Shown here piece after piece: positions 1 to 64,000 of a DNA stretch of 64,000 nucleotides; positions within the stretch are counted from its first letter, which is position 1; each line of letters begins with the position of its first letter. The notes under the pieces were generated by a model. That model saw only the letters and a program-made list of their open reading frames with translations, did no database searches and had not been told where the DNA came from. Source of the stretch: Ostreococcus lucimarinus (taxonomy: Eukaryota); assembly GCA_000092065.1 (NCBI GenBank), contig CP000581.1. One strand, written 5' to 3'. Position numbers and translations under genes: made by a program.

Positions 1-129
1 CTTCTCGTTGACGATCCGACGTTCGATCCATCTTTGCTCGCGCCTTTGGATTTAGAAAAGGTGGGCAAAGGCGACGTTCTCGGCGTCGATGCGTCGGACA
101 ACATGCTGAACTTTTTCTTTGAAGGAGAT
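1..129 (+). CDS. possible 3' end of an upstream gene (partial, runs off the window start); 42 in-frame codons ending TAG at 127-129
   Basis: open frame from position 1 with GC3-rich codon usage like neighbouring genes; no recognisable domain; not in ORF track because shorter than 60 aa. Confidence 0.2.
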
Positions 130-459
130 TAGATCACATTCCAGTAAATTATAGCTGCACGCGATGACTGTTTATCGAGCGCACGTCGGCGGTGTTTAGG
201 TTTTCATACGCCGACGGTTTCAGACGTCATACGCGATTGGTAACGCTCGCGCCGCGCGAGCGTCTCCCCGGTCGCCTTCATTTAGTCCATACAACAATTC
301 ATCACCACATCTTTAGCACAACGCTTTAATCGATCTATTTCGATTCATTCACTAACTATTTTACGCGCCTTGGCGTCGTCCCATCGGACTCGCGCCGTCT
401 TCGTCCTCGGCGTCTTCGTCCCTCCCCCGGGGGAACGGTGTCGGTCGGCATTCCTCGGC

Positions 460-2979
460 ATGCGCGCGTGGGCCGTCGCGCGACGAGGATTCATCGCATC
501 GCACGCGCGCGTGAGTGTCACCATGACGACGCACGCGATCGCACAATCGCTCGCGCACGCGCGGGACGCGCATCTCACGCCGCGTCATTCGTCGCATCTT
601 CGACGCGCGCGCGAGTCGTTACGGATGCGAGTGACGATTGGGCGCGGGGCGAATGCGTTCGAGACGCCCAGGACGACGCACGCGCGGACTCGAGCGAGCG
701 AACGAACGACGACGGCGATGACGTCATCACAATCGCAATCGCCGCCGAGCGCGCACGTGTTGACGGCGTACGCGGTGCGAGGCTCGTCGGGGACGCTGCC
801 GGCGCTGCGCGTCGTCCCGCTCGAGCTGTCGGACGACGCCGGGAAGGCGTGCGTGCGCGCGCTGTGGAGCGCGGTGCGGTTACTGCGGGAGACGAACACG
901 GATCGGGGAGGGAAATCGATGACGCCATTTTCAAACGAAGGCGCGTGCGAACTCTTCGCGCAGGCTGGAGTGCGAGACGAGGGGGACGTGCTGCGGTACG
1001 GCGTCGCGCGCACGAACGCGAAGGCGCTCGCGGAGAAGGCGCTCGGGCGGGGATCGACGAGGGAAGTCAAGGAGGGCGCGGCTTTTGATTTAGTGCCAAG
1101 ATCGAATGATTTCGAGTCGCGGGTGGCGTACGGAGAGATCCTTCGCGAAGCGCTGTATGAGCACACGCTGAGTGTGGCAGGCGAGCTCTTCGACGTCTCG
1201 CGTTTGGGACGAAGCGGCGTGTTGCTCACGGCAAAGTTGACGCGTGGGTCATGGGCGTGGACGCCCGTGAGCGATGCCGTGGCGGTTTTAGATCAGTACA
1301 CGATAGATATCGAGATTGGGGCGGAGGATTCGGCGCAGATACTATGCACACTCGGGCACGAGCTGCGGAGTCCGCTGAGCGTTCGTCAAATCTTGGACGA
1401 TCCGTCGTTGATGGATCTCCCGGAGGGTGCCGAAGTCGTCGCGTTGGGCGGACCGCATCTTCAAGGACAACTTTCGTACACAAATATCGGCGGGAAGACG
1501 ATCGGTGAGGCTCGAGAGGAGTTAAAAGGGGAAAGTCTTCTAAGCTATCATCGCGCGCGCTACCCGGCACGGATTGAATTGTTAGCCAACGCGCGCGATG
1601 ACGACGACGCAGTGCAGCTCGTGCAACCGGGGCGACCGCCGAGTGCATACCCAGCCGAGCTTCTTTCACCCGTGATTAAGATGAACATACTCGACGCAAC
1701 CACGCGCGAAGCAGTTTCAGAGACGTGTTCTGGAACGCCAGCGGATTTGCAACGTCGGATCTCAGCCGTTCGATCGATGCTAGGTCAACCGTTTACACCA
1801 CTTTTGCAAGTCGACGAAAAGATGCAAAGGCTCGCCGCGGCGCCACCGCCGGCATCAGCGAACGATGACGTTCGTCGAGGAAGTATGAAAACTGGACCGG
1901 CGGTCATGCCTTCGGCGTCTACGATGACGACGATGGAGAAAGCGCTTCCAACGCTGACTTTACTGCTCGGTGCGTCGACGAAGACGGACGAGACGGCGGC
2001 GACGAATTACATCTCACGGCTCACGGCTGACGTAGAAGCCGCGATGAGAGGGTGGAGCGCGAGAGAAGAAGACATCGATGCGATAAAGGGCGATATCGCA
2101 AACGCGGTGGTGTGCTACTACGACGATAGCTCGCTGAATGCCACACGTTCGGCGTTCATAAAGGTTTTTCGAGAGAATATGTCGTCGTCGTACTTGGTTG
2201 CACTCTCTGAGACGAAGCAATTTGTCGAGGCGGGCGCTCGTCAAGCCGGGTCACGAGTGTCGAATGAGTCCACGGTGAGATGGGCCGCGGATGACTCAGA
2301 CGCGAGACGACTGTGTTTTTCGCTCATCGCTCGACGTGGAGGTCAAGCAACGGTATGCAAAGATCGAATCATCGCCGAAGATGCTCACATCGTTGGCGCC
2401 GGCGTCAAGTCAGGCTTTCCTGTCGTCGACTCGTACGGTCGAGTCATTGCTCGACAATTCGGCGCTCCTTCTGGCGCGACAGTCACTGGTGCGGTGCGCA
2501 CAGCAATTGACCTTAGACTAAAAATGATAGCCATTCACCACGCCGGTGAATCCGACGTCGAGGACGTCAGGGCGGCGATGAATTTAGCGCGCGAAAACAA
2601 CGTGACGATTTCAACCGTCGTCGACGTGGTCGACGCCGACTTCGGTCGTGTTCTCGGTTGGAGCAAACAAGCGGGTGCGGTGACGCAACCTGATCGTGGT
2701 TTCTGGTCGCCTTTAGGTACGGTCGGCGACGACGCCGTCGTCGTCACCACGGGCATGGAGTCCAATCTTGTTCGAGGTGTCTCCAGACCGCTTCGGCTTC
2801 GAATCCGTGCCGGCGACGACGGCATCGAATCGGCGGTGGATCAAATACTCAAGCTCTCCGTCATTGACTGTCACTTCACACCATCGACGAGTTCATTTCG
2901 ATTACCTTTGACGCTGAGGCCGAAGAGCGAGAACAACTTGGAAATCATTCTCGTCGCCGCCGCGACGTCGACGTTGTAA
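460..2979 (+). CDS. hypothetical protein (~840 aa), no domain recognised by eye; true start uncertain (track ORF starts at TTG 370; first ATG at 460)
   Basis: 2.6-kb uninterrupted ORF with strong GC3 bias; TGTAA overlaps the stop region. Confidence 0.55.
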   Translation: MRAWAVARRGFIASHARVSVTMTTHAIAQSLAHARDAHLTPRHSSHLRRARESLRMRVTIGRGANAFETPRTTHARTRASERTTTAMTSSQSQSPPSAHVLTAYAVRGSSGTLPALRVVPLELSDDAGKACVRALWSAVRLLRETNTDRGGKSMTPFSNEGACELFAQAGVRDEGDVLRYGVARTNAKALAEKALGRGSTREVKEGAAFDLVPRSNDFESRVAYGEILREALYEHTLSVAGELFDVSRLGRSGVLLTAKLTRGSWAWTPVSDAVAVLDQYTIDIEIGAEDSAQILCTLGHELRSPLSVRQILDDPSLMDLPEGAEVVALGGPHLQGQLSYTNIGGKTIGEAREELKGESLLSYHRARYPARIELLANARDDDDAVQLVQPGRPPSAYPAELLSPVIKMNILDATTREAVSETCSGTPADLQRRISAVRSMLGQPFTPLLQVDEKMQRLAAAPPPASANDDVRRGSMKTGPAVMPSASTMTTMEKALPTLTLLLGASTKTDETAATNYISRLTADVEAAMRGWSAREEDIDAIKGDIANAVVCYYDDSSLNATRSAFIKVFRENMSSSYLVALSETKQFVEAGARQAGSRVSNESTVRWAADDSDARRLCFSLIARRGGQATVCKDRIIAEDAHIVGAGVKSGFPVVDSYGRVIARQFGAPSGATVTGAVRTAIDLRLKMIAIHHAGESDVEDVRAAMNLARENNVTISTVVDVVDADFGRVLGWSKQAGAVTQPDRGFWSPLGTVGDDAVVVTTGMESNLVRGVSRPLRLRIRAGDDGIESAVDQILKLSVIDCHFTPSTSSFRLPLTLRPKSENNLEIILVAAATSTL

Positions 2980-3034
2980 CAAAACAGCCTCCCTGGATTA
3001 GACCTCATTGCGCGTCCGCGTGCGTCGTCGCGAG

Positions 3035-4012
3035 ATGAACGACGATGTTGCGGGCGTCGCCACAAACGACACACGACATCAGCGTCCACCGAAGATTAAA
3101 TTGCGGCTAAACATTCCCGCGCGCGACGACGATGACGAGAAAGGACGCGCTGGAACGACGAGGAAACGAACGACGACCACGACCACGACCACGACCACGA
3201 CGTCGCGAGAAAACTCCATGAGCATGTCCATGGGAGCGTCCATGTCTTTGGGAGAGCACGGCGACGAACACGGCGACGAAGCGACGCAAGGGATGTCGTT
3301 CCTCTCGCCTCCGACTGGACGCCAAAAAAGGCACACCCACAGCCCGGCGACGACACCGATGTCGGTCGGAACGTCGCCAAGAATATCGTCGAAACGACCA
3401 AGAATGAGTAATGATTGGATTGAGGATGAAGTGCACCCGTCGATGGTCATGGGGACGCCGGGGAGCGGTGGCACGGCAGCGAAGCGATTGACATCGGAGA
3501 TCATGGCGAGCAACTTGTCGCAGCTCTTGAGCGTGTCGCCGATGTCGACAAATAACGATGGTGGTACTGCGTGCGCAGTTGATGAATCATGGACGTCGTC
3601 GAGCGCACCGATGTCATTTGGTGAAACCGTGAAGTCGTCAACGTCGCTGCTGAAGCGCACGCTGTCAGGGACGTACGGAGATACCACGGGCATGTTGATG
3701 CTGACGGCACCCCAGCTCGCCAAGTCACCAACAGAAAGCATGATGGTGAGTCATCACGGCGGCGGTGGTCTGCCTCCGTCATCACCGTCGGATCCTTCGC
3801 CAATTCACGATTTACGGAAAGCCGCACTCATGCGTTCGAGATTACTGAACGTTTCATCCGCTTTGCCGCCGCGAGCGACGCCTTCAAGCACTCGAGGGAA
3901 TCACTTGCAGCGTGGGTTCGTGCATGAACGTCCTCCGATTCACAGTTTAGGCGTTGGTACGGTTGATGTCGGTGACGAGACAGAGAGCGGAGAGAGGAAC
4001 GTAGCTAAGTAG
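3035..4012 (+). CDS. hypothetical Ser/Thr/Pro-rich low-complexity protein (poly-Thr run encoded by (ACGACC)n at ~3170-3200)
   Basis: ORF 3008..4012 in track starts at TTG; first ATG at 3035; low-complexity composition, so coding status moderately uncertain. Confidence 0.35.
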   Translation: MNDDVAGVATNDTRHQRPPKIKLRLNIPARDDDDEKGRAGTTRKRTTTTTTTTTTTSRENSMSMSMGASMSLGEHGDEHGDEATQGMSFLSPPTGRQKRHTHSPATTPMSVGTSPRISSKRPRMSNDWIEDEVHPSMVMGTPGSGGTAAKRLTSEIMASNLSQLLSVSPMSTNNDGGTACAVDESWTSSSAPMSFGETVKSSTSLLKRTLSGTYGDTTGMLMLTAPQLAKSPTESMMVSHHGGGGLPPSSPSDPSPIHDLRKAALMRSRLLNVSSALPPRATPSSTRGNHLQRGFVHERPPIHSLGVGTVDVGDETESGERNVAK

Positions 4013-4211
4013 ACATTCATCAATAGATACACTGCATTTAGGGATTCGTTCGAGACTTCTTCACACACACCGTCGGGTAGTGCACCTCCTGAACGCACAA
4101 ACCCGTAACATCGCGAAATCGCGAAATCGCGAGTGGGGCGGACCTCATTTTGTGACTACGGTGTATATACCAGATGAAATGCTTAATAAGCGATCATTTC
4201 GTCGCCAAAAT

Positions 4212-4394
4212 GCTCGATTGGTCTAGTGGTTATGACGTCTGCTTAACATATACCGGCCTCCGCGCCACAATATGGACAAGCACGAGATTGCGATTTACTT
4301 CGCATTCTTACGTTTCTCAAGGAAAGCGCGACGCGAGTCGCGCGCTTCTAGCTTAACGCGCAGAAGGTCTCCGGTTCAATCCCGGAATTGAGTA
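4212..4394 (+). tRNA. nuclear tRNA-Val (anticodon AAC) interrupted by a ~110-nt intron (about 4249..4358) at the canonical 37/38 position
   Basis: 5' exon GCTCGATTGGTCTAGTGGTTATGACGTCTGCTTAACA and 3' exon CGCAGAAGGTCTCCGGTTCAATCCCGGAATTGAGTA fold into a cloverleaf (D-arm GTCT/AGTGGTTA/TGAC, anticodon stem TCTGC/GCAGA, T-arm TCCGG TTCAATC CCGGA, acceptor with two G-U pairs); near-identical to known eukaryotic tRNA-Val(AAC); followed by T6 tract. Confidence 0.75.
4249..4358 (+). other. tRNA intron (boundaries ambiguous within a 7-nt direct repeat GCTTAAC present at 4241-4247 and 4351-4357)
   Basis: anticodon-stem 3' half GCAGA only appears ~110 nt downstream of the anticodon loop. Confidence 0.6.
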
Positions 4395-4396
4395 TC

Positions 4397-4402
4397 TTTT
4401 TT
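4397..4402 (+). terminator. RNA polymerase III terminator T-tract (TTTTTT) 3 nt after the tRNA discriminator base
   Basis: attgagtaTCTTTTTTgcc directly downstream of acceptor stem. Confidence 0.7.
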
Positions 4403-4536
4403 GCCCATCATTTTACAACCTTTTATTTATTTCGACTCACTGCACCCCATACCGGCGGGGACGACAACGCCCGCTCCAGGCGTTTTTCTTGGGTGAACGC
4501 CGACGGTCGCGCGACACACACGGCGACGCGCGTGAC

Positions 4537-5232
4537 ATGTGTACCAACGGCGACGCGATGACGACGAACGATGTGATCGCGATTCAACGTCGTCGATCCG
4601 ACGACGACGCGCCGAAGACACCGCCGAAAACGCCAAGTTCTTCCGATAATCTTTTGCACGTCTTGGCGGGCTGGACGACGATAACGCCCGCGCCACTGGG
4701 CGACGACGCCGAGAAAGAAGACCAAAAAGACGATGACGACGACGACGACGACGCGCTTTCTCGGTGTACCACCACCAATCGGCGACTCGATCGAGATTTT
4801 GGTCGTCACGCCGAGCCCATCGACGACGGCGCGCTGACGACGCCGACGGCGCCGCCGCCACCGACGGAGCCGTTCCCAGCAAAAGGACGAGCGCTGCTGA
4901 ACACGCTTCTGCCGAATTTAAAGACATCGCCGTCAGAGTCACCATCGCCATCGTCTTCATCCTTAGCTCGAATCGAAGCTTTGCTGCAGGCGTTGGTCAA
5001 ACGCGTGGAAACGGTCGAAAGCAAGCTCGATGAGGTGCTTTCGAGATGTGACGAGCGGCAAAAACATGATGACAACGCGCTCGACGATGCGTGCGATGAT
5101 GATGACGATAATCATTTCCACACACCCAAGTCTGAACCGCGATCTATTTCGATAGCGTCGTCGCCGTGTCTCGTCAGAGCGTCGCCGTCGCCGTCCATCG
5201 TCAACGCCTTCGCGGAGCTCTACGTCTCGTGA
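4537..5232 (+). CDS. hypothetical acidic protein with poly-Asp tract and a C-terminal coiled-coil segment
   Basis: track ORF 4489..5232 starts at TTG; first ATG 4537; GC3-rich. Confidence 0.4.
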   Translation: MCTNGDAMTTNDVIAIQRRRSDDDAPKTPPKTPSSSDNLLHVLAGWTTITPAPLGDDAEKEDQKDDDDDDDDALSRCTTTNRRLDRDFGRHAEPIDDGALTTPTAPPPPTEPFPAKGRALLNTLLPNLKTSPSESPSPSSSSLARIEALLQALVKRVETVESKLDEVLSRCDERQKHDDNALDDACDDDDDNHFHTPKSEPRSISIASSPCLVRASPSPSIVNAFAELYVS

Positions 5233-5296
5233 TGCGCGCGCGATGCCGGCGTTGTACCATACTAGTAGTGTCTCGTACAATATTATATTAAATCGA

Positions 5297-5695
5297 CTAA
5301 AATATCGGTTCAGCCTCGAACCCTCCCTCCACCACGGTCTCCACGAGCGCCGGGAGCTTGGTGACGCCGTCCACCACGCTCTCGCAATCGATCGACACGC
5401 GCACAATCTTCGTCGCCAAATCGACGTCCACCGCCGTCACCTTGACCCCTTTATCGTTGTTCATCAGTTTCGTCGTCACGCTCTCCACGCACCCGTCGCA
5501 CATCATCCCCTCAACCTTCAGCTCCACCACCACGGGCTCGCTCGACGCCGACGCCGCGACCGACGCGGGCGTCGCTCTCGGCGTCGCGGCTTTGCGCGGC
5601 GACCGCGTCGCGCGACGCTTGGACGCGGCGGGCGTCGAGGGCGTCGAGGGCGTCGACGTCGACGTCGACGTCGACGTCGCCTTCGAACACGACAT
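5297..5695 (-). CDS. heavy-metal-associated (HMA) domain copper chaperone-like protein with S/T-rich basic N-terminal extension
   Basis: C-terminal VVELKVEGMMCDGCVESVTTKL... (MxCxxC HMA fold); ATG confirmed at 5695 (minus); upstream 100 codons of track ORF are antisense to nothing recognisable and were trimmed. Confidence 0.7.
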   Translation of the reverse strand: MSCSKATSTSTSTSTPSTPSTPAASKRRATRSPRKAATPRATPASVAASASSEPVVVELKVEGMMCDGCVESVTTKLMNNDKGVKVTAVDVDLATKIVRVSIDCESVVDGVTKLPALVETVVEGGFEAEPIF

Positions 5696-5840
5696 CGCGC
5701 CGGTTCGCGGTGTGACGCCGCGACGGATAAAATCCGTCGCGCGCGCGGCGATCGCCCGATCGTTCCTCCGAGAAACGAATCGGCCAAATGCGAGAATCGT
5801 CACACGCGAACGCGTCCGACGACACCGATCGCGCGCATCG

Positions 5841-6536
5841 ATGAATACGAAACGCGCGTCGCGCACGATCGTCTGCCTCGTCCTCGGCATCTTTCTCGAC
5901 GCCCTCGGCGGTGCGCGCGCGCAGGCGACGCGCGCGCGCCAGAGAGCGCCCGAGACGGCGTGCGCGCCAATCGCCCCCGTGCAGCCGTTCAACCTCACCG
6001 AGTACGTCGATCGAGAGTGGTACGTGGTGGCACAAAAACCGACGTCGTACCAGCCGCGTCGCGATCTGTTTTGCGTGCGAGCGAATTACACGCTCGTGGA
6101 TGCGCAGACGATTTCAATTTGGAACACGGCGAGGAGAGACGGCGTCTCGGGACGCGATAGAAATGCCCGAGGGTTGTTTAAGCTCCGAGGAATCGTGGAA
6201 GACGTCGAAACTCCATCAAAACTCGTCGTTGGTTTGAACTTTTTACCATCGTTCACCTATGGTCCGTACTGGGTCGTCGCCACGGACACAACACCGGAAT
6301 CGGACGAGTTTGCGGAGCGCGGCTACTCGTGGGCCATCATTAGCGGCGGGCCGCTGACGACACCGAGAGGCGATGAAGGGTTGTGTGAGCCATCCGGCGG
6401 ACTTTGGTTGTTCGTGCGCGATCCGCTCGTTTCCAAAAATGTTGTGGATCAGATAAAAGCGACCGCTCGAGAGCTCGGGATCGACACAAGCGTACTTTTA
6501 CCAGTCGACCAAGAAGGGTGCACGTATCCGCGTTGA
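5841..6536 (+). CDS. lipocalin (bacterial Blc / ApoD / plant-type lipocalin family) with N-terminal signal or transit peptide
   Basis: FNLTEYVDREWYVVAQKP (lipocalin SCR1 motif NFD..Y.G.WY..A), C-terminal ...LWLFVRDPLVSKNVVDQIKATARELGIDTSVLLPVDQ typical Blc tail; ATG 5841 in frame with track ORF 5358..6536, whose 5' part is antisense of the HMA gene. Confidence 0.75.
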   Translation: MNTKRASRTIVCLVLGIFLDALGGARAQATRARQRAPETACAPIAPVQPFNLTEYVDREWYVVAQKPTSYQPRRDLFCVRANYTLVDAQTISIWNTARRDGVSGRDRNARGLFKLRGIVEDVETPSKLVVGLNFLPSFTYGPYWVVATDTTPESDEFAERGYSWAIISGGPLTTPRGDEGLCEPSGGLWLFVRDPLVSKNVVDQIKATARELGIDTSVLLPVDQEGCTYPR

Positions 6537-6672
6537 CGAACACGGTCAGTCTAGCATCCACACAAGCATCATGAAGAGAAAAGGGCGATACGCTGATGAT
6601 TTTTCACTATCAGACCGATTTTTGATTCATTCTTTTAGTACTACTACTACATTCTTTTCAACTTTGCTACTG

Positions 6673-8637
6673 CTACCAAGCGTCGACAAAATATCGACCA
6701 GTCGTTTCTAATTTAGTCATGTATCGTGCGCTTGCGTCCTCGTCGAGCAATCCTTGCTCGCGCACGACCTCCTGGATCGCTTTGTGCACGGCCGCGGGCA
6801 TCTTTTCTGCCGATCCAGCTACGAAGACTTTCGCTCCAGCCTCGAGCAAGGACCATATACGTTTCGCTTCATCCTTGACGCAATCTTGCACGTATCGCTT
6901 CTTCGCCTCTGGCACCATGCGAGAAAACGCGACGACAACACCTCCGAGTGAATCGCCGCCAGAACCAATTAAAGAGCCATCTTTTTCAATTTGTTTCCAC
7001 TCTTCCTTATATAAATAATCGTGCCGTGCGTGACGGCATCCAAACACGACCAATGCGCTTGCCGTGGAGGATTGCAGCACGCGTGCTCGAACAAAGGATC
7101 GAAATGGTGCGATACCAGTGCCCGGACCGATGAGAATCAATGGGGTCTCGGGTGGTGGTAAACTGATGCTTCCTTTGGTGATAGAGTATTTCACGCGCGT
7201 GCCAACGTCCAAAGAGTTCAGCCAGGAAGAACATAATCCTTTCCGCGCCCGTTTCATCGGTGTCACCCATTCCGCAGCGGCAACGGTGATGTGCGTCGCC
7301 GCCGTCCGCTCAGTATCCGCTGGAGAAGACGATATGGAATAATATCGCGGATGCAAGTGAGGAGCTACTTGCAAAAGCCACGCCAGTGACGGTTTTAACG
7401 ACGGAAAATCGTCGAATATTTCACACACCGTCCTTCGCTCGCGCTGATTGTACTTGTACAAATCCACAGCGCCCTCTGCCGAGGCAAAGTACTGAAGACG
7501 CTCCTTTTCGTGTTCGCTTTCGGCAAAATGACTCATGACCTCAAAAAAGTAACGTCTTGGGGATGCAGAATCCACATCGATCGCACCTGCGAGTAAGTAC
7601 TTGACCTGAATCAACGGGAACAATGCAGCCTTCGTCTCGGGCGCCGACGAAGGATAAACGCGCACCCAAGCATCCGGAGACATGCCCAGACGCTCAATCA
7701 GAGCCGAGACTTTGGCGTCGGCGGCACGCGTTGCGAAAGGTATCACGCCTAACACATCACCTGCTTCGTAGTGCGCGATCGAGGCGTCTAAGGTTTGAAA
7801 TTCTAGGTGACGAACCTCCTTGACGGCGTCGTCACTCGTCAAACATCTATTCTCACTCACGAATCCATCGTAATACGTTGTGTCGCGCGATTCGCGAGCT
7901 TCGTACTCAGCTTTTGAGAATGAAGTGCTAGCGTCGCTCGCATCAGCCGCCGCGAGCGCGAGTCGCAACGCCGTGTGTGCCTCCATCAGGCGTTCTCCGC
8001 TCGCCTCGACAATGCCCTCTGCGCAGGCAACCTCTTCCACGACGAATCTACAAGCGGGTAACGGCGCACTCGAGAGCTCGGCCTCGGTGAGGTCTTTCAA
8101 GTGCGGTGGCAACGGAAATATCTCGCGCATAGATTTCCACAACTCTCTCAACCACGGATTCAACGCCGCCTCGTACCCAAGTGGGTGCTGGTCATCTCCC
8201 AACCCAAGCGCTTCAATCGCGTTTGCCCCGAGCCCTTGCAGGCGCCGAAAAAGTTTTTTAGCGGTGACGTTATATTTTTGATATCCCGAATCGCCCAACC
8301 CGAACACGGCGTAGGACATGTTCGTCAGAGACGTCGCGGACAAACTCCGCCGCAGCAAAAATCTCCAAAAGCTCTTCATGTTCCTCGGTTCGTCACCCTG
8401 TCCTGTGGTGGACGTGACAAACACCACGCACCGCTCGCGAGGTAACGTTCGCACGTCATATCCCTCCATGGTCATGAGCACGGGGGCGTAATGCTTGAGC
8501 TTGGCCTCTCTCACGACGCGCTCCGCGACGTCTTGCGCGTTCCCAGTCTCCGAACCGTAGAGCACGAGCACGCGACGAGCGGGCGATGCGCCCGACGCGT
8601 CCGATGCGCCCGATGCGCCCGCGCCTGCGCTCACCAT
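6673..8637 (-). CDS. NDOR1: NADPH-dependent diflavin oxidoreductase 1 (NDOR1/Tah18/ATR3-like; flavodoxin + FAD/NADPH domains)
   Basis: VLVLYGSETGNAQDVAERV, VFVTSTTGQGDEPRNMKSFWRFLL, YAVFGLGDSGYQKYN, RYYSISSS, GLCSSWL, GPGTGIAPFRSF; ATG at 8637 verified. Confidence 0.85.
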   Translation of the reverse strand: MVSAGAGASGASDASGASPARRVLVLYGSETGNAQDVAERVVREAKLKHYAPVLMTMEGYDVRTLPRERCVVFVTSTTGQGDEPRNMKSFWRFLLRRSLSATSLTNMSYAVFGLGDSGYQKYNVTAKKLFRRLQGLGANAIEALGLGDDQHPLGYEAALNPWLRELWKSMREIFPLPPHLKDLTEAELSSAPLPACRFVVEEVACAEGIVEASGERLMEAHTALRLALAAADASDASTSFSKAEYEARESRDTTYYDGFVSENRCLTSDDAVKEVRHLEFQTLDASIAHYEAGDVLGVIPFATRAADAKVSALIERLGMSPDAWVRVYPSSAPETKAALFPLIQVKYLLAGAIDVDSASPRRYFFEVMSHFAESEHEKERLQYFASAEGAVDLYKYNQRERRTVCEIFDDFPSLKPSLAWLLQVAPHLHPRYYSISSSPADTERTAATHITVAAAEWVTPMKRARKGLCSSWLNSLDVGTRVKYSITKGSISLPPPETPLILIGPGTGIAPFRSFVRARVLQSSTASALVVFGCRHARHDYLYKEEWKQIEKDGSLIGSGGDSLGGVVVAFSRMVPEAKKRYVQDCVKDEAKRIWSLLEAGAKVFVAGSAEKMPAAVHKAIQEVVREQGLLDEDASARYMTKLETTGRYFVDAW

Positions 8638-8782
8638 CGCGATCGAGTGACGCGCACCGACCTAGTTTGCGCCGCGCGATGGCGACCCAAAATGCGGCTG
8701 CAGGCCGCTGGTGCGGCCGCCCACGAAACGCCAGTGCGCGGCGGTCGTGGGCGCCGGTGCACCGTCGAAGCGCGGTCCAACC

Positions 8783-9256
8783 ATGGCGACCGCTAGAGAC
8801 GATGGTCGTTTCAATCCCAGTCCTGCGCTCGCGCGCGACGTCGAGGCGTCGGGCGCGCGATATCCACCGGTTAAAGTTCGCGCGGCCTCGCTGGGAACCG
8901 TCAAGGCGCGCGCGCTGCATCACCAAGCCACGGAAGAAATGGTGCGAGATTTGTTAAAGTACGACGAAGTGCCGGGAATAACGAACATGTCGCACGTCGC
9001 TTTGCCCCCGGGCACCGTTATCGATCGTCACGTCCATCCGAGCAAGTACGAGGTATTCTTCGTGCAAAGCGGACGAGGTGCGTTCAAGGTGTGGAGACGC
9101 AAAGCGAGCGAAGCGGAAGAGGCGCGAGAAGAAATTGACCTCAGACCTGGTGTGAGCGTATACGTTGGACCGGAAGAACCTCACGAGATTATCCCGCATG
9201 GTGAGGACGAGCCGTTGATGATGTTGTACTTTGGCGTCGTAGCGCCAGAACCTTGA
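8783..9256 (+). CDS. cupin-domain (RmlC-like) small protein
   Basis: HVHPSKYEVFFVQSGRGAF...PGVSVYVGPEEPHEI (cupin_2 motifs); ATG at 8783 in Kozak-like ccATGG context, divergent from NDOR1 start. Confidence 0.6.
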   Translation: MATARDDGRFNPSPALARDVEASGARYPPVKVRAASLGTVKARALHHQATEEMVRDLLKYDEVPGITNMSHVALPPGTVIDRHVHPSKYEVFFVQSGRGAFKVWRRKASEAEEAREEIDLRPGVSVYVGPEEPHEIIPHGEDEPLMMLYFGVVAPEP

Positions 9257-9347
9257 GGTCGCCGGCGTTTCTCTCGCGTCGCGGCGATGCTGTCCGTATT
9301 ATTATTAGTTGTTGTAAACGATGAAGGAAGTAGGAACTCATATTGAG

Positions 9348-11639
9348 CTAGTGAAACGATTTCGACTGTACGGCGAACGTGTGCTGTACTTGCGCGATTG
9401 GTATCGCATCGGATGTTTTATTGTCTCCAAGTGCTGCCTTGAGAGACGACAGTCCCTCAACCACATGTGCTTCAAGTTCTCGCCAAGTTCGTAACACGAG
9501 CTCGTGGACAATCAAATCTTTCATCAAGGTTTTTGCACAAGCTTCGACACTCTTTTCAACGCCCCGAACGTTCGGAATGGCGATCTTATACAGCTTGAGT
9601 AGGTGTGCGCGGCGGTCGCCGGCAGGCTGAAACGTTCCCACACTCGAGCCCGAGCGCAAAGCGTGGATCTCCCCGAAGAGCTTTCCAAAATGCTTTTCGC
9701 AAACCTCCGCGACGTAAGTTGAGCTCGCTAAAGTCATGAATCCGTCCAATTGCGCCGCTAGTCCGGCAGAAACGTCGCCTTCATTCTCACCTCTTTCGAA
9801 ACACCGAGCAAGTGAAAAATAGCCTTGAAGTCTTACTCTGTCATGTCTGAGTGAAGTCGTGAGTTTCGATTCGAGTAAAAGTAGAGATGAGGCATAAAAT
9901 TACCTCTTGGATACCGCACTCGCTGTATGTTCTATGTGCGTGCACGCTACATCACACATCGACAGAAAACAAGCATCAGCTGAGTGTTCACCATTTGCCG
10001 CAAACACGTTTTGAAGCTGCATATGAGCTGAAATAATTTTTCTCAACGGATCGAGCTCTGGCATGCGAAACTCATATTCTCCACCCGAATTGCGCGTCGA
10101 TGATTGCTTCGAGCGAAGCGCACTCAGCTCTCGAGCGAATTCCTGCGCAGCGCTGTTGATGTGCGCTTCTACGACGACCTGTAATTAAATCAAATAAATA
10201 AATCAAATCGAGCGCAGAGAAAACAATGCGATGACGCACCTGAAAGTTATTGACGCTTTCAGTCAACGCATATTGACCTAGAGCGTGCGTCGATGCAGAA
10301 GTATCAATCAAAGCCGCCAGAAACGCCACGCAAAGTGCGCTATTGGTCGCAATCGATTGTTCAATTAAATCGAGCAAACATCCCTCCAATCCTGTAATTA
10401 TTTCCTGATGATAGAATTCGCGATTATTCGACGCGATTCGGAATGTCGTGCCGAGAAACGTTTCCACCGTATTTCCCACAGTCTCCATGGCTGCAATCGC
10501 TGTCCTTAGCGCTTGAAACGCGACCTGCGAATTAATTATTTAATTTCATCCAACATCGTTCATTGAAATCGAGAAGAACTCACGTTTATGGCATCTGCTT
10601 CAGTATCTTGTTTGTCGATCGCGTCCATAATCATCACTATATCGCATCGCATCACTTCAACGCAGCTTTGGCAATATAGACGCGCGAAAGCATCCGCGGT
10701 TGTTGGACTTAATTCGGACAAAGCGTCAAATAATCTCTCGAATTTCTTTAAGTCGCTGCGTTTGTGAGCGATAGATGTGAGATTCGTGACAATATTTATT
10801 TCTGTCATGCACCGTACCTTTGTATTGCTTCCCACGTGTTCGCGTCGCTCATCGCTTTTTTTTGCGTCGACCATCGCACCCATCCCTGCAAGAAATATTA
10901 ATAAATTAATTCCAACGAGCAACACGATACACACCTCTGCGATCGCTCGCAAGCGCTCAAATACACGCTCAAACGCGTGCATGGCTATTACTTCTACTTG
11001 TTCGCGCGCTTCGACGGTGACTCGCATCGTCGCAATCCCTGCTGGTAAACCATCCCTACGTGAGACCGAGTTAGTTTCGGCGTGTAAAGTCGAAACGTCG
11101 CGCACAGCGTACCTCAGCTTTCTTTTGAAGTCCAACAGCCGACGCAGTGCGTCGTAGATGGTCAAAATGCCTCGTTCATCATCGAGTGAATGCTCGCGGA
11201 CTGCACGCTCGACACCAACAGGTAACTCTAACTCCCCAAGCAAGCCCCGCACGGCAGCTGCGAGCGCTCGCTTGTTCTCGTTGGAGACGTCTCGCTTGTC
11301 GTCTCTGCCTTTGATAATCTCGATGTTCCTACGCATATTAACCAGTTTTGTTTCAAACACCGTGGACCACGCGTTCACGTCCTCCATCGAGCGTTCGACT
11401 TCGGATACGTACGCGGACAACGAAGCCATGACGCTTCCCGATGACTCCAACGCGTCAGAGAGAGCGCGGTCGGCGTCTTCAAGCTCGAGCTTTAGGATCC
11501 TATCCAAGCTCGAGATCCCTTCCGTCGTCGCATGACGAGTGCTTTCGAACAGCTCGCCGATCACTCGCTCCTCTTCCTCCTTCAACACGCGCGTGGACGT
11601 GCTCGACACCTCTTCCGTCGTCGTCCCCGCGAGCCGCAT
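9348..11639 (-). CDS. multi-exon gene (>=4-5 short introns) encoding a ~650-aa helical protein, possibly a vesicle-tethering (exocyst/CATCHR-like) subunit; identity uncertain
   Basis: track ORFs 10560..11996, 10072..10488, 9348..9749 on the minus strand are linked by short AT-rich introns with GT..AG ends (e.g. 10525..10583 GTGAGT..CAG; 10179..10239 GTGCGT..CAG); ATG at 11639 (MRLAGTTTEEV). Confidence 0.6.
10179..10239 (-). other. spliceosomal intron (61 nt, GTGCGT...ATTACAG), AT-rich
   Basis: canonical donor/acceptor flanked by coding frames of the same gene. Confidence 0.6.
10525..10583 (-). other. spliceosomal intron (59 nt, GTGAGT...TTCGCAG), AT-rich
   Basis: canonical donor/acceptor; interrupts otherwise continuous coding frames; contains the stop that ends track ORF 10560..11996. 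Confidence 0.6.
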
Positions 11640-11749
11640 CGATGCGACTCGAGGTGGTTGGATTTGTTCGATTCTTTGCACCCGTCCCGACGCGCGAAGA
11701 CGGGTGTCGAGACCGTTTTGGACGTGAATTCTACTTGAGATAAACTTTT

Positions 11750-11925
11750 TCCGCGCGTTCGCGCGCGTTCGCGCGAACCCACGCGCGTTCGCGCGAAAAG
11801 TCGAGTTTTGTGGACGCGAGCGCGCGCGCCTCGAGAGAGTTTTCGAAATTTCGAAACGCGAGCGCGGCGCCACAACTCGGCTCACGCGCGTCACGCGCGC
11901 GTGAAACGCGATGTCGCGCGACGAC
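11750..11925. promoter_or_regulatory. divergent promoter region with a cluster of E2F-like TTTSGCGC / GCGCGAAA motifs (e.g. TTTTTCCGCGCG ~11756, three GTTCGCGCG copies at ~11766/11776/11796, TTCGCGCGAAAAG ~11798, TTTCGAAATTTCGAAACGCG ~11851)
   Basis: motifs read directly from sequence between the minus-strand gene start (11639) and the condensin CAP-H start (12345). Confidence 0.4.
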
Positions 11926-12344
11926 GGAGGCGAGACGTGGACGGAAAACGTCTTTCCGCCCGCCAGTGCGCGCTCCCCCGCCCTGGCGCGCGACACCTCC
12001 GCGTCTCGATCCCGCGCTCGGTTGTCCGCGGAGACCGCGCGCGAGCGTCACGAGCGTCGCGCGCTCGATGCGGTGGATCGAATGGTGGTGAAATCCGCGA
12101 TGGAGGATTTGAGAAAGGTGGCCGATAGTTTAGACGCGGACGCGTGGATGTATCGACCGAAGCGCGAGGCGTGAGGACGGCGCAAAGTTCGAGGCGTCGG
12201 TTCTTCTCGACTTTTAGTCTAGCTCTAGTTTCCATGTATGATTCTTAGTCTGCGGCCATTTTTCATCGAAAAGGGGAACGATTGAGTTCACCGCGAACGG
12301 GCGATTTGCGGCACTCGACGGCGCGTTCGCGGTACGAAGACGCG

Positions 12345-14384
12345 ATGTCCGGCGTGTTGACGCCACACAATCAGAAAATTAAACGCGGTGGGCGGAAGAA
12401 GACCCCGCTGAGCCGATCACCCGCACCATCCGGACTGTTATCCCCGAACGATGATCAGCTGGAACGACAAAAATCGCTCCTGTCCCGCGAAGCGACGGAA
12501 GAGATGCGGCGGGATTTCGCCACCGAGCTCGAAGAAAATGCGGAATCTGCGCCGGTGAAGAAGCCGAGTAAACTCGAAGAACTCACCGGAGCGCCGCAAG
12601 CACCACCAAAACCGGTCAAGAAGCTGTCGGCGGACGCGGTTTTGAACCTCTACACCAACTGCATCAAGCTCGCGTCGGAGAACAAAATCAACGCCAAAAA
12701 CACATGGAGCCTGGCTTTGATCGATCACATCAGCGATATCGTGAAGAATGAAAAAGATGAAGACAATCAAACTAACTTTCAAAAGGCGAGCTGCACATTG
12801 GAAGCTGGTGTGAAGATTTATGCATCGCGCGTAGATTCGTTCCACAGCGAAACTTTCAAGATGCTCGGTGGGATGAACAAAGTCTCGTCCAACGGCGAAG
12901 AAGAAGAAGATGATGGACGACAAGGACTTGGAGACGGTGCGGATGGGAGTCAATTGCCGGAAGACGGCGATGGAGCGAAAACAAAGAAACGACGAGCGAC
13001 CGTAAACACTTTGGAGATGCCGGACGCACACTCGTTGAAGCAGCTCGACGAAACGTTAGTCGTCGATCCTCTTTTCCAAAAGACGAGTGCCATGTTTGAT
13101 GAAGGTGGTGCCTCAGGTCTTCTATTGACAAACTTAGCCGTACACAAAGGGTGCAATATTTGTTTTGACTCAGAAGAGGTGCCAGACTACACGAAGGGCG
13201 AGGACGCGCCGCTCACGGGGACGCTCGATCTCTCGTCGTTGCGTGCTTCAATCGAAGCTGCGACCACGGCCATGGCGTCGGTGTCGCGCATCACACCTTC
13301 TATCGATGAAGTTCAAGCTATGCTCACGGAAGTCACGGGTGTTGCTCCCACCAAGGCAACTGAAGAAAGCGCAGAGGGTGCGGGCTCATTCTTTACGGGT
13401 TCGTCGCTCGAAGGGATAAACTTGGCAGAATACGACGACGAAGATGAAGATATTGCGGAGGAGTCGCCAGAGGACTGGGCTGCCGGTGCTGATGGTTTCG
13501 AAGACGAAAATTGGGCGGAAGATGGCGACCATGGTACATCCATGGATGATGATACCGTTCTACCGACCCAAGAAGGTGGTTTGGAGTGGATCGTTTCATC
13601 TGGCTTAGGTGGCAAGATGGGCTGGGCTGGCCCGACACACTGGCAATTCAGAGCTCCACCTCGCGCCAAATCGAGTGCTAACGGCGAAGACGACGGTGAA
13701 AACAAAAACCAAAAGAAGAGAGGGAAGGGTGAGCTCACTTATGACTTTGAAAATCCGAGCGAGCTTGATGAACGAAGATTTGAACTCGCCGTCGACGAGG
13801 ACGACCTGTTGTTGGCCACAGCACCGAGTGCGTCCGACACTCTCCTTCCACCAGATCTCGGTTATGAACCATCCAATCTGATAAAACTTTTCTTGAAGTC
13901 TCAAAACGTGGCGAGCTTGGTAAATAGTGAATCCATGACGAATCAAGACGAGGAAGGGTTCACCTTTGGCGCAGATGAAGCTGGAGGCGAATTCGATGAT
14001 GGTGAGGAGCTGGTCGGTGAAGCGGGCGGGTGGTATGACGCCAATGAGTTAGGAGACGATGACGATTTTGTGGATGCCCCGCGACGTGTGGAAAAGATTG
14101 AGGTCAATTACGCTAGGACCACGAAGCAAGTGAACGTCCGCGCTCTCAAGCAAACGCTCTGGGCCAACCTCGAAGAATCAACGTCAGAGGAAGACGTGCA
14201 TTCTTTCAATGAGATGCTCCGGGAATTCCCCGTGAATAACCCAGCTGGACATGTTGAAGATATCAGCGTTCATATGGCGTTCATTTGCGCCCTTCACCTT
14301 GCTAATGAGCACGGTCTGGTCATCAAGAGCGTCCCTGCCATGGACGATTTATGCATCTCAAATGTTCCATGTTCAGTGAATTAG
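12345..14384 (+). CDS. CAP-H: condensin complex subunit 2 (kleisin CAP-H / Barren / Brn1)
   Basis: NCIKLASENKINAKNTWSLALIDHISDIVK...NFQKASCTLEAGVKIYASRVDSFHSETFKMLGG (conserved kleisin N-domain) and C-terminal VNVRALKQTLWANLEE...FICALHLANEHGLVIK; track ORF starts at TTG 12282; first ATG 12345. Confidence 0.85.
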   Translation: MSGVLTPHNQKIKRGGRKKTPLSRSPAPSGLLSPNDDQLERQKSLLSREATEEMRRDFATELEENAESAPVKKPSKLEELTGAPQAPPKPVKKLSADAVLNLYTNCIKLASENKINAKNTWSLALIDHISDIVKNEKDEDNQTNFQKASCTLEAGVKIYASRVDSFHSETFKMLGGMNKVSSNGEEEEDDGRQGLGDGADGSQLPEDGDGAKTKKRRATVNTLEMPDAHSLKQLDETLVVDPLFQKTSAMFDEGGASGLLLTNLAVHKGCNICFDSEEVPDYTKGEDAPLTGTLDLSSLRASIEAATTAMASVSRITPSIDEVQAMLTEVTGVAPTKATEESAEGAGSFFTGSSLEGINLAEYDDEDEDIAEESPEDWAAGADGFEDENWAEDGDHGTSMDDDTVLPTQEGGLEWIVSSGLGGKMGWAGPTHWQFRAPPRAKSSANGEDDGENKNQKKRGKGELTYDFENPSELDERRFELAVDEDDLLLATAPSASDTLLPPDLGYEPSNLIKLFLKSQNVASLVNSESMTNQDEEGFTFGADEAGGEFDDGEELVGEAGGWYDANELGDDDDFVDAPRRVEKIEVNYARTTKQVNVRALKQTLWANLEESTSEEDVHSFNEMLREFPVNNPAGHVEDISVHMAFICALHLANEHGLVIKSVPAMDDLCISNVPCSVN

Positions 14385-14479
14385 CGAATTTTGATTGATG
14401 TAAGAACAATAAGAAGCTAATTTTAGCCGCACTGAGATTTGAAAATTAATAATGCGAATGCTGCTTCGCCGCTACTCAA

Positions 14480-16261
14480 CTACTCGGCGGCTTTCGCCGC
14501 TGCTTCTTCACTTTCCCACTCGCCGCTCGAGTGGTTCATGAGGGCCCGCGTGATGTCCCCCTTCGCGCAACCTGCCTCGTTGAACTTGGCAATCGCGGCT
14601 ACTGCGTCGTCTTTCCAGTTCTTAACGCTTCGTGAGTGCTTCACCTGAGATTGCTCGTAGAGCACGTTGCCCCACAGGATTAAGATCTGCGCCTTGACAC
14701 CATTCGACTCTTCACTCTTCTCAGTTAGCACGACGTCTCTCTCAGCGGGTGGAAGCATCTCCATGGCCTCTTGGTACTTGGTGATGGCGAGGGCAAACAT
14801 TACGTCCGCGGTTTCCTCCGCCTTCTTGACCTCGGCACCTTTTACTTGACTAGACAAGTGGTGGTACAACTTGCCACGCTCGAACGCTTGCTGGCCCCAT
14901 GTGATGGGAGCTTCAAAATACGTCGGCTTAATTTTGAGAGAGGCCGCAAAACGTTCACAGCACGCCTCGTAATCTGCATCTAGCTCAGCCATGTGAAGTT
15001 TCGCAGCCACCATGAGCGCCTCATCACTCCCACTTACGCCGTCGTCATCCTGGCTCCCACAAGCATCGATGATTCTGCGTGAGTTGCACGCATACACATT
15101 ACCCCAGTTGAAGATGGCGGTGGCGGCAGCTTCTTGGAACTTATCAGTTGCACTGACGAGGAGTGCTTTCGACTCCGGCAAGCCCACAGTTTCTTCCAGC
15201 ACCTCGCAACACTTCTCAAGTCCGATTTCACGCAACTCAAGAGGGCCTTCCTTGGGCGCCAGGTCGCCAAGCCGCTTGCGGAAGAGCGATGCAAAACTAA
15301 GGAGCCACTCGTCAATTTCGATGACGTCTTCGTTGATCTCATCGTTTTCTTGCAATTGCGCTGGCTGTACTTGCTCGGGCGTTTCCAGAATCTCGGTATT
15401 AGACGCAAAAGCGGTGACTTGAATGACTGGGATCGATGTCTCTGCCTTTTCACCGCTCTCCTTGGCACGGTGCTCAGCCATGGCGGCGAAGTTCGTCAAG
15501 GCGGATCGTAAATCCATGCGAGATGTGATGGTGATGAAGTCATTGTCGAAGTCCTTGTACTTGACAGCTACGTGCGTTTTGATGTCAAACTCTTTCTTGA
15601 TGGAGTCCGTCAAGTCAGAATATTTCAGAGACACTGGAAGCTGAATGCTCTTGACTTCCCCTTCGTACGTGACGTCAAAGGTGAATTTCGTTTCGGCCGC
15701 TTGCTGTGCCGCTTGTTGACGAAGTACCTCGGCGCGTAACGCAGCGATTTGCTCCTTCGTGTACTTCTGAGCTGGTTGCTTACCGACGCCCGCTCCTCCC
15801 ATGCCCGCCGGACGGCTGGCTTTTGCGGCCTTGGCAGCCAAGGATTTCACCTTGTCCAATCGATTTCTCACAGAATCATCGGACGAATCGATCGCGAGGG
15901 CACGTTCGATATCTGTCTTGGCCTTGGTATACTCCTGCAGCGCCTCGTACGCCGTTGCGCGGCGCAGCAACGCTGGTTTGTAAGTGGGCTGCGCATCGAG
16001 CGCAGCATCACATTCGTTGATAGCCTGACTTGGGACACCTCCTCGCAAGTAAACCGCCGCCTTATTAGTTGCGATCGCAACGAATTCAGCACTCCCTCTG
16101 AGAGCGAGTTGCTGCGCCTTGTTATACTTGGCGAGCGCTTCGCCGTGGCTGCCCTTCGCAAACAAGACATCCGCTTCCAACTTTAGCTGTTGCGACTTCT
16201 TCGTGAACGCCGCGATCTCGCTCGTCGGACCCGGAATCTTCTTCTTCGTGACGGCGACCAT
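14480..16261 (-). CDS. TPR-repeat + PB1-domain protein (plant Phox/CLMP1-like architecture)
   Basis: N-terminal TPR repeats (AKGSHGEALAKYNKAQQLA..., AAVYLRGG..QAINECDAALDAQPTYKPALLRRATAYEALQEYTKAKTDIERAL), central PB1-like KFTFDVTYEGEVKSIQLPVSLKYSDLTDSIKKEFDIKTHVAVKYKDFDNDFITITSRMDLRSAL; ATG 16261 verified. Confidence 0.7.
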   Translation of the reverse strand: MVAVTKKKIPGPTSEIAAFTKKSQQLKLEADVLFAKGSHGEALAKYNKAQQLALRGSAEFVAIATNKAAVYLRGGVPSQAINECDAALDAQPTYKPALLRRATAYEALQEYTKAKTDIERALAIDSSDDSVRNRLDKVKSLAAKAAKASRPAGMGGAGVGKQPAQKYTKEQIAALRAEVLRQQAAQQAAETKFTFDVTYEGEVKSIQLPVSLKYSDLTDSIKKEFDIKTHVAVKYKDFDNDFITITSRMDLRSALTNFAAMAEHRAKESGEKAETSIPVIQVTAFASNTEILETPEQVQPAQLQENDEINEDVIEIDEWLLSFASLFRKRLGDLAPKEGPLELREIGLEKCCEVLEETVGLPESKALLVSATDKFQEAAATAIFNWGNVYACNSRRIIDACGSQDDDGVSGSDEALMVAAKLHMAELDADYEACCERFAASLKIKPTYFEAPITWGQQAFERGKLYHHLSSQVKGAEVKKAEETADVMFALAITKYQEAMEMLPPAERDVVLTEKSEESNGVKAQILILWGNVLYEQSQVKHSRSVKNWKDDAVAAIAKFNEAGCAKGDITRALMNHSSGEWESEEAAAKAAE

Positions 16262-17026
16262 GTTTACTTTTCCTTAAGCTGATCGAGCGCCTTTTTGGCG
16301 TTATCAAGCTCGCTAATGACGCGCTCGAGTTCTTCCCGCGAAAGCTCGAGGGACACTTGTCGTCTACTTTCAGACGAAGGTTGGTCGAGATGAAGTTCAA
16401 GTCTCACCAAAGACTCGTCGATGTTTGCGATTTTATCGCTCGACAGTACTCGATGAACCTGGTGAGCGCGTAAACGAGCGTAGACGTGTCAGTCCTCGGA
16501 GTCGATTTTGTGGAATGGACCTGGTTCCTTTGCCCACGTGGACGGTCCAAATGGGTCGATTACTCGTCGAAATCGCCCTTTGCGCCCGCTCTCGCGCGTT
16601 GTGCTCGGCGCGGTCGTGAAACAAATATTCATTCATCCACGACGTTGTCCATCGAGTCGCGCGCGCGCGTTCGAGCCGTCGGCGACGCCAAGTCTCGTCG
16701 TCCACGAAAGACCCTCGCGCGAGGGTTCTTCGCGTCGGCACGTCGGCGGACACGTTCGAGACCAGCGACGCGCGCGCGCGCGCTCGATGCGCGTCGAAAT
16801 CCGCGCGAAATGTGCAAATAATTTGTATCAACGCACCTTCCAATCGATATCGCCGAGCGTGCACGAACTCGCGTTTGAAGACGTCTCGCGCGTTGACATC
16901 AACCAGCGGCGCGCGCCGGTGTGACGTGCAAGGGGTTCATCTGGTTCTAACCCCAGGCGCGCGCGCGAGAGCGTGGTGGGATTTTTTGTTTTTCATGAAG
17001 CGTCGATTCGATGACAAAATCCTACA

Positions 17027-18721
17027 CTAATCCCTCGAGCACGCCTCGTTCCAACGATGAACGATGCCGGGGACGTGTGCGGCGCCGAGGACGAAGACTA
17101 CGGTGATTGAGACGCCGTCGGCGGGGAGGTCGAGTGCCGGGACGCGACGCGCGTATTCAAACGTCGAGGAGGCGCTGTGGTAAAAGCCAGGACGGTCCGT
17201 CGGTTTACCCTCGATCACGGACCATAAACAATCAAACAAGACGCTGTCTCGTTCATCTATGAATACTTCGCGCATGTGAGGCGGCATGCTGACCTCACCC
17301 GAACGCATCAGCGTCAAACGCTCGGTTTCGATAGCCGTGGTTAACTGTTTACGTGTCTTGAAGGCGGATGTAATCAACGATCGTATGGATCCGAGGATAT
17401 AGCGCGCGAGCGAACGCTTCATTCCTGGAACGTGTTCATGAAGCTTTTCTTCGAGCGATCGCATCGTCTTGGATACTTCTGAATCAGCCAAGTAGACACG
17501 TGAAGTGCGCGACTCGAACGCTGCTGATAAACCAGCAATGATTTCCCCACCGTCTTGAGCGTCGAGTTTGTTCGAAATAATAGACTCAGCAAGCGTCATC
17601 ATCCCGTTCATAATTTTTACAGTCAATGGAGACGACTTATTCGCTCCCGCCCCCGCTCTCGCCGCCTCGCCGATGAATGAAATGGACAACACGTCCTGAA
17701 GACTGACGTCAATGCGCTCAAACCACCTATCCGTCGATAAAGCCACATCTGGAACCACGTCGAGCGTTATACATTCCCCATCGCTCACATCCAGCGCTAC
17801 GGTGTAGCCACTTTGTAGCCTCTCTTGGACCGCAATAACCAAAGATGCGCACAAAGCTGCAGTCTGCCACGCGCTCATCTTGCCTTGACCGCTCGCACAA
17901 TCGCTCACTTTCACAAGCTCGCCCGCTCGTCGCATCACTTCAACCTCTGCAGCGGCATCCGAAGTAGCGGAGACGAAATTTTCATAAACGTTCCACTTGA
18001 ATCGGATGTCTGAAGTCAACTCTGCGCCCATCGGATGAACGGTGAAGACAATTTCGGCAACCGATACCACCAAAGTCACCTTCCCTTCCTTCCAAACGAC
18101 GGTGCGCGCACCGTGTTCGTCTTCAGCACGTCCGCGTACAATGACCGATTCGAATAAACCAGTGCGCAACAATAACTCAGCATCACTTTTGAGATCTTCC
18201 AACGACACTCCCTTCCCAACTTTTGTGCGTAAACGCGACAGTAGAACAACCTCATCCACTCCGCCAGGAAGAACACCCGCCGGCATACCAACAATATGCA
18301 CCGCACCGGGTACTACTACGTCGTCGTTCTCGACGCCTTTCATTCGGTCAATGATGCCATCAACGCGCTCATCGCACACTTCTAGTAGCACTGCGTCGGG
18401 TTTATTCGTTCGTATTACCTCGTCGGCGTCCAAGGCGGAGCGCTCGCTCACATGCGCCGTCGGTAACAGAATTACTTTCACTCCCGCCGTATGACTCGTC
18501 TTCGGGCGCTCTAGGACGACCGTGGGTATCGCATCCGGCTCGCGACTAACCTTGACATGGCTCGCGTCACCATGCTGTGCGTGTGCGCACCTCGAAACGC
18601 GTGCGAGGCGACGTTCAACGCGACGCCGCCCTTTTCGCGCTTTCGACAGTCCCAAACACTTTCGCTCGGGCGACGCGCTCAGCGCAGATGCGCCGAGGCA
18701 CGTGCGATGAACAGTGTTCAT
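17027..18721 (-). CDS. TraB-family (TraB/PrgY/GumN) domain protein with long internal insertion and N-terminal presequence
   Basis: GVKVILLPTAHVSERSALDADEVIRTNKPDAVLLEVC and C-terminal VVFVLGAAHVPGIVHRW match the TraB family pattern; ATG 18721 verified. Confidence 0.6.
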   Translation of the reverse strand: MNTVHRTCLGASALSASPERKCLGLSKARKGRRRVERRLARVSRCAHAQHGDASHVKVSREPDAIPTVVLERPKTSHTAGVKVILLPTAHVSERSALDADEVIRTNKPDAVLLEVCDERVDGIIDRMKGVENDDVVVPGAVHIVGMPAGVLPGGVDEVVLLSRLRTKVGKGVSLEDLKSDAELLLRTGLFESVIVRGRAEDEHGARTVVWKEGKVTLVVSVAEIVFTVHPMGAELTSDIRFKWNVYENFVSATSDAAAEVEVMRRAGELVKVSDCASGQGKMSAWQTAALCASLVIAVQERLQSGYTVALDVSDGECITLDVVPDVALSTDRWFERIDVSLQDVLSISFIGEAARAGAGANKSSPLTVKIMNGMMTLAESIISNKLDAQDGGEIIAGLSAAFESRTSRVYLADSEVSKTMRSLEEKLHEHVPGMKRSLARYILGSIRSLITSAFKTRKQLTTAIETERLTLMRSGEVSMPPHMREVFIDERDSVLFDCLWSVIEGKPTDRPGFYHSASSTFEYARRVPALDLPADGVSITVVFVLGAAHVPGIVHRWNEACSRD

Positions 18722-18847
18722 GAGTAACGCTCAAGCACTTTAGCGGAGCTAACCTACCTAAGGACTATGTTGCAAACTACTGGCATGCGCGCTACTGAGG
18801 TCGAGGCGAGTGAGCGAGCACAGCCGTAGGCTGTCGTGTCTACATGT

Positions 18848-20554
18848 CTACTTTGAGTTCATGAATACGGGTCGTTGTGGAGGCGGATACTCCTCGAAAA
18901 AAGCATCATTCAGCGCTTCAGAGCAAGTGAGGCGCCTTGCGGGATCGTACGTCAACAGATGGTTGAGCAACTCGTATCCTTTATCGCTCAAACCAGTCGA
19001 CGCCTGCGGGAATTTCTGACGCAACTTGTTGTAAGGTTGCTCGGCGAACGTGACTTTTTGCACACTCGGGAGTGAGCTAAACTCCGGCCATATCTTATCG
19101 TTTGGCGTGCCGAGAAGCTTAAAAATCTTTTGTAGCTGATCGATTTCCGCACGACCATTGAACAGAGGACTTCCGGCGAGTAATTCGCCGAAGATGCAGC
19201 CTAGACTCCAGACATCAATGGCTGGACCGTAAGTTGTCGATCCCAATAGCAACTCCGGTGCACGATACCAAAGCGTAACGACTAGTTGCGTGTATCTACC
19301 GACTCCACCAAATTGTCTTGCCAGACCGAAGTCGCATATTTTCAAATCGCCCGAGTTCGTGACGAGAATGTTAGACATTTTCAAGTCACGATGCATGATC
19401 CAATTTTCGTGCAAATACGACATCCCACTCAGAAGCTGTAGCATTAACGCCTTTGTCTCGGGAATCGTAAATTTGGGCGAAGACGACTGCGCCATCTGAT
19501 CCATGAGACCTTTCAAATCATTTTCAACGTATTCCATCACCATGAATACAAAGTTTAACTTTGAGCCGACGACTACCTCGTTGACGTTCACAATGCTCGG
19601 ATGATCCAACGATAGCAGTATGTTGACTTCTCTAAGAGCAGTAAGAGGGAATCCATCCGTCGCCTCGTCCATTTTCACCCTCTTCAACGCCGCCACCTCT
19701 CCCGTTTTCTTATCCCGCGCTTTGAAGACTATTCCATACGTGCCTTCATCGATCTTGTTCAATCTCTCAAACTCGTCCACGCTACGACACGCTTGAAGCA
19801 TGTTTAATGGTCTCTTTTGCAACTGCACTTCCACCTGATTGGTCGATGGAACTGGAGACGAACCTGCTTCTCGCCCTCGCGCCAGGCCAGCTTCTGCTTC
19901 TTCGGCAGCGGCGCGCATCGCCTCTGGATCCGGTCGCGCGGGTCCAACCGTCAAGTCATCTTCTTCATCATTTATCGCACGAGGTCTCGCCGGTCCCGCC
20001 ATGGGCTCCTTCTCTTCGTCGGATTCGAGCTCTGCTAACTCGCCGGCGAGCGACTGCGGCAACGTGTCCTGCTTCGGTGGCCGCGAAGGCCCCGCTTCTG
20101 CTGAAGCTGCTGCCTCACCTTCGTCACTGGTACTCGGCGACGGTGCAAAGAAACTCTTCGGATCTACACTTTGAGATTGCTTACGCCCACTTACTTCAAG
20201 CTGCTGATTTTCCCGCTGCGCCGCGGCGAACGAGTTTGCTTCCGCGAGCATCTTCTCCATGTACCCCTGATTCGCGGTCGTCGGCCGCGTCGCGTCTGGC
20301 GCACTTCCTTCGCGCACATCTTCATCCTCGTCCTCTTCGTCCGATGAGCCCCATCTCGACCCTTTCACCGTCGTCGGCTTCGACACCTTCGCACGTTTGG
20401 CGGCTCCGTCGTCCTCCTCATCCTTCTTCTCCGTCCCCGTGCCTCGGACGACGTCGTTTGCTCGCGTCGGTGGCGCTTGTTTCTGTTTCACAGCCTCCGC
20501 CTCACGCTGTTTTCGCGCCAACGCCGCGCGCGCTGCGGCTCTTATGCTCGACAT
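18848..20554 (-). CDS. cyclin-dependent kinase 11-like (PITSLRE-type, motif variant PLTALRE) with acidic/RE-rich N-terminal extension
   Basis: [69 protein letters not shown] (CMGC/CDK subdomains); ATG 20554 verified. Confidence 0.8.
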
Positions 20555-20603
20555 CCGCGGCGCACACTGCGGGCGTAGAGTCGCCAGTGTTCAGCGCGAC
20601 GTC

Positions 20604-22892
20604 ATGGCGCGCGCGGTTGGTGACGACGATGATCATCCTTCGACGTCTTCCACGGACGACTTACCGGTCTCGCGTTACGGTGCGTCGAGCGTTACGGAGA
20701 GCGCCGACTGGACCCCCGACCGCGAACGAGAGGAGCATCTTTTTCTTAGAGCGACGACGACGGTGACTGACGAGCGCGGTGATCGACGAACAGCGAACGA
20801 TATTGCGAGTGCGGTAAAGACGAATGCGGTGACGGTTGTGATTGGGGAGACGGGGAGCGGGAAGACGACACAGATTGCGCAGATTCTCCTGCGCTCAGGC
20901 GTCGTCGCCGACGGCTCGGCGGTGGCGGTGACGCAGCCGAGACGTGTGGCAGCTGTTTCCGTGGCAAAACGCGTCGCAGAAGAAATGGGGGTAGAGATTG
21001 GGAAAGAAGTTGGGTATTCGGTGCGCTTTGAGGACAGAACGTGCCGCCTGACGAGGATAAAATATTTAACTGACGGCACGTTACTGCGAGAGCTTCTCGA
21101 AGACCCGACTCTGTCGCGTTACAGTGTCGTCGTCTTGGATGAGGCTCATGAGCGGTCGTTGCACACAGATATATTATTCGGATTATTGAAGAAGCTCGTG
21201 TCCGCGCGTGAACTGAAGCTGGTGATTACTTCGGCCACGCTCGACAGCGAAAAATTCTCGACGTATTTCGACGACGCACCGGTGTTCACCGTGCCTGGAC
21301 GCACGTTTCCGGTTCAAATCGCGCACGCCACCGAGGCTCCAAAGTCGTACTTTCAAAGTGCGATTGAAACGGTGGTGGATGTACATGTGAATACCGGCCC
21401 TGGGGATATGTTGGTGTTCCTAACAGGTCAAGAAGAGATTGAAAAAGCGTGTCGGGCTGTGGAGGCTCACGTGCGATCGATGCCCGAGGGAGAGTGTCCA
21501 GATGTGCAAGTCTTGCCACTCTATGCATCACTCCCACCGGATATGCAGTCGAGGGTGTTTCACCCACATGATCCGAACGTGCGACGAATAATCTTTGCGA
21601 CAAATATTGCTGAGACGTCGCTGACGGTCCCAGGAATCGTTTTTGTGATTGATCCAGGCGTGGTGAAGCAGGTTGAGTACGATGCGATGACGGGAATGAA
21701 TGCATTAAAAGTAGTGCCTATCAGTAGCGTGCAGGCGAAGCAGCGTGCAGGACGTGCAGGAAGAACGCAAGCTGGGCGATGCTACCGACTGTACACAAAG
21801 GACGCGCTCGAACTCGACATGCCAGCGATCACTCGGCCAGAGATCCAACGGACATGTCTAGTCGGTACGATTCTGTATCTGAAGACACTGAATCTAAAAG
21901 GACTAGATGTGATGACTTTCGATTTCTTGGATCCTCCAGACACTGCACTCATCGCAGATGCTTTGCGCCAACTTTATTTCGTTGGTGCAATCGATCCCGA
22001 TGGGAAGGCAACTTCTATTGGACGAGAGATGAGTTCGCTTCCACTTGAGCCATGCTTATCGCGTGCGATGGTCGAAGCGAAACGCCTTGATTGTGTTGCA
22101 GATACTGCAACAGTTGCCGCGATGTTGAGCGTCGAAAGAGTGTTTTTAGGTCAGCACCGAGATGCAACTGAGAGTCTTCACGAGCTTGCGACTCACGAAG
22201 ATTTTCTTCTTGGCGATCACGCGGTGTTACTTCGAATCTATCAAGCCTGGGAGAGCAGTGGATATCAAAGAAAATTTCACCAGCGGTATTCGTTGTCGGA
22301 TCGAGGAATGGAGTTCGCGCGAGAGATACGAAAACAATTACTTGGAGTGTTCAAGGACAAGCGTAAAAGCGATAGGAACGACTTTGATTGTTTCTCACGA
22401 ACAGATGAAGGTCTGAACCGATTGCGCCAATCGCTGTGCGCAGGCTTCGTGACAAAGATTGCGCATCGACTACCGAATCATAATGGCTACAGAACATTGG
22501 GAGAAAATTCCACGCTGTGCCAGGTCCACCCTTCTATGGCTCGCCAACTCGCCGACAAAGACGGTTTGCTTCCAGAGTGGATCGTTTACCATGAGTTGAT
22601 CACGACTTCTCGACCCTTTCTCCGCCACGTGTGCAAAATTGAGCCAGAATGGATTTCAAAGCAAAGAGAGCTGCTCTCGAAGAAGGTGAACATTCATCGT
22701 CTCTCTGGCGGCGTGTTGAGCCCCGGGGATGCTGAAAGCACGGACGCAGCGAGTGGGCACGAAGCCGACACGGTGGACGCGAATAAAGCGCCAGTCGAAG
22801 GACGTAGAATCACCGACGAGCAAGTTTCTGCCGCGCGAGAGCGCTTCCTGGCGCGTAAGAAACAGAAATTAGCGAAATTAGCGGGAAAATAG
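20604..22892 (+). CDS. DEAH-box ATP-dependent RNA helicase (Prp2/Prp16/Prp22/Prp43 - DHX family)
   Basis: VVIGETGSGKTTQ (motif I), VVLDEAHERS (DEAH), ITSATLD, FLTGQEEIE, QRAGRAGRTQAGRCYRLYT, HA2/OB C-terminal region; track ORF starts at 20397 but would overlap the CDK start; ATG 20604 chosen. Confidence 0.8.
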   Translation: MARAVGDDDDHPSTSSTDDLPVSRYGASSVTESADWTPDREREEHLFLRATTTVTDERGDRRTANDIASAVKTNAVTVVIGETGSGKTTQIAQILLRSGVVADGSAVAVTQPRRVAAVSVAKRVAEEMGVEIGKEVGYSVRFEDRTCRLTRIKYLTDGTLLRELLEDPTLSRYSVVVLDEAHERSLHTDILFGLLKKLVSARELKLVITSATLDSEKFSTYFDDAPVFTVPGRTFPVQIAHATEAPKSYFQSAIETVVDVHVNTGPGDMLVFLTGQEEIEKACRAVEAHVRSMPEGECPDVQVLPLYASLPPDMQSRVFHPHDPNVRRIIFATNIAETSLTVPGIVFVIDPGVVKQVEYDAMTGMNALKVVPISSVQAKQRAGRAGRTQAGRCYRLYTKDALELDMPAITRPEIQRTCLVGTILYLKTLNLKGLDVMTFDFLDPPDTALIADALRQLYFVGAIDPDGKATSIGREMSSLPLEPCLSRAMVEAKRLDCVADTATVAAMLSVERVFLGQHRDATESLHELATHEDFLLGDHAVLLRIYQAWESSGYQRKFHQRYSLSDRGMEFAREIRKQLLGVFKDKRKSDRNDFDCFSRTDEGLNRLRQSLCAGFVTKIAHRLPNHNGYRTLGENSTLCQVHPSMARQLADKDGLLPEWIVYHELITTSRPFLRHVCKIEPEWISKQRELLSKKVNIHRLSGGVLSPGDAESTDAASGHEADTVDANKAPVEGRRITDEQVSAARERFLARKKQKLAKLAGK

Positions 22893-22980
22893 AGTTTTGA
22901 TGAAAGCAAGCGAACGAGGAAAAAACGCTCTTTCGACGTTCGCTGAAAGTGCGCGCCGTCGCCGCAGACGCTGACGCACG

Positions 22981-24468
22981 ATGGATGCGTATAACCCATC
23001 GCTCGACACCGTCAGTGATGGCGCACTCCAAGCTAAGGCATGGGAGCAGTACAAGACGAACGGAACCGCGGGCGGACCAGACGACGCATCGCATGGGAAC
23101 GAAACGCTCGAAGATGAGCTGATCGAGGAGAAGAAGAAGGAGTACGGCAAGCATTATCCGAGCGTGTGGACGAAAGAACCGCACGGAGGGGAGTATAGGA
23201 TCGACAAAGGCCCAGACGTGCGCAGAGGGTACGATGCGCTCGAGCAGCACAGTGATGGAACGATGATAGCTCGAGCGCCGGGGTACGAGAAGCCTCAGAG
23301 CGGGCCGACGACAAACTTTGTCGGCAACCATATGACACAAGGGGCGATTGATTTAGTGCAATACGAGCTGACGAAGATCGACCCGAACAGAGAAGTCTTC
23401 AGAGCGCGACTCGATCGCGCGCGAGGCGTCGAACGCAAATTACCTGAACTCTTATCAGTGACGACGGCGGATGTTGGCGTGCGAGAAGAACGCACTGGGA
23501 TTGAAAAATTTACTTGGTGGGATAGCGACGGTTCCATCACGCTAAAGATACCTCATACATCATTGTGTGACGACGTGCGTTGGAATGACATCGCACTGAA
23601 GTACGGCGATCGAAGCCTTCTCATCGAAATTCCAAAGGCAACATCGTCCGCGATCGCAAAGCGTGAGTTTGTGTTGAAAATTGATCGTCTATATGGTGCC
23701 ATAGTGCCAGATAAATGTACGCACATCGTAACAGACGAGTGTATTCTACTGATGTTAGTAAAATTGAACGATGCGATGCGATGGCCGAATCTAGAGGCTC
23801 CATATGTGAAGGCCCTTCCCGCAAATACAAGTACAGAAATGACTCGAGCGAGTCATTCGAGTATTGATTTACGAGCGCTTCGTACCGAAATGATCGCCAA
23901 AAGAGAAGGAAAGTTGATATCCATGATGAACTGGCTCAATAAAAAGCCATTCAAGGACGATAAAAGTGAGCTTGAAGCCATGGCCGCTGATGTTGCCCTG
24001 ATGAGAGTCGCGTCGCAATTCGAATGCGGTGACTACGTTGAAGCCCTCACTACTATCACTCGCGGTCTACGACATTCGAACATATCTCCAGCTGATCAAC
24101 TTGAATTGTTGAACTATCGTGCGTACGCAAATATCCAGCTCGGTTCCCTCAAGGACGCTATATCAGACTACTCAGAAATGTTCGAAATCAAGCCGAACGC
24201 CGACACGCTTTTCAAACGAGCGACCGCCCATGAACAACGAGAAGATTACGAAGCTGCTCTATTAGATTACGAAGCCGCTCTTAAGTTTGACATGGCTAAT
24301 GCGAACATTCGTCAAGCCATACGACGCGCGCGCGAGTTAGTGACGCAAAATAATCGAATGAAAGCAGTCGATTCAAAACGTCGCGAGAAAGACGATGGCG
24401 AGCGAAGCGTACCGCGACCTTGCATGCGTCAATTCGAGATTCGTGGAAAAGCCGGAGCGTGCTTCTAA
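22981..24468 (+). CDS. CS (p23/HSP20-like) domain + C-terminal TPR-repeat protein, co-chaperone-like; exact family uncertain
   Basis: FTWWDSDGSITLKIPHTSLCDDVRWNDIALKYGDRSLLIEIP (CS-like), C-terminal TPR-like repeats (RAYANIQLGSLKDAISDYSEMFEIKPNADTLFKRATAHEQREDYEAALLDYEAALKFD); ATG 22981. Confidence 0.55.
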   Translation: MDAYNPSLDTVSDGALQAKAWEQYKTNGTAGGPDDASHGNETLEDELIEEKKKEYGKHYPSVWTKEPHGGEYRIDKGPDVRRGYDALEQHSDGTMIARAPGYEKPQSGPTTNFVGNHMTQGAIDLVQYELTKIDPNREVFRARLDRARGVERKLPELLSVTTADVGVREERTGIEKFTWWDSDGSITLKIPHTSLCDDVRWNDIALKYGDRSLLIEIPKATSSAIAKREFVLKIDRLYGAIVPDKCTHIVTDECILLMLVKLNDAMRWPNLEAPYVKALPANTSTEMTRASHSSIDLRALRTEMIAKREGKLISMMNWLNKKPFKDDKSELEAMAADVALMRVASQFECGDYVEALTTITRGLRHSNISPADQLELLNYRAYANIQLGSLKDAISDYSEMFEIKPNADTLFKRATAHEQREDYEAALLDYEAALKFDMANANIRQAIRRARELVTQNNRMKAVDSKRREKDDGERSVPRPCMRQFEIRGKAGACF

Positions 24469-24543
24469 TTGAAGAAAACCTATTGGAAAAGTTGTTGTAC
24501 AGATAACATTTCTAGTAGTTGGGGTTCTCCTACGGCTATATGT

Positions 24544-26451
24544 CTATCTTTTCCCCCGTGCCTTGATCGACAAGTTGAGCGTCGATCCGTCTTTCAAATT
24601 GTAATACGCCAAACTCGCTGTGTCTTTGAGGAATCCCAAGCCAAGAGTGCTGAGCTTTTGTTTATTTTGAGCGAGGTCTCCAGCAAGTGGCTTGATCGAT
24701 CTCTTCAAATCCACAATTTTATCCGCGAGCGAACTGACTTTGATTTCGAGCGTCTGCCCCGTCAAGCTACTGTCGCCCTCCACAGTTGGGCACACGACGT
24801 TGATGGTGGCCTCTCCGGGATTTGCTTCCAAGAACTCTGATTCATCGTCTAATTCAACGTCACCCACCTTCAACTTCTTAGGTTCAGGTTCGACCTCCTC
24901 TTCTGGCTCCGGTGCTGCGCGTTTCTTTTCCTCTTGTGGTGCTGGAGGCGGAGGAGGAGTCAAAACCTTTGGAGGCGGAGGCGGAGGAGGCGGTGCAACA
25001 CGAGTGGGCGGCGGTGGAGCTACGGCGGTGGAAGGCGGGGCAATAGAGGGAGACGGCGCGGTCGCCTTAGCGATCGATCTCTTCTTCAGCATTTCCGCAT
25101 TTATCGCTTTCGATACCTCGTCATCCGTGGAACCGAAAATATCGGGGCGATTTCTCGCCAAATTCAAAACGTTCGCCGCGACGTCTTCGTGAGAGGCCTG
25201 CGTACTCCCTTGAAGTTTTGCCATCATGGCTTCTCTCTGGATTTTCCACTTAGGATCGATGAGGGAGATACGCATATGCTCCGCCATTTGGTCGAGTGGA
25301 ATCATCTCTCCAGTGATCGGGGATACTACAAACTTGGTCGAGTCAACTACAGCCGTCTTGCGCTCCTCGGGCTTCTTGTAGTTTCGCACAACCTTCATTG
25401 CGCCGACATTTTCCACCACAGGGGGTTCAGGATTCGAGCGCGGCTCTGTCGCTTGACGCACAAGTTCACGTTCCTCTTCATCCATGGTGGCCGTGATAAC
25501 AGGGGCCGCTTGACCTTCGACGTCCTCAGGTACTGAGGGCGCTTCGAGTTCTTGCTTGCGCATCGCTTCGACGACTTCATTCAGCTGCATCGGTGGTGGT
25601 AAGTCGCGATCTTCGGCATCTTCGAAATCTAAGGTTTCGACGACGACAAAACTATGCCAGTCGATGAGCGCCATCTGAATGCGCTCTTCTTCTTCCGCGT
25701 CTTCCTTATCCTTCTTCGCCTTGTTTTGCGCGGACTCCCACTCTACGCGCTTCAACACGCGCTCCAACACCACACTCTTGTCGCTACCTTTCTCCAGAGA
25801 TTCGAGCAGAGCCGTGTCTGGGGCTAAAATTTTCTCGTATGCGTCCGCAAGGGCGGTGAAAAACGTAAACATGGAGTGATGAGGCTTGAGAAAGTTGAAC
25901 TGCGGGTTGGCGTGTTCCTTCCCAGCCAACGCGGTGACGAACTTCTTCCCATTTCTCGCTGCAAACTGTGCGGTAGTCTTAATCACGTCGAGATCTACCG
26001 ACGAGATGCCCGCTGGAATAGGGATAGTGAATTCATCGCTCTTAGGTGGTTCCAAAACCACGGGCTTGGCGGTACCCGTGCTCGGTTTCACCAGGACTTG
26101 CTCAGCCACCGGCGCGGCGGCTCGCGTCTCCGTCTCCGTCTTCGCCGTTCCGTTCGCCTGCGCCTTCGCCTCGTCCACTTGCTGTCGGTAGTACGCGTGA
26201 TAGGGGTCTCCCTCGGTCAAGAAGTTGAACTTGACGTTATTCTTCTCCGACGCCAAGATCCTCTGCTCAAACTCCGGTCCATTCTTCCCCACGAATTGCG
26301 CCGTCTTGTCCACGATCACTCGCACGTCCGGCGGCGGTATAATCACCCCCACCGTCTGCGTGTGCGTCTCCAGCGACACCGCGCGCGCGTTATCCACCTT
26401 CACGCTCCTCTCTCCAATCCCAGTGTCCACGGTAGACTTCGCGAGCTCCAT
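24544..26451 (-). CDS. SF3A1: splicing factor 3A subunit 1 (SF3a120 / Prp21): two SURP domains, Pro-rich linker, C-terminal ubiquitin-like domain
   Basis: VGVIIPPPDVRVIVDKTAQFVGKNGPEFEQRI...NVKFNFLTEGDPYHAYY; TTAQFAARNGKKFVTALAGKEHANPQFNFLKPHHSMFTFF; PPPPPPPK run; C-terminal UBL; real ATG at 26451 (track start 26457 is GTG). Confidence 0.85.
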   Translation of the reverse strand: MELAKSTVDTGIGERSVKVDNARAVSLETHTQTVGVIIPPPDVRVIVDKTAQFVGKNGPEFEQRILASEKNNVKFNFLTEGDPYHAYYRQQVDEAKAQANGTAKTETETRAAAPVAEQVLVKPSTGTAKPVVLEPPKSDEFTIPIPAGISSVDLDVIKTTAQFAARNGKKFVTALAGKEHANPQFNFLKPHHSMFTFFTALADAYEKILAPDTALLESLEKGSDKSVVLERVLKRVEWESAQNKAKKDKEDAEEEERIQMALIDWHSFVVVETLDFEDAEDRDLPPPMQLNEVVEAMRKQELEAPSVPEDVEGQAAPVITATMDEEERELVRQATEPRSNPEPPVVENVGAMKVVRNYKKPEERKTAVVDSTKFVVSPITGEMIPLDQMAEHMRISLIDPKWKIQREAMMAKLQGSTQASHEDVAANVLNLARNRPDIFGSTDDEVSKAINAEMLKKRSIAKATAPSPSIAPPSTAVAPPPPTRVAPPPPPPPPKVLTPPPPPAPQEEKKRAAPEPEEEVEPEPKKLKVGDVELDDESEFLEANPGEATINVVCPTVEGDSSLTGQTLEIKVSSLADKIVDLKRSIKPLAGDLAQNKQKLSTLGLGFLKDTASLAYYNLKDGSTLNLSIKARGKR

Positions 26452-26749
26452 CTTCACCGCGCCAATCGCCTCGCGATGTGCCGGCTCGCCCGCCCGCCCG
26501 CGCGCTCGGTCGCGCCCGACCGCGGCGGGCGTCGGCGAAACGAGGGCCGAAATCAGGGCGTCCGATCGAGGCTAGGGTTCAAACGACCGATCGGGACTCA
26601 AGAACGAGGGACTCTTTGAAAGCGAAAGCGCGCGCGAAAAAATCAAAATCGAACGCGACGCGCGACGACGCCGCGCGCGCGGTCGGTGCGCGCAGTGCTC
26701 GGCGCGCGACGAGATTCGCGCGTCGTGGCGCGCGGGCGCGGCCGGTGCG

Positions 26750-27526
26750 ATGGACGCCCAAACGCTGAAATCGCGCGGAAATGAACTTTACCAGCGCGGC
26801 AAGTTCGGTGCCGCCATCGAGGCGTACACGGAAGCCATCACGTGCGACCCGCGGTGGACGGTGCTGTACATCAATCGCGCGCTGTGCCATCGGAAGAAGA
26901 AGGATTGGGCGAGCGTGAAAAGGGACTGCGAGACGGCGCTACACTTCGAACGGAACAGCGTGAAGGCGCTGTATATGCTTGGCTTAGCGTTGATCGCGGA
27001 AAAAAAGTTCACGGACGCGGCTAAGTCGCTACAACGCGCGCTGGAGGAGGCGCGAGAGAGCGGGGACATGATTCAAGACGACGTGTGGCGAGAACTCGCG
27101 AGGGCGAAATATTTAGAGTGGGAGCTGTTAGCGAGCGATCGAGATCGAAGATACTCGCACTTAGAAAATAGTGTGCGAAATTTCAGCTCGCAGCTCGATG
27201 CAGAGGACGTGAGTACGATGGGGGAAGTGATTGCTTGCGCCCGCGCGCCGGATGACCGCTCGTGCGAACCGCCGGACGCGTTCTGTTGCAAATTAACCTT
27301 TGAGGTATTTCGCGATCCGGTCATCGCGCCGAGTGGTCATAGCTACGAACGATTGGCGATTTTACAGCATTTGAAAATCTCTCAGTTCGACCCAATCACG
27401 AGAGAGCCGTTGCGGCCTGAGCAGCTAATCTCAAACGTCAATTTGAGAAACGCGAGCCACGCTTGGCTGTCCACGCACGCTTGGGCATTCGGAGACATCG
27501 TCCGACCGAATGCACCTTTAGAATAG
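26750..27526 (+). CDS. CHIP: E3 ubiquitin ligase CHIP / STUB1-like (TPR + U-box)
   Basis: three TPR repeats (LKSRGNELYQRGKFGAAIEAYTEAI..) then U-box PDAFCCKLTFEVFRDPVIAPSGHSYERLAILQHL...DPITREPL; ATG 26750. Confidence 0.85.
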   Translation: MDAQTLKSRGNELYQRGKFGAAIEAYTEAITCDPRWTVLYINRALCHRKKKDWASVKRDCETALHFERNSVKALYMLGLALIAEKKFTDAAKSLQRALEEARESGDMIQDDVWRELARAKYLEWELLASDRDRRYSHLENSVRNFSSQLDAEDVSTMGEVIACARAPDDRSCEPPDAFCCKLTFEVFRDPVIAPSGHSYERLAILQHLKISQFDPITREPLRPEQLISNVNLRNASHAWLSTHAWAFGDIVRPNAPLE

Positions 27527-27703
27527 CCCGTAATATAACTGTTAGCATCAATTATTGAATTCAGCGTCACAAAGCGCCACGATTGCGCGGTAGCTCGCCG
27601 AGGCGCAGCAGCCCCGCTGGCTTGCCGCATTGCCAGACGCAGTGGGTCTCGTCGCCGTCCACCGTTCGTGCGCTGTGATCGCGTTCGAGTGGTTCACGAC
27701 ACC

Positions 27704-28339
27704 ATGCCTGGTATTCTCCATGGTCGTTCGATTCCCGTCATCGCCGCTCTTTGGACGTTCACGCTCGTTCTCCTCGTTCGTGGGACTCGAACTGAAGGAT
27801 CTGGGTTCATCGATTGGGCGCGGTTGTGGGTGCTGTTCACGCGCATTAACCCGTACTTCTTCTCTGCCATGGGCATCGCCGCCGCGGTCGGACTAAGCGT
27901 GGCCGGTGCGGCGTGGGGGATCTTCATTACGGGCAGCAGCTTGCTCGGCGCCGCGGTGCACACGCCGCGCATCACGAGCAAAAACTTGATCAGTGTCATT
28001 TTTTGTGAAGCAGTCGCAATTTACGGCGTAATCATCGCCATCATTCTCAGCACAAAGCTCGAGTACGTTCCCAGCGATCCCGACACTGGGGCGTTTCACA
28101 GAACGACAATGATGGCTGGGTACGCCGTATTCGCGAGTGGGTTGACGTGCGGTTTGGCGAATTTGGTGTGCGGTATATGCGTCGGTGTAGTCGGTAGCTC
28201 ATGCGCGCTCGCAGACGCGGCAAACCCCACGTTATTCGTGAAAATTTTAGTGATTGAAATTTTCGGTAGTGCGCTCGGGTTGTTCGGCGTCATCGTGGCC
28301 ATTATTCTTAGTTCCAACGCCGTGTTTGAAAAGGTTTGA
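27704..28339 (+). CDS. V-type H+-ATPase proteolipid subunit (c''/21-kDa-like, 5 predicted helices)
   Basis: MGIAAAVGLSVAGAAWGIFITGSSLLGAAVHTPRITSKNLISVIFCEAVAIYGVIIAI and second hairpin with conserved Glu (FVKILVIEIFGSALGLFGVIVAIIL); ATG 27704. Confidence 0.8.
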   Translation: MPGILHGRSIPVIAALWTFTLVLLVRGTRTEGSGFIDWARLWVLFTRINPYFFSAMGIAAAVGLSVAGAAWGIFITGSSLLGAAVHTPRITSKNLISVIFCEAVAIYGVIIAIILSTKLEYVPSDPDTGAFHRTTMMAGYAVFASGLTCGLANLVCGICVGVVGSSCALADAANPTLFVKILVIEIFGSALGLFGVIVAIILSSNAVFEKV

Positions 28340-28424
28340 CGCGACTGTATCAATTGTAGCCGTTCTAGCGCATAGCATTGTTCAACTAAAACGATTGAGT
28401 GATATTCAATGACTTATTGCTATG

Positions 28425-29189
28425 CTAATCTCCTTTTGAGAACGTGGCTTTGATGAGACTTTTCTTCCGCCTACTGTCCAGAGCGAAAGCGGCGATCAAG
28501 TCGCTCCGTCGCAAACGAGCGCGAGCAATTCTTCCATCTTTGTACACGTGAGGAACGCGCACCGCTTCCTTGCCCTTTTCGAACAGAATCAAAGTAGGCA
28601 ACTGCTTGCTCGTCCCAGCAACGTTAATGCCGTATTCTTCCCCAGTCTTAGGCCATCTCATGAGATCAAATTTGGCAAACTTGAGGTCAGCGGTGGTGTA
28701 CTTGCAGCTCAGGTCTGCAAACGTAGGTTCCAAGCTCACGCAAGGCGGTGACCAAGATGCGTAGAACTCCACCAGCCAAGCGACGTTCTTGTCTGTATCA
28801 TCAGGCTCGAGCACTAGTCGCTTGAGTGTCGCAGGATTTAACCATTCGATGCGACTTGGTCCCTTGTACTCGGGCCGTCGCACGTACAGAAACAGCATTG
28901 CATACGCCACGCAATACCAGCTGAAGATACGCTGATCCATCATCCAAGACAGTAGTAAGATGCCAGATTTGGTGAACATGAACATGTCCGACACAAAGGA
29001 GTCGATGTTGACCTTACGAATGAATTTTGCCAGAGCCATAGCGCCCAAAGTCGTCAAGGTTTGCTTTTCCCAGCCGTCGAGCATCGTCACCGCGCTCGCG
29101 TACTCGTGACGGGCCCATAACGAGAACAGAGGGTAGGTGAGGATGACGGCAGTGTTCAAGATGTAGTAAGCGCTGATGAAACGCGACAT
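28425..29189 (-). CDS. thioredoxin-related transmembrane protein 2 (TMX2)-like
   Basis: N-terminal hydrophobic helices followed by thioredoxin-fold segment VAWLVEFYASWSPPCVSLEPTFADLSCKY...LPTLILFEKGKE; ATG 29189 verified. Confidence 0.6.
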   Translation of the reverse strand: MSRFISAYYILNTAVILTYPLFSLWARHEYASAVTMLDGWEKQTLTTLGAMALAKFIRKVNIDSFVSDMFMFTKSGILLLSWMMDQRIFSWYCVAYAMLFLYVRRPEYKGPSRIEWLNPATLKRLVLEPDDTDKNVAWLVEFYASWSPPCVSLEPTFADLSCKYTTADLKFAKFDLMRWPKTGEEYGINVAGTSKQLPTLILFEKGKEAVRVPHVYKDGRIARARLRRSDLIAAFALDSRRKKSLIKATFSKGD

Positions 29190-29391
29190 TGGACGACGAC
29201 GAAGGGGCGCAACGCGAAGTGAACCACAATCTCACTTTTCGAGGCTGAAAAAGTGTCACCTCCTTGCAAAGATTTTGCGCATTCGCTCATGTCGAAGGGA
29301 AACGGCTGAACGTATGTGCCACTGTGACGGAAAAATTCATTGCTCTAATTTCTAATCGCGTGTTGTTACAAATTGCGGTGTGTCGTGCGCC

Positions 29392-30654
29392 TCATGTCAT
29401 GCCCCAGTCTTCGTCGTCGTCACTATCGTCGTTTGAACCAGTCTCGCCGAGACTTGCGACGGCACTTTCTTCAGTTTCTTTATTCTCAGCGGCGTAGGGC
29501 TGCTTAAGTTTTGTCCACTCGTCTTTTGCAAGACTCGAGTCGGAATCAAATCCCTCTTCATCCGTTGCGAGGGACGAAATTCGCTGGTGCGAAACCGCAG
29601 TGACGGCCGCGCTTGACGGTTGCAGGTTTTCTTGTGGTGAATCGTCTGGTAAATCGGGGAGAGCCTGCTTCTCGAATTCTATTTCTAGTTCATACAATTT
29701 GAAGAAGTACCGACGCCAGAACGTGTCCTCGTCTACAATTGTAGGCACGATTCGCGCAAAAAGTTCCTTCATAAAGTTGTTCGCATTCAAAGTCGTCAAT
29801 ATATCCTGACCATGCCCTGCCATCGTAAAACTTTCGCTGAAATGCTCAAACAGTTTCACATTTTTTGGATCATCGCAATACGTTCCCGAATCTCGCTGAA
29901 TTGCTTGCACACGAATTGCAAACTCGTCTCGCCCGCGTTTCGGTGTCTTGCCCGAGTCTTTCACTGCAAACGCATCTCTAGTCTCTTTGATCACTTCTTT
30001 CGTCTCTTTGATGGCGTCTCGAGTCGTCTCTTTGACTTGATTGATTAGCTTGCCTGCTCCTACAAACATTTTTTGTCCCAAAAGCTCAATCTTTTCCCCA
30101 ACTTGCTCAAATTTTTCCTGCACTTCGAGCGCGATGTCCTCGTCGCCCACATCCTCGTCGCCGGCGCCGGGAATCATCACATCTTCTCCAGTATACACGA
30201 CTCTACCGTTCGATGATGTAGCGGTCGTATCCGCATCAATGTCGCTGACCTCATCCTCGTCCACGTCGTCGTCCCCGAACGTCGCAAAGTCCTCCCGCAC
30301 TTGTTCCTTGATATCCTTCAGTCCCTCGGACAGCTCCTTACCGACGCCCTTGGACACGTCTTTTAACTTTGCCAGCGTCGAACGACCGAAAGTAAACGCA
30401 GTGTTCATCAACTCGTCGAGTTCGTCCGCATCGTCGCCCTCGTGAGCGTCGTCAGGTCCAGAGATTTCTCCAGCGTCGGAGGCACCACCGCCTTGCCGCG
30501 TGCCGCGCGCGACGTCGTCCGAATCACCGTCGGAATCCGAATCCGAACCCACCAACGCGTCCCCGACAACGTCTCCGACGCGACGAAGGAAATCCATCAC
30601 CACCGGTGGACAGCGCGCGCGCGAGTGACGGATACGTCGATTTCGAGGAGACAT
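29392..30654 (-). CDS. BSD-domain-containing acidic protein
   Basis: FMKELFARIVPTIVDEDTFWRRYFFKLYELE (BSD signature FW.RYFF) plus extended D/E-rich regions; ATG 30654 verified. Confidence 0.55.
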   Translation of the reverse strand: MSPRNRRIRHSRARCPPVVMDFLRRVGDVVGDALVGSDSDSDGDSDDVARGTRQGGGASDAGEISGPDDAHEGDDADELDELMNTAFTFGRSTLAKLKDVSKGVGKELSEGLKDIKEQVREDFATFGDDDVDEDEVSDIDADTTATSSNGRVVYTGEDVMIPGAGDEDVGDEDIALEVQEKFEQVGEKIELLGQKMFVGAGKLINQVKETTRDAIKETKEVIKETRDAFAVKDSGKTPKRGRDEFAIRVQAIQRDSGTYCDDPKNVKLFEHFSESFTMAGHGQDILTTLNANNFMKELFARIVPTIVDEDTFWRRYFFKLYELEIEFEKQALPDLPDDSPQENLQPSSAAVTAVSHQRISSLATDEEGFDSDSSLAKDEWTKLKQPYAAENKETEESAVASLGETGSNDDSDDDEDWGMT

Positions 30655-30768
30655 ATGTGAGTCGCGGAGTCGCGGAGTCGAGGAGACAGTGTCGCACGAA
30701 GCGGCGCGAAGCGAGCACTAATGTAATACGATAATAATAACTAATAGAATCACACTAATTCTACAACA

Positions 30769-31710
30769 TCAACCGCGGAAGCCAAACGATGAAAGCCCTT
30801 GTAAGATGCCGAGTGCTTCGCGCTCCGTCGCGAGAAAGACGCGGTCGACCGCGAGCTCGCCCTTTGCCACGCGATCATTCGCCCATTCGCGAAGCTCCGA
30901 CTCAGCATTTCCTACTATGATACATCTCGTCTGCCCCGATAACATTAAGATATCGTTCCCGCTGTCCCCACAGGCCACGGTCTCTAGAAGTTCAAAGCCT
31001 AACTGTTTTCGCACGTATTCCAAGCTTTCTAATTTCCCCGCCCCCGCGCTCACGCAGTCCACGAACTTCCAACCGCCCGAACCGCTGATGATGATCTTAT
31101 ATTCTAATCCGTTCGACTCGCACGCGCTTCGTATGGTATCCTCCACTACATTCACGAGCTCATCCTTCACTCCCACCGTGACTTTGTGTCTGTTCTGTTC
31201 ATCTGCAGGTCGAAAGTGCGCATTGTCATCGCCGCACGCATCGATCGCTCCTCGTGCCGCCGCCGTAACGACATCACAGCACCAGTTGACGTCTAGTGCC
31301 GCCGTCCACTCGGCGTCTTCGACCCATGGGCGCGAAACGTCGCCGCTCGGTTGAAACACTTTTGTGCCTACTGCGCAGATGAGGCCATCCGGCTCAACCA
31401 TGACTTGCGATTTCGTCTCGATAAGCTTGGTGAACGACTCAAGCGATCGTCCGGTGGAGTACACGAGCTTAGACCCAGGAGGTTTTGCGCTCGATTCCCA
31501 AAATTCTCGGAACGAGCGCGTGTATTCGTCGTTCCCAACCATGGTGCCATCGAGATCGGAGACAATCAAAACGGGTGTTTGAGCCGATTTATCGACCGAC
31601 GTCGACGCTGCGGCGGCACGCACGCCGCGAGATCGACAGACAACAATATTTGACGCGTGATTGGCGCGCGCTAGGCGCGTGGGAGCGATCGAAGCTGCGC
31701 CGAGTCGCAT
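30769..31710 (-). CDS. sucrose-6-phosphate phosphatase-like HAD-IIB hydrolase (phosphatase domain only) with N-terminal presequence
   Basis: VLIVSDLDGTMVGNDE (motif I), KLVYSTGRSLESF, KIIISGSGGWKFVDCVSAGAGK, ACGDSGNDILML (motif IV); ATG 31710 verified. Confidence 0.7.
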   Translation of the reverse strand: MRLGAASIAPTRLARANHASNIVVCRSRGVRAAAASTSVDKSAQTPVLIVSDLDGTMVGNDEYTRSFREFWESSAKPPGSKLVYSTGRSLESFTKLIETKSQVMVEPDGLICAVGTKVFQPSGDVSRPWVEDAEWTAALDVNWCCDVVTAAARGAIDACGDDNAHFRPADEQNRHKVTVGVKDELVNVVEDTIRSACESNGLEYKIIISGSGGWKFVDCVSAGAGKLESLEYVRKQLGFELLETVACGDSGNDILMLSGQTRCIIVGNAESELREWANDRVAKGELAVDRVFLATEREALGILQGLSSFGFRG

Positions 31711-31831
31711 GTCGAGTTATGTGGATACCGTAGACCCGTACGTTTCGGTGTCAACTTTTCGTCAAAAAATTCTACAGCATCGTTCTATATGAGGATATCT
31801 ATCGGGCGCAAGTCATAAACACATCATTCTC

Positions 31832-32410
31832 TCACGCCGTCTTCGCCGCCGCGCGCTTCGCCTTGATGTCAGCCACCGCGGATCGAATCGCATCCTCGGC
31901 GAGCATCGAACAGTGCAACTTCACCGGCGGCAAGTTCAAATGTTTCGCTATGTCCTGATTCTTGATCGTCACCGCCTCATCTACGTGCGTGCCTTTGATC
32001 CATTCCGTCGCCACCGAGCTCGACGCGATCGCACTTCCGCATCCGAACGTCTTGAAGCACGAGTCCACGATGTTGCCCTCGTCGTCCACCTTAATCTGCA
32101 GCTTCATCACGTCCCCGCACGCGGGAGCCCCGACGACGCCCGTGCCGACGTTCAGATCGCTCTTATCGAACGAACCAACATTTCTTGGGTTTTCGTAATG
32201 ATCCACCACCTGCGATGCGCGCGTCGCACGCCTCGGTTAGTCTCATTCTTGGCTTTCTCTTCGAGTCGCGTCGACGACGACGATTCCACCGCGCGCTTCC
32301 GTCGCGCGCACCTTTTTGTCGTAGGCGCGTTCGAAAACTCGAGAGCACGCGACGGATTTCGCGCTCGTCGTCCCTCGGCGCGCCGTTCGTTCGATCGCAC
32401 GTCGTAACAT
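31832..32410 (-). CDS. ISCU: iron-sulfur cluster assembly scaffold IscU/ISU1 (mitochondrial); two exons: exon1 ~32312..32410 (MLRRAIERTARRGTTSAKSVACSRVFERAYDKK), intron ~32210..32311, exon2 31832..32209 (VDHYENPRNVG...)
   Basis: exon2 has LNVGTGVVGAPACGDVMKLQIKVDDEGNIVDSCFKTFGCGSAIASSS...LPPVKLHCSMLAEDAI (three Cys ligands, LPPVK); junction reconstitutes the conserved ...YDKKVVDHYENPRNVG; donor GTGCGC..., acceptor ...TCGCAG; exon1 is 99 nt (phase 0). Confidence 0.8.
32210..32311 (-). other. GC-rich spliceosomal intron (~102 nt) of the IscU gene
   Basis: GTGCGCGCGACGG...CGCATCGCAG between presequence exon and core exon. Confidence 0.6.
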
Positions 32411-32570
32411 ATCGCGTTGTCGCGCGCGAAGTGACGTCGGGGGCCTGCGACCACGGCGCTGGGGGGGGCGATCGGGGCGACACGAGGCGGCGCTCGAGCT
32501 CGTCAGCGCGGGTCTGAAACGCGTGCGTGAGCGAAATTTGCAGAAGTGTGGTGGGCTAATAATATTTTGA

Positions 32571-34670
32571 CTAAACGTTTTCTAGGTCTCCAAGAACTCT
32601 ACGGCTCGACTGGCTCGTTTGCCTGTTGACGAGCCTGTCGACGAGCGTGCGCGTGGAGTCAGCCGTGGAGGTTCCCATGGAGGTGATGGACTGCGACGCC
32701 TCGGTACTGCCCGCGGCTAAATCAGAAAGCACCGCGGCGACTTTATCCGGGAAGTGATCGGCGAAGAATCCGTACTGAATCATCATCCCACGGTCCATGA
32801 GTTCGTGGGCTTCCACGAGGCGCGGGGCGTATGAACCATTGGGAAGCCGGAGCAAGTGAATGAGTTGTCCCGGAGGATGCAACGGCGCCGCCATCATGGG
32901 TGTCGAGTCGACTTGCGCCCGTGAGAACGTTCTGAAATCCTCGCGAAGCGCTGTAGACTCACTCGCCGCACTTTCTGGGTCAAGAACGTCAGAAATTTGC
33001 AACTTGGTGCCGTTGAACGTCATTCGCATCATCAAAGAAAACTTGTTCAGCTTTGCGTTGGTCAGCGAGTCCATCATGTCGCTACGGAGCTTCAACAACA
33101 CTGGTCCCGATAGTCGACAGAATAAATCACAGTGATGCACCGTGCTATACGTCCAAGCCTTAGTGATATTGCTTAACTTTGGACTCAACACGCCTCCAGG
33201 AGGTTCGATGCACCACACTTTCAAGTTGGGAAACTTTTTGCGAAGATGCAAGGACAACGCGGCGGCGACGCCCGCGCCCAAGGAGTGCCCAGTTAAGACC
33301 AAGTCCCAGTCGTGACAATCGACGGCGCTGCTCGGAAGCGGCGCACTCTCTGCGGACGGCTGCTCTCCTAAAATTGTCTGTTCTAAAATTCGATTCGCGT
33401 TCAAGTCCGAGAGAATAAAATTGGTCGCTCGAAAAACGCCCGAGTGCACGTGAAGATCAGAACCTTGAAGTCCTGGCTCATGTATGGCATCGGCGTTTAA
33501 CATGCACGGCTTATACATGCTATCCGTGACACAGTCTGCGATGCTCAATGTACCCCGTACCGAGAGCACCACCGCCTTGCGACGAACGTCTCGAGCAATA
33601 AAATATGGCGGTTCACCAATGCCGTTCGCCATCGACACGTAAAACAAATCATCCGACGCAATCCCCGCGCACTTTTTCAACGCTTCACGGTTCAAATCGT
33701 GCGGATCGCGATGGTCCTGCGATTTCCTCAAGCATTTTCGACAACCGCAACAACTCATGCATGCCTCGGACGAACACGCCATTCCGATGCCGGAACGCGG
33801 ATCCGCCCAAGCGAACAGCGCCCATCCGTACGCTGCGAGCGCCCATCGAGAATAATGTGCTGCATCCTCGTACATCGCGTTGAGAGACTTGTACGGCGCG
33901 AGCGCGTCCGAATCTGTTGCGAGCGGCTTACCCAACGGCTCGTTCTCGATCATGTGTCTATGCTGAATCGCGAGCAAGCCCATGCCTGCGGCGATGTCGC
34001 TCGGAACCACATCTGCGCCCTGAAAAACCTCCGCGAAACAATTTGCTACGTGACCTAACGTCCCTTGCTCCGCTAACTGCCTGTCCACTTCGGGATCCTC
34101 CGTTCTCTCTCGACGTCTGATGCACAAAACCGTCGCGATGATGTTGAAAATCTTGTACCACTTTTGATCGCTCGGTAAGTGTCCAAACATGCTAAACATC
34201 AGCATAATTCCACAGAAATGCACGCCGATGACGATGAAATTCCCAATGATGATGCTCAACACCATTCCCCGCACGCGTGCGCGATCCATGCACGCCGATA
34301 ACTCCGCATCCACAACAGTACCCAAAATTGTAAACGCAATGTCCACGGACAACAGGAACAAGTGCGCGTACAAGAAGTATGGCACCAAACGTCTCTTCTC
34401 CGGTTCTAAGATTCTCCCTCGCAGGGAGAGATGAAGCAGGATCGCCTCTACGCACAGCGCGACGAAATAACACGAGAACGTCGCGTAAAACCATGCCATC
34501 GCGTGTTCCCCGCCCGCGCAGTTTTGTCGCAACGTCCTGTGCGCGCGCTCGTACACCACCAATATGATCACGCACCACAGCGTGTGCACCGTCATCAATC
34601 CCGCCATGGGCAGCGGCAAATCATCGCTCGACAACAGCCAGTGGCGTCCGAACAAGCGAATGGCCGGCAT
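32571..34670 (-). CDS. sn1-specific diacylglycerol lipase-like protein (lipase class 3 catalytic domain preceded by multi-pass TM region)
   Basis: DLVLTGHSLGAGVAAALSLHLRKKFPNLKVWCIEPPGG (GHSLG nucleophile elbow), N-terminal hydrophobic helices; first 119 codons of track ORF (Arg-rich) trimmed; ATG ~34670. Confidence 0.7.
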   Translation of the reverse strand: MPAIRLFGRHWLLSSDDLPLPMAGLMTVHTLWCVIILVVYERAHRTLRQNCAGGEHAMAWFYATFSCYFVALCVEAILLHLSLRGRILEPEKRRLVPYFLYAHLFLLSVDIAFTILGTVVDAELSACMDRARVRGMVLSIIIGNFIVIGVHFCGIMLMFSMFGHLPSDQKWYKIFNIIATVLCIRRRERTEDPEVDRQLAEQGTLGHVANCFAEVFQGADVVPSDIAAGMGLLAIQHRHMIENEPLGKPLATDSDALAPYKSLNAMYEDAAHYSRWALAAYGWALFAWADPRSGIGMACSSEACMSCCGCRKCLRKSQDHRDPHDLNREALKKCAGIASDDLFYVSMANGIGEPPYFIARDVRRKAVVLSVRGTLSIADCVTDSMYKPCMLNADAIHEPGLQGSDLHVHSGVFRATNFILSDLNANRILEQTILGEQPSAESAPLPSSAVDCHDWDLVLTGHSLGAGVAAALSLHLRKKFPNLKVWCIEPPGGVLSPKLSNITKAWTYSTVHHCDLFCRLSGPVLLKLRSDMMDSLTNAKLNKFSLMMRMTFNGTKLQISDVLDPESAASESTALREDFRTFSRAQVDSTPMMAAPLHPPGQLIHLLRLPNGSYAPRLVEAHELMDRGMMIQYGFFADHFPDKVAAVLSDLAAGSTEASQSITSMGTSTADSTRTLVDRLVNRQTSQSSRRVLGDLENV

Positions 34671-35488
34671 ACCGCGCGCGCGCGATCTTCCCGCGTCGCT
34701 CCCGCGCAGGCGTCTCTCGGACCGTGTGATTCGCGCGTCGCTCGCGCCTCTCGCCTCTCGCCTCGCGCGCGCGTCTCGGCGCCTCGCGCGGCGCGACGAA
34801 CGCCCGCGCCTTCGTTCGCGCGCCGCGCTCGATCGCCGCGCTCGATCGCCGCGTTCGATCGACGACGCGCGCGTCGATTTGCCGCGCAACACCATTGTTG
34901 GTCCAGAGCAAAAAGAGCGAAATTCGACCGACCGGCGTGTCGGGAAAGACGACGGCGCGCGGCAGAAGACGCCGCCACCATGGTCGCGCGCGGTGCGACG
35001 GTGTGCGTGGGAGCGCGGTGTGGACACGCCTCTTGGCGTGCGCGCGAGAGACGAACGACGAGGTGCGCGCGACTACGACACGAAACGACGAGACGACGAC
35101 GCGCGTGCTGAATTTGAAATTTCAATCGGCGCGCGAGGCTGCGCGACGATGACGCGTTCGGGTTCGCGATCGAGCGGTCGTGGGACGAGACAGGGCGCGA
35201 AAGACTGACGCAGATGCGGTGCCGTGCGGTGATGCCGACCTTAGGCGTGTCGATCGTGGTGGGTGGCTCGACGGCGACGCGAGACTATCGACGCGAGGCG
35301 GACGCGTCGACGCTTCGGTGGCGGAGGGCGAGACGACGTGGCGAGGGGATTCGGGAAGTGATGCGGACGATGGAACGAGCGTGCAGGATGGTAGGGAATG
35401 GTACACGTTTAAGCACGGAGAGAACGTGCGGTGGTTGGTGGAACAGAGTGGGTTAGACTGGGCCACTCTGGAGCAACTGAATCCAGAC

Positions 35489-38400
35489 ATGGATTTGACG
35501 ACGACGTTTCCGGGAGATAGAATTGTTATCCGTGGACCACCGAGTTTAAAGCCGAACGATCGTGTGGTTGCAGCAGTGGTGGCACAACCGACGTCTTCCG
35601 TCGTGGTGACGCCAAGATTATCGACGTGGAGCTCACCCGTCGCATTAGCGGGTGTGCTCATCGTGGGTATCGTCACCGGCGCAGCTTTCGCGGGGAAAAG
35701 GCGGCTATCCACGGTCATCATGGCGCTCACGGGGAACGCGGACCCACAACTCGAGGCAAAAGACAACGAAATTGACGCTCTCAGAGCCCACCTGGATGTC
35801 GCGGAACGTGATCTCACGGACATGCGAGAGAAGTGGCTGAGGAACGAACAGTCGCTGGAAAACTTGCAACAGCTCCTGGAAAGTGCGTCGCGAGCCGACG
35901 CATCTTTGAGAGACCAAATCAGCGTGCTGAAAGAGTCCCTAGACTCAAGAAATAACGATGTCAAACGTCTCGAAAGCTCGAACGCTGAAGCCAATGAGCT
36001 TGCGGAGCAGTACAAAACCAAGCTTAAGAACGCTCAAGGTGAAGTTGACGCGCTGCGGGAAACTGAGAGAAACAGTGCGTCTCAACTTGCCCAAGTCACG
36101 CAGATGACAACGCAGTACGAAGGCGATATTTTGAGTTATAAAAGTAAATTATTGGACATCGAGGCGGAGCTGATGGCTCTCAGAGAGCTCAACGACGGTT
36201 ATTCTGATGAAGCAAATACCTCAAAAGAAAAGTACAAAGAGACACTGAGCGAAATTGCCAAAGTGACAGAGTTGAATGACAAGCTCGAGGCAGAGCTTTC
36301 AAAAACGAACGAACAGGTGATAAATCATCTAAACCAGCTAGCCATTCATAAGCACGACATGGAAAAGCTGGAATTAGAACTCGCGGCTTCTCGCAACGAT
36401 CTGTCAGAGTTGACGGTTGATTTTGAAAGCGCGAATACAAAATTGAGTTCACTTACGTCTGAACTGGAAGATAGCCGATCAGAGGCACTCGCATACTCGA
36501 ATGAGCTTCAAACTGTGAAAACCGACCTCGAGATTTCGATGGACGAACTCGAAACACTCAGAAAAAGTCTTAAAGCTTCGCAAGATCACGTTTCAGAATA
36601 TGAGATCAATCTCTCGGGTTACAAAACAAAGCTCGAAATGGTTCAATCGTCGCTTGAGATATCTCGTAATGAAGCCACAAGCTATCATGATGATCTTACT
36701 TTAAATAAACGTGAACTTGAGGAGGTGCGCGATGGACTTGAGCAGATAACGAGCGAGCTACGAGCTTCAAAGACTGAAAATTCCAGCTTATCTGATGAAC
36801 TCGACTGCTTAAAAAGCGAGCTTGAAATGCTTCAATCACAACTTGCTACTGCGAATGACGAGTCCTCAACACTCTCGATCGATCTTGCAGGGATTAAAAG
36901 TAAGCTCGAAATGGCTGAAAAAGCTCTGGAAGAGTCTCGCAATCAGGCATCTGGGTATAAGGGCGAGCTGGAAGTAGCACGTAATGAGGCTGTACAATTG
37001 TCTAGCGAGCTCATGGGCTTGAAAGTTAAGGTAGACGAGTTGGAGGTAGCGCTCAATGAAACCAGCGGAGAGTCGTCGACTCTTTCCATCGACCTCGCTG
37101 GTTTCAAGAGCAAGCTAGCAATGGTCGAGGAAGCTCTCGAGCAAGCGCGCACGCAGTCCTCTGAGTATGAAGGCGAGCTCGCTCGCGCTCGCGAGGCGCT
37201 CGAGAATGAGGCAAACGAGAAGAGATCCATGGAAGAGAAGTTTTCGAAGATGTGCGAGGAGCTATCTCAGCAGGGCATGCAAGCGTCGGAGGAAGGGGGA
37301 CGCCTAGAGCGCGAGCTCGCTTACACTCGCGAGGCGCTCGAGAATGAGGCAAACGAGAAGAGATCCATGGAGGAGAAGTTTTCAAAGACGTGCGAAGAGT
37401 TATCTCAGCAGGGCATGCAGGCGTCGCAGGAAGTTGATCGCCTGCAAGGTGAGTTGCAAAAGTCTAGAACCGCACTTGATAAAGCTAACGGCGAATCTTC
37501 ACTTCTTTCCATTGACCTCGCTGGTTTCAAGAGCAAGCTAGCAATGGTCGAGGAAGCTCTCGAGCAAGCGCGCATGCAGTCCTCTGAGTATGAAGGCGAG
37601 CTCGCTCGCGCTCGCGAGGCGCTCGAGAATGAGGCAAACGAGAAGAGATCCATGGAAGAGAAGTTTTCGAAGATGTGCGAGGAGCTATCTCAGCAGGGCA
37701 TGCAAGCGTCGGAGGAAGTTGATCGCCTGCAAGGTGAGTTGCAGGCGGCGCAAGCGGCGCTCGATAGCGCGTCGGGCGAGTCGTCGACTCTTTCCATCGA
37801 CCTCACTGGTTTCAAGAGCAAGCTAGCAATGGTCGAGGAAGCTCTCGAGCAAGCGCGCACGCAGTCCTCTGAGTATGAAGGCGAGCTCGCTCGCGCTCGC
37901 GAGGCGCTCGAGAATGAGGCAAACGAGAAGAGATCCATGGAAGAGAAGTTTTCGAAGATGTGCGAGGAGCTATCTCAGCAGGGCATGCAAGCGTCGGAGG
38001 AAGGGGGACGCCTAGAGCGCGAGCTCGCTCGCGCTCGCGAGGCGCTCGAGAATGAGGCAAACGAGAAGAGATCCATGGAAGAGAAGTTTTCGAAGATGTG
38101 CGAGGAGCTATCTCAGCAGGGCATGCAAGCGTCGGAGGAAGTTGATCGCCTGCAAGGTGAGTTGCAGGCGGCGCAAGCGGCGCTCGATAGCGCGGTGCGG
38201 GATTCAACGGAGATTCGCATTTCTGCTGATGGCTACAAGATGAATCTTGAAGCAGCGCAATGCGAGCTTGATGCGTTACGATCGCAAAGCGGTGACACGT
38301 CATCAGACCTTACAGAATATAAGAACAAGGTTGAATCATTGCAGTCCGAGCTTTTGTCTGCCCGTGAGGACTCTATGAAAACAGCAGAGGCTTTATCGCG

Positions 38401-39805
38401 AGAACAAATCAAATTTCAAGGCATGGAGGAAAAGTTGGCAAATATCGTAGCATCGAGCGGGGCAGACAACGTTGAGATTGAAACTTATAAATCACGGCTT
38501 GCGAGCAGTGAATTAGAACTCGAAACTCTTAGGGTGAAAGCAGCGGTAAATGCTGAAGAAGCAGAAAAGTATCAAGTAAATCTCATCGACGCCCGTGAGG
38601 AAGTTGCAAGATTAGCCGATGAAATTGGCGAGTGGAAGAGCAAAGCAGATTCTCTCGAACACCAACTCGGTCAAGTTCAGATGGAGCACCCCGACAAAGA
38701 TGAAGATGCAGAAAAAAATCGTCAGCTTGAGGACGAGTTAGAACTCTTAAAAGAAAAAGTCTCAGCGTCATCGGCTGAAATAGAGTCATACATGGGTAAG
38801 TTGGAGCACGCGGAATCTGAACTTTCAGTGATGCGAGCTGAGATTGAAGGAGGAAAACACGAAAGATCCGAACAAAACCAGGAAGTGATCGCGCGCATGC
38901 AAATTGAAGTTAGTGCAGCAAATGAGCGAGCTGATCGCTATAAGCAGCGTTTGCTTGAGCTCGAGGAAAATATGCAGCTCAAGTTAGAATCCCTTGAGTC
39001 GATTGCTGAATTTTCTGAAACAGAGGAAGTGCGATTGCTGCAGGAACAAATTTCGAGGCTTGAGTCAGAAAACGCCGAGGCGAACTCAATGCTGAAAAAC
39101 ATGGAACAGGATATAGCGAAAATGCGTGTCTCTTCTATCGAGCCTTCTCAGTCTCCAATGTGGCTGATCGAGGAAGAGCGGCGTGACATGGAATTATCTA
39201 TGCTTGAAGCGAGACAAGCAGCACAGCTCTCATTGGCACAAGTGTCGCAGGCGGTAACCAAAATGAGACAACAAGCGCGAGGCGAGCTGGTTTCGCATGC
39301 CATCTCTTGCGAGTTCAAAGTACGCAAAGATGTTGGCGAACATCAATTCCTTTGTTTGGTAGGAAGTTGGCACGAGTGGGATGTACAGACAGCTGATTAC
39401 ATGCAGCGCGGCGCTGATGGTACCTGGCAAGTTGCCATCACGCTCTTTGCAGATGAGGCGTACGAATATAAATACTGTGTTTGCGAGGTAAATGAGCACG
39501 GTCAGCGTGTTCCAATAGAGTGGCAAGTAGGCCACAATCACGGCTTTGCCTTCGATTCAAATCTAATCGTCAATCAGAACATGAAGGCCAAGGCGCAGAT
39601 CCGAGATAAATTTCTCGCGGATCCAGCGCATACCCCAATAATCTTATTTGGGCCAAATGGTGAAAAGTTTGAGACGGGTAGTACGGCGCTGCTCCACAAC
39701 TTCTCGAATCACATCGCTGAAAGTGGATTTGAGAATTTGCGAACGAGTCTTGAGCGTTTAAATGCCATCCTCGCGAAGTCACAGCGTAAAAATCTTGAGG
39801 CGTAG
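35489..39805 (+). CDS. giant coiled-coil protein (>=1440 aa) with internal near-identical tandem repeats and C-terminal CBM20-like starch-binding module; an in-frame upstream extension (35180..35488, no ATG) would add a LysM-like segment before a single hydrophobic helix
   Basis: continuous 4.6-kb ORF, AT-richer than neighbours; heptad-rich E/K/L/S sequence; CBM20-like FKVRKDVGEHQFLCLVGSWHEWDVQTADYMQRGADGTWQVAITLFADEAYEYKYCVCEVNEHGQRVPIEWQVGHNHGF; hydrophobic segment VALAGVLIVGIVTGAAFAG; start codon uncertain (alternatives ATG 35726 or 35828). Confidence 0.65.
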   Translation: MDLTTTFPGDRIVIRGPPSLKPNDRVVAAVVAQPTSSVVVTPRLSTWSSPVALAGVLIVGIVTGAAFAGKRRLSTVIMALTGNADPQLEAKDNEIDALRAHLDVAERDLTDMREKWLRNEQSLENLQQLLESASRADASLRDQISVLKESLDSRNNDVKRLESSNAEANELAEQYKTKLKNAQGEVDALRETERNSASQLAQVTQMTTQYEGDILSYKSKLLDIEAELMALRELNDGYSDEANTSKEKYKETLSEIAKVTELNDKLEAELSKTNEQVINHLNQLAIHKHDMEKLELELAASRNDLSELTVDFESANTKLSSLTSELEDSRSEALAYSNELQTVKTDLEISMDELETLRKSLKASQDHVSEYEINLSGYKTKLEMVQSSLEISRNEATSYHDDLTLNKRELEEVRDGLEQITSELRASKTENSSLSDELDCLKSELEMLQSQLATANDESSTLSIDLAGIKSKLEMAEKALEESRNQASGYKGELEVARNEAVQLSSELMGLKVKVDELEVALNETSGESSTLSIDLAGFKSKLAMVEEALEQARTQSSEYEGELARAREALENEANEKRSMEEKFSKMCEELSQQGMQASEEGGRLERELAYTREALENEANEKRSMEEKFSKTCEELSQQGMQASQEVDRLQGELQKSRTALDKANGESSLLSIDLAGFKSKLAMVEEALEQARMQSSEYEGELARAREALENEANEKRSMEEKFSKMCEELSQQGMQASEEVDRLQGELQAAQAALDSASGESSTLSIDLTGFKSKLAMVEEALEQARTQSSEYEGELARAREALENEANEKRSMEEKFSKMCEELSQQGMQASEEGGRLERELARAREALENEANEKRSMEEKFSKMCEELSQQGMQASEEVDRLQGELQAAQAALDSAVRDSTEIRISADGYKMNLEAAQCELDALRSQSGDTSSDLTEYKNKVESLQSELLSAREDSMKTAEALSREQIKFQGMEEKLANIVASSGADNVEIETYKSRLASSELELETLRVKAAVNAEEAEKYQVNLIDAREEVARLADEIGEWKSKADSLEHQLGQVQMEHPDKDEDAEKNRQLEDELELLKEKVSASSAEIESYMGKLEHAESELSVMRAEIEGGKHERSEQNQEVIARMQIEVSAANERADRYKQRLLELEENMQLKLESLESIAEFSETEEVRLLQEQISRLESENAEANSMLKNMEQDIAKMRVSSIEPSQSPMWLIEEERRDMELSMLEARQAAQLSLAQVSQAVTKMRQQARGELVSHAISCEFKVRKDVGEHQFLCLVGSWHEWDVQTADYMQRGADGTWQVAITLFADEAYEYKYCVCEVNEHGQRVPIEWQVGHNHGFAFDSNLIVNQNMKAKAQIRDKFLADPAHTPIILFGPNGEKFETGSTALLHNFSNHIAESGFENLRTSLERLNAILAKSQRKNLEA
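37060..38210. repeat. in-frame tandem repeat array: ~3 copies of a ~288-nt (96-aa) unit, two of which carry an extra nested 126-nt (42-aa) duplication; copies near-identical at DNA level; older diverged ~70-aa units extend upstream to ~36400
   Basis: repeated peptide ESSTLSIDLAGFKSKLAMVEEALEQARTQSSEYEGELARAREALENEANEKRSMEEKFSKMCEELSQQGMQASEEVDRLQGELQAAQAALDSA; identical spurious antisense ORF peptides (37104..37385, 37405..37653, 37690..37938, 37812..38303) prove nucleotide-level identity. Confidence 0.85.
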
Positions 39806-40152
39806 ATCAGTAGCAAAATGTTGGGGCGAGATTCCTTCAGGCATAGATTCCTTCAGGCTTAGACACGAAGTAGTTCTTCCTTAACAAATTCAATTTCAAA
39901 ACAAACTATAAATTTTATTTACTGAGCGGCTGCACATGTACTAAGTAATGTCGTTTAATATTCTCCTGGCGATGCGACGAGTATCCCACCTTGCGTCAAG
40001 TCTGCCCATTTCAAACACTTCACTGCACGGCGTGTCGCTACGCTTGCGGCGCGCGCGCTACGACTCTGAATTGACGCAACGTCCAGGTCGCACGCATTAG
40101 CCGAACGCGCTCCACGCGTCGTCGTGCACAGTCAAATACGCTCGACGGCGAG

Positions 40153-41322
40153 ATGATCGACGCCGCGGTGGGTGTTGGCGGCAACGTTGTCGAGTCCGAG
40201 GCTCTGTTGGAGCCTGCGAGTGGGTCGGGACGCGATCGTCGTCTCGCACGCAAAGCATTACAATGGTCCGGCGCGATGCTGACGTTTGCGTCGTTCATCG
40301 CGCTCGGCGTCGTTGCAAAGCGGCGCTGGGTTGGCGTTGAGCGCGCGAGCGCGGCGGCGTTGGGAGACACGCCTGGAACAGTGCGCGTGGAATCGTTCGA
40401 CACCGCGGCTTGTCAGTGGCGTCTTGATCGTGCGCTTGACGAGAATATTCGGTGTAATCCGGCTGGCACAGACGTCGTGGTAGTGCCCAAACTCAAAGCG
40501 GTGTACGTGGATGTGACGAAGGCGGCGAGTGAAAGTATACGAAGTCGTCTATTAGATGTCTACAACTCAAGCTGGACAAATGAAGAATACGCCATGGACG
40601 AAGGGAACAACATCGTTCGTTCGACTACTTCTTCGTTGTCGGATGAATTGTTGGATTCATACAAATTCTTCACGTTTGTACGAAATCCAAGTGAGCGTTT
40701 CGTCTCTGGCTATCAGCAGGCTTTCTGTCGCTCTTTGTGTCAGGGATGCATGCATGGAAAGACACCCACCCGGCCTCCGACGATTGAGCAGACGATCGAT
40801 TTGATAGAAATCATGCGCGGTAGGGCGAAGCATGACGACAGCTTTTGCTCGAATCGTCTGGGGGCGCCGCAAGACCAGAGCTTTTTGAACAATCCTTGGT
40901 TGGATGAGCACTTACAATCAACCGTATCGAGGCTCAGTGGTGTAACTCGACGTGGCTCGCGCGTACCAATGCACTTTATAGGTCGAACTGAGTCGTTGGA
41001 CGAAGATTGGAACCGTCTTATGGATGAGCTCGGCGTCGAACCAAGTCACCCTGTTCGTGCTCCGCTCAAGCACGTCGAGCACGAGTGCGCGATCTCCGAG
41101 CGCGAAAGACATTTGAAAGCCCAACGTGACGTATTCTTCTCTCACATAGTCCGTGGTGAACGAGCTCCAGAATCAGGCGAGCTTTATGAACCAGTGGAAG
41201 TCATTTACTCACGCGACAGAGCCGAGGTACACATCCCGAAGCCGAGTACCGCAAACGGTGGTGCGTACTTTGATAGATTCAAAACGCTCTACGAGGACGA
41301 TTACCGATGCCTCGATTATTAG
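40153..41322 (+). CDS. carbohydrate sulfotransferase-like type-II membrane protein (Sulfotransfer_2 family)
   Basis: N-terminal signal-anchor (MLTFASFIALGVVA), FTFVRNPSERFVSGY (3'-PAPS-binding motif of CHST family), downstream HFIGRTESLDEDW; ATG 40153. Confidence 0.6.
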   Translation: MIDAAVGVGGNVVESEALLEPASGSGRDRRLARKALQWSGAMLTFASFIALGVVAKRRWVGVERASAAALGDTPGTVRVESFDTAACQWRLDRALDENIRCNPAGTDVVVVPKLKAVYVDVTKAASESIRSRLLDVYNSSWTNEEYAMDEGNNIVRSTTSSLSDELLDSYKFFTFVRNPSERFVSGYQQAFCRSLCQGCMHGKTPTRPPTIEQTIDLIEIMRGRAKHDDSFCSNRLGAPQDQSFLNNPWLDEHLQSTVSRLSGVTRRGSRVPMHFIGRTESLDEDWNRLMDELGVEPSHPVRAPLKHVEHECAISERERHLKAQRDVFFSHIVRGERAPESGELYEPVEVIYSRDRAEVHIPKPSTANGGAYFDRFKTLYEDDYRCLDY

Positions 41323-41469
41323 CCATTTAGCCAACACTTACCATTAGCGTTCATCATTAGCTAGCTCGATGAATTAGACTCCTTCAACTTTCAACTTTCA
41401 ACCACGCCCGATGTCCCCCACAACGCTTCAGACGCCGCCGCGTAGTTCGGCCGATCCCACCGCGGCGTC

Positions 41470-43215
41470 ATGGAGCTTGCATCGCGCGACACCGCGCGAT
41501 CGACACTGACGCGCGCGTTACCATTCGACGTATTCGACGCCGACACCGACGCACCGTCGTGCAGCGACACCGACGCCACGAACGGCTTGGCTGCGACGAA
41601 CAAACCGTTGAATCGCAGCGACGAAGACGCCGTCGTTGAGCTTCGGGCGATCGATGCAGCGCTCCGTGCGGCGCTGCACCGCGCACCACGAACGATGAAT
41701 GAAGTTGTGACGAAAGGGGCGACGCTGGATCTGTGTGCGGACCTCATAGAGCGCGAGGATGAGGCGATGCGCGCGGCGGGAGCAGGACGTCGTCGAGCGA
41801 CAAGCTCGAGCGAAACCGAACGCGAGGAAGACGTGCCATGGGGCACACCGACGAAGGCGGCGGTGGAACGATTTGCAGAAGAGCTGGAGGTGGTTCTCAA
41901 AGAGAAGGAGAACGCGGTGATTGGACTTGAGAAGACTTTGGCATCGAAGCGCGAAGCGACGCTTGCATTTGAGCAGCAAAGAGCGCGGGCAGCGCAGAGC
42001 GAAAAAGCGCTGCACTTCGCCGAAGGCGAGATTGTGAGACTATCGAAGAAGGTGAATGAGCTCTCCAAAGTTTTGGAAGGCTCGAGGGCAGAGTCCGCCC
42101 AACGTTGGGAAAAATTAAAGAAGGTAGAGAAGCGACTTGCGGAGGCGCAAGCCAAGGACGAGGAAAATCTGCGTGCGCTTGCGATGCTTCGAAAAGATTT
42201 GCAAACTGAGCGTCAAATGAACAAGTCAAAAGAAGCCGAGATATCTCGACTGCGCGATGCGTTCCGAGATGTCAGCAACGGTAAAAAGATTGAAAACGTG
42301 GGTGATGAGCAGAATTTGAAGCGAATTCAAGACCTGGAAGAAAAGATTGTTCAGTTGGCTGTTTCCGTATCAAAGCAGTCTTCTGCATCTTCAGTACCAC
42401 GACGTTCGAACGAGCGCGAGTTGAATTTGTTAGTCCACGAGCTCGCTAAAGAAGAGTTGAAATCCAGAGCTCGAGCGGACGCCGCTGAGCAACTCGTTAC
42501 TACGATGCGAGCAGAGTTAGATTCAAAGACGGTCGAAGTTATCACGCTGCGTCAGCACATCAATACTCTTGATCAAAAACATCCCGTTAGAACCATCTCA
42601 CGCGGGTCCTTAGACTCACCGCGATCGGTGTCAGTTTCTCTAGAAGAGATTGATCAGAACCTTCAACGAAGTTGCGATCGCGCCGAACAGCTTTGCCAAC
42701 GTCTTTCAACGGTGATGTCTTCTGGTGGAGCATCAACGGGTGGATATTCTCAGAGAATGATGGAAACCCCTCTTAGTGTGTCGAGCGATCGTTCAGAGGA
42801 CAAGATTCGCGAGCTTCAAGAAGCGCTTGATGATCAATCTCAGCGTCGAGACGAGGCTGAGAAACTGGCAGCCAAGGCGGCGAGTGATGCATCAGCCTTG
42901 CGAGATTTGATCACCGCAGAACGCATAGCATCTGCTGCTGCAATGATGGCTGAGTCGAGGGGCTTGACAGGAGCGTATGTCGCGCGAGGAAATACGCACA
43001 ATATGTCTCCATCAACTTCTGATGTCACATCGACACCGAGCCGTAGTCCTCGACCGTTTCAACACACACCACGAACGACGTCGTCGATCTTCGGAGGTGC
43101 TCCCGTAGGCCTTTCAAAAGAGTTGGAAGAAGCGCGGCGCACCGCTAATAAAGAGCGTAAGCGCGCGGAAGTGGCCGAGGAGACAATATCTCGATGGAGC
43201 CGTCTCGCAGATTAG
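41470..43215 (+). CDS. hypothetical coiled-coil protein (581 aa)
   Basis: long heptad-rich ORF, ATG 41470, GC3-rich; no specific family recognised. Confidence 0.5.
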   Translation: MELASRDTARSTLTRALPFDVFDADTDAPSCSDTDATNGLAATNKPLNRSDEDAVVELRAIDAALRAALHRAPRTMNEVVTKGATLDLCADLIEREDEAMRAAGAGRRRATSSSETEREEDVPWGTPTKAAVERFAEELEVVLKEKENAVIGLEKTLASKREATLAFEQQRARAAQSEKALHFAEGEIVRLSKKVNELSKVLEGSRAESAQRWEKLKKVEKRLAEAQAKDEENLRALAMLRKDLQTERQMNKSKEAEISRLRDAFRDVSNGKKIENVGDEQNLKRIQDLEEKIVQLAVSVSKQSSASSVPRRSNERELNLLVHELAKEELKSRARADAAEQLVTTMRAELDSKTVEVITLRQHINTLDQKHPVRTISRGSLDSPRSVSVSLEEIDQNLQRSCDRAEQLCQRLSTVMSSGGASTGGYSQRMMETPLSVSSDRSEDKIRELQEALDDQSQRRDEAEKLAAKAASDASALRDLITAERIASAAAMMAESRGLTGAYVARGNTHNMSPSTSDVTSTPSRSPRPFQHTPRTTSSIFGGAPVGLSKELEEARRTANKERKRAEVAEETISRWSRLAD

Positions 43216-43243
43216 AGTAGCTGAATAGAATTCAATTTGTATA

Positions 43244-43705
43244 TCAACACGCTAGCTTAGTCCATCGCACTTTGCCAAACTTGACGAGTTTAATCACCAA
43301 CTCACTTACTTCGTCTTCCTTGACGAAGCACTCACACTGCTCTGGAAGGATGGTTAGCGGGAGCTCGGCGACGGCGAAGCGATACGATCTTGCTGTCGCA
43401 GCAAGCTCGATGGAGAAACTTTGCGATCCGAATTTGCGATCAACTATTCTAAATGACGAACTTTCCTTTGGTAGTTGAACAAACACGTGCGCAAAACGCT
43501 CGTCGTCGTACCAGACGTACTCGTGCAAACTGATGGCGTCCTTTGCTGTGCCCGTTGCACGGATCCGAACGTCTTCACGAGAGACCACCGGTGGTTCAAA
43601 CGTCCTCCCTTGAATCCTGAGGTGATCTTCCCGTCGTTTACTAATCACTGGCTCCTCCTCGGAATCCGATAAAGACGACGCGAGGGCGTCCCACTTCGCA
43701 TACAT
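43244..43705 (-). CDS. small CS-domain (p23/Sgt1/CacyBP-like) protein with acidic N-terminus (MYAKWDALASSLSDSEEE)
   Basis: HEYVWYDDERFAHVFVQLP...FSIELAA...YRFAVAELPLTILPEQCECFVKEDEVSELVIKL; ATG 43705 verified; stop only 28 bp from the convergent upstream gene. Confidence 0.55.
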   Translation of the reverse strand: MYAKWDALASSLSDSEEEPVISKRREDHLRIQGRTFEPPVVSREDVRIRATGTAKDAISLHEYVWYDDERFAHVFVQLPKESSSFRIVDRKFGSQSFSIELAATARSYRFAVAELPLTILPEQCECFVKEDEVSELVIKLVKFGKVRWTKLAC

Positions 43706-43767
43706 ATTGCCTGCGCCTGAAAATGAAGCGACAGGATGGGTGTGCCACTCTCACAACTCCAATCGCG

Positions 43768-44355
43768 TTAGTAAGAGTCATATGCCAAGACATCTTCATA
43801 GTCATACGGGTTCCCACTCATCGACAGCTTTTCCGTCGTTCCTCGTCCCTTGAAAGCCTTTAACTTGAGAGGCAGCGGTTGGGACGCGCCGACTGTGAGT
43901 TCCAATCGAGCATCGTTCTCTCCCGGCTGCAACTCTTTGATGCTGCCAATTCTACCAGAGTTCAACACGTCGTCATTTGCCTGGTCTTTCACCGATCCGA
44001 ACACATCGGCGTTGTACACGACATCCTTCGTTGGGTTAAGCGCTTTGAAACTCAACAGAATACACTTCGCCTTGTATGTCCCTGATCCGGGAACGCCTCC
44101 CGCCATCCCGCATGACGATTGTTCAATCGTACTCGCATCGATCGCGATCTCCACCGGTTTGGCTTGCACCAAACTCGCACCGAGCATCGTCGCGAGCGCG
44201 GTCGCGGCGGCGATCGACTTGGCGGAGTTGGACACGCGTCCATAGGATATGGCGTCAACTTTGACGCATCGCGACGTCACGCGAGCGCTGTTGGCGCGGG
44301 TGGGAGTCCTAAAGAGGCTCACGCGTGCGTGCGTGGAGACACACGAGTTCGTCAT
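43768..44355 (-). CDS. hypothetical small protein with N-terminal presequence followed by a hydrophobic Ala-rich stretch (possible organelle/thylakoid-lumen targeting)
   Basis: ORF with ATG 44355; MTNSCVSTHARVSLFRTPTRANSARVTSR...SIAAATALATMLGASLVQA then mature domain with two Cys; no family assigned. Confidence 0.4.
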   Translation of the reverse strand: MTNSCVSTHARVSLFRTPTRANSARVTSRCVKVDAISYGRVSNSAKSIAAATALATMLGASLVQAKPVEIAIDASTIEQSSCGMAGGVPGSGTYKAKCILLSFKALNPTKDVVYNADVFGSVKDQANDDVLNSGRIGSIKELQPGENDARLELTVGASQPLPLKLKAFKGRGTTEKLSMSGNPYDYEDVLAYDSY

Positions 44356-44417
44356 CGTCTCGCGCGCGAACGTTTGAAGTTTTGGCTGTTCGGTGGTTTG
44401 CTACAAGAAATGCTGCA

Positions 44418-45405
44418 CTAGTTCGAGGGAACGGCTTCGGGTTCGACGGTGGGCGCGGAAGCGTCTTGGACTTGCGTAAGATCGACATTGACTTCAGGTT
44501 CGCCCACCTTGGCCGTCGCCTTTGCCTCCGCCGTGACCGCCTTCACCTTGTTCGTCGCCTGACTCAAGCCTTCGCCGATGGTCGTCGTGGCGCTACTTAT
44601 CACCTTGCTCTCCATCGCCTTGTTCATCGCCATGCCAGCAGCGTCTCGTCCGATCCCCACCACAGCGTTCGTCGTCGCAGTTATCTTCAGCGACTTGTCA
44701 ATCTCTGCGACCTGCGCCGACGCGGTGGTTGACAGTTTCTTGACGCCCGTCGACAAACCAGCCTTTTCATCAAATTTCTTCATGCTGGACGATATTTGTA
44801 ATTTCTCATCCATAGCCTTGATATTTTCTTTCGTCTTAGCCGTGATTTGATTTCTCTCGTCGAAATCCTTCACCGCCGCCATGGCTTGCTTGCCAGCGAG
44901 AAGCGTCTTGCCTAAAAATCCAGCGAACTTGGATTCAAAGCTGTTCAGCGTCGTGCCCTCGTTCGCGACGTCGTCCGAAACCGGGTACGCGCACTCCGCG
45001 ATGTTCAACGGATGATTGAGTAACAAACATCCGTTTAATAGCACCGCCGCGCTCACCGCCTCCTTGTGCGTGAACTCGATCACGGCTTTGCGTCCGCTCT
45101 TCGTGGCGACGTTGAAGATGCGCACGCGCTCAATCTCCCCTGCCGTGCTGAAGAATTCCCTCAAATTAGACTCTTCCGCGCTTGGAGCGACGTTTGTGAC
45201 CTGTGTGATGCACGATCGAGCGTGTGCGCGTCAGTAATCACGCGCGAGGCGAGAGATCTCGAACGAAATCTTATTTCAACGTGCCCAGTCGGAGAGGCGA
45301 GAATCGTGCCGTTGGGAGCGAAACTGCGCGTACGGCGCGTGACGATCGCGAGCAAAGACGCCGCGCATCGCGTTTCGTCCGCTGACGCACCGTAATGGCT
45401 GACAT
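44418..45405 (-). CDS. BPA1-like (binding partner of ACD11) RRM protein; two exons: 15-nt exon1 45391..45405 (MSAIT), intron 45201..45390, exon2 44418..45200
   Basis: spliced N-terminus MSAIT|VTNVAPSAEESNLREFFSTAGEIERVRIF... reconstitutes an RRM RNP2 region; C-terminal repeated K.FDE(R/K)xQ(I/L)S helical motifs typical of BPA1/BPL proteins; donor GTGCGT, acceptor CACACAG; total CDS 798 nt in frame. Confidence 0.7.
45201..45390 (-). other. GC-rich spliceosomal intron (190 nt) after a 5-codon first exon
   Basis: ATGTCAGCCATTACG|GTGCGTCAG....CATCACACAG|GTCACAAACGTC. Confidence 0.6.
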
Positions 45406-45484
45406 AGTGTCGATGACTTGCGTCGGGTTGTGTTGAGATGTTACAGTGAGTGACAGGTGGTGTGGCTGGGTGAGTGCTCCATAA

Positions 45485-47551
45485 CTAATCGTCCCGGGAG
45501 GACGTACCGCTTAGGGCGGCAGCTTTTAGAGTCTCTATATCTATGGGTATTGCGCTCGTTGACGAAGAAGCGCCGGTGAGCTCGTCGAGGACTTGCGTGA
45601 TAGCGGCTTTGACAACGGTGCGGCGTTCAGGTTCAAGGCCTTCGCAGGCCTCGAGCGCAGCGCCAAGAGAGCGACCTGTGATGGCGACGACTTTACCTCG
45701 AGTCTGCGCCACTAATAAAGGAACGACAATCAACAAAGCTTTTGAGATGTCTGTCGCGGCGCGAAGCTGCTCTTCGAGGCCTTTCTTGTGCACGTGCAGC
45801 ATCGAGCGTTCCGTTTTTTTATTCGGCGCCGGAAGGCGGACTCCAAATAATTCGCAAAGTCTTCCTAGGGAATCCATGACGTCCATGGGTGATTTCTCAC
45901 GACGGATTGCGTCGATTAAGTCGCGACCTAAAGCTTTCGCTTTGTTGCCATCCGAAAAACTTTCCACGATGAATGCACGAAGCTTTTCTGTCAAAGGCGC
46001 TGCGCTATCGCCCTCATCGAAACTCTTTTCGGCTTTCGATCGTAAAAATGCGTCCGCACATGGCACGGCGTATCTTCTGCATGTGTATGTCATGGCGTGT
46101 GAGTCGTGCGACAACACCTCTGCGGTTCCCTTGGAGCATAACAATGCCGTCGGGTACGACGCCAGGAATATCTTCTTTGCCGCGTCGCAAGACATTCTGA
46201 GCTTATCGCCGTGACTCGCTATCGCGAATGAAATGCGTTCTTTAAATGCCAATACTGCCGCAACTTTATGCACTCGCACCAGTTCTTGAATCAAGTCGGC
46301 TTCCACGCCCGGAACGGCGCGTTTGACGGCTGCGATGACGTCTGAATCTCCGACCGAATTTGCCACGAGGAATTCACGCAGCGTGGCAACATCCTTCTTC
46401 TCGTTCTCGCGTATGGCTTTTTCAGCAGCCAATTCCCCGAAGCGTTTAATCGCATCTGTGCACTTTTTGATGAAGGATTTCGTAACCACGTACTCCCTGC
46501 CAAACTCGACATGCTTCTGCAACACACTCGTCTGGGCGAGCGTCTCGGCACAACTTGTCAAGCCTTCCGGTAAGACGTCCGGCGTGTAACAATAGCCATC
46601 TTCGTCGAGCGCTTCTGAGACGGCAGTTTCGAACTGATCTAGAACTCTTTTAGCGACGAAACACGCCGGCGATCCGAACTCCAAGTGTGACTCGTCCGCT
46701 TCTGAGAGAATTTTCTTTGCTTGCTTTGCATCAAAACCGACGCGTGCCGCGGCGTCGACGCTCACAACGCCCATTTGTGCAAACATCTCCAAAAGCTTCT
46801 TGCGCTGACGATCCAAGTGCGCCGCTGGGTACCAAACGCCTCCAGACATCTCACCACTGAGTCTCACCGCTTTCGACTTGATAACTTCGCTCAATACGCT
46901 TCCCACAAGCTGCGCTCTGGCCTCCTCGCCGAGCGCCTCGCGGAGCAGAGCGTCGCGAGAAGTTGGCACCGCACACGCCATCAAAGTCTCACGCACGCGC
47001 GATGTGAGTTTCGCGACGTACTCGGAGGTGTAAACTAAACTTCCGTCCATCTTAACGTCCGACGCGCCGACGACGCGTTCGCGCAAAACTTTCACCACCA
47101 AGTCGGCACCGAGCGAAAACTTACGCGCGACGTCCGAAACAGTCGCCGTTCCGTTTTCGCGCAAAATCTCCTGCGTCTCCCTCGCGACGTCGTCAAAGTA
47201 TCCATCCGTCATGAGTTCCCCCTCCAAGAACCGCGCGCCGCTCGACGCGTTTTCTCGAGCCAAAGCCTTGGCCGCGCGTTCGCACGTCGACGCGTCCACC
47301 CCGAGCGCCGTCGACAACGCCACCACTCCAACGCGCCCTCCGCATCGCTCCACCTCTCGCATCACCTCTTCCCGCACCCTCTCCGTCGTCACGTACGCCT
47401 TCCCATCACCCGCGCGCGTCAAAGATTCGTTCGCCACGACCCCCAGCTCGCGCATCTTCGCGACGAGCGCGACGGCGTGCGCGTCTCGCCACGCGAACGC
47501 CGCGCGTCCCCCCTGTGCGTCCCTCGCGCGAGATTCCTCGACATCTCCCAT
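45485..47551 (-). CDS. UFL1: E3 UFM1-protein ligase 1 (UFL1)
   Basis: N-terminal winged-helix region MGDVEESRARDAQGGRAAFAWRDAHAVALVAKMRELGVVANESLTRAGDGKAYVTTERVREEVMREVERCGGRVGVVALSTALGVD... matches the UFL1 N-terminal pattern; ATG 47551 verified; 246 upstream Arg-rich codons of track ORF trimmed. Confidence 0.65.
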   Translation of the reverse strand: MGDVEESRARDAQGGRAAFAWRDAHAVALVAKMRELGVVANESLTRAGDGKAYVTTERVREEVMREVERCGGRVGVVALSTALGVDASTCERAAKALARENASSGARFLEGELMTDGYFDDVARETQEILRENGTATVSDVARKFSLGADLVVKVLRERVVGASDVKMDGSLVYTSEYVAKLTSRVRETLMACAVPTSRDALLREALGEEARAQLVGSVLSEVIKSKAVRLSGEMSGGVWYPAAHLDRQRKKLLEMFAQMGVVSVDAAARVGFDAKQAKKILSEADESHLEFGSPACFVAKRVLDQFETAVSEALDEDGYCYTPDVLPEGLTSCAETLAQTSVLQKHVEFGREYVVTKSFIKKCTDAIKRFGELAAEKAIRENEKKDVATLREFLVANSVGDSDVIAAVKRAVPGVEADLIQELVRVHKVAAVLAFKERISFAIASHGDKLRMSCDAAKKIFLASYPTALLCSKGTAEVLSHDSHAMTYTCRRYAVPCADAFLRSKAEKSFDEGDSAAPLTEKLRAFIVESFSDGNKAKALGRDLIDAIRREKSPMDVMDSLGRLCELFGVRLPAPNKKTERSMLHVHKKGLEEQLRAATDISKALLIVVPLLVAQTRGKVVAITGRSLGAALEACEGLEPERRTVVKAAITQVLDELTGASSSTSAIPIDIETLKAAALSGTSSRDD

Positions 47552-48024
47552 CACGCGCGACGCGCGCGCGACGTCGCGCGCCCCGCAATCGCCCCATCGC
47601 CGGGCGCCGGTCGCCGTCGCGATCGCGCCCGTTCGTCTTCTTTTTTCTCGAACGCGCGCGAAAACGCGTAAAAAAACGCCGATTCCCGTCGCGCGCCTTT
47701 CGGATTTCGCGACGACGGTTCGCGACTCAAATGCGACCCCCTCCCCGCGCGGGGTCCGCGATCGCGCGCGACGCGGCCCTTTCGCGCGCGTGCCGCGACG
47801 CCGCTGATGGGGGCTGGCGTCGCGGGAGAACACCGCGCGCGGTGGTGCGCGTCGTCGGCGCGCGCGGATCGCCCGTCGAGCGCGCGCGCGGTCGTCTCTT
47901 GCGTCGCGTCGCGCGTCGCGCGTATTTCGCGTCGCGACGCGCGCGCGGGCGACGCGCGATCGCGGCGACGATCGAGCGATCGTCGCGAATTCGCGCGCGA
48001 AAACTTTGCGCGATCGCGCGCGCG

Positions 48025-49788
48025 ATGGTGACGCCGGTGACGGGGCAAACGGCGCGTGCGGTGGATGAGAGCGAGGAGAACGAGGTCGTTGACGCCGCGC
48101 GCGGTGATGCGCGCGAACGCGCGGCGGCGTTTCGACGAGACGTCGAGATGCGATGCGACGCCGTGCGACGGGACGCGGAAGCCGCGAGCGCGGAGCAGGA
48201 GGAGTTGCGAGCGAAATTGGCGACGACGACCACGGAGAACGCGAGTGTGAGAGAGAGCGAGACGGACACGAAGATTTTGAAGACACCACCGGCGACGCCG
48301 AGCGATTGCGTGCATCTTTCGTTGAATGCGTGCGATTTCAACGTGAGCGCAGACGCGGAGGAGCTCGTCAAGGCGTTGTTGAAGAGTCAACGCGAACGGG
48401 AGAGTTTCGTCGAAGTGGCGCAGGAGACGGGCGCGGCGCGCTCGAAGGGATCTTCGAATAGAAGTGGGCACTCAACTCCGGACGATATCAACTATGGATT
48501 TCACAAAGCGCAGTTGCGCGATGAGTTGGAGAAGATTCGGCGTCAAGTGCTCGAGGAGACGCTCACGCTCGAAGGGCTTCGTCGGGAAACGGCTGAGTTA
48601 CGAACGACGCGCGCGGCGACGTCGAGCGATGAGGCCGTGGTGAAAGACAAGCTCACCAAGACTCGCACGCAGTTGACGCTCCTCGAAAACGAGCAAGCGC
48701 AATTGACGGAGGACCTGGAGTACCAGCACAAGAGTTCCGCGGCGGTGCGCAAGGCGTGTCAGGATGAAGAGCACAGGTTGAGAAAACAGATTGATGAACT
48801 GAGGAAAGAGGCCGCGGATGAGGAGGAACGCGCGATGCAGTTGAAGTCCGATACTTGTATCACCGTGGAAATTCTCGAAGAGCACGAACAGTACATCGAG
48901 AAGGTTAAGGGAAAGTTGGAAGGATTAGAAGCCGAAGTCGAATCAAAGACGAAGCTCTTGAGAGAGCTCGACTGCGATCAAGGTTCGATTGAAGAGGAGT
49001 TGGAAGCGTTGCGGACAAAGCTTAAGGAAGAAAGTGAACTAGGTGACAGATTACGGGCGAAAGAAGCGGAAGATAGAGCGAATGCGCAACGCGCGTTGGA
49101 AGCCATCAAGACTGAGGCTGAAAAACTTAAAGAGGACAAGCGCAGTTACGAAGCCGACATCGAGCGATCACAAGAGGCACTCGCCGAGGCTGTGCACCTA
49201 TTGCAAGTTGCAAAGGATACGGCGGAGCAAGAAATGTCATGGACTGCGAACCCGCTTCGAACACCACCACCGTACCGTCAAGTTGGACATTCTTATGTGT
49301 ATGACAGCGCGCAAAATTCACCGTTGGAAGCCCCGATGCAGGGTGTTCGTTTGTTCGACGACAGCCCGATGATGAAAGTCTCGGCAGAGGACAAAGCGTA
49401 CCATCGTCTGATGATCATGGAAAAAGCGGCAAAAGATGCCGAAGCTCGCAGAATGGCAGCTGAATCCGGCGCCCACACCGCTGAAGTACGCCTGCGAAGA
49501 ATGGTTGAATTTGTCAACCGCCTCGGGCCCTCCGCGACGTCTTCACCATCTCGACCACGCTCACCGCAATCGGGAGACTATGCCATCTATCGTCGGGACT
49601 CTCCGACGAACTCCGTCATAGATTCTCTCGATTCTCTTCGGTTGCAGCTCGCTTCGGCGGTCAAGCAAAAATCTCGAGCGGGACTTGACAAAGTCTCGCG
49701 ACGCCGCGAGAGCGCGCCTCGAGAAGAGCTTCACTTTAAGCTCAATCAACTCATAGATGAGATTGGGAAGACACGTAAGCACTACTAG
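48025..49788 (+). CDS. hypothetical coiled-coil protein (587 aa)
   Basis: ATG 48025 divergent from UFL1 across a 473-bp CG-rich spacer; long heptad-rich E/K/L region; 170 upstream Arg-rich codons of track ORF trimmed. Confidence 0.5.
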   Translation: MVTPVTGQTARAVDESEENEVVDAARGDARERAAAFRRDVEMRCDAVRRDAEAASAEQEELRAKLATTTTENASVRESETDTKILKTPPATPSDCVHLSLNACDFNVSADAEELVKALLKSQRERESFVEVAQETGAARSKGSSNRSGHSTPDDINYGFHKAQLRDELEKIRRQVLEETLTLEGLRRETAELRTTRAATSSDEAVVKDKLTKTRTQLTLLENEQAQLTEDLEYQHKSSAAVRKACQDEEHRLRKQIDELRKEAADEEERAMQLKSDTCITVEILEEHEQYIEKVKGKLEGLEAEVESKTKLLRELDCDQGSIEEELEALRTKLKEESELGDRLRAKEAEDRANAQRALEAIKTEAEKLKEDKRSYEADIERSQEALAEAVHLLQVAKDTAEQEMSWTANPLRTPPPYRQVGHSYVYDSAQNSPLEAPMQGVRLFDDSPMMKVSAEDKAYHRLMIMEKAAKDAEARRMAAESGAHTAEVRLRRMVEFVNRLGPSATSSPSRPRSPQSGDYAIYRRDSPTNSVIDSLDSLRLQLASAVKQKSRAGLDKVSRRRESAPREELHFKLNQLIDEIGKTRKHY

Positions 49789-49956
49789 TTGTTGTTAATT
49801 TAATTAGCGCGATTAACAAAAGCGACACGGATCGATATGCGTCCTCCGTCGCTGCGAGTCGGTTCGTCGCGAGCGAGCGTCCGCCGCACGGGCTGCCGCA
49901 CTCGTCCGCGCGCGCGGCAGCCCGTGCGCGAGATGGGCGCGCGTCGAAGGAACGAT

Positions 49957-51216
49957 ATGAACATGGCGTTCGTGTGCGCCGTCATCCTTCGCCTCGTCCT
50001 CATCGCTTGGAGCGCGTATCAAGACGCAAACTTTGACGTCAAGTATACCGACATTGACTACTTCGTCTACACCGACGCCGCGCGTCATGTCGTCCGCGGC
50101 GGATCGCCGTATGAACGAGCAACGTATCGATATCCACCGCTATTGGCCGTCTTACTCGCGCCGAACGTGTTGGTGCACGAAATGTGGGGGAAAGTGTTCT
50201 TCAGCACGTTGGACATCGCGGTGGGCGGTTTGATTTTGAAAATCGGTCGGCGACGCGGTATGAACGCGCGAGAGCTCAAATATGCTTTGTGGTGTTGGTT
50301 ATTTAATCCGTTCACGTGCGCGATAAGCACGAGGGGAAGCTGCGAGGCATTGACGGGAGTGTTGATGCTGTTGACGGTTGAGGCTCTCACCGCGGGCGCA
50401 ACGACAAGGGCCGCAATCGCGTACGGATTCGTCGTTCACATGAGGCTGTATCCAATCATACACGCATTGATGTTCGTTGCGTTTCTTAATAAGGATTACA
50501 TGGGCAATCGCGCTTTGTTCGGTAAGCGAGGATCCAAAGCGCTTTCGTGGGTGACGGTAGAAAACGTCAAGTTTGCCGTGGTTTCGTCGGCGACATTTTT
50601 CGCGCTAACGGCTGGTTCGTACGCCGTGTATGGCATGGATTACATCGATGAGGCAATTCTGTATCACGCGCAAAGAAAAGACCATCGTCACAACTTCTCA
50701 CCGGCGTTTTACGGGATATATCTGAGCATTCATCCGACGACGGACGCTCCAGACTTGAACGGTTCAGCAATCGTTCAAACCGCCGATCGGTTGGCTATGA
50801 GTCCGTTGCCCATGCTTACAGTCGTTCTATCACTTGGGTTTGCGTTTGCTAGCGACATGCCTTTCGCACTTTTTGTGCAGACACTCGCGTTTGTAGCTTT
50901 CAACAAGGTGTGCACGGCGCAATACTTTGTTTGGTGGTTCATGCTCTTGCCACTCGTTTTACCATCGCTGATGCGAAGTGCGAATCGAAAACGTGTGGTG
51001 TTCGCCACGCTGATTTGGCTCATCGCCCAGTTACACTGGCTGGCTTGGGCGTACGCCCTCGAATTCAAAGGGGCGCAAGTATTTGAGAGCGTGTGGTTGG
51101 CGTCCATCGCGTTCTTCGGCGCAAACATTTGGCTCTTGTTGAACATCATCGCAGCGTATGCGCACGCACCGATATTTTCCAGAGGTCGCTTGCAGAAGTT
51201 TTCAAAAGTAGAATAG
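49957..51216 (+). CDS. PIGM: GPI mannosyltransferase 1 (PIG-M)
   Basis: IAWSAYQDANFDVKYTDIDYFVYTDAARHVVRGGSPYERATYRYPPLLAVLLAPN (PIG-M DXD-region pattern) and multiple TM helices; alternative upstream ATGs at 49837 and 49933. Confidence 0.8.
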   Translation: MNMAFVCAVILRLVLIAWSAYQDANFDVKYTDIDYFVYTDAARHVVRGGSPYERATYRYPPLLAVLLAPNVLVHEMWGKVFFSTLDIAVGGLILKIGRRRGMNARELKYALWCWLFNPFTCAISTRGSCEALTGVLMLLTVEALTAGATTRAAIAYGFVVHMRLYPIIHALMFVAFLNKDYMGNRALFGKRGSKALSWVTVENVKFAVVSSATFFALTAGSYAVYGMDYIDEAILYHAQRKDHRHNFSPAFYGIYLSIHPTTDAPDLNGSAIVQTADRLAMSPLPMLTVVLSLGFAFASDMPFALFVQTLAFVAFNKVCTAQYFVWWFMLLPLVLPSLMRSANRKRVVFATLIWLIAQLHWLAWAYALEFKGAQVFESVWLASIAFFGANIWLLLNIIAAYAHAPIFSRGRLQKFSKVE

Positions 51217-51351
51217 TTCCTTAGCTCCCGATAGCTCTAGCGTTCTCATGATGATTCAATTCATCACCGTTGCCGAAACCTCAAACGAGGTCATTTCGGG
51301 AGAGGCTGACCGCATAATCGTTCGCGCAGCGTCTTCACGAACACTTACGCC

Positions 51352-52302
51352 ATGCTTGCTAGCATCACGACTACACCCCTCATCGTGAGACCGGTGCATC
51401 GCCGCGCGCGCGTCGATCGAACGCGCGTCGTCGCCAGAGACGCCTCATCGCTCGCGCCGAAGAAGGTTCACGAACGCACGCAGGAAATCGCGAGTATCGC
51501 CGCCAAACCTGCGCCGGTGCCGGTAAAGAAGCCGCTCTTCGCAGATGTGTCTCCGGTGCAAGCCTTTGGCGTGGGCGGCTTCCTCGCGGCGGCGATCATC
51601 AAGGGTCACATCGCGGCAAAATCGGGAAGCACACTGCGCAAGACTCGAGCCACGCTGCGCTACTTCGACGCACGAGGCGCGGCGGAGGTCATTCGCACGA
51701 TTTTTGCCGCGGCAAACGTCGATTACGAGGATTATAGATACACCTTCTCTATGGATGGGCCGAAGCCGCAGATCTGTGAGCAGCACGGGGTCGATAAGGA
51801 GGCGGGGATGTTCGATGCGAATCTTAAGCGTCTTCCTGTTCTCGAGGTCCAAGGCGAGATGATCGGGCAGAGCCGCGCGATTGAGCGATTTGTCGCCAAA
51901 GATTTGGGACTCATGGGCAAAGGGAAGATAGACGAGGCTAAAATCGATGCGATTTGCGAACATGTGCGAGATCTGCGGGACGCGTATCAAAAAGCACGCG
52001 GTAATCCGTTCGCGCCGCCGACGCCTGAAATTGAAGAAGCGATGGCGAAGTGGTACGATGAGACGATGAAGACGTGGATGGGCAAACTTGAATCCGTCGT
52101 CGGCGACCAATGGTGCGTCGGAAAAAAGATGTCACTCGCGGATATTGTGCTTTACGTCGCGTTAACGCAGGCCTTCTCCGATGCGGAAAAGGCGGCGGCA
52201 TCGTATGTCGACTGCCCCAAAGTGTCCGCCATAGTCGACAAGGTAGGCGAAAACGCGGGCATTCAAAAATGGTTAGAAACGCGACCGGAGAACCGATTCT
52301 AA
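51352..52302 (+). CDS. glutathione S-transferase (sigma/prostaglandin-D-synthase-like class) with ~95-aa N-terminal transit-peptide-like extension
   Basis: thioredoxin-like N-domain (LRYFDARGAAEVIRTIFAAANVDYED...LPVLEVQGEMIGQSRAIERFVA) and helical C-domain; ATG 51352. Confidence 0.6.
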   Translation: MLASITTTPLIVRPVHRRARVDRTRVVARDASSLAPKKVHERTQEIASIAAKPAPVPVKKPLFADVSPVQAFGVGGFLAAAIIKGHIAAKSGSTLRKTRATLRYFDARGAAEVIRTIFAAANVDYEDYRYTFSMDGPKPQICEQHGVDKEAGMFDANLKRLPVLEVQGEMIGQSRAIERFVAKDLGLMGKGKIDEAKIDAICEHVRDLRDAYQKARGNPFAPPTPEIEEAMAKWYDETMKTWMGKLESVVGDQWCVGKKMSLADIVLYVALTQAFSDAEKAAASYVDCPKVSAIVDKVGENAGIQKWLETRPENRF

Positions 52303-52424
52303 GACGTCCAAAAGTTCTCGGAATCTTCGCGCAAAAGAGATTCATATCGAGCGAGACTTATTACTCGCCACGTGGCTGAAACGTTTGCAATTATTACAGA
52401 ACAAAGAAAGAGACGCAATCCGTG

Positions 52425-53471
52425 TTAATAATCGTCATCTAGATAGTTGCCGTCGTCGATTCCATCTCCATCGATTTCGTCGTACCCCCACGGACTCGAT
52501 GTCTTGACCGGGGGCTCGCGGGCAACATCGATGATGGCGTTGATGGCGTCGAGGCACTGAAGCCCCTCGGCGTCGTCCGCCGTCGGTCCCGGCTGCGTCG
52601 GCCCGAGCGGTACGCTCGGAGACAAGTCATGCAAAAACCAAGGATGATGGTATATCCCTGAGACAGTTATTCTATTCTTCGGATCGACGTTGAAAATTTG
52701 CGTGAGCAAATCCTTGCACTCGTCTGTCATATTCTGCGGAAGGTCGAATTTGGCCGACAACACGCGCTGCATCATCTTGTGCGAGTTGTTTGGATCTTGA
52801 GGATCCGAAAACGGATATCTACCCACTAACATGACGTACAATAAAACCCCACACGCCCACACGTCCGATGCCGCGCCATCGTACGGTTGCGCCCCGCTAT
52901 ACACCTCCGGCGAAATGTACGCCGGCGTCCCGATTTGCGTCTTTGGCTGACTGTCGAATCCCCCTTTGGAGAACCCAAAATCACAAATCTTCAGCACCGG
53001 CGTCGTCGTGAGATCCACCAGCGTGTTCTCAAGTTTCAAATCTCGGTGCGATATTCTCATATTATGCAAATACTCCACCCCCGAGATCAAGTGTTGAAAA
53101 AAATACCTCGCCTGCGACTCCGTAAAATTCCCTTGCTGCTGCACGTACCCAAACAGTTCGCCCCCCCCGATCGCCTCCATCGCCACCGCCAGGTGCGTCG
53201 GCGTCACCAGCACCTCCTTAAACTTCACGATGTTCGGATGGCTCAGGTTCCGATGATTCGTGATCTCTCGTCGCACGTGTTCGGTGATCTTTTCACCGCG
53301 TTCGATGTACTTCAGCGCGTACATTCGCCCCGTGGTTTTCTCGCGCATGAGTTTCGTGTACCCGTACGACCCGGTGCCGAGCAGGGCGTCGTTCACCGGT
53401 TCGTACCGCGCGTCGTGATCATCGACGTCGACGTCCGCGCGCGCTCGCGTCGCGGTCGCGGGCGTCGCCAT
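52425..53471 (-). CDS. SnRK2-type serine/threonine protein kinase (SNF1-related kinase 2) with acidic C-terminal tail
   Basis: YEPVNDALLGTGSYGYTKLMREKTTGRMYALKYIERGEKI...HRDLKLENTLVD...LKICDFGFSKGGFDSQPKTQIGTPAYISPEV...DVWACGVLLYVMLVGRYPFSDPQDP...HPWFL; D/E-rich C-terminus; ATG 53471 verified; 198 upstream codons of track ORF trimmed. Confidence 0.8.
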   Translation of the reverse strand: MATPATATRARADVDVDDHDARYEPVNDALLGTGSYGYTKLMREKTTGRMYALKYIERGEKITEHVRREITNHRNLSHPNIVKFKEVLVTPTHLAVAMEAIGGGELFGYVQQQGNFTESQARYFFQHLISGVEYLHNMRISHRDLKLENTLVDLTTTPVLKICDFGFSKGGFDSQPKTQIGTPAYISPEVYSGAQPYDGAASDVWACGVLLYVMLVGRYPFSDPQDPNNSHKMMQRVLSAKFDLPQNMTDECKDLLTQIFNVDPKNRITVSGIYHHPWFLHDLSPSVPLGPTQPGPTADDAEGLQCLDAINAIIDVAREPPVKTSSPWGYDEIDGDGIDDGNYLDDDY

Positions 53472-53540
53472 GCCGTCGCGCCGTCGCGACGCCGTCGTCG
53501 CGGTCTGCGCCCCGGGCGCGCGCGACGCCGCCGACGCCGC

Positions 53541-53570
53541 CGATCGATCGATCGATCGATCGATCGATCG
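53541..53570. repeat. (CGAT)n tetranucleotide microsatellite, 7.5 units, between the divergent starts of the SnRK2 gene and the downstream plus-strand gene
   Basis: cgatcgatcgatcgatcgatcgatcgatcg read directly. Confidence 0.9.
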
Positions 53571-53815
53571 TGGACGACGGTTCGCGATCGGGACGCGAAT
53601 CGACGCGCGCGATATCGACGCGTGTGACGGCGCGCGCGCGCGCGGTGACGGCCAGTGCGCGACGCGCGCGCGAGCGGAGCGTCGAAGACGACGCGCGCGC
53701 GCGTCTGAATCGTCGCGGCGGCGCGCGGTCGAGACGCGGGACGACGGGACGAGGGGAAGGGATACGGCGCGACGCGTCTCGCGGCGACGTCTCGAGCGCG
53801 GGACGAAGGCGCGGG

Positions 53816-55642
53816 ATGGAGGACGACGCGGAGTGCGAAACGGAATCGACGAACGCGACGAGCGCGAAGGATGCGACGACGTTGGGCGAAGTTGGAGCGG
53901 TGCCGCCGTTACCGTCGGAACCGCGACCGAGGGGAAGAGGAGAGCGGGGCGGGGGCGGGGACGGCGCGCGAAGCGTTCCCGGCTGGCTTCACGCGGCGGA
54001 GGTTGGAGGGAAGATTCAGCGCGAGCGCGGGATGAGGAGCGCGAACAATATCGAGGGATTGCCACTCGATGAATTTACGAGGGATATGACGAGTCTGGGA
54101 CAGTGGGCGCGCGTGGGAAACGGGGGTAAGAGGGCGATGGGTGACGCGCTTCGAGCGACGTCGTTTGCGTCGCTCGAGTCGGCGGTCGTGCGAGAGACCT
54201 GGCCGCGAGGGATGATGGATGCGTACCTCGACGCGCAATTTCTCAGAAGTGTCGAGCAAGGAAAGATGGTGCAATGCTTCACTGAATCTGGAGACGCGGC
54301 GTGGGCGACGTTTCACACGAATTTACTGTCGTACGACGAGTTCCCTCTCTTCGCGATGTTTGGCCGAGAATTTACACGAATCGACAAGTCCCAAGCCGTT
54401 AACGGAGGGAAATGGGAGCTGGTGGGGTTCGTCGATGATGTCACCTTGCGCGACCCATCGCAGCCGTGGAACGCGATCGAGCCAATCTTGCACGTGCCAC
54501 CGCGACCGACGTTTGTGGAGGATCCGTGCGATTGTCTCTGGATCGCCGATGAAACCGGCGACGACGTCGTCCTTGAAATCGACGCGCGTTTTTGGGAATC
54601 TCTCGAGTCAGATGCCGTTGTCGCTCTTCTGAAGGAATTTTCAACGTTGACTGCGCGTCATCACGCCGGGATGAGTGCGATTTCGCGATTGGCGCGCTTG
54701 GTGTCGTACGGCTTCCACGCTCCGGTGCCGAGATTCGCGCGCTTGCAAGGCGCTCGCGGTCCTGGGAAGGTACAAATGCTGCTCCCATTCAAAGCGGATT
54801 CGAAATCCATGCAAACGCGCGCCGCGGTGGTGGTAGATATAATCAAAAGTCGCCGCGGTGGGAGGATGTATCGGGCCGTCGGTGTCGTATCGCTTCGAGA
54901 GGCAGTGTTTACCGCGCGCGTCATCGGACCGCTGACGACGTCCGATTGGTTAAACGCAGACGCCATCGAACGCTCGCCCTCGATTTCGGTTTCGCCTCCG
55001 GAGAGCGAGAACGCCTGGGATGAACGGAAAGACGACTATCCTACTAAAGTCGCGTACGCGACGATGGCGACGAAAGCGCCGGCCCAACCAGCTGACGGAA
55101 TTCAAATTGCGTCTCCAACGCAACCCGTCGGCAAAATCCAAATTCAAAAAACGTCAAAGCCTTCGTCGGCTTCAAACGGAACAACGCCAGCGATGCCGAC
55201 GCGCATGAAAATTGATGACTGGTACAAGGCCACGATCGCCGATGATGGTCCGCCGAAAATTGTGAACCCAAAGGTGAACTTGAAAATGTTGCCGTTTGAA
55301 TTCATGCAAGCTGTTTGCAAAAAGCTTCACCTCGATGATTCGATTCTTCGGTTGTCAGACGCTCCGTCGGAGAGCGAATATCGCTTGACTCAAGCGTTAT
55401 CAACCGAAGCGAGTGGATGGGTGAGATCGATCATGTCTTCCTACGGCATAATCGATCGCGTGTACGTCGGGGTCAGTCGACGGGTGCGGTGTTTCTTCGC
55501 CGTCGTGTCATTTGAGAAGTGGACGGATCTCGAAGTCCGCAACGCGCTGGTTTCAGGCGAGACGATTCAAGTCGCTGGTTTCAGATGTCGAGAGAAGGTG
55601 TACATGCGACTGTCTCTTCAAGACAAGCGTAGTGCATTGTGA
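53816..55642 (+). CDS. hypothetical protein (~600 aa), no family assigned; start uncertain (alternative ATG 54032)
   Basis: track ORF 53570..55642 starts at GTG; first ATG 53816; N-terminal RG-rich, remainder globular-looking. Confidence 0.45.
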   Translation: MEDDAECETESTNATSAKDATTLGEVGAVPPLPSEPRPRGRGERGGGGDGARSVPGWLHAAEVGGKIQRERGMRSANNIEGLPLDEFTRDMTSLGQWARVGNGGKRAMGDALRATSFASLESAVVRETWPRGMMDAYLDAQFLRSVEQGKMVQCFTESGDAAWATFHTNLLSYDEFPLFAMFGREFTRIDKSQAVNGGKWELVGFVDDVTLRDPSQPWNAIEPILHVPPRPTFVEDPCDCLWIADETGDDVVLEIDARFWESLESDAVVALLKEFSTLTARHHAGMSAISRLARLVSYGFHAPVPRFARLQGARGPGKVQMLLPFKADSKSMQTRAAVVVDIIKSRRGGRMYRAVGVVSLREAVFTARVIGPLTTSDWLNADAIERSPSISVSPPESENAWDERKDDYPTKVAYATMATKAPAQPADGIQIASPTQPVGKIQIQKTSKPSSASNGTTPAMPTRMKIDDWYKATIADDGPPKIVNPKVNLKMLPFEFMQAVCKKLHLDDSILRLSDAPSESEYRLTQALSTEASGWVRSIMSSYGIIDRVYVGVSRRVRCFFAVVSFEKWTDLEVRNALVSGETIQVAGFRCREKVYMRLSLQDKRSAL

Positions 55643-55701
55643 CGTGAACGTGCAATTGTGTCCTTTTTGTTACAAATACCGATGCATTCTTTCAGAATCT
55701 T

Positions 55702-56631
55702 TCACTCCTTCTGAAACCGATCGCGATTTTCGCCGAGTACGAATCGACCAAACATTTTGCGCAACGCCACATCCGGCGTTAAAATCTTGATCGCGATCGT
55801 CTTATTCACCGAATCTGGAGAAACCGTCGCCACTTTCAGTTTATCCACGATCTGCTCCGCCGCTACCTCGGCCGGCTCGGCGAGCGCGTTGACAAACATT
55901 CTTCCTTGACTGCCAAACGCGTCGCGCCCACTCGAAATCAATTCGGTGAAAACCATTCCGGGGCTAATCGTGTGCACGCCGATGGGCACATCCTTGAGCT
56001 CCACCGCCATCGTTTTCGCCAGCTGCGACATCCCAGCCTTGGTGTGCCCATACGCTGCAAACTTACGCGTCGCCGCGCCGTCGCTCCCCGCGCCCTCCAT
56101 GTTGAACACGTGCCCGCGTCCCGTCGTCGCCTTCATCGTCTTTATCGCCTGCCTCGTGCACAACAACGACCCGAGCGAGTTGGTCAAAATAATTTCTTCC
56201 AGCACCTCCGGCGTCGCGTCTTCCAAATTATCGTACGAGTACCCGTTACTCGCGGCGTTATTCACCCACACGTCCACGCCGCCGAAGGCTTCGCAGCACG
56301 CCGCCGCCATCGCCTCGACGCTCTCCGCTCTGCGCACGTCCGCCGCCACGCCCGCGACGCGCGCGTCACCATACTCTCGACGAAGTCCCTCGACCACCTC
56401 GCGCACTTTATCGTCGTCCCGCGACGTCACGAACACCGCGTCCCCGCGCTTGAGAAAGCTCTTCGCCAACTCGTATCCCAAGCCTCGCGTGCTCCCCGTG
56501 ATCAGCACGCGCTGCGCCTCGGACGCGCGCGCGGCGCCGTCGGCGCGAACGATCGCGCGCGCGCGTCCGCGCGGCGCCCGGACGGCCCGCGGCGTCGCGG
56601 CCGACGGGCGACGCGCGAACGCCCGCGTCAT
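55702..56631 (-). CDS. NOL: chlorophyll(ide) b reductase NOL-like short-chain dehydrogenase with transit peptide
   Basis: VLITGSTRGLGYELAKSFL (TGxxxGxG), VWVNNAASN, HVFNMEGAGSDG, YGHTKAGM (YxxxK), HTISPGMVFTELISSG - pattern characteristic of NYC1-like (NOL) SDRs; ATG 56631 verified. Confidence 0.7.
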   Translation of the reverse strand: MTRAFARRPSAATPRAVRAPRGRARAIVRADGAARASEAQRVLITGSTRGLGYELAKSFLKRGDAVFVTSRDDDKVREVVEGLRREYGDARVAGVAADVRRAESVEAMAAACCEAFGGVDVWVNNAASNGYSYDNLEDATPEVLEEIILTNSLGSLLCTRQAIKTMKATTGRGHVFNMEGAGSDGAATRKFAAYGHTKAGMSQLAKTMAVELKDVPIGVHTISPGMVFTELISSGRDAFGSQGRMFVNALAEPAEVAAEQIVDKLKVATVSPDSVNKTIAIKILTPDVALRKMFGRFVLGENRDRFQKE

Positions 56632-56666
56632 CGTGTGTCGTGCGTCACCGGTGCAGTTCGCGACGC

Positions 56667-57464
56667 ATGGCGTCGACGCGCTTCGCCTTGGACGTTCCCG
56701 CGCGCTGCGCGAGCGCCGGAACGCTCGCGCCCGATGTACCCCTGTGCCTGGTGTTCGGTTGGGTGAACGCGCGCGACGCGCACGTCAAGAAATACACCGA
56801 CGTGTTGACGCGCGAGCTCGAGTGTTGCGCGACGGTTCGAGCGACGATGCCGACCGCGCGCGCGTTCAGCCCGTTCGAGCGGTCGAGGGTGGCGTACGTG
56901 ACGGAGGCGCTGACGTTCGCGCGTCGCGCGTACGGCGGACAGACGCCGAGGAAGGTGTACCTGTTTTGCTTCTCCAACGGTGGATGCTGGGTCCAAGCCA
57001 CGCTCGCGCGAGCGCGCGCCGAGGGAACCATCGCGCGCGAGTTGATGTTTGATTTCGAGGGCGTGATATTTGATTCGTGTCCAGCGTTCATGTCGATGAA
57101 ATCGGGCGGCGACGCGCTGACGGCGGTGATGCGGCAACCGCTCGCGCTCGTCGTGCGATTGACATTCTACGCGCTGGTTTTAGTGCTCGCGACTGTGCAT
57201 CTATGCACGGGGACGTACGATCAAATGTTGACGAGGAAGTTTTGGACGACGATGCTGAACATGCCGAACGAAAAGAAGGAGTTGTATATTTATTCCCTAA
57301 GTGATACGTTGACGGATCCGCAGAAGCTCGAGGCGTTAATCGCTCATCGAGCGAAAAACTCGGCAAACGTCAAGGTGCTCTGTTTCGAGCAGTCGCCGCA
57401 CTGCGCGCATTTGAGAAAGCATCCGGACGAGTACGTCAAGGCGTTGCGCGAATTCATCGTGTAG
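56667..57464 (+). CDS. TMEM53 / DUF829-family protein
   Basis: PLCLVFGWVNARDAHVKKYTDVL and VYLFCFSNGGCW match DUF829 motifs; ATG 56667 only ~35 bp from the divergent NOL start. Confidence 0.55.
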   Translation: MASTRFALDVPARCASAGTLAPDVPLCLVFGWVNARDAHVKKYTDVLTRELECCATVRATMPTARAFSPFERSRVAYVTEALTFARRAYGGQTPRKVYLFCFSNGGCWVQATLARARAEGTIARELMFDFEGVIFDSCPAFMSMKSGGDALTAVMRQPLALVVRLTFYALVLVLATVHLCTGTYDQMLTRKFWTTMLNMPNEKKELYIYSLSDTLTDPQKLEALIAHRAKNSANVKVLCFEQSPHCAHLRKHPDEYVKALREFIV

Positions 57465-57506
57465 TCAGTTTTAGCAGCATCTCATTGTATTCTATTCTAT
57501 AGTGGT

Positions 57507-58493
57507 CTATTGATCGTTGCGCTTCTGCTTCTTTTTGGCTAAAAAGGACTCCCATCTGTTGTGATTCAGCTCGGAAAAATCATCTAGACTGGCGATTTCT
57601 TCTAGATACTCGCTCAATCGTAACAGTTCGCGGTCGGTCGCCCGACTCGTGTGCGCGTTTCTGAATGGTCTAATTTTCAGTCCAAGCTGTGGGTTCATGA
57701 TGAAGTTGCGAGACAAATCGTCAAACATGAGGGTTGTTTTAGAGTCATACTCGCACCAATCCTGCGCGAACAAGTACCCGAGTGGCTTGCAATTGAACAC
57801 GCCGTACTTGGCCGTCTCCACGGTAATCATCGCCGACGAATCAATCAAACCAACAATTTTGTAATCATTGTGAGTCAACACTCCAAGCTCGGTCATCTTT
57901 AACTCGATCCACTTCAAAGACGTCGCTGACCAAATGAATATGTCAAAGTTCGCCGCGTACGCTCGCGATAAAAATTCGTGGAGGAAAGGTCGCATAATCT
58001 CGCTCGGATTCTCCGCCGTCGTCCGATGATCAAACAGCGTGTAATCGATATCTAACACCAGACACTTCGCCCCCGGACGTGGGTCGGAAAGTTTCTTCGG
58101 AAACTTGCAATCCCGCACGCGCCGTTCGAGCTTCGCGATGAACTCGGGATTCGCCATCGCCGCCGTCGTCGTCCGCGCATCCAGCTCAAAATCATCCTCG
58201 ACCTCGGGCGCCATCGACGACGCCAACGCCTCCGCCGTGGCGTGCGCTTCGATCTGCGATTCGCGTTTTCCCATCATCATCACCTGCTTCGGGAACTTGC
58301 CGATCTCGGACAGCGCGTCGTCATCCATCGCCGGTTTCGCGCCGATTCGCAGGTTGAGAAGTTTGATGCGCGCCGCGCGCACTTGCGTCGTCGTTTCGAT
58401 CGATCGTTTCAGGTCGGCGACCGTGGCGTCGTCGTCGACGTCGATGTCGAACGTCGGCGGCGTTCCGCCGGACCAGCGCACGGAGACGCGCAT
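57507..58493 (-). CDS. UBLCP1: ubiquitin-like domain-containing CTD phosphatase 1 (UBLCP1): N-terminal UBL + FCP1/NIF-type HAD phosphatase
   Basis: UBL MRVSVRWSGGTPPTFDIDVDDDATVADLKRSIE...; phosphatase core CLVLDIDYTLFD (DxDxT), FIWSATSLKW, KPLGYLF; ATG 58493 verified; 142 upstream codons trimmed. Confidence 0.8.
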   Translation of the reverse strand: MRVSVRWSGGTPPTFDIDVDDDATVADLKRSIETTTQVRAARIKLLNLRIGAKPAMDDDALSEIGKFPKQVMMMGKRESQIEAHATAEALASSMAPEVEDDFELDARTTTAAMANPEFIAKLERRVRDCKFPKKLSDPRPGAKCLVLDIDYTLFDHRTTAENPSEIMRPFLHEFLSRAYAANFDIFIWSATSLKWIELKMTELGVLTHNDYKIVGLIDSSAMITVETAKYGVFNCKPLGYLFAQDWCEYDSKTTLMFDDLSRNFIMNPQLGLKIRPFRNAHTSRATDRELLRLSEYLEEIASLDDFSELNHNRWESFLAKKKQKRNDQ

Positions 58494-58635
58494 CGTCGTC
58501 GGCGGGTTGTGTGGACAGTTGGAGCGGCGCGCGGCACGGCGGAGCGGTCGCGGATTCGAACTACGGTGTCTAGTGATGATTTCAAAGTCGTCAAGGGCTA
58601 CGGAAAATGCACACGCGGCATCTTTGAGCTTTCGC

Positions 58636-59364
58636 TTAAATATCGGCGTCCGCGATCGCGTCTTCGCCGCGGGTTTCCTGTTCTTTGTCGAGCGCGCGAG
58701 CGGCGGCTCGACGAGCGCGCACCTGCTCGGGCGATTCGCCCACCTCACCGCGCTTGCGCGTTCTCTGCGGCCGCTCGGCGACGATAAACTTTTCTCCTTC
58801 GCGTGACCGTTCTTCGTATCCCGCCCACGACGCGAAGTGATGCATGACGATGGACGCCGCGACGGACACGTTGAGAGACGCCGTCCCGGGTCCGTATTGC
58901 GGTATGTACACGAAACCATCGCAAATCGCCTTCTGTGCCTCCGTCATCCCGTGTCCTTCGTTACCCATGATGAACGCCGTGTTCCCCGTGAACGGATGGC
59001 TCTCGATCGCCCGCGCGTCGTCCACTATCTCCACCCCTAAGATTTGCGTGCACCCTCGCTCGCCCTTCAACTTTTCCCTCGCCTCCTCGAGCGAGTCAAA
59101 GTGTTCAAAGTGCACGTGCCCGTCCGCCCCGTGCGAACCGAACGTGTTGAACTGTCTCGACCCGATCAACACGAGCGATTTCACGCCGAACGCGGTGCAG
59201 CACCGCGCCATGGTTCCGATGTTGTGCTTCTTCGCCACGTTGTGCGCGAGAAAGTACATCTCCGCGCGCTCGCTCGCGCGTCGCGTCGTCGCGTCGTCCG
59301 TCGTCATCGCGCCGTTCGTCGTCGTCGCCATCGCGCGCGCGCGCTCGTCTGGGCGGTGATCCAT
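58636..59364 (-). CDS. SpoU/TrmH-family RNA 2'-O-methyltransferase
   Basis: YFLAHNVAKKHNIGTMARCCTAFGVKSLVLIG...AFIMGNEGHGMTEAQKAICDGFVYIPQYG...SLNVSVAASIVMHHF; ATG 59364 (alternative 59331). Confidence 0.7.
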   Translation of the reverse strand: MDHRPDERARAMATTTNGAMTTDDATTRRASERAEMYFLAHNVAKKHNIGTMARCCTAFGVKSLVLIGSRQFNTFGSHGADGHVHFEHFDSLEEAREKLKGERGCTQILGVEIVDDARAIESHPFTGNTAFIMGNEGHGMTEAQKAICDGFVYIPQYGPGTASLNVSVAASIVMHHFASWAGYEERSREGEKFIVAERPQRTRKRGEVGESPEQVRARRAAARALDKEQETRGEDAIADADI

Positions 59365-59683
59365 CGGCGCGTCGGCGTGTGCGCGCGGCGCCGCCGACGC
59401 GACACACCTCAGCGAGCGCGGTCGCGACGACGACGACGCGCGACGCGAGCGCGGGTCGAGGGCCCGAGTCGCGGGCGAAAATGCGGTTTCAGTGCTCGAG
59501 CGGCGGGGCGTGCGCGGTCGGCGCGGTGAGGTGCGCGGTCGATGGTCATCGTTCGCGACGATTCGCGTCGTCTTCGTTGACTCGACGGTTGGTGCGAAGC
59601 GATCGATTGACCGACGTCTGAACCGCGTGCGCAGGGAAGCCGAGCGTCAGTGGAACGCCGAGCGGGGAAAATTGCGCAAGGAG

Positions 59684-60163
59684 ATGGAGTGCCACCGCGC
59701 GAGCGCGTTGAAGGCGAAACGAGAGCTCGACATGGTGAAAAGGTTGAGAGACGCGGAGCGGGACGAGTTGCGCGCGACGCGCGCGGCGTTGATGGAGATG
59801 AATCGAGACGCGAAGGGAGATGAAGTGAATCGAGTGAAAGAGATGACAGGATTTGAAAATACGATTCGCCATGAGCGCGCGCGGCGAGAGGCGGCAGAAT
59901 CGGAGAGGGATGAGTTGATGGATTTGCTGCATATGGCGCACGCAAAATTGGAGCACGCCGACGCAAAGATTCGCAGTGTCGATCGCATGATTGCGAACGA
60001 CGTGCGGCGAGTATGCGACGCGATCAATGACGAACGCATGCGTTCTATTGACTGCACTGTTTCCAACGTTGGCACGACGCAAACATTACTCGATCGTTTG
60101 TCAGAGTTGTATGAGTCTCGGTTTGCGAAGTCTCGCGAGGCGTTGCGAGAAATTTCAAGCTGA
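59684..60163 (+). CDS. small hypothetical coiled-coil protein; upstream in-frame extension to 59492 has no ATG
   Basis: track ORF 59492..60163 (GTG start); first ATG 59684; heptad-rich. Confidence 0.3.
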   Translation: MECHRASALKAKRELDMVKRLRDAERDELRATRAALMEMNRDAKGDEVNRVKEMTGFENTIRHERARREAAESERDELMDLLHMAHAKLEHADAKIRSVDRMIANDVRRVCDAINDERMRSIDCTVSNVGTTQTLLDRLSELYESRFAKSREALREISS

Positions 60164-60248
60164 GCGCACCATCATTGGATAGGATTGTATTTACAAATAT
60201 GCCGCAACACGGTGGTATTATCGATGGTGAGTCACCCAAGTTTAAGTC

Positions 60249-61841
60249 TTAACTCGCGTCATCGGGTAAGCCAATGATTGCTTGTTTCTCCGCCGCCGTC
60301 TTCTTTTTCTGCACTGAAGTGTGCTTCTTTCGAAGTGTTTGCTCATCCATGTGGAAATCCTTCGGCCAAAGCTCCACAACTTCTTTCCACACCGCGCCGG
60401 CGGTTGCCTTGGAGGTTGCAAAGAAGATACGCACGAGCGTGACGAACATGAGCTCGGCGATTTCCTTCGTCCATTCAAATGTGTAGCTCTCAGACGTCGC
60501 CACTCCTGTTTTGATTCGTTCAGACTCGCGAATCGTTTCGCACTGCTTATCGACCAAAGCCTTGATCTTTGCAAACTCCGCAGCTTTGCCATCGACTATC
60601 TTCTTCCTCGCCTCGGGATGCCTCGGGTCGGTCACGTCAAGGTTGGCGGCGCCACGGGAAGCCGTGGCGTTGGAAGATTTTGTCTTTTGCGAGGAAGAGT
60701 TGACAACCGCAGCCGCGTGCTGCGAACGCCTGGGCGTGCTCAAACCATCCTCTTCACCTTCCTCCTCCTCTTCGTCGTCGTCTGTTTCCTTGACATTCAT
60801 CATCGATGGTGGTTTAGGTGGCACCTTCGGGATGACGATGTCGATCCCGAGCGCCTGCAAATCCTTCTCCATCGCGTCCCATTGTTTGCGCATGCGATGA
60901 GTCGAATACGACTTCAGCTCGGGGTACTCGCCACAATCAAGGATCATCTGCCATCTTTTACCGTACGTCGTCACCGCCTTTCGAAGCGTTTTCTTGGTCT
61001 CCTCCGTCCATTCCACCATCTTGGCTGGCGCCGGCTTCTCCTTCTTCGCCGGGGGTTTGTCGTCAGACGTCATCGCCACATGCTTCACGGGAGTTCGCCC
61101 CTCTTCATCGACCTTTTGCAACTCGCCCTTATTGATGAAGAATCCACTATGTTTGGTTTTTAAGCCATCGTCTTCAAAGTACTCATCCAGTTCGTCGTCG
61201 TCGATGAAATCGTCGTCGACGTCGTACCAGTCCACGTCTCTCTTTCTCTTCGCCTGTTTCTTCTTCTTCGCCGGTTTCCCTTTCTTTTCCTCGGACGACT
61301 TCGCCGCAGGAGGCTGTTCAATACGCTGCGTACCGTTGGGCGTCATCGTCGGCTTATCATCCGGGTCCTCCATTTCACTTCCGGAGTCCTCCTCGTCTCC
61401 GCTCTCTCCGAGCTCGTCGTCGTCGCCCTCGCCTTCTTCACCACTCTCACCCTCTTCATCGCCCTCGTCGTCTTCGTCTTCTTCAGAATCCTCCTCTGAC
61501 CCGTCCTCGTCGTCGTCCTCTTCATCATCGCTCGACGCGTTCCCCGGTCCACCTTGATACAGCGCCTCGATTCTTCGAATCACCGCCGCCATGTGTCCGC
61601 CCCCGCCCGCGCCGCCGCTCTCCAACAAAGATTTCGGCGATTTCATCGCCGCCTCGCTCGCCGTCGCCGTCGCCGACTTCTGCTTCGCTTCCTTCTCCGC
61701 CGACGCGCGCGTCTCCCCGCTCTGCTCCCTCAACAGCTTTTTATAATTCACGCACGGCACGTCTTCGCCGTCGACGTCGAGCAGCTGCACCAACCGCCGC
61801 GGCGCCGCCGGGCTCCCCCCCCCTCGTCTCGCCGGCGTCAT
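60249..61841 (-). CDS. ubinuclein / Hpc2-like HIRA-complex subunit (HUN/Hpc2-related domain) with acidic tracts and a SANT/Myb-like segment
   Basis: DWYDVDDDFIDDDELDEYFEDDGLKTKHSGFFINKGEL (HRD motif), long D/E runs, WTEETKKTLRKAVTTYGKRWQMI; ATG 61841 verified. Confidence 0.6.
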   Translation of the reverse strand: MTPARRGGGSPAAPRRLVQLLDVDGEDVPCVNYKKLLREQSGETRASAEKEAKQKSATATASEAAMKSPKSLLESGGAGGGGHMAAVIRRIEALYQGGPGNASSDDEEDDDEDGSEEDSEEDEDDEGDEEGESGEEGEGDDDELGESGDEEDSGSEMEDPDDKPTMTPNGTQRIEQPPAAKSSEEKKGKPAKKKKQAKRKRDVDWYDVDDDFIDDDELDEYFEDDGLKTKHSGFFINKGELQKVDEEGRTPVKHVAMTSDDKPPAKKEKPAPAKMVEWTEETKKTLRKAVTTYGKRWQMILDCGEYPELKSYSTHRMRKQWDAMEKDLQALGIDIVIPKVPPKPPSMMNVKETDDDEEEEEGEEDGLSTPRRSQHAAAVVNSSSQKTKSSNATASRGAANLDVTDPRHPEARKKIVDGKAAEFAKIKALVDKQCETIRESERIKTGVATSESYTFEWTKEIAELMFVTLVRIFFATSKATAGAVWKEVVELWPKDFHMDEQTLRKKHTSVQKKKTAAEKQAIIGLPDDAS

Positions 61842-62289
61842 CCCGCCCGTCCCGGTCGCGCGCGCGTCGTCCCCCTCCTCTTCCCTCGCCTTCCTTCACG
61901 CCGCGCGCGTCCCGCGCCTCGCCTCCGATCCACCCGCGCGCGTCCCGCGCCTCCGCTAAGCGCGCGCCCCGCGCGTTTCAAACGGATGCGCGCACGAATC
62001 GATTCACGCGGAGCGTCCCCGACGCGCCTGGCGCGCGCGCGCGTCGTCTCGATCCGTCGCCCGCGTCGTCGCGGTTTGCGGCGTCGCGCGCGCGTCGTCT
62101 CGATCCGTCGCGCGCGTCGGTCGTCGTCGGTCGTCGTCGGATGTCGGACGTCGTCGGATGTCGGATCCGTCGTCGGCCGGCGTCGAGTGGCGTCGCGCGA
62201 TCGACGCGATATCGGCGCGTCGCGCGACCGACGCGATATCGGCGCGACGGCGCGGGACGGGACCGGCGACGCGATATCGGATATCGGCG

Positions 62290-62670
62290 CGGCGCGGCGC
62301 GGTCGCGCGCATGGGTGTACGTGTATCGTAAATACGCCTAAAGCGGCCGTATTCGAACGCATCGATGCGGGATCGCGCGTCCACGATCGATCGCGGTCGC
62401 GTCGCGCGCGCGGGCGCGCATGCATTGATTATGGGTGTACGTGTATCGTAAATACGCGACCGCGGCCGTATTCGAACGCATCGATGCGGGATCGCGGATC
62501 CCGGATAGATCGCGGGCGCGTCGCGCGCGCGGTCGCGCATGCGTCGATTATGGGTTTACGTGTATCGTAAATACGCGACCGCGGCCGTATTCGAACGCAT
62601 CGATGCGCGATCGCGCGTCCACGATGGAGCGCGGGCGCGTCGCGCGCGCGGTCGCGCATGCATCGATTCG
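62290..62670. repeat. intergenic minisatellite: ~3.2 tandem copies of a ~120-bp unit, palindrome-rich (CGCATCGATGCG, TTCGAA, TACG..CGTA)
   Basis: unit starts (ATGGGTGTACGTGTATCGTAAATACGC...) at 62311, 62431, 62550 (period 119-120); copies >90% identical. Confidence 0.85.
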
Positions 62671-63169
62671 TGCGTTCGCGACGGGGCGATAGAGTCGGAC
62701 GCGATGGACGCGACGTGCGCGCCGCCGCCGGCGAGACCGAATTGCGATTGCGGTGCGCGCGACGCGACGCTGCGCGACGCGACGGGACGCGGGACGACGC
62801 GACGACGACGCGCGGGCGATCGAGGGTCGAGGGCGCGCGGTCGAGGGCGGGATCTCGACGGCGCGCGAGCGACGGCGCGCGGGACGCGCGCGGGACGCGG
62901 GCGACGGCGACCGCGCGATCGGGGAGTGGGGAGACTGACGGATGCGGTGATCGCGCGCGAGAACAGCGGTGTGCGTGCCGAAGGCGCTGAAAGATGGGGA
63001 TTACGACGCCTCGCTCAAGGGGCCGACGAGCCCGTTTCAGCCGTACAAGCTGGTGAAGGTGGAGTTGGACGGCACGCGAAGACCGCTGACGGCGCAGGAG
63101 CTGAACGCGCTCGAAAAGTCGAATCCGACGGTTTGTGAGTGGCAAACGCCGCTCAGTCAGGCGAAGCGG

Positions 63170-63490
63170 ATGTGGCAGAAGACGTGCGCGGGGATTTTGA
63201 AAAAGTTGTTTACGTACAAAAAGTTGGCGTGGCCGTTTACGGAGCCGGTGGATTGGGAGGTTTTGAACATCCCGGATTACCCGGTCATCATCAAGCATCC
63301 CATGGACTTGAAAACGATCGAGTCGAAGTTGCACGACGGGCACATCGAAAGCCCTGATGAGTTTGTCGCCCTCGTGCGCACGGTTTTCCGTAACGCGTAC
63401 GTGTACAACGCGGTGGGCGATCCCAGCGGCGTTCGCGAGTGCGCGGAGAAGCTCTCGCAAATTTTCGAGAAGGAACTCGCCAAATTGTAA
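63170..63490 (+). CDS. bromodomain protein (minimal model from first ATG; track ORF begins at GTG 62969, so a 5' exon is possible)
   Basis: CAGILKKLFTYKKLAWPFTEPVDWEVLNIPDYPVIIKHPMDLKTIESKL...FRNAYVYN (bromodomain ZA/BC signature). Confidence 0.65.
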   Translation: MWQKTCAGILKKLFTYKKLAWPFTEPVDWEVLNIPDYPVIIKHPMDLKTIESKLHDGHIESPDEFVALVRTVFRNAYVYNAVGDPSGVRECAEKLSQIFEKELAKL

Positions 63491-63567
63491 TACGAAAATA
63501 GAAGAAAATAGAAGAATGATGGCTACATCTCGTACTGCCGTGCTAATTTACTAAAACTACTGCGTTA

Positions 63568-64000
63568 CTACTGAGCGCCGGCGACGTAGAGCGACGCGCT
63601 GAAGACAATGTCGCGTTTAATCGCCGCGCTCGCTTCTTCCATTTTCGCGAACAAGGTGCTATCGCCCATGATTCTCGCCGCGTTCCTCACGTCGCGGCAC
63701 ATTTCATCGAGTCGAACGATGGTGCGAACGACGCTTCCCTCTTGCACGTCGGTGAGCTGACAGATGTCCGCGAACGGCGTGCCGCGCGCCCACTCGTAGA
63801 CGACTTCGGATAAACCAAAGCGCATGGTCGTCTCTACGAATTCATCAGGCGCAATCGGTAGACCATGTGCCATCTGTATCTCGCCGGCGGCAAACGCTAG
63901 CTCTTTCGCGCGATCACACGCCGCTTTGAGCGAGCCTTCGAGGTTGGGCGGGGAAGCATTCTTTTCTTGAAAGACGAGCGCCGCGAGAAGCGCCACGGCT
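63568..64000 (-). CDS. 3' end of a Ski2/Mtr4-type RNA helicase gene (DSHCT C-terminal domain), partial - continues beyond window end
   Basis: ...EVVYEWARGTPFADICQLTDVQEGSVVRTIVRLDEMCRDVRNAARIMGDSTLFAKMEEASAAIKRDIVFSASLY matches the DSHCT consensus; stop at 63568. Confidence 0.65.
   Translation of the reverse strand, partial: AVALLAALVFQEKNASPPNLEGSLKAACDRAKELAFAAGEIQMAHGLPIAPDEFVETTMRFGLSEVVYEWARGTPFADICQLTDVQEGSVVRTIVRLDEMCRDVRNAARIMGDSTLFAKMEEASAAIKRDIVFSASLYVAGAQ

Follow-up and report, generated by a model that had tools for sequence, protein, structure and literature searches.

A tRNA-Val(AAC) gene interrupted by a 110-nt intron was located at positions 4212-4394 (+) of the window, the whole 64-kb stretch of DNA that was analysed. 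Comparison of its sequence with those of related lineages indicates that the gene is almost certainly real and functional. It is very probably a nuclear tRNA-Val(AAC) gene of the O. lucimarinus clade A type that is transcribed by RNA polymerase III (pol III) and carries a protein-spliced intron at the canonical 37/38 position. A preliminary description of this DNA had proposed just such a gene, with an intron of about 110 nt at that position, and both the ARAGORN prediction and the exon comparison agreed that it is intact.

Gene structure

The gene comprised a 37-nt 5' exon, the 110-nt intron and a 36-nt 3' exon. It was intergenic, with no open reading frame of more than 60 amino acids overlapping it. 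The diflavin reductase encoded next to it, at 6673-8637 (-), shares a 90% cluster with XP_001415838, a protein of O. lucimarinus CCE9901 that is encoded on a 1.15-Mb chromosome. The features of the gene and its flanks were:

4164-4169 (+): TATATA, a TATA-like element about 45 nt ahead of the first tRNA nucleotide (sequence reading)
4206-4208 (+): CAA triplet at positions -6 to -4 (sequence reading)
4212-4248 (+): 5' exon, tRNA positions 1-37, GCTCGATTGGTCTAGTGGTTATGACGTCTGCTTAACA (ARAGORN intron mode), with the acceptor 5' strand, D arm, anticodon stem 5' strand and loop positions U32 to A37
4212-4218/4387-4393 (+): acceptor stem, 7 bp, including G1.U72 and G5.U68
4219-4229 (+): A box, TGGTCTAGTGG (consensus TRGCNNAGTGG; sequence reading)
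4238-4242/4360-4364 (+): anticodon stem, UCUGC/GCAGA
4245-4247 (+): anticodon AAC
4249-4358 (+): intron, 110 nt, at the canonical 37/38 position (ARAGORN -if)
4359-4394 (+): 3' exon, tRNA positions 38-73, CGCAGAAGGTCTCCGGTTCAATCCCGGAATTGAGTA (ARAGORN intron mode), with the anticodon stem 3' strand, variable loop AGGTC, T arm, acceptor 3' strand and A73
4370-4386 (+): T arm, with the loop TTCAATC at 4375-4381
4373-4383 (+): B box, GGTTCAATCCC (consensus GGTTCGANTCC; sequence reading)
4394 (+): discriminator A73
4397-4402 (+): T6 pol III terminator, 2 nt past the discriminator (TC followed by T6, 4395-4402)

The D arm, as read from the exons, had A14, G18G19 and A21. The A box consensus is the one established for pol III type 2 promoters. 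The gene had the layout of a pol III tRNA gene, with A and B boxes, a T-run terminator downstream and no internal run of four or more T; the T6 at 4397-4402 was the sole such run within 4212-4402 and none lay inside the intron. The T loop TTCAATC, the T6 terminator and the two G-U pairs of the acceptor stem, G1.U72 and G5.U68, had all been pointed out in the preliminary description and were found as described. The two exon halves were co-linear on one strand, 110 nt apart, and not in the order of a permuted or split tRNA gene.

The upstream TATA-like element was kept in the lineage with a 111-nt intron, while the lineages with 85- and 82-nt introns had CATATACAA closer to the gene. By what is known of plant tRNA genes, it is a putative promoter element. 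Likewise, the CAA triplet, which has CAA or CAAAA counterparts just upstream of the tRNA gene in other lineages, may represent a plant-type pol III start-region motif. A perfect tandem repeat of ATCGCGAA (2.9 copies) occupied positions 4110-4132, about 80 nt upstream of the gene. The G1.U72 wobble at the top of the acceptor stem (4212/4393) is unusual in a tRNA. It also occurred in three of the tRNA-Val(AAC) genes of the relatives described below (L003, L008 and L033), the acceptor stems of these Ostreococcus genes being otherwise different, and a fourth (L009) had G1-C72.

Detection of the gene

Default ARAGORN and Rfam in gathering mode reported no tRNA in the whole window, and Rfam in E-value mode found no match in 4150-4450. 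Both programs miss the gene because an insertion of 110 nt is not tolerated. The silence of Rfam in gathering mode is moreover uninformative for tRNAs, since an ordinary intronless O. tauri tRNA, which scored 57.9 bits in E-value mode against a cut-off of 29, was missed in the same way.

The preliminary description had suggested tRNAscan-SE or ARAGORN in eukaryotic mode. When ARAGORN was run with introns allowed (-i0,300), exactly one gene was reported in the 64-kb window, a tRNA-Val(AAC) at 4211-4396 with a 110-nt intron and a score of 107.9. The spliced RNA was also scored as Val(AAC), at 115.5. In 30 shuffled copies of the window (1.92 Mb) there were four intron-mode calls, all scoring at most 105.4. 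Taken alone, the intron-mode call is suggestive and moderately significant; the comparative evidence is decisive.

Conservation of the exons

A 28-nt word taken from the 5' exon was used to scan metagenome contigs and matched 19 loci. All 19 carried an intron and were identical to the window at all 73 exon positions. The introns were of four types, 110 nt (the window type), 111 nt, 85 nt and 80-82 nt. The upstream and downstream flanks of the 110/111 group were unrelated to those of the 85/82 group, and every lineage had six or more consecutive T no farther than about 10 nt from the end of the tRNA gene. Between the lineages with 110- and 111-nt introns, identity was 93.5% and 91.7% over the surrounding 5 kb and 93.7% over the intron, as against 100% over the exons. 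This pattern reflects purifying selection on the exons and drift of the intron at roughly the background rate. The complete conservation of the exons also offers indirect support for excision of the intron and ligation of the exons in vivo.

The 110-nt intron could barely be aligned with the 85-nt type (z = 3.5, 1 of 500 shuffles), and shuffle-tested alignment detected no similarity to the 82-nt type or to a 42-nt intron found at the syntenic locus of a relative. There was no intronless copy with the 28-nt word in the metagenome scan. The word had no match in viral contigs either, and a prasinovirus copy of the tRNA-Val gene was rejected on that ground. In about 270 kb of related loci, the Val orthologues were the only tRNA genes.

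The syntenic locus in relatives

Syntenic regions were fetched by way of orthologues of the neighbouring reductase (65-71% identity). The locus contained the following:

O. tauri, CAID01000016.2 (L033), 12324-12398: tRNA-Val(AAC), intronless (ARAGORN 118.1, Rfam 57.9 bits)
Uncultured lineage (L008), 12648-12723 (-): tRNA-Val(AAC), intronless
Uncultured lineage (L009), 7895-7969: tRNA-Val(AAC), intronless
Another lineage (L003), 6657-6773 (-): tRNA-Val(AAC), 42-nt intron at 37/38 (spliced score 117.7)
Uncultured lineage (L005): tRNA-Val(AAC), 85-nt intron
Uncultured lineage (L034): tRNA-Val(AAC), 82-nt intron
O. mediterraneus (L006): no tRNA found in the locus, which has a DDE transposase gene

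ARAGORN miscalled the unspliced L003 gene as Ser(AGA), while the form spliced at 37/38 was recognized as Val(AAC). The exons of the intronless genes and of the gene with the 42-nt intron differed from those of the window, in O. tauri at about 15 of the 73 positions. The tRNA-Val intron is thus lineage-specific and variable in length.

A single syntenic locus with no intron or with one of 42, 80-85 or 110-111 nt is of modest value for the question of how tRNA introns are gained, lost and lengthened. One might go further and propose that the Val intron is a recent lineage-specific gain that is still lengthening, the 110-nt form persisting as a stable, perhaps circular, RNA. This is an unlikely proposal; if true, Ostreococcus would provide a natural series for the gain and elongation of nuclear tRNA introns.

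Several other observations were made at the locus. Relative to the reductase, the tRNA-Val gene was (+) in L033, L034, L005 and L009 and (-) in L003 and L008; in the window it is at 4212-4394 (+). Its orientation with respect to the conserved reductase/lipocalin/HMA block differs even among lineages with identical exons (the window versus L005 and L034). Such differences in orientation imply small local inversions or re-insertions. The O. mediterraneus transposase (Plant_tran / DDE_Tnp_4, L006:12711-14249) lay just past the HMA gene and the following open reading frame, at the end of the gene block where other lineages carry tRNA-Val. In L003, a 21-nt stretch comprising the tRNA 3' end and terminator, GGGATGGTGTATTTTTTTCTT, recurred 127 nt downstream (6668-6648(-) and 6541-6521(-)), a partial duplication of the 3' end of the tRNA-Val gene. 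The intronless tRNA-Val(AAC) of L008 (12648-12723(-)) had the T loop AUCGAAA, with A54 and A60, a pattern usually linked to eukaryotic initiator tRNA.

Splice sites

The default ARAGORN settings gave 4248-4357 as the intron, and the run with -if gave 4249-4358. The preliminary description had called the splice points ambiguous, and the ambiguity of one base is real, but the comparison of lineages settles it. Cutting at 37/38 gives the mature loop UUAACAC, identical in every lineage, whereas with the alternative cut, one base upstream, nucleotide 37 would differ from lineage to lineage. The 37/38 placement is favoured because only that cut gives one mature loop across the lineages. The predicted mature junction is ...GCUUAACA|CGCAGAAGG... 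for 37/38 splicing and ...UUAAC|GCGCAG... for the alternative.

In eukaryotic pre-tRNAs, the usual signal is a U32:A(-3) anticodon-intron pair together with a bulged 3' site. The window gene had the insertion exactly between nucleotides 37 and 38 of exons that form a full cloverleaf, and in silico the U32:A(-3) pair lay in a helix of 3-4 bp with the 3' site in a 3-nt bulge. The elements concerned were:

4243-4246 (+): U32 U33 A34 A35, 5' strand of the predicted anticodon-intron helix, pairing with 4353-4356
4353-4356 (+): intron UUAA (-6 to -3), 3' strand of the predicted helix (constrained folds)
4357-4359 (+): predicted 3-nt bulge of C-2, G-1 and C38, with the 3' splice site between 4358 and 4359

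In the constrained folds, the 3' cut fell after the second base of the bulge, adjoining the anticodon stem. Forcing the anticodon-intron helix cost 1.3-3.2 kcal/mol over the cloverleaf-constrained optimum in all four lineages. The UAA at intron positions -5 to -3 was invariant over all four intron types and C38 was fixed, while positions -2 and -1 differed among lineages (CG, UC, UG and UA).

The 5' site (4248|4249) was placed differently. It lay within a predicted weak, A-U-rich helix of 5 bp (4247-4251/4270-4274) and not in a bulge, and the constrained folds contained no outer helix that would define a 5' bulge. The bulge-helix-bulge structure put forward in the preliminary description, with folding of the pre-tRNA as its check, was consequently recovered in part: the central helix and the 3' bulge were present, as in the archaeal-type hBHBh' motif, but the outer helix and the 5' bulge were missing. 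A complete bulge-helix-bulge was rejected, because only a 4-bp central helix and a 3-nt 3' bulge can be drawn. Given this half motif, with the 5' site in a helix, we infer that the 5' cut would be set by its distance from the tRNA body and not by a full bulge-helix-bulge.

The GCTTAAC repeat

The heptamer GCTTAAC, to which the preliminary description had drawn attention, was indeed present both in the anticodon arm (4241-4247) and at the end of the intron (4351-4357), and it occurred only three times on the + strand of the whole window. It had been suggested that the intron copy pairs with the anticodon region. This holds for the TTAA core, but the two copies of a direct repeat do not, as such, pair with each other. 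UUAA is its own reverse complement, and an intron segment that pairs with it in the loop must therefore have its sequence. The direct repeat is thus mainly a by-product of palindromic UUAA pairing, which covers four of the seven repeated bases. The other three were not conserved in related lineages: the introns ended in GCTTAACG, GCTAATC/G or GGTAATA according to type, so that the UAA was shared by all and the full heptamer was not.

A different account of the repeat is that the intron arose by tandem duplication of the tRNA gene, GCTTAAC and the TCT upstream of it being a remnant of the anticodon arm of the second copy. The 3' end of the intron, TCTAGCTTAAC, does resemble exon positions 27-36 (TCT-GCTTAAC), and tandem repeats of intron-containing tRNA genes as well as permuted tRNA genes are reported in O. 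lucimarinus (PMC3978253). The locus would then consist of the 5' half of copy 1, its decayed 3' half, a spacer, the 5' half of copy 2 and the 3' half of copy 2. When all intron types were aligned with both exons, however, the similarity was within shuffle expectation (p = 0.08 to 0.96), the local alignment of the window intron with the 5' exon not being significant (p about 0.08), and the 5' part of the intron contained no remnant of a 3' half. Origin by tandem duplication is very unlikely on this evidence. It concerns where the intron came from and not what the gene does, and it is compatible with a functional, spliced tRNA-Val gene.

The body of the intron

Three hairpins were predicted in the intron:

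4247-4274 (+): hairpin 1, CAUAU/AUAUG with an inner GGC/GCC (fold prediction only)
4275-4318 (+): hairpin 2, irregular, with UGCGA/UCGCA at the tip (fold prediction)
4320-4349 (+): hairpin 3, GCGCGAC-GCGA-GUCGCGC (fold prediction)

Three positions in predicted intron stems differed between the 110- and 111-nt types, and each of these substitutions gave a G.U pair. In the 111-nt lineage, one C-to-U change in hairpin 2 and another in hairpin 3 each left a G.U pair, and the GNRA loop of hairpin 3 changed from GCGA to GCAA. A hairpin common to the 85- and 82-nt introns showed one compensatory change, from A-U to G-C. By these predicted structures, the intron is under mild pressure to stay folded.

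Such hairpins, with substitutions that preserve pairing and a retained GNRA loop, would fit an intron whose length is due to a functional RNA within it, for instance a snoRNA, a stable intron circle or a regulatory element. Several observations argue against this, 1) Rfam found no family match for the intron at E<=10 in a search of 4150-4450, 2) neither C/D (RUGAUGA...CUGA) nor H/ACA motifs of an intron-hosted snoRNA were present in 4249-4358, 3) the divergence of the intron is at the local background (93.7% versus 93.5% and 91.7%), 4) the 110-nt type can hardly be aligned with the 85-nt type and cannot be aligned with the 82-nt type, and 5) the intron is wholly absent from O. tauri and two other lineages. 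A resident functional RNA is hence a very improbable explanation. Nothing suggests a separate function for the intron, which has no Rfam family, no snoRNA boxes and no conservation above background. A group I or group II self-splicing intron was also rejected, the insert being only 110 nt where at least about 200 nt is expected and having no Rfam match at E<=10.

The unconstrained minimum-energy fold differed from the cloverleaf. In it, CUUCU of the intron paired with the 3' strand of the anticodon stem, and the stem itself was not formed; the cloverleaf-constrained fold was only 1.7 kcal/mol higher than this free optimum. The segment, at 4345-4349, is complementary to AGAAG at 4362-4366 (tRNA positions 41-45). 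CUUCU was found in all intron types, and the introns of L005 and L017 had a matching CCUUCU segment. In unconstrained folds this pairing between intron and exon was more favourable than the anticodon stem, the difference being 1.7 kcal/mol for the window and 4.4-4.8 kcal/mol for the lineages with 85- and 82-nt introns. It may be either a functional alternative structure or a coincidence.

Proposed expression and processing

The anatomy of the gene, the conservation of its exons and the conserved context of the 3' splice site are shown by the sequences; transcription and splicing are inferred, and their proposed course is as follows. Transcription would be directed by the internal A and B boxes and would continue across the intron, in which there is no T4 run, as far as the T6 terminator. 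The exons would fold into a normal tRNA body, and U32-U33-A34-A35 of the anticodon loop would pair with UUAA (-6 to -3) of the intron, forming the U32:A(-3) pair and placing the 3' site in the 3-nt bulge. The 5' site, after A37, would be measured off from the tRNA body (the eukaryotic "ruler" mode), and the rest of the intron would form three hairpins that bring both of its ends together. Cleavage by the tRNA splicing endonuclease and joining by a ligase would finally yield a tRNA of 73 nt whose anticodon loop is UUAACAC.

Insertion or decay

Two further readings are extremely improbable. The first takes the insert to be a small mobile element, MITE-like or TTAA-targeting, with GCTTAAC as its target-site duplication, that came to be removed as an intron secondarily. 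A 103-nt segment does lie between the copies of an exact 7-nt direct repeat, and TTAA is known to be targeted by transposons. The intron, however, had no terminal inverted repeats. Apart from the orthologous tRNA-Val genes, no other copy of it was present in the window or in the roughly 270 kb of related loci, where only GC-rich, low-complexity fragments matched it. Nor did the repeat accompany the insert wherever it occurs, since the 85- and 82-nt introns at the same site lack it and have GCTAATC and GGTAATA instead; pairing with the palindromic loop accounts for the TTAA core, and the similarity of intron to exon is not significant (p about 0.08).

The second reading, that of a decaying pseudogene broken by a 110-bp insertion and yielding no functional tRNA, would fit the silence of Rfam and the default tRNA tools and the two G.U pairs of the acceptor stem, but it conflicts with 73 of 73 identical exon positions across four lineages that have diverged in their introns, flanks and neighbouring proteins, with zero exon substitutions where about five are expected at the local 93.5% identity of the two closest lineages, with the missing intronless copy of the exon word in the metagenome scan, and with an intact terminator and A and B boxes around an intron that has no T4 run. 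The gene is judged to be selected, and not a pseudogene, because its exons remained unchanged while introns and flanks diverged.

Significance and comparison with known systems

The preliminary description had assumed that the tRNA introns of algae are typically 10-60 nt and mostly in tRNA-Tyr and tRNA-Met, and it regarded the Val intron as unusual for this reason. The premise suits land plants but not green algae, and both long introns and an intron in tRNA-Val are normal for Ostreococcus. The tRNA introns of O. tauri are described as "unusually long (~64 nt)" in a 2026 review (PMC13578239), canonical eukaryotic tRNA introns are 6-133 nt long (PMC4090602), and the curated tRNA set of O. lucimarinus has 44 genes, four of them permuted (PMC3673656). 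The Val gene is ordinary in Ostreococcus because the genus is known for frequent and long tRNA introns. A 110-nt canonical intron falls at the long end of a known distribution, in a genus noted for long introns. Frequent, long canonical tRNA introns in Ostreococcus have been published. The gene has little importance past its correct annotation. There is a practical consequence in that bacterial-mode finders and Rfam miss it, and a pipeline could wrongly conclude that GUU, GUC and GUA are undecodable in this alga.

The intron resembles the canonical introns spliced by the Sen/TSEN endonuclease and a tRNA ligase in its position one base 3' of the anticodon, in the pairing of a pyrimidine at 32 with a purine at -3 and in its predicted bulged 3' site. 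Its length is within the canonical eukaryotic range, though near the long end (PMC4090602). It departs from these introns in that the 5' site is predicted in a weak helix and not in a loop.

The tRNA sets of the Mamiellophyceae (O. tauri, O. lucimarinus and Micromonas) are reportedly rich in introns, with long-intron and permuted genes, the sources named being Maruyama et al. 2010, Michely et al. 2013 and PlantRNA. The window gene belongs to the same genus, in which many more tRNA genes have introns than in land plants. Unlike O. tauri, for which about 64 nt is quoted and whose syntenic tRNA-Val(AAC) is intronless, the window has an intron of 110 nt, and unlike the permuted genes of this group its tRNA-Val is co-linear.

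[quoted passage not shown] It differs from the motif in having no outer helix or defined 5' bulge in the window and a central helix of only 3 bp plus a mismatch in the lineages with 85- and 82-nt introns.

Long tRNA introns of metazoans, of roughly 110 nt in Drosophila, give rise to circular tricRNAs. The intron of the window is similar to these in its length, in its predicted structure and in its location at 37/38, but its sequence is poorly conserved among Ostreococcus lineages.

Follow-up and report, generated by a model that had tools for sequence, protein, structure and literature searches.

Can the small, weakly signalled introns known from the big outlier chromosome (BOC1) occur in a gene that lies elsewhere in an Ostreococcus genome? 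Reviews hold that only the BOC1 region has small AT-rich introns and multi-exon genes. Here we describe a transcript-verified counter-example, conserved across species, in a 64-kb stretch of Ostreococcus lucimarinus DNA that was analysed as a whole (the window). The locus is best read, with a probability of about 0.8, as a SEC3/EXOC1-like exocyst subunit gene on a standard chromosome, interrupted by six minimal-size spliceosomal GT–AG introns of 49–62 nt. The intron type itself is known, but its location is unexpected, and the gene is in addition misannotated. SEC3 bears on whether the introns of BOC1 are caused by the chromosomal domain or by the gene, and on whether weakly signalled introns depend for their splicing on where in the nucleus the gene lies; a single gene can settle neither question.

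Gene model and product

The window was placed on the 1,152,508-bp record of O. lucimarinus CCE9901, which carries the neighbouring genes ABO94130, ABO94133, ABO93809 and ABO93813 and, to judge by its length and the order of accessions, is probably chromosome 1. Positions 9348–11639 are the exact coding span of one minus-strand gene with seven exons and six GT–AG introns (pooled intron GC 0.39). Removal of the six introns leaves a stop-free open reading frame (ORF) of 1947 nt, or 648 codons. The original prediction of a multi-intron gene is borne out, although it counted at least four to five interruptions and there are six. The features of the locus are as follows.

9348..11639, minus strand: SEC3/EXOC1-like coding span; ATG at 11639, TAG at 9350-9348; 648 aa; spliced ORF
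11640..11816, minus strand: 5' UTR; at least 177 nt, seen in the transcript contig L001
11113..11639, minus strand: exon 1; 527 nt, GC 0.565; residues 1-175 and 2 bases of codon 176
11056..11112, minus strand: intron 1; 57 nt, phase 2, GC 0.54; GTACGC...ACTAAC...GTAG; absent from L001
10935..11055, minus strand: exon 2; 121 nt
10886..10934, minus strand: intron 2; 49 nt, phase 0, GC 0.33; GTGTGT...T-rich...TGCAG
10818..10885, minus strand: exon 3; 68 nt; A8 run at 10856-10863; in the wrong frame in ABO94132
10756..10817, minus strand: intron 3; 62 nt, phase 2, GC 0.42; GTACGG...CGCAG
10584..10755, minus strand: exon 4; 172 nt, GC 0.436
10525..10583, minus strand: intron 4; 59 nt, phase 0, GC 0.32; GTGAGT...TCGCAG; stop codon inside at 10562-10560
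10240..10524, minus strand: exon 5; 285 nt, GC 0.47
10179..10239, minus strand: intron 5; 61 nt, phase 0, GC 0.34; GTGCGT...T-rich...TTACAG
9904..10178, minus strand: exon 6; 275 nt
9847..9903, minus strand: intron 6; 57 nt, phase 2, GC 0.39; GTAATT...ACTCAC...CTCAG; in-frame TAA at once
9348..9846, minus strand: exon 7; 499 nt including the stop codon

The protein resembles SEC3/EXOC1 in having the Sec3 coiled-coil domain (Pfam Sec3_CC, PF09763; E = 8.7e-11; score 42.2 bits, cut-off 27.1), but it is short (648 aa) and very divergent, and neither Sec3-PIP2_bind (the N-terminal PH domain) nor Sec3_C-term was matched in Pfam at E < 1. Both of these domains are present in the Micromonas-type relatives. 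Among the remote HMMER matches is a plant-like protein of 887 aa, probably itself a SEC3. The transcriptome-derived copy in UniProt is labelled ‘Sec10’, a label that the domain evidence does not back. A PDB sequence search with the protein gave no meaningful match, and an Rfam search over 8000–13000 (E ≤ 0.1) gave no structured RNA at the locus.

Transcript evidence for splicing

Splicing of the gene can be read directly from a 2731-nt Logan contig, SRR17229684_47366 (L001), which is 100% identical to the window minus the six introns, with exact junctions. This contig has a run of nine A residues (A9) at the A8 run of the genome; this is taken as a homopolymer error specific to the contig, since A8 agrees with two further proteins of transcript origin. 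These are UniProt A0A7R9SZJ7 (578 aa), the source of which is attributed to a transcriptome assembly, and the JGI/IMG product P0081 (638 aa), each with 100% identity to the spliced model, exon 3 included. Three independent transcript assemblies thereby agree exactly with the six-intron model: all six introns are spliced out of the mRNA at the junctions listed above, and the product has 648 aa. All six have the properties of U2-type GT–AG introns, in that they have GT...AG ends, are missing from the mRNA and restore the frame when removed.

The public annotation differs. GenBank ABO94132.1 (XP_001415840.1, A4RR57; 359 aa) is a single-exon model of a read-through ORF, in which introns 1–3 are retained, exon 3 is misframed and the end falls inside intron 4, so that the C-terminal 352 residues (297–648) are lost. 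A single ORF, 10560–11996, spans introns 1–3 without a stop. It can do so because introns 2 and 3 jointly restore the frame (49 + 62 = 111 nt), while intron 1 is a multiple of three in length and stop-free, so ORF finders pass through it. It had been suggested that several of the introns share both of these properties; the length holds for introns 1 and 6, but intron 1 alone lacks an in-frame stop.

If the single-exon model were right, the AT-rich segments would be retained coding sequence. The stop-free ORF is in keeping with this, as is the repeated appearance of the same 359-aa product from prokaryote-style gene callers. However, the segments are missing from all three transcript-derived sequences, the read-through model forfeits residues 297–648, and stops lie within introns 4 and 6. 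Moreover, intron 6 of a 95.7%-identical strain (L002) has a 5-nt deletion, which would shift the frame if the segment were coding and is therefore incompatible with a coding role. The chance that the segments are coding is negligible; the outcome originally proposed as a refutation of splicing is contradicted by the three assemblies. The 359-aa model is a read-through artefact, and the O. lucimarinus reference annotation of SEC3 is wrong, having missed every intron. Prokaryote-style callers also fragment SEC3 exon by exon in many assemblies of metagenomes, and the Micromonas pusilla gene is likewise split, into two models (MICPUCDRAFT_52706 and its downstream neighbour).

Base composition and the surrounding genes

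The SEC3 gene span has a GC content of 0.496, against 0.557 for the whole 64 kb, and forms a trough that ranks among the bottom 2% of 2.3-kb segments. The coding sequence, with a GC of 0.515 and a GC at third codon positions (GC3) of 0.552, lies about 1.3 SD under its neighbours, several of which are as low. The trough therefore consists of the introns together with mildly low exons, and the exons of O. lucimarinus SEC3 are no compositional outliers among their neighbours. The lower GC that had been ascribed to the exons is thus real but modest. The belief that most genes in the window have about 65% GC was mistaken, since the other genes average 0.559 ± 0.033 (range 0.50–0.65). At 55.7% GC the window falls short of the 60% published as the genome mean (PMC3491373) and is no textbook high-GC region; of the description of small introns in a normal-GC setting, the location outside the outlier region stands and the 65% context does not.

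Two introns predicted from sequence features elsewhere in the window serve as canonical comparators, with lengths and GC that agree with their first description as longer and GC-rich.

32210..32311, minus strand: predicted IscU intron; 102 nt, GC 0.65; GTGCGCG...ACTAAC...CGCAG
45201..45390, minus strand: predicted RRM (BPA1-like) intron; 190 nt, GC 0.61; GTGCGTC...TTACTGACGC...ACAG

Both start with GTGCG and have an ACT(G/A)AC branch point.

Small AT-rich introns would be expected in the window if it lay in an outlier-like domain of low GC. Its GC of 0.557 speaks for this when set beside the published values (PMC3491373), with 60% as the mean of the genome and 53% in the small outlier chromosome. 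Yet among some 40 genes in the window SEC3 alone is visibly broken by short introns, with the proviso that in-frame, stop-free introns within long ORFs escape notice, and the window also holds the canonical GC-rich introns listed above. Adjacent same-strand ORF pairs, considered as possible split genes, proved by Pfam to be separate (CS, RRM, lipocalin, CHIP-like U-box/TPR, V-ATPase c). The long-range collinearity with relatives is the opposite of the published behaviour of BOC1, and the record concerned is the 1,152,508-bp one, whereas chromosome 2 holds the outlier region (PMC2483917). An outlier-like window is accordingly very improbable. A contrast scan for low-GC GT...AG segments was insensitive, recovering two of the six known introns and matching mostly intergenic spacers.

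Conservation in relatives

The order of genes around SEC3 is kept in the relatives L003 and L006–L009. In all Ostreococcus-like relatives, down to a SEC3 identity of 31%, the flanking genes encode PB1/TPR, Cnd2, cupin and diflavin reductase proteins. SEC3 is among the fastest-evolving genes of the neighbourhood, with identities of 48% and 31% compared to 62–83% for most neighbours. In L002 and L003 the introns are placed after residues 175 (phase 2), 216 (phase 0), 238 (phase 2), 296 (phase 0), 391 (phase 0) and 482 (phase 2). The sites in L006 are the same except for intron 2 (residue 219, phase 1), while in L009 three of the six lie 2–4 residues off in an alignment of 31% identity. These four relatives have the position and phase of intron 1 in common and keep the GT/AG boundaries, and intron lengths in relatives are 48–75 nt. 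The six positions and phases, the narrow length class and the gene order are conserved in other Ostreococcus lineages, whose SEC3 proteins are only 31–48% identical. Homologue searches recovered no O. tauri orthologue of SEC3.

The Micromonas orthologues do not share the Ostreococcus intron positions, so the architecture may be no older than the Ostreococcus lineage. At about 25% identity the mapping of Micromonas-type introns is unreliable, and we use only the absence of introns at 175, 216 and 238 in L010 and L014 and the presence of one shared near residue 259. The composition of the locus reaches further. In every relative examined SEC3 is AT-richer than its flanks, with GC contents for span and flanks of 0.505 and 0.544 in L003, 0.461 and 0.519 in L006, 0.453 and 0.512 in L009, and 0.542 and 0.624 in L010. 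In M. pusilla CCMP1545 (GG663747.1) the span has 0.492 against 0.635 in the flanks, and exon GC3 is 0.56–0.62 against 0.77–0.89 in the neighbours. There the gene lies in a different gene order on a scaffold of 892,804 bp. The BOC1 region of this strain alone extends from about 438,300 to 2,118,000 (PMC3879977), so the scaffold, being shorter than that extent, is not the outlier scaffold.

These data bear on the idea that SEC3 once resided in BOC1, gained its low GC and small introns there, and later moved out. Its introns do fit the sequence criteria for BOC1 introns in everything but location, five of the six doing so for GC (PMC3879977, PMC3491373), and the locus is among the lowest-GC 2.3 kb of the window. 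Against this, SEC3 has kept the same flanking genes throughout the Ostreococcus-like relatives, even where the protein is just 31% identical, and the M. pusilla orthologue is AT-rich all the same outside BOC1. A relocation would thus need to date far back, with a signature that persisted for unexpectedly long, and we consider it unlikely.

A proposed explanation

Low GC and small weak-signal introns are probably a long-standing trait of SEC3, its signature being neither a consequence of the outlier domain nor a trace of a recent exit from it. The ordinary U2-type spliceosome probably removes the six introns by intron definition, with short length, a drop in GC and T-rich 3' tracts as likely recognition cues. 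Canonical Ostreococcus introns, by contrast, rely on strong GTGCGTG, ACTGAC and CGCAG signals. In function, the SEC3 introns would be equivalent to the small AT-rich introns of BOC1.

A possible refinement of this explanation, to be held loosely, is that a GC-enriching force is lacking at the scale of the gene, giving rise both to low GC and to an absence of recombination-dependent intron loss. Candidates for this force are GC-biased gene conversion and a selection on codon usage from which a weakly expressed, fast-evolving gene escapes. Consistent with this, SEC3 evolves fast, its GC3 is depressed in all lineages and most strongly in Micromonas, and low GC and retained small introns are found together outside BOC1 as they are inside it. 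However, the well-conserved neighbour Cnd2 also has a low GC3 (0.56), which makes the link between rate and GC a loose one, and published BOC1 genes are low in GC yet highly expressed (PMC3491373).

A bolder possibility, less likely than not, is that low GC and many minimal, weakly signalled introns represent a gene-autonomous state and are not a property of the outlier domain. In that case Ostreococcus and Micromonas alike would have in SEC3 a conserved ‘outlier gene’ that lies on standard chromosomes, and a natural control with which effects of the domain (chromatin compartment, suppressed recombination, spliceosome recruitment) could be told apart from causes at the level of the gene. It has been proposed that such introns need spliceosomes concentrated at an intron-rich region (Irimia & Roy 2008, PMC2483917); on the same premise, a standard-chromosome gene with six weakly signalled introns, all correctly spliced, would argue against that requirement. 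SEC3 may not be unique, since outside chromosome 2 some 13% of the introns confirmed by ESTs are without ACTGAC (PMC2483917), and its pattern provides a guide to what a genome-wide census should seek.

Comparison with known intron classes

Canonical Ostreococcus introns, found outside chromosome 2, are about 100–200 nt long, GC-rich and usually one per gene; they have GTGCGTG at the 5' site, (G)ACTGAC(G) 20–35 nt before the AG, and a CGCAG end, and the predicted IscU and RRM introns fit this description. The SEC3 introns share with them the GT–AG ends, the type of chromosome and presumably the spliceosome; intron 5, alone of the six, starts with GTGCGT, and three end in CGCAG. In other respects they depart from this class: they are of 49–62 nt with a pooled GC of 0.39, and a search for ACTGAC in all six found none. 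The 5' sites (GTACGC, GTGTGT, GTACGG, GTGAGT, GTGCGT and GTAATT, from first to last) fit GTRNGT in three cases. The six are not uniform, intron 1 having an ACTAAC branch-like motif and not being AT-rich.

The introner elements of Micromonas (IE-A to IE-D) are likewise short spliceosomal introns and are abundant outside the outlier region, but they form repeat families that prefer high-GC regions, whereas the SEC3 introns have no similarity to one another. An introner or repeat origin was rejected, as each intron searched with blastn-short against the 64-kb window matched only itself.

The small introns of BOC1 in Mamiellophyceae are of 40–65 bp (Moreau 2012, PMC3491373), and BOC1 introns have been defined as shorter than 75 nt, below 43% GC (a threshold set for Micromonas) and without a branch motif (Verhelst 2013, PMC3879977). 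In Ostreococcus the outlier region lies on chromosome 2, where intron signals are weak (Irimia & Roy 2008, PMC2483917). The original prediction had likened the contrast within the window to these canonical and small AT-rich classes, and length, GC and motifs fit the published descriptions. Shortness holds for all six SEC3 introns and AT-richness for five, with GC contents of 0.32–0.42 under the Micromonas-defined threshold and 0.54 for intron 1. SEC3 and BOC1 introns are alike in being small, in their weak and variable GT 5' sites, in occurring many to a gene, in the lack of ACTGAC and of mutual similarity, and in keeping their positions between related species. They differ in that SEC3 lies outside BOC1, on the 1,152,508-bp record, in surroundings that are collinear with relatives and otherwise intron-poor; in the 54% GC of intron 1; and in host exons that are just mildly AT-richer. 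By the published definition the SEC3 introns are not BOC1 introns, yet they look alike and presumably work alike.

Gene model and transcript evidence

SEC3, which encodes a SEC3/EXOC1-like exocyst subunit, is a six-intron gene with a corrected model of 648 aa; in form it is BOC1-like, it lies at a standard collinear location and it occupies a conserved AT-rich trough. BOC1 is the low-GC region of the Mamiellophyceae big outlier chromosome. The coding span, from ATG at 11639 to TAG at 9350-9348, coincides exactly with the interval named in the original prediction. SEC3 appears fragmented in a six-frame ORF listing, in which one ORF, 10560-11996, begins before the ATG and terminates at 10560. 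Removal of six GT...AG segments leaves a stop-free ORF of 1947 nt (648 codons), and a purpose-written protein-to-genome spliced aligner, which supplied the phases, recovered the same six.

SEC3 and its introns
9348-11639, minus, SEC3 coding span
11112-11056, minus, intron 1, 57 nt, GC 0.54, phase 2
10934-10886, minus, intron 2, 49 nt, GC 0.33, phase 0
10817-10756, minus, intron 3, 62 nt, GC 0.42, phase 2
10583-10525, minus, intron 4, 59 nt, GC 0.32, phase 0
10239-10179, minus, intron 5, 61 nt, GC 0.34, phase 0
9903-9847, minus, intron 6, 57 nt, GC 0.39, phase 2

One product found by homology search, 375 aa long, shows 100% identity over the junctions of introns 4-6 and is encoded on Logan transcript contig SRR17229684_47366 (L001; 2731 nt). 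This contig is collinear with, and 100% identical to, window 11816-8742, with all six introns precisely missing. The sole difference is an A9 run (at about 848-856 of L001) in place of the genomic A8 (10863-10856, minus strand, exon 3), which frameshifts the contig's ORF. A9 is treated as a contig error because A8 is supported by both UniProt A0A7R9SZJ7 (578 aa, Ostreococcus sp. 'lucimarinus'), attributed to a transcriptome assembly, and a 638-aa JGI/IMG product, each of which equals the spliced model with exon 3 included. The extra A probably arose from a homopolymer error in assembly, with transcriptional slippage or polymorphism as alternatives. Since transcript-derived sequences match the spliced model, the short introns originally proposed, now six GT...AG introns absent from transcript sequence, have withstood RNA evidence at their junctions. 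The UniProt name of A0A7R9SZJ7, 'Sec10', is without Pfam support.

L001 1627-2731 (window 8742-9347) extends beyond the SEC3 stop over a convergent gene, with 91 nt between the two stop codons; this reflects either overlapping 3' UTRs or a merging of two convergent transcripts during assembly.

8711-9256, plus, cupin gene, convergent to SEC3

The GenBank model of SEC3 (ABO94132.1/XP_001415840.1/A4RR57, 359 aa) is a read-through ORF, and the gene is therefore misannotated; the model keeps introns 1-3, so that exon 3 is read out of frame, and terminates within intron 4. In M. pusilla, SEC3 is annotated as two genes, MICPUCDRAFT_52706 (367 aa, Sec3_CC) and a 356-aa Sec3_C-term neighbour.

In the O. 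lucimarinus protein, Pfam identifies a Sec3 coiled-coil domain (PF09763, E = 8.7e-11), and exhaustive HMMER searches yield remote full-length matches of 693-1098 aa, including a plant-like protein of 887 aa. Neither the PH (Sec3-PIP2_bind) nor the Sec3_C-term domain is detectable by Pfam in O. lucimarinus SEC3, whose N-terminus begins directly with the coiled-coil domain; Micromonas-type relatives carry both, the PH domain being N-terminal in the Micromonas-type protein P0126.

Upstream, intergenic region 11640-11910 separates SEC3 from a divergent 87-aa ORF (11911-12174) and from the condensin gene Cnd2. Within it, a GCGCGTTCGCGCG-like motif recurs in about four copies, GCGCGAAAA among them; the motif resembles E2F-type sites (TTTCGCGC). 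The region may be a shared cell-cycle promoter.

Intron class

Small AT-rich introns (40-65 bp, or <75 nt and <43% GC) have been described as restricted to BOC1 (PMC3491373, PMC3879977). All six SEC3 introns are <75 nt and five are <43% GC. ACTGAC occurs in none of them; of the O. lucimarinus introns confirmed by ESTs and lying off chromosome 2, 87% have ACTGAC together with a GTGCGTG 5' site, while signals are weak in chromosome-2 introns, where GTRNGT is preferred (PMC2483917). The SEC3 introns have no similarity among themselves or to the rest of the 64-kb window; on that comparison they are not introner elements. Both longer introns that had been cited for comparison were found and are of canonical type. 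Further candidates, called by pattern alone (GTGCG-type 5' site, ACTGAC, YAG end), lie mostly near the 5' ends of long ORFs.

Comparison and candidate canonical introns
32311-32210, minus, IscU, 102 nt, GC 0.65, GTGCGCG...ACTAAC...CGCAG
45390-45201, minus, RRM gene, 190 nt, GC 0.61, GTGCGTC...TTACTGACGC...ACAG
20680-20793, plus, candidate by pattern
35063-35213, plus, candidate by pattern
41261-41564, plus, candidate by pattern
62753-62966, plus, candidate by pattern
59941-59618, minus, candidate by pattern
16836-16459, minus, candidate by pattern

Composition and location

The SEC3 span has a GC content of 0.496, in the bottom 2% of 2.3-kb windows, with 0.391 for the pooled introns and 0.515 for the coding sequence (GC3 0.552). 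The 33 other ORFs average 0.559 +/- 0.033 (GC3 0.630 +/- 0.059), and not the ~65% originally stated for the neighbours. The exons are indeed AT-richer, as had been claimed, but only mildly, and several other genes in the window equal SEC3 in low GC. The original reading, of a small-intron class outside the outlier region, was right in substance but wrong in its compositional context.

Exact look-ups place neighbouring ORFs (ABO94130, ABO94133, ABO93809, ABO93813) on a 1,152,508-bp record of O. lucimarinus CCE9901, which we take to be chromosome 1 from its accession order and from chromosome 1 being the largest. Chromosome 2 carries the outlier region (PMC2483917). The GC content of the window (0.557) is about 4 points under the published genome mean of 60% (PMC3491373). 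That the window is itself a BOC1-like outlier domain is nevertheless unlikely: SEC3 is the only gene in it visibly split by short introns, neighbouring ORFs on one strand encode proteins of different families, and gene order is kept in distant relatives, whereas BOC1 is reported to have no collinearity.

Conservation among relatives

In a strain 95.7% identical to the window, all six introns persist with their GT-AG boundaries, and intron 6 has a 5-nt deletion. More distant loci, found by profile searches (L003, L006-L008 and L009), share with the window the order Pkinase, TraB-like, PB1/TPR, Cnd2, small ORF, SEC3, cupin, followed in L006-L009 by a diflavin reductase where the contig reaches that far. 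Neighbour proteins share 62-83% identity with those of the window, TraB-like excepted (38-49%), and SEC3 is 48% identical in L003 and 31% in L006 and L009, among the fastest-evolving genes of its neighbourhood. A second such gene, the TraB/PrgY-like 564-aa ORF (17027-18721, minus; 49% in L003, 38% in L006), is intronless.

Intron positions are conserved within Ostreococcus. L003 has six introns at the window's residues and phases; L006 differs only in the second (residue 219, phase 1, by aligner placement), and in L009 three of the six are offset by 2-4 residues in a 31%-identity alignment. These introns measure 48-75 nt, with GC mostly 0.25-0.46. A third group (L010-L012) shares with M. pusilla CCMP1545 (L014) the order Nucleotid_trans, SEC3, SelR, Ras, PDS5. 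In L010 and L014 the ORF is unbroken where introns 1-3 of Ostreococcus would fall, and there is an intron near residue 259; intron positions therefore differ between genera. The M. pusilla locus (GG663747.1:514378-531481) is on a scaffold of 892,804 bp, far shorter than the coordinate, about 2,118,000, at which the CCMP1545 BOC1 interval ends (PMC3879977).

In every relative examined, the SEC3 span is AT-richer than the remaining locus, modestly in Ostreococcus and strongly in Micromonas. M. pusilla SEC3 forms a sharp AT-rich island (L014 8001-10538), with exon GC3 of 0.56-0.62 versus 0.77-0.89 in neighbour genes. Persistence of the trough across differing genomic neighbourhoods points to a gene-level rather than a domain-level cause.

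GC of the SEC3 span and of the rest of the locus
L003: 0.505, 0.544
L006: 0.461, 0.519
L009: 0.453, 0.512
L010: 0.542, 0.624
L011: 0.535, 0.598
L014 (M. pusilla): 0.492, 0.635

Interpretation

We infer that the low-GC, small-intron state is intrinsic to SEC3 rather than left over from a past position in BOC1. A plausible refinement is a gene-scale shortage of GC-biased gene conversion or of codon-usage selection, which would both cut GC and block recombination-dependent intron loss. A single U2-type spliceosome would recognise these introns via intron definition, with short length, the GC drop and T-rich 3' tracts as likely cues.

The intron class was already known, and a spliced SEC3 protein derived from transcriptome data was already in UniProt. 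The new elements are the recognition of a BOC1-like gene with six introns on a standard chromosome, the conservation of its intron architecture over Ostreococcus lineages and of its AT-rich trough across Mamiellales, and the annotation errors. The case is chiefly of value in pointing towards a census, across the whole genome, of the intron classes found outside BOC1. SEC3 introns are like those of BOC1 in form, but depart from them in the location by which BOC1 introns are defined.

Follow-up and report, generated by a model that had tools for sequence, protein, structure and literature searches.

In the yeast FLO/adhesin genes and the streptococcal M proteins, coding tandem repeats (VNTRs) vary in copy number between strains through unequal recombination or slippage. 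Gene conversion homogenises the copies in arrays of this type, which are notorious for collapsing during assembly. Membrane tethering of a glucan is exemplified by human STBD1 (genethonin-1): anchored through its N-terminus, this protein tethers glucan to the membrane by a CBM20 at its C-terminus. In Chlamydomonas reinhardtii, SAGA1 and SAGA2 each combine a CBM20 with an alpha-helical region of ~1000 residues (PMC6744930, PMC13167743). According to Seung et al. 2018, cited in PMC6744930, the Arabidopsis proteins PTST2/3 (coiled coil and CBM48), MFP1 (membrane anchor and coiled coil) and MRC/PII1 are involved in starch-granule initiation.

Here we analyze a nested tandem repeat inside a coiled-coil gene of Ostreococcus lucimarinus, found in a stretch of 64,000 nt that we call the window. 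We conclude that this array, located in the rod of a membrane-anchored coiled-coil protein, is very probably a genuine coding minisatellite that turns over by unequal recombination or slippage together with gene conversion. As such it is an ordinary, well-documented case of a length-variable intragenic repeat, and the kind of feature is already known. In the literature we found no description of this coiled-coil protein or its repeat.

The gene and protein carrying the array

The window is located on chromosome 1 of O. lucimarinus CCE9901, and six neighboring proteins are exact CCE9901 entries, including XP_001415517, XP_001415518, XP_001415521, XP_001415842 and XP_001415847. With these matches, oomycetes, Giardia, Blastocystis and diatoms, as well as a non-eukaryotic origin, were dropped as candidate sources. 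The protein that carries the array runs from a LysM-like domain through a transmembrane helix and a coiled-coil rod of ~1100 aa to a CBM20 and a conserved C-terminal tail. Its features, in window positions, are as follows.

35180-39805, + strand: coiled-coil gene, a long open reading frame (ORF) of 1541 aa counted from GTG (ORF list, Pfam, syntenic orthologues)
35149-35213, + strand: candidate start ATG at 35149 and candidate 52-nt GT..AG intron at 35162-35213, predicted from the sequence
35399-35536, + strand: probable LysM-like domain, aa 74-119 (profile search, low-confidence AlphaFold2 model)
35636-35695, + strand: predicted transmembrane helix PVALAGVLIVGIVTGAAFAG, followed by KRR (sequence read directly)
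39305-39553, + strand: CBM20 starch-binding-type domain, aa 1376-1458 (Pfam, AlphaFold2, Foldseek)
39599-39694, + strand: highly conserved C-terminal tail IRDKF.ADPAHTPIILFG.NGEK.ETGST.LL (columns invariant in 10 sequences)

In the unspliced ORF an in-frame ATG is absent upstream of the LysM-like domain. Excision of the candidate 52 nt would yield a product starting MTRSDAV..., which resembles the orthologue start MTNDAV, and the region is unchanged in nine other assemblies. The ATG at 35149, combined with the 52-nt intron, is our candidate for the true gene start. After splicing, the putative N-terminus would be acidic, which is not typical of transit peptides. By the positive-inside rule, the C-terminal side of the predicted helix would face 'inside'.

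When the protein was searched against Pfam, coiled-coil-type families (such as Filament, Fez1, WEMBL and Rod_CreS) and CBM_20 were matched and nothing else. The CBM_20 match (PF00686) scores 24.8 bits with the C-terminal fragment, above the cut-off of 23.3, and 21.4 bits with the whole protein, below the cut-off. The score for CBM_48 is 15.1 bits, below the cut-off for that family. AlphaFold2 models most of the beta-sandwich at a pLDDT of 73-90, and the best Foldseek matches of this model are the CBM20s of glucoamylase, STBD1, GDE5, beta-amylase and CGTase (E from 1.9e-5, TMt 0.67-0.74). The alignment shows a motif of the W-x-x-G-x-N type (WQVGHNHGF) together with conserved W and Y residues. 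The domain would most plausibly bind starch or another alpha-glucan. A Pfam search of the C-terminal tail matched no family, and Rfam and tRNA scans of the 64-kb window returned no matches.

For the N-terminal domain, a profile built from six orthologues was compared with PDB sequences. LysM domains account for eight of the nine matches, including the top six (chitinase A, intimin and LysM receptor kinases are represented), with a best E value of 0.004. Pfam LysM (PF01476) did not match the window fragment; with P0093 it scored 12.7 bits, below the cut-off of 20.9, while covering profile positions 1-42 of 43. The AlphaFold2 model of the N-terminal region has a beta-alpha-alpha-beta topology at low pLDDT (~57-67; regional mean 44.8). 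The domain is probably LysM-like. We also considered a peptidoglycan-binding role for it in a layer of the plastid envelope and rejected this as unsupported on the basis of published work: Ostreococcus is without the peptidoglycan pathway, and Ostreococcus and Bathycoccus keep DDL and MURE alone (PMC4815162).

Architecture of the repeat array

Parsing into modules A (123 nt, 41 aa), B (105 nt, 35 aa), L (33 nt, 11 aa) and C (57 nt, 19 aa) reveals an in-frame tandem array of 1131 nt at window positions 37067-38197, made of three units. The basic unit, A-B-C, measures 285 nt (95 aa). Units 1 and 3 carry in addition an internal duplication of B plus L, 138 nt (46 aa) long.

37067-37489, + strand: array unit 1, 423 nt, order A1 B1 L1 B2 C1; internal duplication 37190-37327 and 37328-37465
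37490-37774, + strand: array unit 2, 285 nt, order A2 B1 C2; the basic 95-aa unit without internal duplication
37775-38197, + strand: array unit 3, 423 nt, order A3 B1 L2 B1 C3; internal duplication 37898-38035 and 38036-38173

A preliminary description made from the sequence had placed here ~1.1 kb of repeat at 37060-38210, comprising about three copies of a 288-nt unit, two of them with an internal 126-nt duplication. The number of units, the approximate length and the presence of a duplication in two units all hold. The bounds are those given above, the unit is 285 nt by both module parsing and Tandem Repeats Finder, and the duplication is 138 nt. Tandem Repeats Finder, which that description had proposed as a check, returns a tandem period of 285 nt (2.4 copies, 91% matches, score 1146) at 37311-38003. 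An overlapping second row reports 138 nt in 7.1 copies at 37169-38161; this row is driven by B-to-B matches, and so a deeper 46-aa periodicity is not claimed. Direct comparison of C plus A with B plus L gave z = 2.4 (12 of 500 shuffles reach the score), and a deep 46-aa periodicity of the whole array was rejected.

A repeat search recovered a 300-nt family at 37067, 37490, 37775 and 37913 with identities of up to 98%, a level seen between 37775-38074 and 37067-37366. The longest exact repeats in the array are 224, 176, 143 and 123 nt, and exact repeats of such length far exceed chance. Four of the five B copies, which represent the B1 allele, are mutually 100% identical (105/105 nt), with no difference at any synonymous site, and B2 is 93.3% identical to this allele. 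Nucleotide identity is 98.4% between A1 and A3, 93.5% between A2 and either of these, 96.5% between C2 and C3, and 70% between C1 and either C2 or C3. The B2-C1 stretch of unit 1 is the most diverged section of the whole array. We consider it confirmed that the array is a real, near-identical, head-to-tail, in-frame repeat.

Older copies, heptad register and antisense reading frames

Upstream of the array, diverged relatives of the A module are recognizable, and the opposite strand of the region contains several open reading frames.

36857-37066, + strand: ancient 70-aa unit (10 heptads), consisting of A0 at 36857-36979 and a 29-aa spacer (alignment; also in all orthologues)
36593-36697, + strand: older diverged A-like motif, aa 472-506, SEYEINLSGYKTKLEMVQSSLEISRNEATSYHDDL (local alignment to A1: score 76, z = 13, 500 shuffles)
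36943-37230, 37104-37385, 37405-37653, 37690-37938 and 37812-38303, - strand: five antisense ORFs (ORF list)

A0 starts 70 aa before A1, to which it is identical at 82 of 123 nt and 28 of 41 aa (shuffle z = 22), and both A0 and A are recognizable in P0001, P0003 and P0093. Older, diverged repeats of ~70 aa had been reported upstream of the array; A0 and the motif at aa 472-506 bear this out, and support for further motifs is weak. A-like motifs at aa 319, 1018, 1046, 1102 and 1203 gave z values of 0.7 to 5.3 and were rejected, so that A0 and aa 472-506 alone are convincing. In a heptad scan based on a home-made, uncalibrated heuristic, long unbroken runs extend through A0, A, L and C, and there is one stutter per B. 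Arithmetically, 70 = 10 x 7, 95 = 14 x 7 - 3 and 46 = 7 x 7 - 3.

All five antisense ORFs fall wholly inside the conserved sense ORF. An identical 26-aa start is common to those at 36943-37230, 37405-37653 and 37690-37938, and a long C-terminal stretch is common to those at 37104-37385 and 37812-38303. We judge the five to be spurious by-products of the repeat. An earlier count of four spurious antisense ORFs with identical peptides was right as to their nature; there are five, in two families, and the peptides are near-identical.

Length variation among O. lucimarinus assemblies

In other O. lucimarinus assemblies the array flanks are 99.6-100% identical to those of the window, yet nearly all available assemblies of the species differ from one another in copy number. 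Eight distinct architectures were distinguished among sequences with flanks at this level or otherwise matching the window at >99.6%, a count made from assembled contigs, not reads, in which some metagenome architectures may be assembler path choices. Across the same-species assemblies, array lengths are 285, 570, 993, 1131, 1416, 1554 and 1692 nt, and the arrays outside the window comprise one to four units with zero to four internal duplications. A 947-kb contig (L015) contains a fully resolved four-unit array; four units and one internal duplication were deduced for L006 from its 1590-aa product length. Two haplotype families defined by SNPs have different unit counts. Neither the window nor any of the ungapped alleles (L012, L013, L015-L018 and L020) has a broken ORF. 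The window's own architecture and exact protein were found in no other assembly, and an exact allele look-up was empty.

Three short-read contigs (L012, L004 and L017) have a lone A-B-C unit made of the first A and the last C, and four scaffolds (L008, L010, L011 and L014) have a 100-N gap within the array. Exact repeats of 123-224 nt are longer than the k-mers of short-read assemblers, so that several of the 'alleles' may reflect arbitrary paths through an assembly graph. The preliminary description had anticipated both copy-number polymorphism and assembly collapse at this site. Arrays of 285-1692 nt between near-identical flanks, together with a 92-aa indel in a Bathycoccus-like species (see below), agree with the former, and the three single-unit contigs and four gapped scaffolds with the latter.

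Orthologues in other genera

The orthologue comparison covers genera other than Ostreococcus. Syntenic orthologues are 1047-1317 aa long and have the same layout as the window protein, giving a range of 1047-1541 aa for the protein family. In the syntenic context, Lipase_3 lies upstream; downstream there is Sulfotransfer_2 (L001, L021), a guanylate cyclase gene (L022) or both. Each of the modules A, B and C has an orthologous segment, present once, in the syntenic genes of other genera. The B module is conserved between genera (REALENEANEKRSMEEKFSK.CEELSQQGMQAS vs ARAALESELKEKESMEEKFSALCEDLSQQSMTAS), and the 46-aa period is common to both genera.

In the Bathycoccus-like species the 46-aa unit is present in one, two or three copies in proteins that are otherwise 98-100% identical. 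For example, the one difference between P0012 and P0034 over 1114 aa is an indel of 92 aa (2 x 46). A one-copy form (P0087) and a two-copy form (P0003) are both present in Bathycoccus-like NCBI genome assemblies. Lineage L021 carries an independent 168/84-nt repeat at another place in the rod.

Concerted evolution and base composition

The substitution G100C (E->Q) is present in every B copy of one haplotype family (6/6 in L015, 4/4 in L020, 2/2 in L018 and 1/1 in L017). In the other family it is found in one of five B copies in the window, none of eight in L013 and none of seven in L016. B3, B4 and B5 are mosaics of the variant sites of B1 and B2. In the Bathycoccus-like orthologue, the two B copies within a genome have lineage-specific synonymous changes in common, as the comparison of L001 with L002 shows. 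Very recent expansion or ongoing concerted evolution had been suggested for the array, and the identical synonymous sites, the family-wide G100C and the changes common to paralogues in L001 and L002 support this suggestion.

GC at third codon positions (GC3) is 0.67 in the array compared with 0.45-0.48 in the flanking rod. It is 0.37 in C1, a copy that escaped, and 0.68 in C2 and C3. In the Bathycoccus-like gene, GC3 is 0.60 in the repeat compared with 0.39-0.41. GC-biased gene conversion would fit this contrast, part of which could instead stem from the local usage of codons or amino acids.

Origin of the array and alternative explanations

We propose that an ancestral 95-aa A-B-C segment, to judge from the orthologues still single-copy in one related lineage, was multiplied head-to-tail in O. 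lucimarinus. Renewed duplication of a 46-aa sub-unit (B and the 11-aa linker) within A-B-C would have produced the nested pattern. Near-identical modules would be gained, lost and homogenized by unequal recombination or replication slippage together with gene conversion; the outcomes of such turnover are directly visible in the data, and the process itself we infer from them. Units are multiples of 3 nt and 7n+4 residues long with one stutter each, so any number of units keeps the reading frame and the heptad register. Going by the heuristic scan, this neutrality would explain why copy changes are tolerated. Populations may then carry rod-length alleles differing in steps of ~6.8 nm (46 aa) and ~14 nm (95 aa). 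The rod would tether the C-terminal CBM20 to, or space it from, a membrane anchor that bears a LysM-like ectodomain.

The three units and two internal duplications of the window could instead be an assembly artefact (collapse, expansion or a wrong path) in an array that does exist, with assembler noise producing the diversity elsewhere. Exact repeats of up to 224 nt, the three assemblies collapsed to one unit and the four N-gapped within the array speak for this, as does the fact that no other assembly reproduces the window architecture or exact protein; moreover, the module junctions are common to all architectures, which leaves a de Bruijn graph blind to the differences. However, the diverged B2-C1-A2 block, whose identity to its paralogues is 93%, 70% and 93.5%, occupies the middle of the array. 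Between it and the unique flank there are 261 nt on the 5' side, and 586 nt separate it from the flank on the 3' side, a position from which single Sanger-length reads could anchor both halves of the window architecture. SNPs in the flanks, and others found in all B copies, separate the two haplotype families, which assembler noise cannot bring about, the 947-kb contig resolves a four-unit array, and the Bathycoccus-like NCBI assemblies hold both the one-copy (P0087) and two-copy (P0003) forms. On balance we regard an artefact as unlikely, while taking it more seriously than the other alternatives. Far less credible is the idea that strong purifying selection on an essential motif keeps old duplicates near-identical. 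The B module is recognizable across genera and the 46-aa period is equal in both, as such selection would have it, but constraint at the protein level leaves synonymous sites free, and yet four B copies agree at all 105 nt. Copies within a genome also have lineage-specific synonymous changes in common, and copy number shifts between otherwise identical proteins.

Selection might act on length itself, with diversifying or balancing selection on rod-length variants that alter membrane-glucan spacing or a surface interaction. Many length classes occur side by side in natural populations, every change preserves reading frame and heptad register, and other lineages vary the rod by independent repeats, within a family of 1047-1541 aa. 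In addition, for the long helical region of Chlamydomonas SAGA1, which also has a CBM20, bridging of a ~30-nm gap has been proposed (PMC6744930). Against this, neutral minisatellite instability in a permissive rod accounts for the same data and the allele calls are uncertain, and we consider selection on length improbable. An equally doubtful proposal is that of a Mamiellales-specific 'molecular ruler', in which a LysM-like ectodomain, a transmembrane helix, a ~170-nm rod and a CBM20 tip would link membrane to starch granule. Natural O. lucimarinus populations would maintain many length alleles, arising as modules are gained and lost without change of register, and these would tune granule positioning or partitioning. 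If it were true, length steps of ~7 and 14 nm would act in a cell ~1 micrometre across. A genuine coding minisatellite undergoing turnover is the explanation we prefer.

Significance and comparison with known systems

The array is an assembly and annotation hazard in a widely used reference genome and in all metagenomes with this abundant alga, the risks being copies lost by collapse, gaps in scaffolds and proteins of the wrong length. Sized by PCR, it could distinguish strains in O. lucimarinus populations. It also offers a clean natural case in which nested repeat turnover goes along with concerted evolution and enriched GC3, in one species as well as between genera. The gene points to an uncharacterized family of CBM20 coiled-coil proteins, membrane-anchored and conserved in synteny, which are candidates for starch organization in the smallest free-living eukaryotes. 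Neither the array nor the protein overturns existing ideas.

Like the VNTRs of FLO and M-protein genes, the array consists of head-to-tail in-frame units with very high DNA identity, synonymous sites included. Unlike those VNTRs it is nested, with a 138-nt duplication within a 285-nt unit, and the picoalgal coiled-coil tether that contains it is presumably intracellular, its units of 7n+4 residues with one stutter each preserving the heptad register.

To our knowledge, Ostreococcus has no pyrenoid. In domain architecture the window protein is similar to SAGA1 and SAGA2, green-alga proteins with a CBM20 and a rod of ~1000 residues, proposed to connect starch with another structure over tens of nm. 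The domain order is reversed, however: SAGA1, which binds Rubisco, has an N-terminal CBM20 (aa 214-280), whereas in the window protein the CBM20 is at the C-terminus, a LysM-like domain is at the N-terminus and a transmembrane helix is present as well. STBD1 (PDB 8x8k) has the same combination of anchor and C-terminal CBM20 and is among the best structural matches (E = 3.4e-5, TMt = 0.70), but it is short, is without a coiled-coil rod, LysM domain or repeat array, and acts on cytosolic glycogen. Arabidopsis PTST2/3 and MFP1 are also similar in architecture, being granule-positioning coiled-coil proteins with a starch-binding module or a membrane anchor. Compared with these proteins, the window protein unites anchor, rod and carbohydrate-binding module in one polypeptide, and the module is a CBM20, not a CBM48.

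The repeat array in the coiled-coil gene

The array lies within a single long ORF of 1541 aa (35180-39805, plus strand), in a window of intron-poor, tightly packed eukaryotic genes that include condensin subunit 2, a PRP21-like splicing factor, UFL1, PIG-M and protein kinases. Six neighbouring proteins are identical to O. lucimarinus CCE9901 entries, XP_001415517, XP_001415518, XP_001415521, XP_001415842 and XP_001415847 among them. Module parsing of the translation resolves the array (37067-38197, 1131 nt) as A1 B1 L1 B2 C1 / A2 B1 C2 / A3 B1 L2 B1 C3, in which the basic unit A-B-C measures 285 nt (95 aa) and a nested duplication, B+L, 138 nt (46 aa). Tandem Repeats Finder, run on 34000-41000, returned the 285-nt period at 37311-38003 (2.4 copies, 91% matches, no indels, score 1146) and an overlapping 138-nt row at 37169-38161. 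A repeat search recovered a 300-nt family with copies at 37067, 37490, 37775 and 37913 and identity of up to 98%.

Modules of the array and nucleotide identity between their copies in the window
Module A, 123 nt (41 aa): A1 vs A3, 98.4%; A2 vs A1 or A3, 93.5%
Module B, 105 nt (35 aa): four of five copies (B1 allele), mutually 100% (105/105); B2 vs B1 allele, 93.3%
Module L, 33 nt (11 aa)
Module C, 57 nt (19 aa): C2 vs C3, 96.5%; C1 vs C2 or C3, 70%

The longest exact repeats within the array are 224, 176, 143 and 123 nt. The preliminary description had reported about three tandem units of 288 nt with an internal duplication of 126 nt; the tandem units and the nested duplication are real, and both lengths are corrected here. 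The antisense ORFs it mentioned also exist and are by-products of the repeat, but there are five in two families rather than four, and their peptides are near-identical rather than identical. Its older, diverged copies upstream are present as A0 (36857-36979), which lies 70 aa ahead of A1 and matches it at 28/41 aa and 82/123 nt (z = 22), and as a second A copy at aa 472-506 (z = 13); A-like motifs farther off are weak.

The only other sizeable tandem repeat in the 64-kb window is a 119-nt unit in 3.0 copies at 62311-62668 (90% matches), probably non-coding because the unit length is not a multiple of 3. A small 27-nt repeat (2.4 copies, 62190-62254) adjoins it.

Array length varies among alleles of the same species

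Exact look-ups with two neighbouring genes placed the species in about 950-1270 marine metagenome assembly blocks, including Tara Oceans and JGI, and a search with the DNA pattern immediately 3' of the array added five contigs. The gene flanks of the same-species loci are 99.6-100% identical to those of the window, and the array between them differs in nearly all, from 285 to 1692 nt. The copy-number polymorphism that had been anticipated is thus supported, and the evidence for population-level variation of the array is direct. Exact look-up found no record of the window allele elsewhere.

Array architecture at same-species loci
Window: ABLBC ABC ABLBC, 1131 nt
L015 (947-kb contig): ABLBC ABC ABC ABLBC, 1416 nt
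L016: ABLBC ABC ABLBC ABLBC, 1554 nt
L013: ABLBC x 4, 1692 nt
L020: ABLBC ABC ABC, 993 nt
L018: ABC ABC, 570 nt
L012, L004, L017: ABC, 285 nt

At a further locus, L006, the 1590-aa product implies four units and one internal duplication. The alleles fall into two haplotype families. In the first (L015, L020, L018, L017) the B-module substitution G100C (E to Q) is found in every B copy and the array terminates in C4; in the second (window, L013, L016, L012, L004) it is found in none or one of the B copies and C3 terminates the array. The variants B3, B4 and B5 are mosaics of B1/B2 variant sites.

Failure of assembly at this site, foreseen as collapse or expansion, is likewise directly evidenced. 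Four scaffolds (L008, L010, L011 and L014) each contain one 100-N gap within the array, and the single-unit arrays, in which the first A is joined to the last C, look like collapse. Because the exact repeats are longer than short-read k-mers, individual metagenome architectures are not trustworthy. The two SNP-defined allele families and the B3/B4/B5 mosaics cannot be assembler noise. In the window, the diverged B2-C1-A2 block is separated from the 5' flank by 261 nt and from the 3' flank by 586 nt, distances at which Sanger-length reads could have resolved the reference architecture. Overall, the original observation was real, and its interpretation as recent expansion or concerted evolution, with copy-number variation and assembly difficulty, is supported.

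On the 947-kb contig (L015/L009), the coiled-coil and sulfotransferase genes are also separated by an additional segment of 2.4 kb (window 39806-40152 vs L015 7395-9792), which encodes a 770-aa isochorismatase/guanylate-cyclase-like protein. The segment is absent from the window and most other contigs and present in the L001, L021 and L022 lineages; it is a presence/absence polymorphism or a sub-clade difference.

Relatives in other lineages

A protein search retrieved 94 homologues of 1047-1317 aa with the same domain layout. The homologue searches gave no Ostreococcus protein, yet products of the gene (1259, 1590, 1623 and 1728 aa) are called on contigs of the same collection, so absence from these searches is not evidence of absence. 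A divergently oriented Lipase_3 gene lies upstream in all the homologues; downstream, a guanylate cyclase is encoded at the loci examined, joined by TIR and Sulfotransfer_2 genes on contigs that are long enough. Of these homologues, 91 belong to one species complex of about 49% GC, which we infer to be Bathycoccus, and its proteins are 98-100% identical to each other once repeat units are collapsed.

A0 and a single A-B-C segment are present in all lineages, so the A0/A duplication is ancient. Among the lineages sampled, the 285-nt unit has multiplied in O. lucimarinus only. The 46-aa B+L unit occurs in relatives in one copy (76 proteins), two (16) or three (1), and two Bathycoccus-like proteins, P0012 and P0034, are identical across 1114 aa save for a 92-aa (2 x 46) indel. 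The rod of the related lineage L021 (52.6% GC) has independent in-frame repeats at 10338-11056 with periods of 168/84 nt (56/28 aa, whole heptads), sited elsewhere, towards the rod's C-terminal end, the youngest pair being 95% identical over 120 nt. The L022 lineage has no repeats. Two other Bathycoccus-like proteins, P0056 and P0062, are 38 aa longer after B+L collapse (1152 vs 1114 aa from the WYTFK anchor), which may reflect another indel or repeat in a different part of the protein.

Proposed turnover and conversion, and the coiled-coil register

Recent expansion or concerted evolution is supported by identical synonymous sites among B copies and by the spread of G100C to all paralogous B copies within one haplotype family. 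In the Bathycoccus-like genomes L001 and L002, the two B copies have lineage-specific synonymous differences in common. All three observations are evidence for conversion and concerted evolution. The data fit a coding minisatellite whose near-identical modules would recombine unequally or undergo slippage, with gene conversion homogenising the copies. Third-codon-position GC (GC3) is 0.67 in the array vs 0.45-0.48 in the flanking rod, and 0.37 in the escaped, diverged C1 vs 0.68 in C2 and C3; the homologous Bathycoccus-like region (L001 gene, aa 611-735) has 0.60 vs 0.39-0.41. GC-biased gene conversion would produce this contrast, although composition alone does not prove such conversion, and the pattern suggests a conversion hotspot of long standing at this segment in the two genera.

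In a simple heptad-register scan, heptads run without a break in A0, A, L and C, and every B module has a single stutter. Given the stutters and the unit lengths (70 = 10 x 7; 95 = 14 x 7 - 3; 46 = 7 x 7 - 3), gain or loss of any unit disturbs neither the reading frame nor the coiled-coil register, and such copy changes would therefore be tolerated. With the established coiled-coil rise of 0.148 nm per residue, the computed lengths are about 6.8 nm for 46 aa and about 14 nm for 95 aa, and the window array would account for about 56 nm of a rod of about 170 nm. As an intragenic VNTR situated in the rod of a coiled-coil protein, the array is an already known sort of feature, and its organisation is nested and register-neutral. 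Literature searches on the coiled-coil protein or the repeat found no publication.

The host protein and its putative function

The rod, whose Pfam matches are exclusively of coiled-coil type, is followed by a C-terminal CBM20. Pfam assigns CBM_20 to the C-terminal fragment at 24.8 bits (gathering score 23.3), and the AlphaFold2 model of the fragment is a beta-sandwich with pLDDT 73-90 over most of the sandwich. Foldseek matched this model to the CBM20 of glucoamylase, STBD1, GDE5 and beta-amylase (E from 1.9e-5, target TM-score 0.67-0.74). At the N-terminal end, aa 74-119 are probably, rather than demonstrably, a LysM-like domain: the region is under the Pfam threshold, a six-orthologue profile searched against PDB sequences matched LysM domains in eight of nine cases, including the top six (best E = 0.004), and a low-confidence model has beta-alpha-alpha-beta topology. 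Ostreococcus is without a peptidoglycan pathway (PMC4815162). A hydrophobic helix of 20 residues (aa 153-172), followed by KRR, is a predicted transmembrane helix, and by the positive-inside rule the rod and CBM20 would face the cytoplasmic or stromal side.

No in-frame ATG precedes the LysM-like domain in the ORF. If a 52-nt GT..AG segment (35162-35213) with CTGAC close to its 3' end is excised, an ATG at 35149 comes into the main frame, and the predicted spliced start, MTRSDAV..., matches the MTNDAV of an orthologue. The region 35149-35213 is identical in nine other assemblies and is therefore not a sequencing error; the segment is a candidate tiny intron. The interval 34600-35350, which spans the 5' ends of the divergently oriented lipase and coiled-coil genes and the region between them, has 66-72% GC. 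Its simple repeats are (CTCGCGC)x7 (34741-34789) and a 13-nt unit x 3.2 (34821-34861); on each strand they give rise to long spurious ORF extensions rich in Arg.

In the protein a very long rod thus connects a membrane anchor with a C-terminal CBM20. Functional tuning of rod length among alleles, with the protein as a starch tether, would be a speculative and rather improbable reading. Like the protein described here, the glycogen tether STBD1 joins a membrane anchor to a CBM20. Chlamydomonas SAGA1 resembles the O. lucimarinus protein in pairing CBM20 with a long helical region, which in SAGA1 has ~1000 residues and has been proposed to bridge the starch-matrix gap (PMC6744930), and Arabidopsis coiled-coil starch-granule proteins are similar in architecture. 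By analogy with these systems, the most plausible role of the protein would be that of a membrane-to-glucan tether or spacer.

What the first reader, a model, noticed from the sequence alone, without database searches (positions are those of the whole stretch)
61842..62968. Atypically long GC-rich divergent intergenic region containing a 3 x 120-bp palindromic minisatellite and other direct repeats
Typical spacers in this window are 30-500 bp. This region is 1.1 kb between the ubinuclein-like gene (minus strand) and the bromodomain gene (plus strand). It contains short direct repeats (GCGCGCGTCCCGCGCCTC x2 near 61900-61960; TCGTCGTCGG / GATGTCGGA runs near 62110-62170) and a 120-bp unit repeated ~3.2 times at 62290-62670. 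Each unit holds the perfect palindrome CGCATCGATGCG, TTCGAA and inverted TACG/CGTA arms. This could be a structured regulatory element, a satellite, a replication-origin-like element or the footprint of a degenerate mobile element.
Basis: seen in the sequence. Interest (0 to 1): 0.55.

Follow-up and report, generated by a model that had tools for sequence, protein, structure and literature searches.

The report
Tandem-triplicated promoter segment in Ostreococcus
A 119-bp stretch just upstream of a bromodomain gene in the tiny marine alga Ostreococcus lucimarinus has been copied three times in a row; it is a real but local, species-specific promoter minisatellite, not a structured, mobile or genome-wide element.

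Summary
The repeat is real: 119 bp x 3.0, plus a 25-nt partial copy, at 62286-62668. Copies are 89-92% alike. Independent metagenome contigs reproduce it.

The window is Ostreococcus lucimarinus CCE9901. The "1.1-kb intergenic region" is over-stated. Its right 264 bp are exon 1 (62704-62752) and a 214-nt intron of the bromodomain gene. The spliced product equals XP_001415528.1. The true ATG-to-ATG spacer is 862 bp, and the array ends 35 nt before the bromodomain ATG.

- The unit occurs nowhere else in the window, the JGI metagenome contigs, viral contigs or GTDB genomes.
- Its palindromes and predicted fold are no better than shuffled sequence.
- No Rfam family or tRNA matches.
- Five other Ostreococcus lineages keep the same divergent gene pair with a long spacer (382-707 bp), but none has the array.
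- The closest lineage has one positional copy of the unit core.

Best reading: a lineage-specific tandem triplication of proximal promoter or leader DNA, inside a conserved, CpG-rich, repeat-prone bidirectional promoter.

One mild curiosity: O. tauri (30 bp x 3) and O. mediterraneus (24-nt inverted CCAAT arms) show their own duplications in the same promoter. Interest is low.

The parts
60249..61841 (-). CDS of the HUN/ubinuclein-type (Hpc2-related) gene; start codon at 61839-61841
   Evidence: 530-aa ORF. Pfam HUN E=2e-14. Exact match to XP_001415857.1 of O. lucimarinus CCE9901. The MTP... start is conserved in related species.
61842..62703 (.). True divergent spacer (862 bp) between the two start codons; a bidirectional promoter region with GC 0.70 and CpG o/e 2.05
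   Evidence: 75% of it lies in TRF arrays. The orthologous spacers are 382-707 bp in five other Ostreococcus lineages.
61899..61976 (.). 33-bp x 2.4 direct repeat. It carries two minus-strand copies of GCGCGGGACGCGCGCGG (61901-61917 and 61934-61950), 60-109 nt upstream of the HUN ATG
   Evidence: The core GACGCGCGCG is held at a similar position in the sister lineage and in species B and C.
62034..62176 (.). Two 35-nt copies 51 bp apart (97% alike), followed by a degenerate (CGT)n-type tract
   Evidence: It matches in position the (CGT)45-62 tracts in species B, species C and the sister lineage. CG/ACG/CCG repeats are a known genome-wide peculiarity of O. lucimarinus (PMC3152781).
62190..62254 (.). 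27-bp x 2.4 tandem repeat; CGACGCGATATCGG occurs three times (62202, 62229, 62267)
62286..62310 (.). Partial 'copy 0', resembling the 3' end of the 119-bp unit
   Evidence: BLAST of unit positions 85-108 against 62286-62308 gives 92% identity; alignment.
62311..62430 (.). Copy 1 of the unit (120 nt)
62431..62549 (.). Copy 2 of the unit (119 nt)
62550..62668 (.). Copy 3 of the unit (119 nt), which ends 35 nt before the bromodomain ATG. Its CGTATTCGAACGC core lies 118 nt upstream of the ATG
   Evidence: The same 13-mer lies 111 nt upstream of the ATG, in single copy, in the sister lineage.
62704..62752 (+). Exon 1 of the bromodomain gene (49 nt, phase 1), encoding MDATCAPPPARPNCDC
   Evidence: The spliced 190-aa protein equals XP_001415528.1 exactly. 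The exon and its GTGCG donor are conserved in all the related lineages examined.
62753..62966 (+). Intron (214 nt; GTGCGC donor, ACTGAC branch-point motif at 62934-62939, acceptor AG at 62965-62966). It contains a plus-strand GCGCGGGACGCGCGCGG at 62877-62893
62967..63490 (+). Exon 2 of the bromodomain gene (coordinates include the stop codon)
   Evidence: (Pfam Bromodomain E=4e-16).

Best explanation
The feature is a lineage-specific minisatellite. About 119 bp of proximal promoter or 5'-leader DNA of a small bromodomain gene was tandemly triplicated, most likely by replication slippage or unequal exchange. This happened in the O. lucimarinus lineage, after it split from its closest sampled relative.

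The array lies inside an unusually long, CpG-rich, low-complexity bidirectional promoter shared with a divergently transcribed HUN/ubinuclein-type gene. That spacer is long and repeat-prone across the genus.

Shown: the array's structure, its uniqueness to this locus, its absence from relatives, and its position 35-393 nt upstream of the true start codon.

Inferred: the mechanism of origin. Also inferred is that any effect is limited to multiplying whatever promoter elements the unit carries, for example its only AT-rich patch (GTATCGTAAATACG) and the ATCGAT and TTCGAA sites. The array most probably has little or no function of its own.
For: - Structure: 119 bp x 3.0 with no indels, copies 89-92% alike, plus a partial leading copy. 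Six independent contigs reproduce it.
- Position: the spliced gene model equals XP_001415528.1, which puts the ATG at 62704.
- Uniqueness: no second copy in the 64-kb window. The 22-mer hits only this locus in the JGI metagenome contigs. There are no viral matches, and a 28-base pattern from the unit has no match in prokaryotic genomes.
- Lineage specificity: no array in the sister lineage L019-L021, species B (L008), species C (L012), O. tauri (L022) or O. mediterraneus (L023). The sister lineage has one copy of CGTATTCGAACGC at the matching offset, 111 against 118 nt before the ATG.
- No special structure: palindromes at chance level, fold z-score -1.2, no Rfam or tRNA match.
- Repeat-prone context: 75% TRF coverage here against 0-11% in other spacers. 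CG/ACG/CCG repeats are a documented peculiarity of this genome (PMC3152781).
Against: - No transcript, TSS, chromatin or binding data could be consulted, so 'promoter/leader' rests on position alone.
- Variable sites among the copies cluster at unit positions 28-31 and 59-86. Two blocks (1-27 and 32-58) are almost invariant, which could hint at constraint. With three copies this cannot be tested.
- Similarity of the unit to the sister-lineage spacer is not significant by Smith-Waterman against shuffles (53-55 of 500 shuffles do as well for copies 2 and 3). Orthology rests on an exact 13-mer at a matching offset.
- Independent duplications in the same promoter in O. tauri and O. mediterraneus fit a selected, functional role better than pure neutrality.
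- How fully the JGI metagenome collection covers the rest of the O. lucimarinus genome is assumed, not measured.
Confidence: 0.8

Rival explanations
1. The array is a functional tandem promoter or enhancer module. Each unit would carry a core-promoter-like AT patch and transcription-factor sites (ATCGAT, TTCGAA). Three units would then give three start sites or a stronger promoter, and copy number would tune expression of the bromodomain chromatin reader, as promoter repeats do in yeast.
For: - The array lies within 400 nt of the ATG.
- Two unit blocks are nearly invariant among the copies.
- Assembled copy number differs among strains: 1 in L003 and L017, 3 in most contigs, at least 4 with an N gap in L005.
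- The same promoter carries independent duplications in O. tauri (30 bp x 3, roughly 60-150 nt upstream) and O. mediterraneus (24-nt inverted arms with CCAAT boxes, 119-188 nt upstream).
- Promoter tandem repeats that affect expression are an established phenomenon (Vinces et al. 2009, as cited in PMC3887541).
Against: - The palindrome is not conserved even in the sister lineage, which has CGCGTCAACGCG.
- The AT patch is absent there.
- ATCGAT is only modestly enriched in the window (55 against 32 expected, inflated by two repeat arrays) and is not confined to spacers.
- The copy-number differences may be short-read assembly collapse.
- There are no expression data.
Confidence: 0.15
2. The array is the footprint of a mobile element or a prasinovirus-derived insertion.
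For: - An 18-nt perfect inverted repeat (61933-61950 / 62877-62894) brackets the region and is longer than in any of 200 shuffles.
- The unit has no recognisable homologue in species B or C.
Against: - The inverted arms enclose genus-conserved exon 1. Their GACGCGCGCG core is kept at similar positions in several of the related lineages that lack the array, so they are not insertion termini.
- There is no other copy anywhere and no viral match.
- The sister lineage has a positional counterpart of the unit core.
Confidence: 0.02
3. The units encode a structured non-coding RNA or a small peptide; each unit begins with ATGGGTGTACGTGTATCGTAA.
For: Each unit opens with a 6-codon mini-ORF (read directly from the sequence). 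A weak mir-592 match lies nearby (E=0.04, 24 bits against a gathering score of 67).
Against: - Fold stability is not above shuffles.
- No Rfam family reaches threshold in the window or in the orthologous loci.
- A 119-nt period is not a multiple of three.
- ORFs through the array are arginine-rich GC artefacts on both strands.
- The sequence is not conserved in relatives.
Confidence: 0.02
4. The array marks a centromere or a replication origin of chromosome 1. In related assemblies the locus lies near mid-chromosome, and Ostreococcus centromeres are undefined.
For: The orthologous locus lies at 0.55-0.61 Mb of contigs 1.13-1.18 Mb long in species B and O. tauri. The spacer is the most repeat-dense segment of the window.
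Against: - There are only three copies in 358 bp.
- The array sits between two start codons 862 bp apart.
- Relatives that share the gene order lack it.
- The GC-skew switch is what divergent genes give anyway.
Confidence: 0.01

Closest known systems
Promoter-proximal tandem repeats (minisatellites/VNTRs), as described for about 25% of S. cerevisiae promoters (Vinces et al. 2009, cited in PMC3887541) and for plant 5'-UTR/UI200 regions (PMC3887541)
   Same: Head-to-tail copies within a few hundred bp upstream of a start codon, lineage-specific, with possibly variable copy number among strains.
   Different: The unit is long (119 bp) and GC/CpG-rich, whereas the yeast repeats are short and AT-rich. 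No link to expression or nucleosome occupancy has been shown here.
CG/ACG/CCG-type microsatellites that make O. lucimarinus a repeat-usage outlier (Mayer et al. 2010, PMC3152781)
   Same: The left two-thirds of the spacer and the intron consist of exactly these repeat types: (CG)n, a degenerate (CGT)n tract, and CGCGA x 10.8.
   Different: The 119-bp unit itself is complex sequence, not a microsatellite. That study covered unit sizes only up to 50 bp.
Large polymorphic 'accordion' tandem repeats on the small outlier chromosome of O. tauri and O. mediterraneus (about 2.2 kb and 1.8 kb units; PMC5082852, PMC13390643)
   Same: Ostreococcus tandem arrays that are species-specific, have no homologue elsewhere, and vary in copy number.
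   Different: Those have kilobase units, tens of kb in total, lie on the outlier chromosome, carry ORFs and are linked to virus-resistance dynamics. This array is 358 bp in a housekeeping-type promoter on chromosome 1.
CpG-island-like bidirectional promoters
   Same: The spacer lies between divergent start codons, has a very high CpG o/e (2.05), and carries a mirrored GC-rich motif on both sides.
   Different: TSSs are unmapped. In this genome CpG enrichment is general (window-wide o/e 1.54), so the 'island' contrast is modest.

Membership tests
Minisatellite / tandem repeat | Head-to-tail copies of a unit of 10 bp or more, at a level beyond chance | tested here: met
   TRF gives 119 bp x 3.0, 90% matches, score 595. 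The repeat finder gives a spacing of 119/119.
Minisatellite / tandem repeat | Copy-number polymorphism among individuals (VNTR behaviour) | tested here: inconclusive
   Contigs show 1 copy (L003, L017), 3 copies (six contigs) and at least 4 with an N gap (L005). Short-read collapse cannot be excluded.
Satellite DNA / dispersed repeat family | The same unit at many loci or in long arrays | tested here: not met
   This is the only locus in the window and in the JGI metagenome contigs.
Transposable element / MITE footprint | Terminal inverted repeats with target-site duplication, and multiple genomic copies | tested here: not met
   There are no other copies. The 18-nt inverted arms enclose a conserved exon, and their core motif is present in relatives that lack the array.
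Virus-derived insertion (prasinovirus) | Sequence match to viral genomes | tested here: not met
   Two conserved unit segments have 0 matches in IMG/VR. These were exact-match scans only.
Structured RNA (Rfam families, tRNA) | A covariance-model match, or a fold more stable than shuffles | tested here: not met
   The best Rfam hit is E=0.04, far below its gathering score. Orthologous loci give none. ARAGORN finds 0. Fold z-score is -1.2.
Bidirectional (divergent) promoter | Lies between the start codons of two divergently oriented genes | tested here: met
   The HUN ATG is at 61841 (minus strand) and the bromodomain ATG at 62704 (plus strand). The arrangement is conserved in six lineages.
Bidirectional (divergent) promoter | Mapped transcription start sites on both strands | not testable with these tools
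   No transcript or 5'-end data are available. No spliced transcript-derived protein was found in the collection.
Expression-tuning promoter repeats (yeast type) | Repeat number changes expression or nucleosome occupancy | not testable with these tools
   This needs reporter assays or strain expression data.
Centromere / replication origin | CENH3 or ORC occupancy, or a sequence shared among chromosomes | not testable with these tools
   Occupancy cannot be tested here. The shared-sequence criterion is not met, because the unit is unique.

The most novel reading that the evidence does not exclude
The proximal promoter of this single-bromodomain gene may be a recurrent target of element multiplication in Ostreococcus. 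The evidence is 119 bp x 3 in O. lucimarinus, 30 bp x 3 in O. tauri, an inverted CCAAT-box duplication in O. mediterraneus, and possibly 1 to 4 or more copies among wild O. lucimarinus strains. If so, repeat number would act as an evolvable dial for the dosage of a chromatin reader in a genome that otherwise has almost no spare non-coding DNA.
Probability: 0.12. Interest if true: 0.45.

Novelty: new member of a known kind. Interest (0 to 1): 0.15.

Why it matters
As it stands it matters little. It is one more promoter minisatellite, and part of the 'anomaly' was an unrecognised exon and intron.

It has three modest uses:
- It is a cautionary example. Prokaryote-style ORF reading of Ostreococcus DNA inflates spacers and produces spurious ORFs through GC-rich promoters.
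- If the copy number really varies, the array would make a strain-typing marker for O. lucimarinus in metagenomes.
- If the recurrence of duplications in this one promoter across species is more than chance, it would be a tractable case of promoter evolvability in a minimal eukaryotic genome. O. tauri can be transformed, so this could be tested.

Tried and rejected
- An upstream exon inside the repeat (ATGG|GTGTACGT at the start of each unit). I first considered that each unit supplied the start codon and splice donor. I rejected this once the conserved block at 62704-62752 gave a spliced product identical to XP_001415528.1.
- Palindrome significance. Rejected by dinucleotide shuffles.
- ATCGAT as a promoter motif. 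Enrichment is modest (55 against 32 expected), is inflated by the array and by an (ATCG)n microsatellite, and the sites are not confined to spacers.
- The second exact CGCATCGATGCG at 11635-11646. It overlaps a start codon and shows no wider similarity to the unit. I treated it as coincidence.
- A homologue of the unit in species B and C. Smith-Waterman scores are within the shuffle range.
- Transcript evidence. I looked for spliced-junction proteins among the cluster members. All of them are unspliced ORF calls from genomic contigs.
- Rfam, tRNA and DNA fold. Nothing found.
- The heuristic ORF-based gene map of the window was too noisy in GC-rich spacers. I used the gene calls for spacer lengths instead.

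Full report
**Organism and locus.**
- The 530-aa minus-strand ORF at 60249-61841 has a HUN (Hpc2/ubinuclein) domain. It is identical to XP_001415857.1 of Ostreococcus lucimarinus CCE9901.
- The same protein is carried by hundreds of marine metagenome contigs. Nine of these were compared with the window.
- Several contigs are 100% identical to the window over 2.5-13.8 kb. The window is therefore O. lucimarinus nuclear DNA, apparently chromosome 1, since the longest record is 1,152,508 bp.

**The observation.**
- TRF reports a 119-bp unit x 3.0 at 62311-62668 with 90% matches, no indels and score 595. The repeat finder gives the same register.
- The copies are 89.2%, 90.8% and 92.4% identical. 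The 15 variable columns cluster at unit positions 28-31 and 59-86.
- Six independent contigs reproduce the three-copy array with the same differences between copies. It is not an assembly artefact of the reference.

**The region is not all intergenic.**
- Related Ostreococcus contigs share a conserved block upstream of the bromodomain ORF. That led to a two-exon model:
  - exon 1 at 62704-62752 (ATG plus 46 nt, phase 1);
  - a 214-nt intron at 62753-62966, with a GTGCGC donor, ACTGAC at 62934-62939 and the acceptor AG at 62965-62966;
  - exon 2 from 62967.
- The spliced 190-aa product is exactly XP_001415528.1.
- Exon 1 encodes M-x-x-C-[VA]-P-P-P-x-R-P-x-C-x-C. The exon and its donor are conserved in species B and C, the sister lineage, O. 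tauri and O. mediterraneus.
- The true ATG-to-ATG spacer is therefore 61842-62703, or 862 bp. The array ends 35 nt upstream of the bromodomain start codon.
- Even so it is the longest spacer locally. The other spacers in the 21.6-kb gene map are 36-345 bp.

**How unusual is it?**
- Composition is not unusual. The window as a whole has a CpG o/e of 1.54. About 30 GC- and CpG-rich islands sit at gene starts, and some match this one in GC (0.70) and CpG density (22.7 per 100 bp).
- The (CG)n-rich 3' part of the unit is the only part that matches other spacers.
- Mayer et al. 2010 already singled out O. lucimarinus as an extreme outlier rich in CG, ACG and CCG repeats (PMC3152781).
- Tandem-repeat density is unusual. 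75% of the spacer lies in TRF arrays. That compares with 3.9% of the window and 0-11% of the other CpG-rich spacers.
- Three of the four non-coding arrays in the window with a period of 25 bp or more lie in this spacer.

- Structure:
  - Perfect palindromes are no more frequent than in dinucleotide-preserving shuffles (12-mers: 3 observed against 2.5 expected).
  - A unit folds no better than its shuffles (z = -1.2).
  - Rfam gives nothing near threshold in the window or in three orthologous loci, and there is no tRNA.
- Satellite or mobile element:
  - The 22-mer CGTATTCGAACGCATCGATGCG, shared by all three copies, occurs in only three JGI metagenome contigs, all of them this locus.
  - It does not occur in IMG/VR, and a second 20-mer does not either.
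  - A 28-base pattern from the unit has no match in GTDB genomes.
- Inverted repeat:
  - An 18-nt perfect inverted repeat (61933-61950 / 62877-62894) is longer than in any of 200 shuffles.
  - Its arms lie upstream of the HUN ATG and inside the bromodomain intron, so they enclose the conserved exon 1.
  - The core GACGCGCGCG sits at similar mirrored positions in several of the related lineages that lack the array.
  - It therefore looks like a shared promoter or intron motif, not element termini.

**Comparative evidence.**
- The divergent HUN-bromodomain pair is conserved across the genus. The spacers are long by Ostreococcus standards:

| Lineage | Locus | Spacer (bp) |
|---|---|---|
| O. tauri | L022 | 382 |
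| Sister lineage (HUN 95% identical) | L019-L021 | 587 |
| Species B | L008 | 621 |
| Species C | L012 | 694 |
| O. mediterraneus | L023 | 707 |
| O. lucimarinus | window | 862 |

.
- None of the other five lineages has the 119-bp array.
- Removing the two extra copies (238 bp) brings O. lucimarinus to 624 bp, which is within the genus range.
- The sister lineage carries a single CGTATTCGAACGC 111 nt before its ATG. In copy 3 the same 13-mer lies 118 nt before the ATG. The surrounding similarity is loose, and the palindrome is degraded to CGCGTCAACGCG.
- The whole-unit similarity is not significant against shuffles, so orthology rests on that exact 13-mer at a matching offset.
- The unit is not recognisable in species B or C. 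The proximal promoter evolves quickly.
- A strain 98.7% identical (L017) and one 99.84% identical (L003) are assembled with one unit. L005 has at least four units with a scaffold gap. This is either real copy-number variation or assembly collapse.

**Interpretation.**
- The best-supported account is a recent, lineage-specific tandem triplication of proximal promoter or leader DNA of the bromodomain gene. It probably arose by slippage or unequal exchange in a spacer that is intrinsically repeat-prone.
- Shown: structure, uniqueness, lineage specificity and position.
- Inferred: the mechanism of origin and the probable lack of an autonomous function.
- The unit contains the only AT-rich patch near the gene (GTATCGTAAATACG), so it may include core-promoter sequence. 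Without TSS data this is conjecture.

**One hint of something more.**
- O. tauri has its own near-perfect 30-bp x 3 array about 60-150 nt upstream of the same gene.
- O. mediterraneus has 24-nt inverted arms carrying CCAAT boxes 119-188 nt upstream.
- Three independent duplications in one promoter could reflect selection for multiplied elements, or simply a local mutational bias. I could not estimate the background rate beyond this window.

**Verdict.** The feature is real, but it is an ordinary kind of thing, and part of its apparent size was a missed exon and intron. Novelty: a new member of a known kind (a promoter minisatellite). Interest is low.

Noticed in passing
window 62704-62966: The bromodomain gene has a 49-nt first exon and a 214-nt intron that ORF reading misses. 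Exon 1 plus the start of exon 2 encode a Cys-rich motif (C-x-PPPARP-x-C-x-C-A-V-C) conserved across Ostreococcus. Metagenome gene callers instead report 173-204-aa unspliced ORFs, plus spurious 195-234-aa arginine-rich ORFs through the spacer.
   Followed up: yes
L022 3677-3766 (O. tauri, GCA_002158475.1 KZ155838.1): A near-perfect 30-bp x 3 tandem repeat (AAAAACACCCGCGTGTGCAGGTGCGGTCGA on the locus + strand) lies about 60-150 nt upstream of the orthologous bromodomain ATG. It is unrelated in sequence to the 119-bp unit.
   Followed up: partly
L023 3412-3435 / 3458-3481 (O. mediterraneus): A 24-nt inverted repeat (92% complementary, 22-nt loop) carries CCAAT boxes in both orientations, 119-188 nt upstream of the orthologous bromodomain ATG. 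Opposed (GAC)n/(GTC)n tracts in the same spacer form long imperfect hairpins.
   Followed up: partly
window 61901-61917(-), 61934-61950(-), 62877-62893(+), 59770-59786(+, 1 mismatch): The 17-mer GCGCGGGACGCGCGCGG occurs three times exactly (5 matches at up to 2 mismatches, against 0.18 expected). It faces away from the spacer centre on both sides. Its GACGCGCGCG core holds similar mirrored positions in several of the related lineages: about 100-170 nt upstream of the HUN ATG, and about 160-195 nt downstream of the bromodomain ATG, inside the intron.
   Followed up: partly
window 62311-62331, 62431-62451, 62550-62570: Each unit begins with a 6-codon mini-ORF, ATG GGT GTA CGT GTA TCG TAA (TTA replaces GTA in copy 3). 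These would be uORFs if transcription starts upstream of them.
   Followed up: no
window 11635-11646: A second exact copy of the 12-bp palindrome CGCATCGATGCG overlaps the start codon of a minus-strand gene. There is no wider similarity to the unit.
   Followed up: partly
window 37169-38161: A large in-frame tandem repeat (138-bp period x 7.1; 285 bp x 2.4 at 91% identity) lies inside a long plus-strand ORF (35489-39805). It looks like a repetitive coding domain.
   Followed up: no
window 53543-53568: A perfect (ATCG)n microsatellite (six overlapping ATCGAT sites) lies in another GC-rich divergent spacer (about 53471-53816).
   Followed up: no
L008 5743-5752 (species B): A plant-type telo-box / telomere-repeat motif, AAACCCTAAA, lies about 65 nt upstream of the orthologous bromodomain ATG. 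It is absent from O. lucimarinus.
   Followed up: no
L008 5434-5583; L012 1523-1661; L019 (reverse strand) about 228-399 of the extracted spacer string: Long (CGT)45-62 trinucleotide tracts occupy the middle of the orthologous spacer in three related lineages. O. lucimarinus has only a degenerate remnant at 62115-62176.
   Followed up: partly
whole window: CpG is over-represented throughout (o/e 1.54 overall, 1.44 in the HUN CDS, about 2.0 in spacers). PMC5082852 reports extensive CpG methylation in nucleosome linkers in Mamiellales, and methylated genomes usually lose CpG.
   Followed up: no
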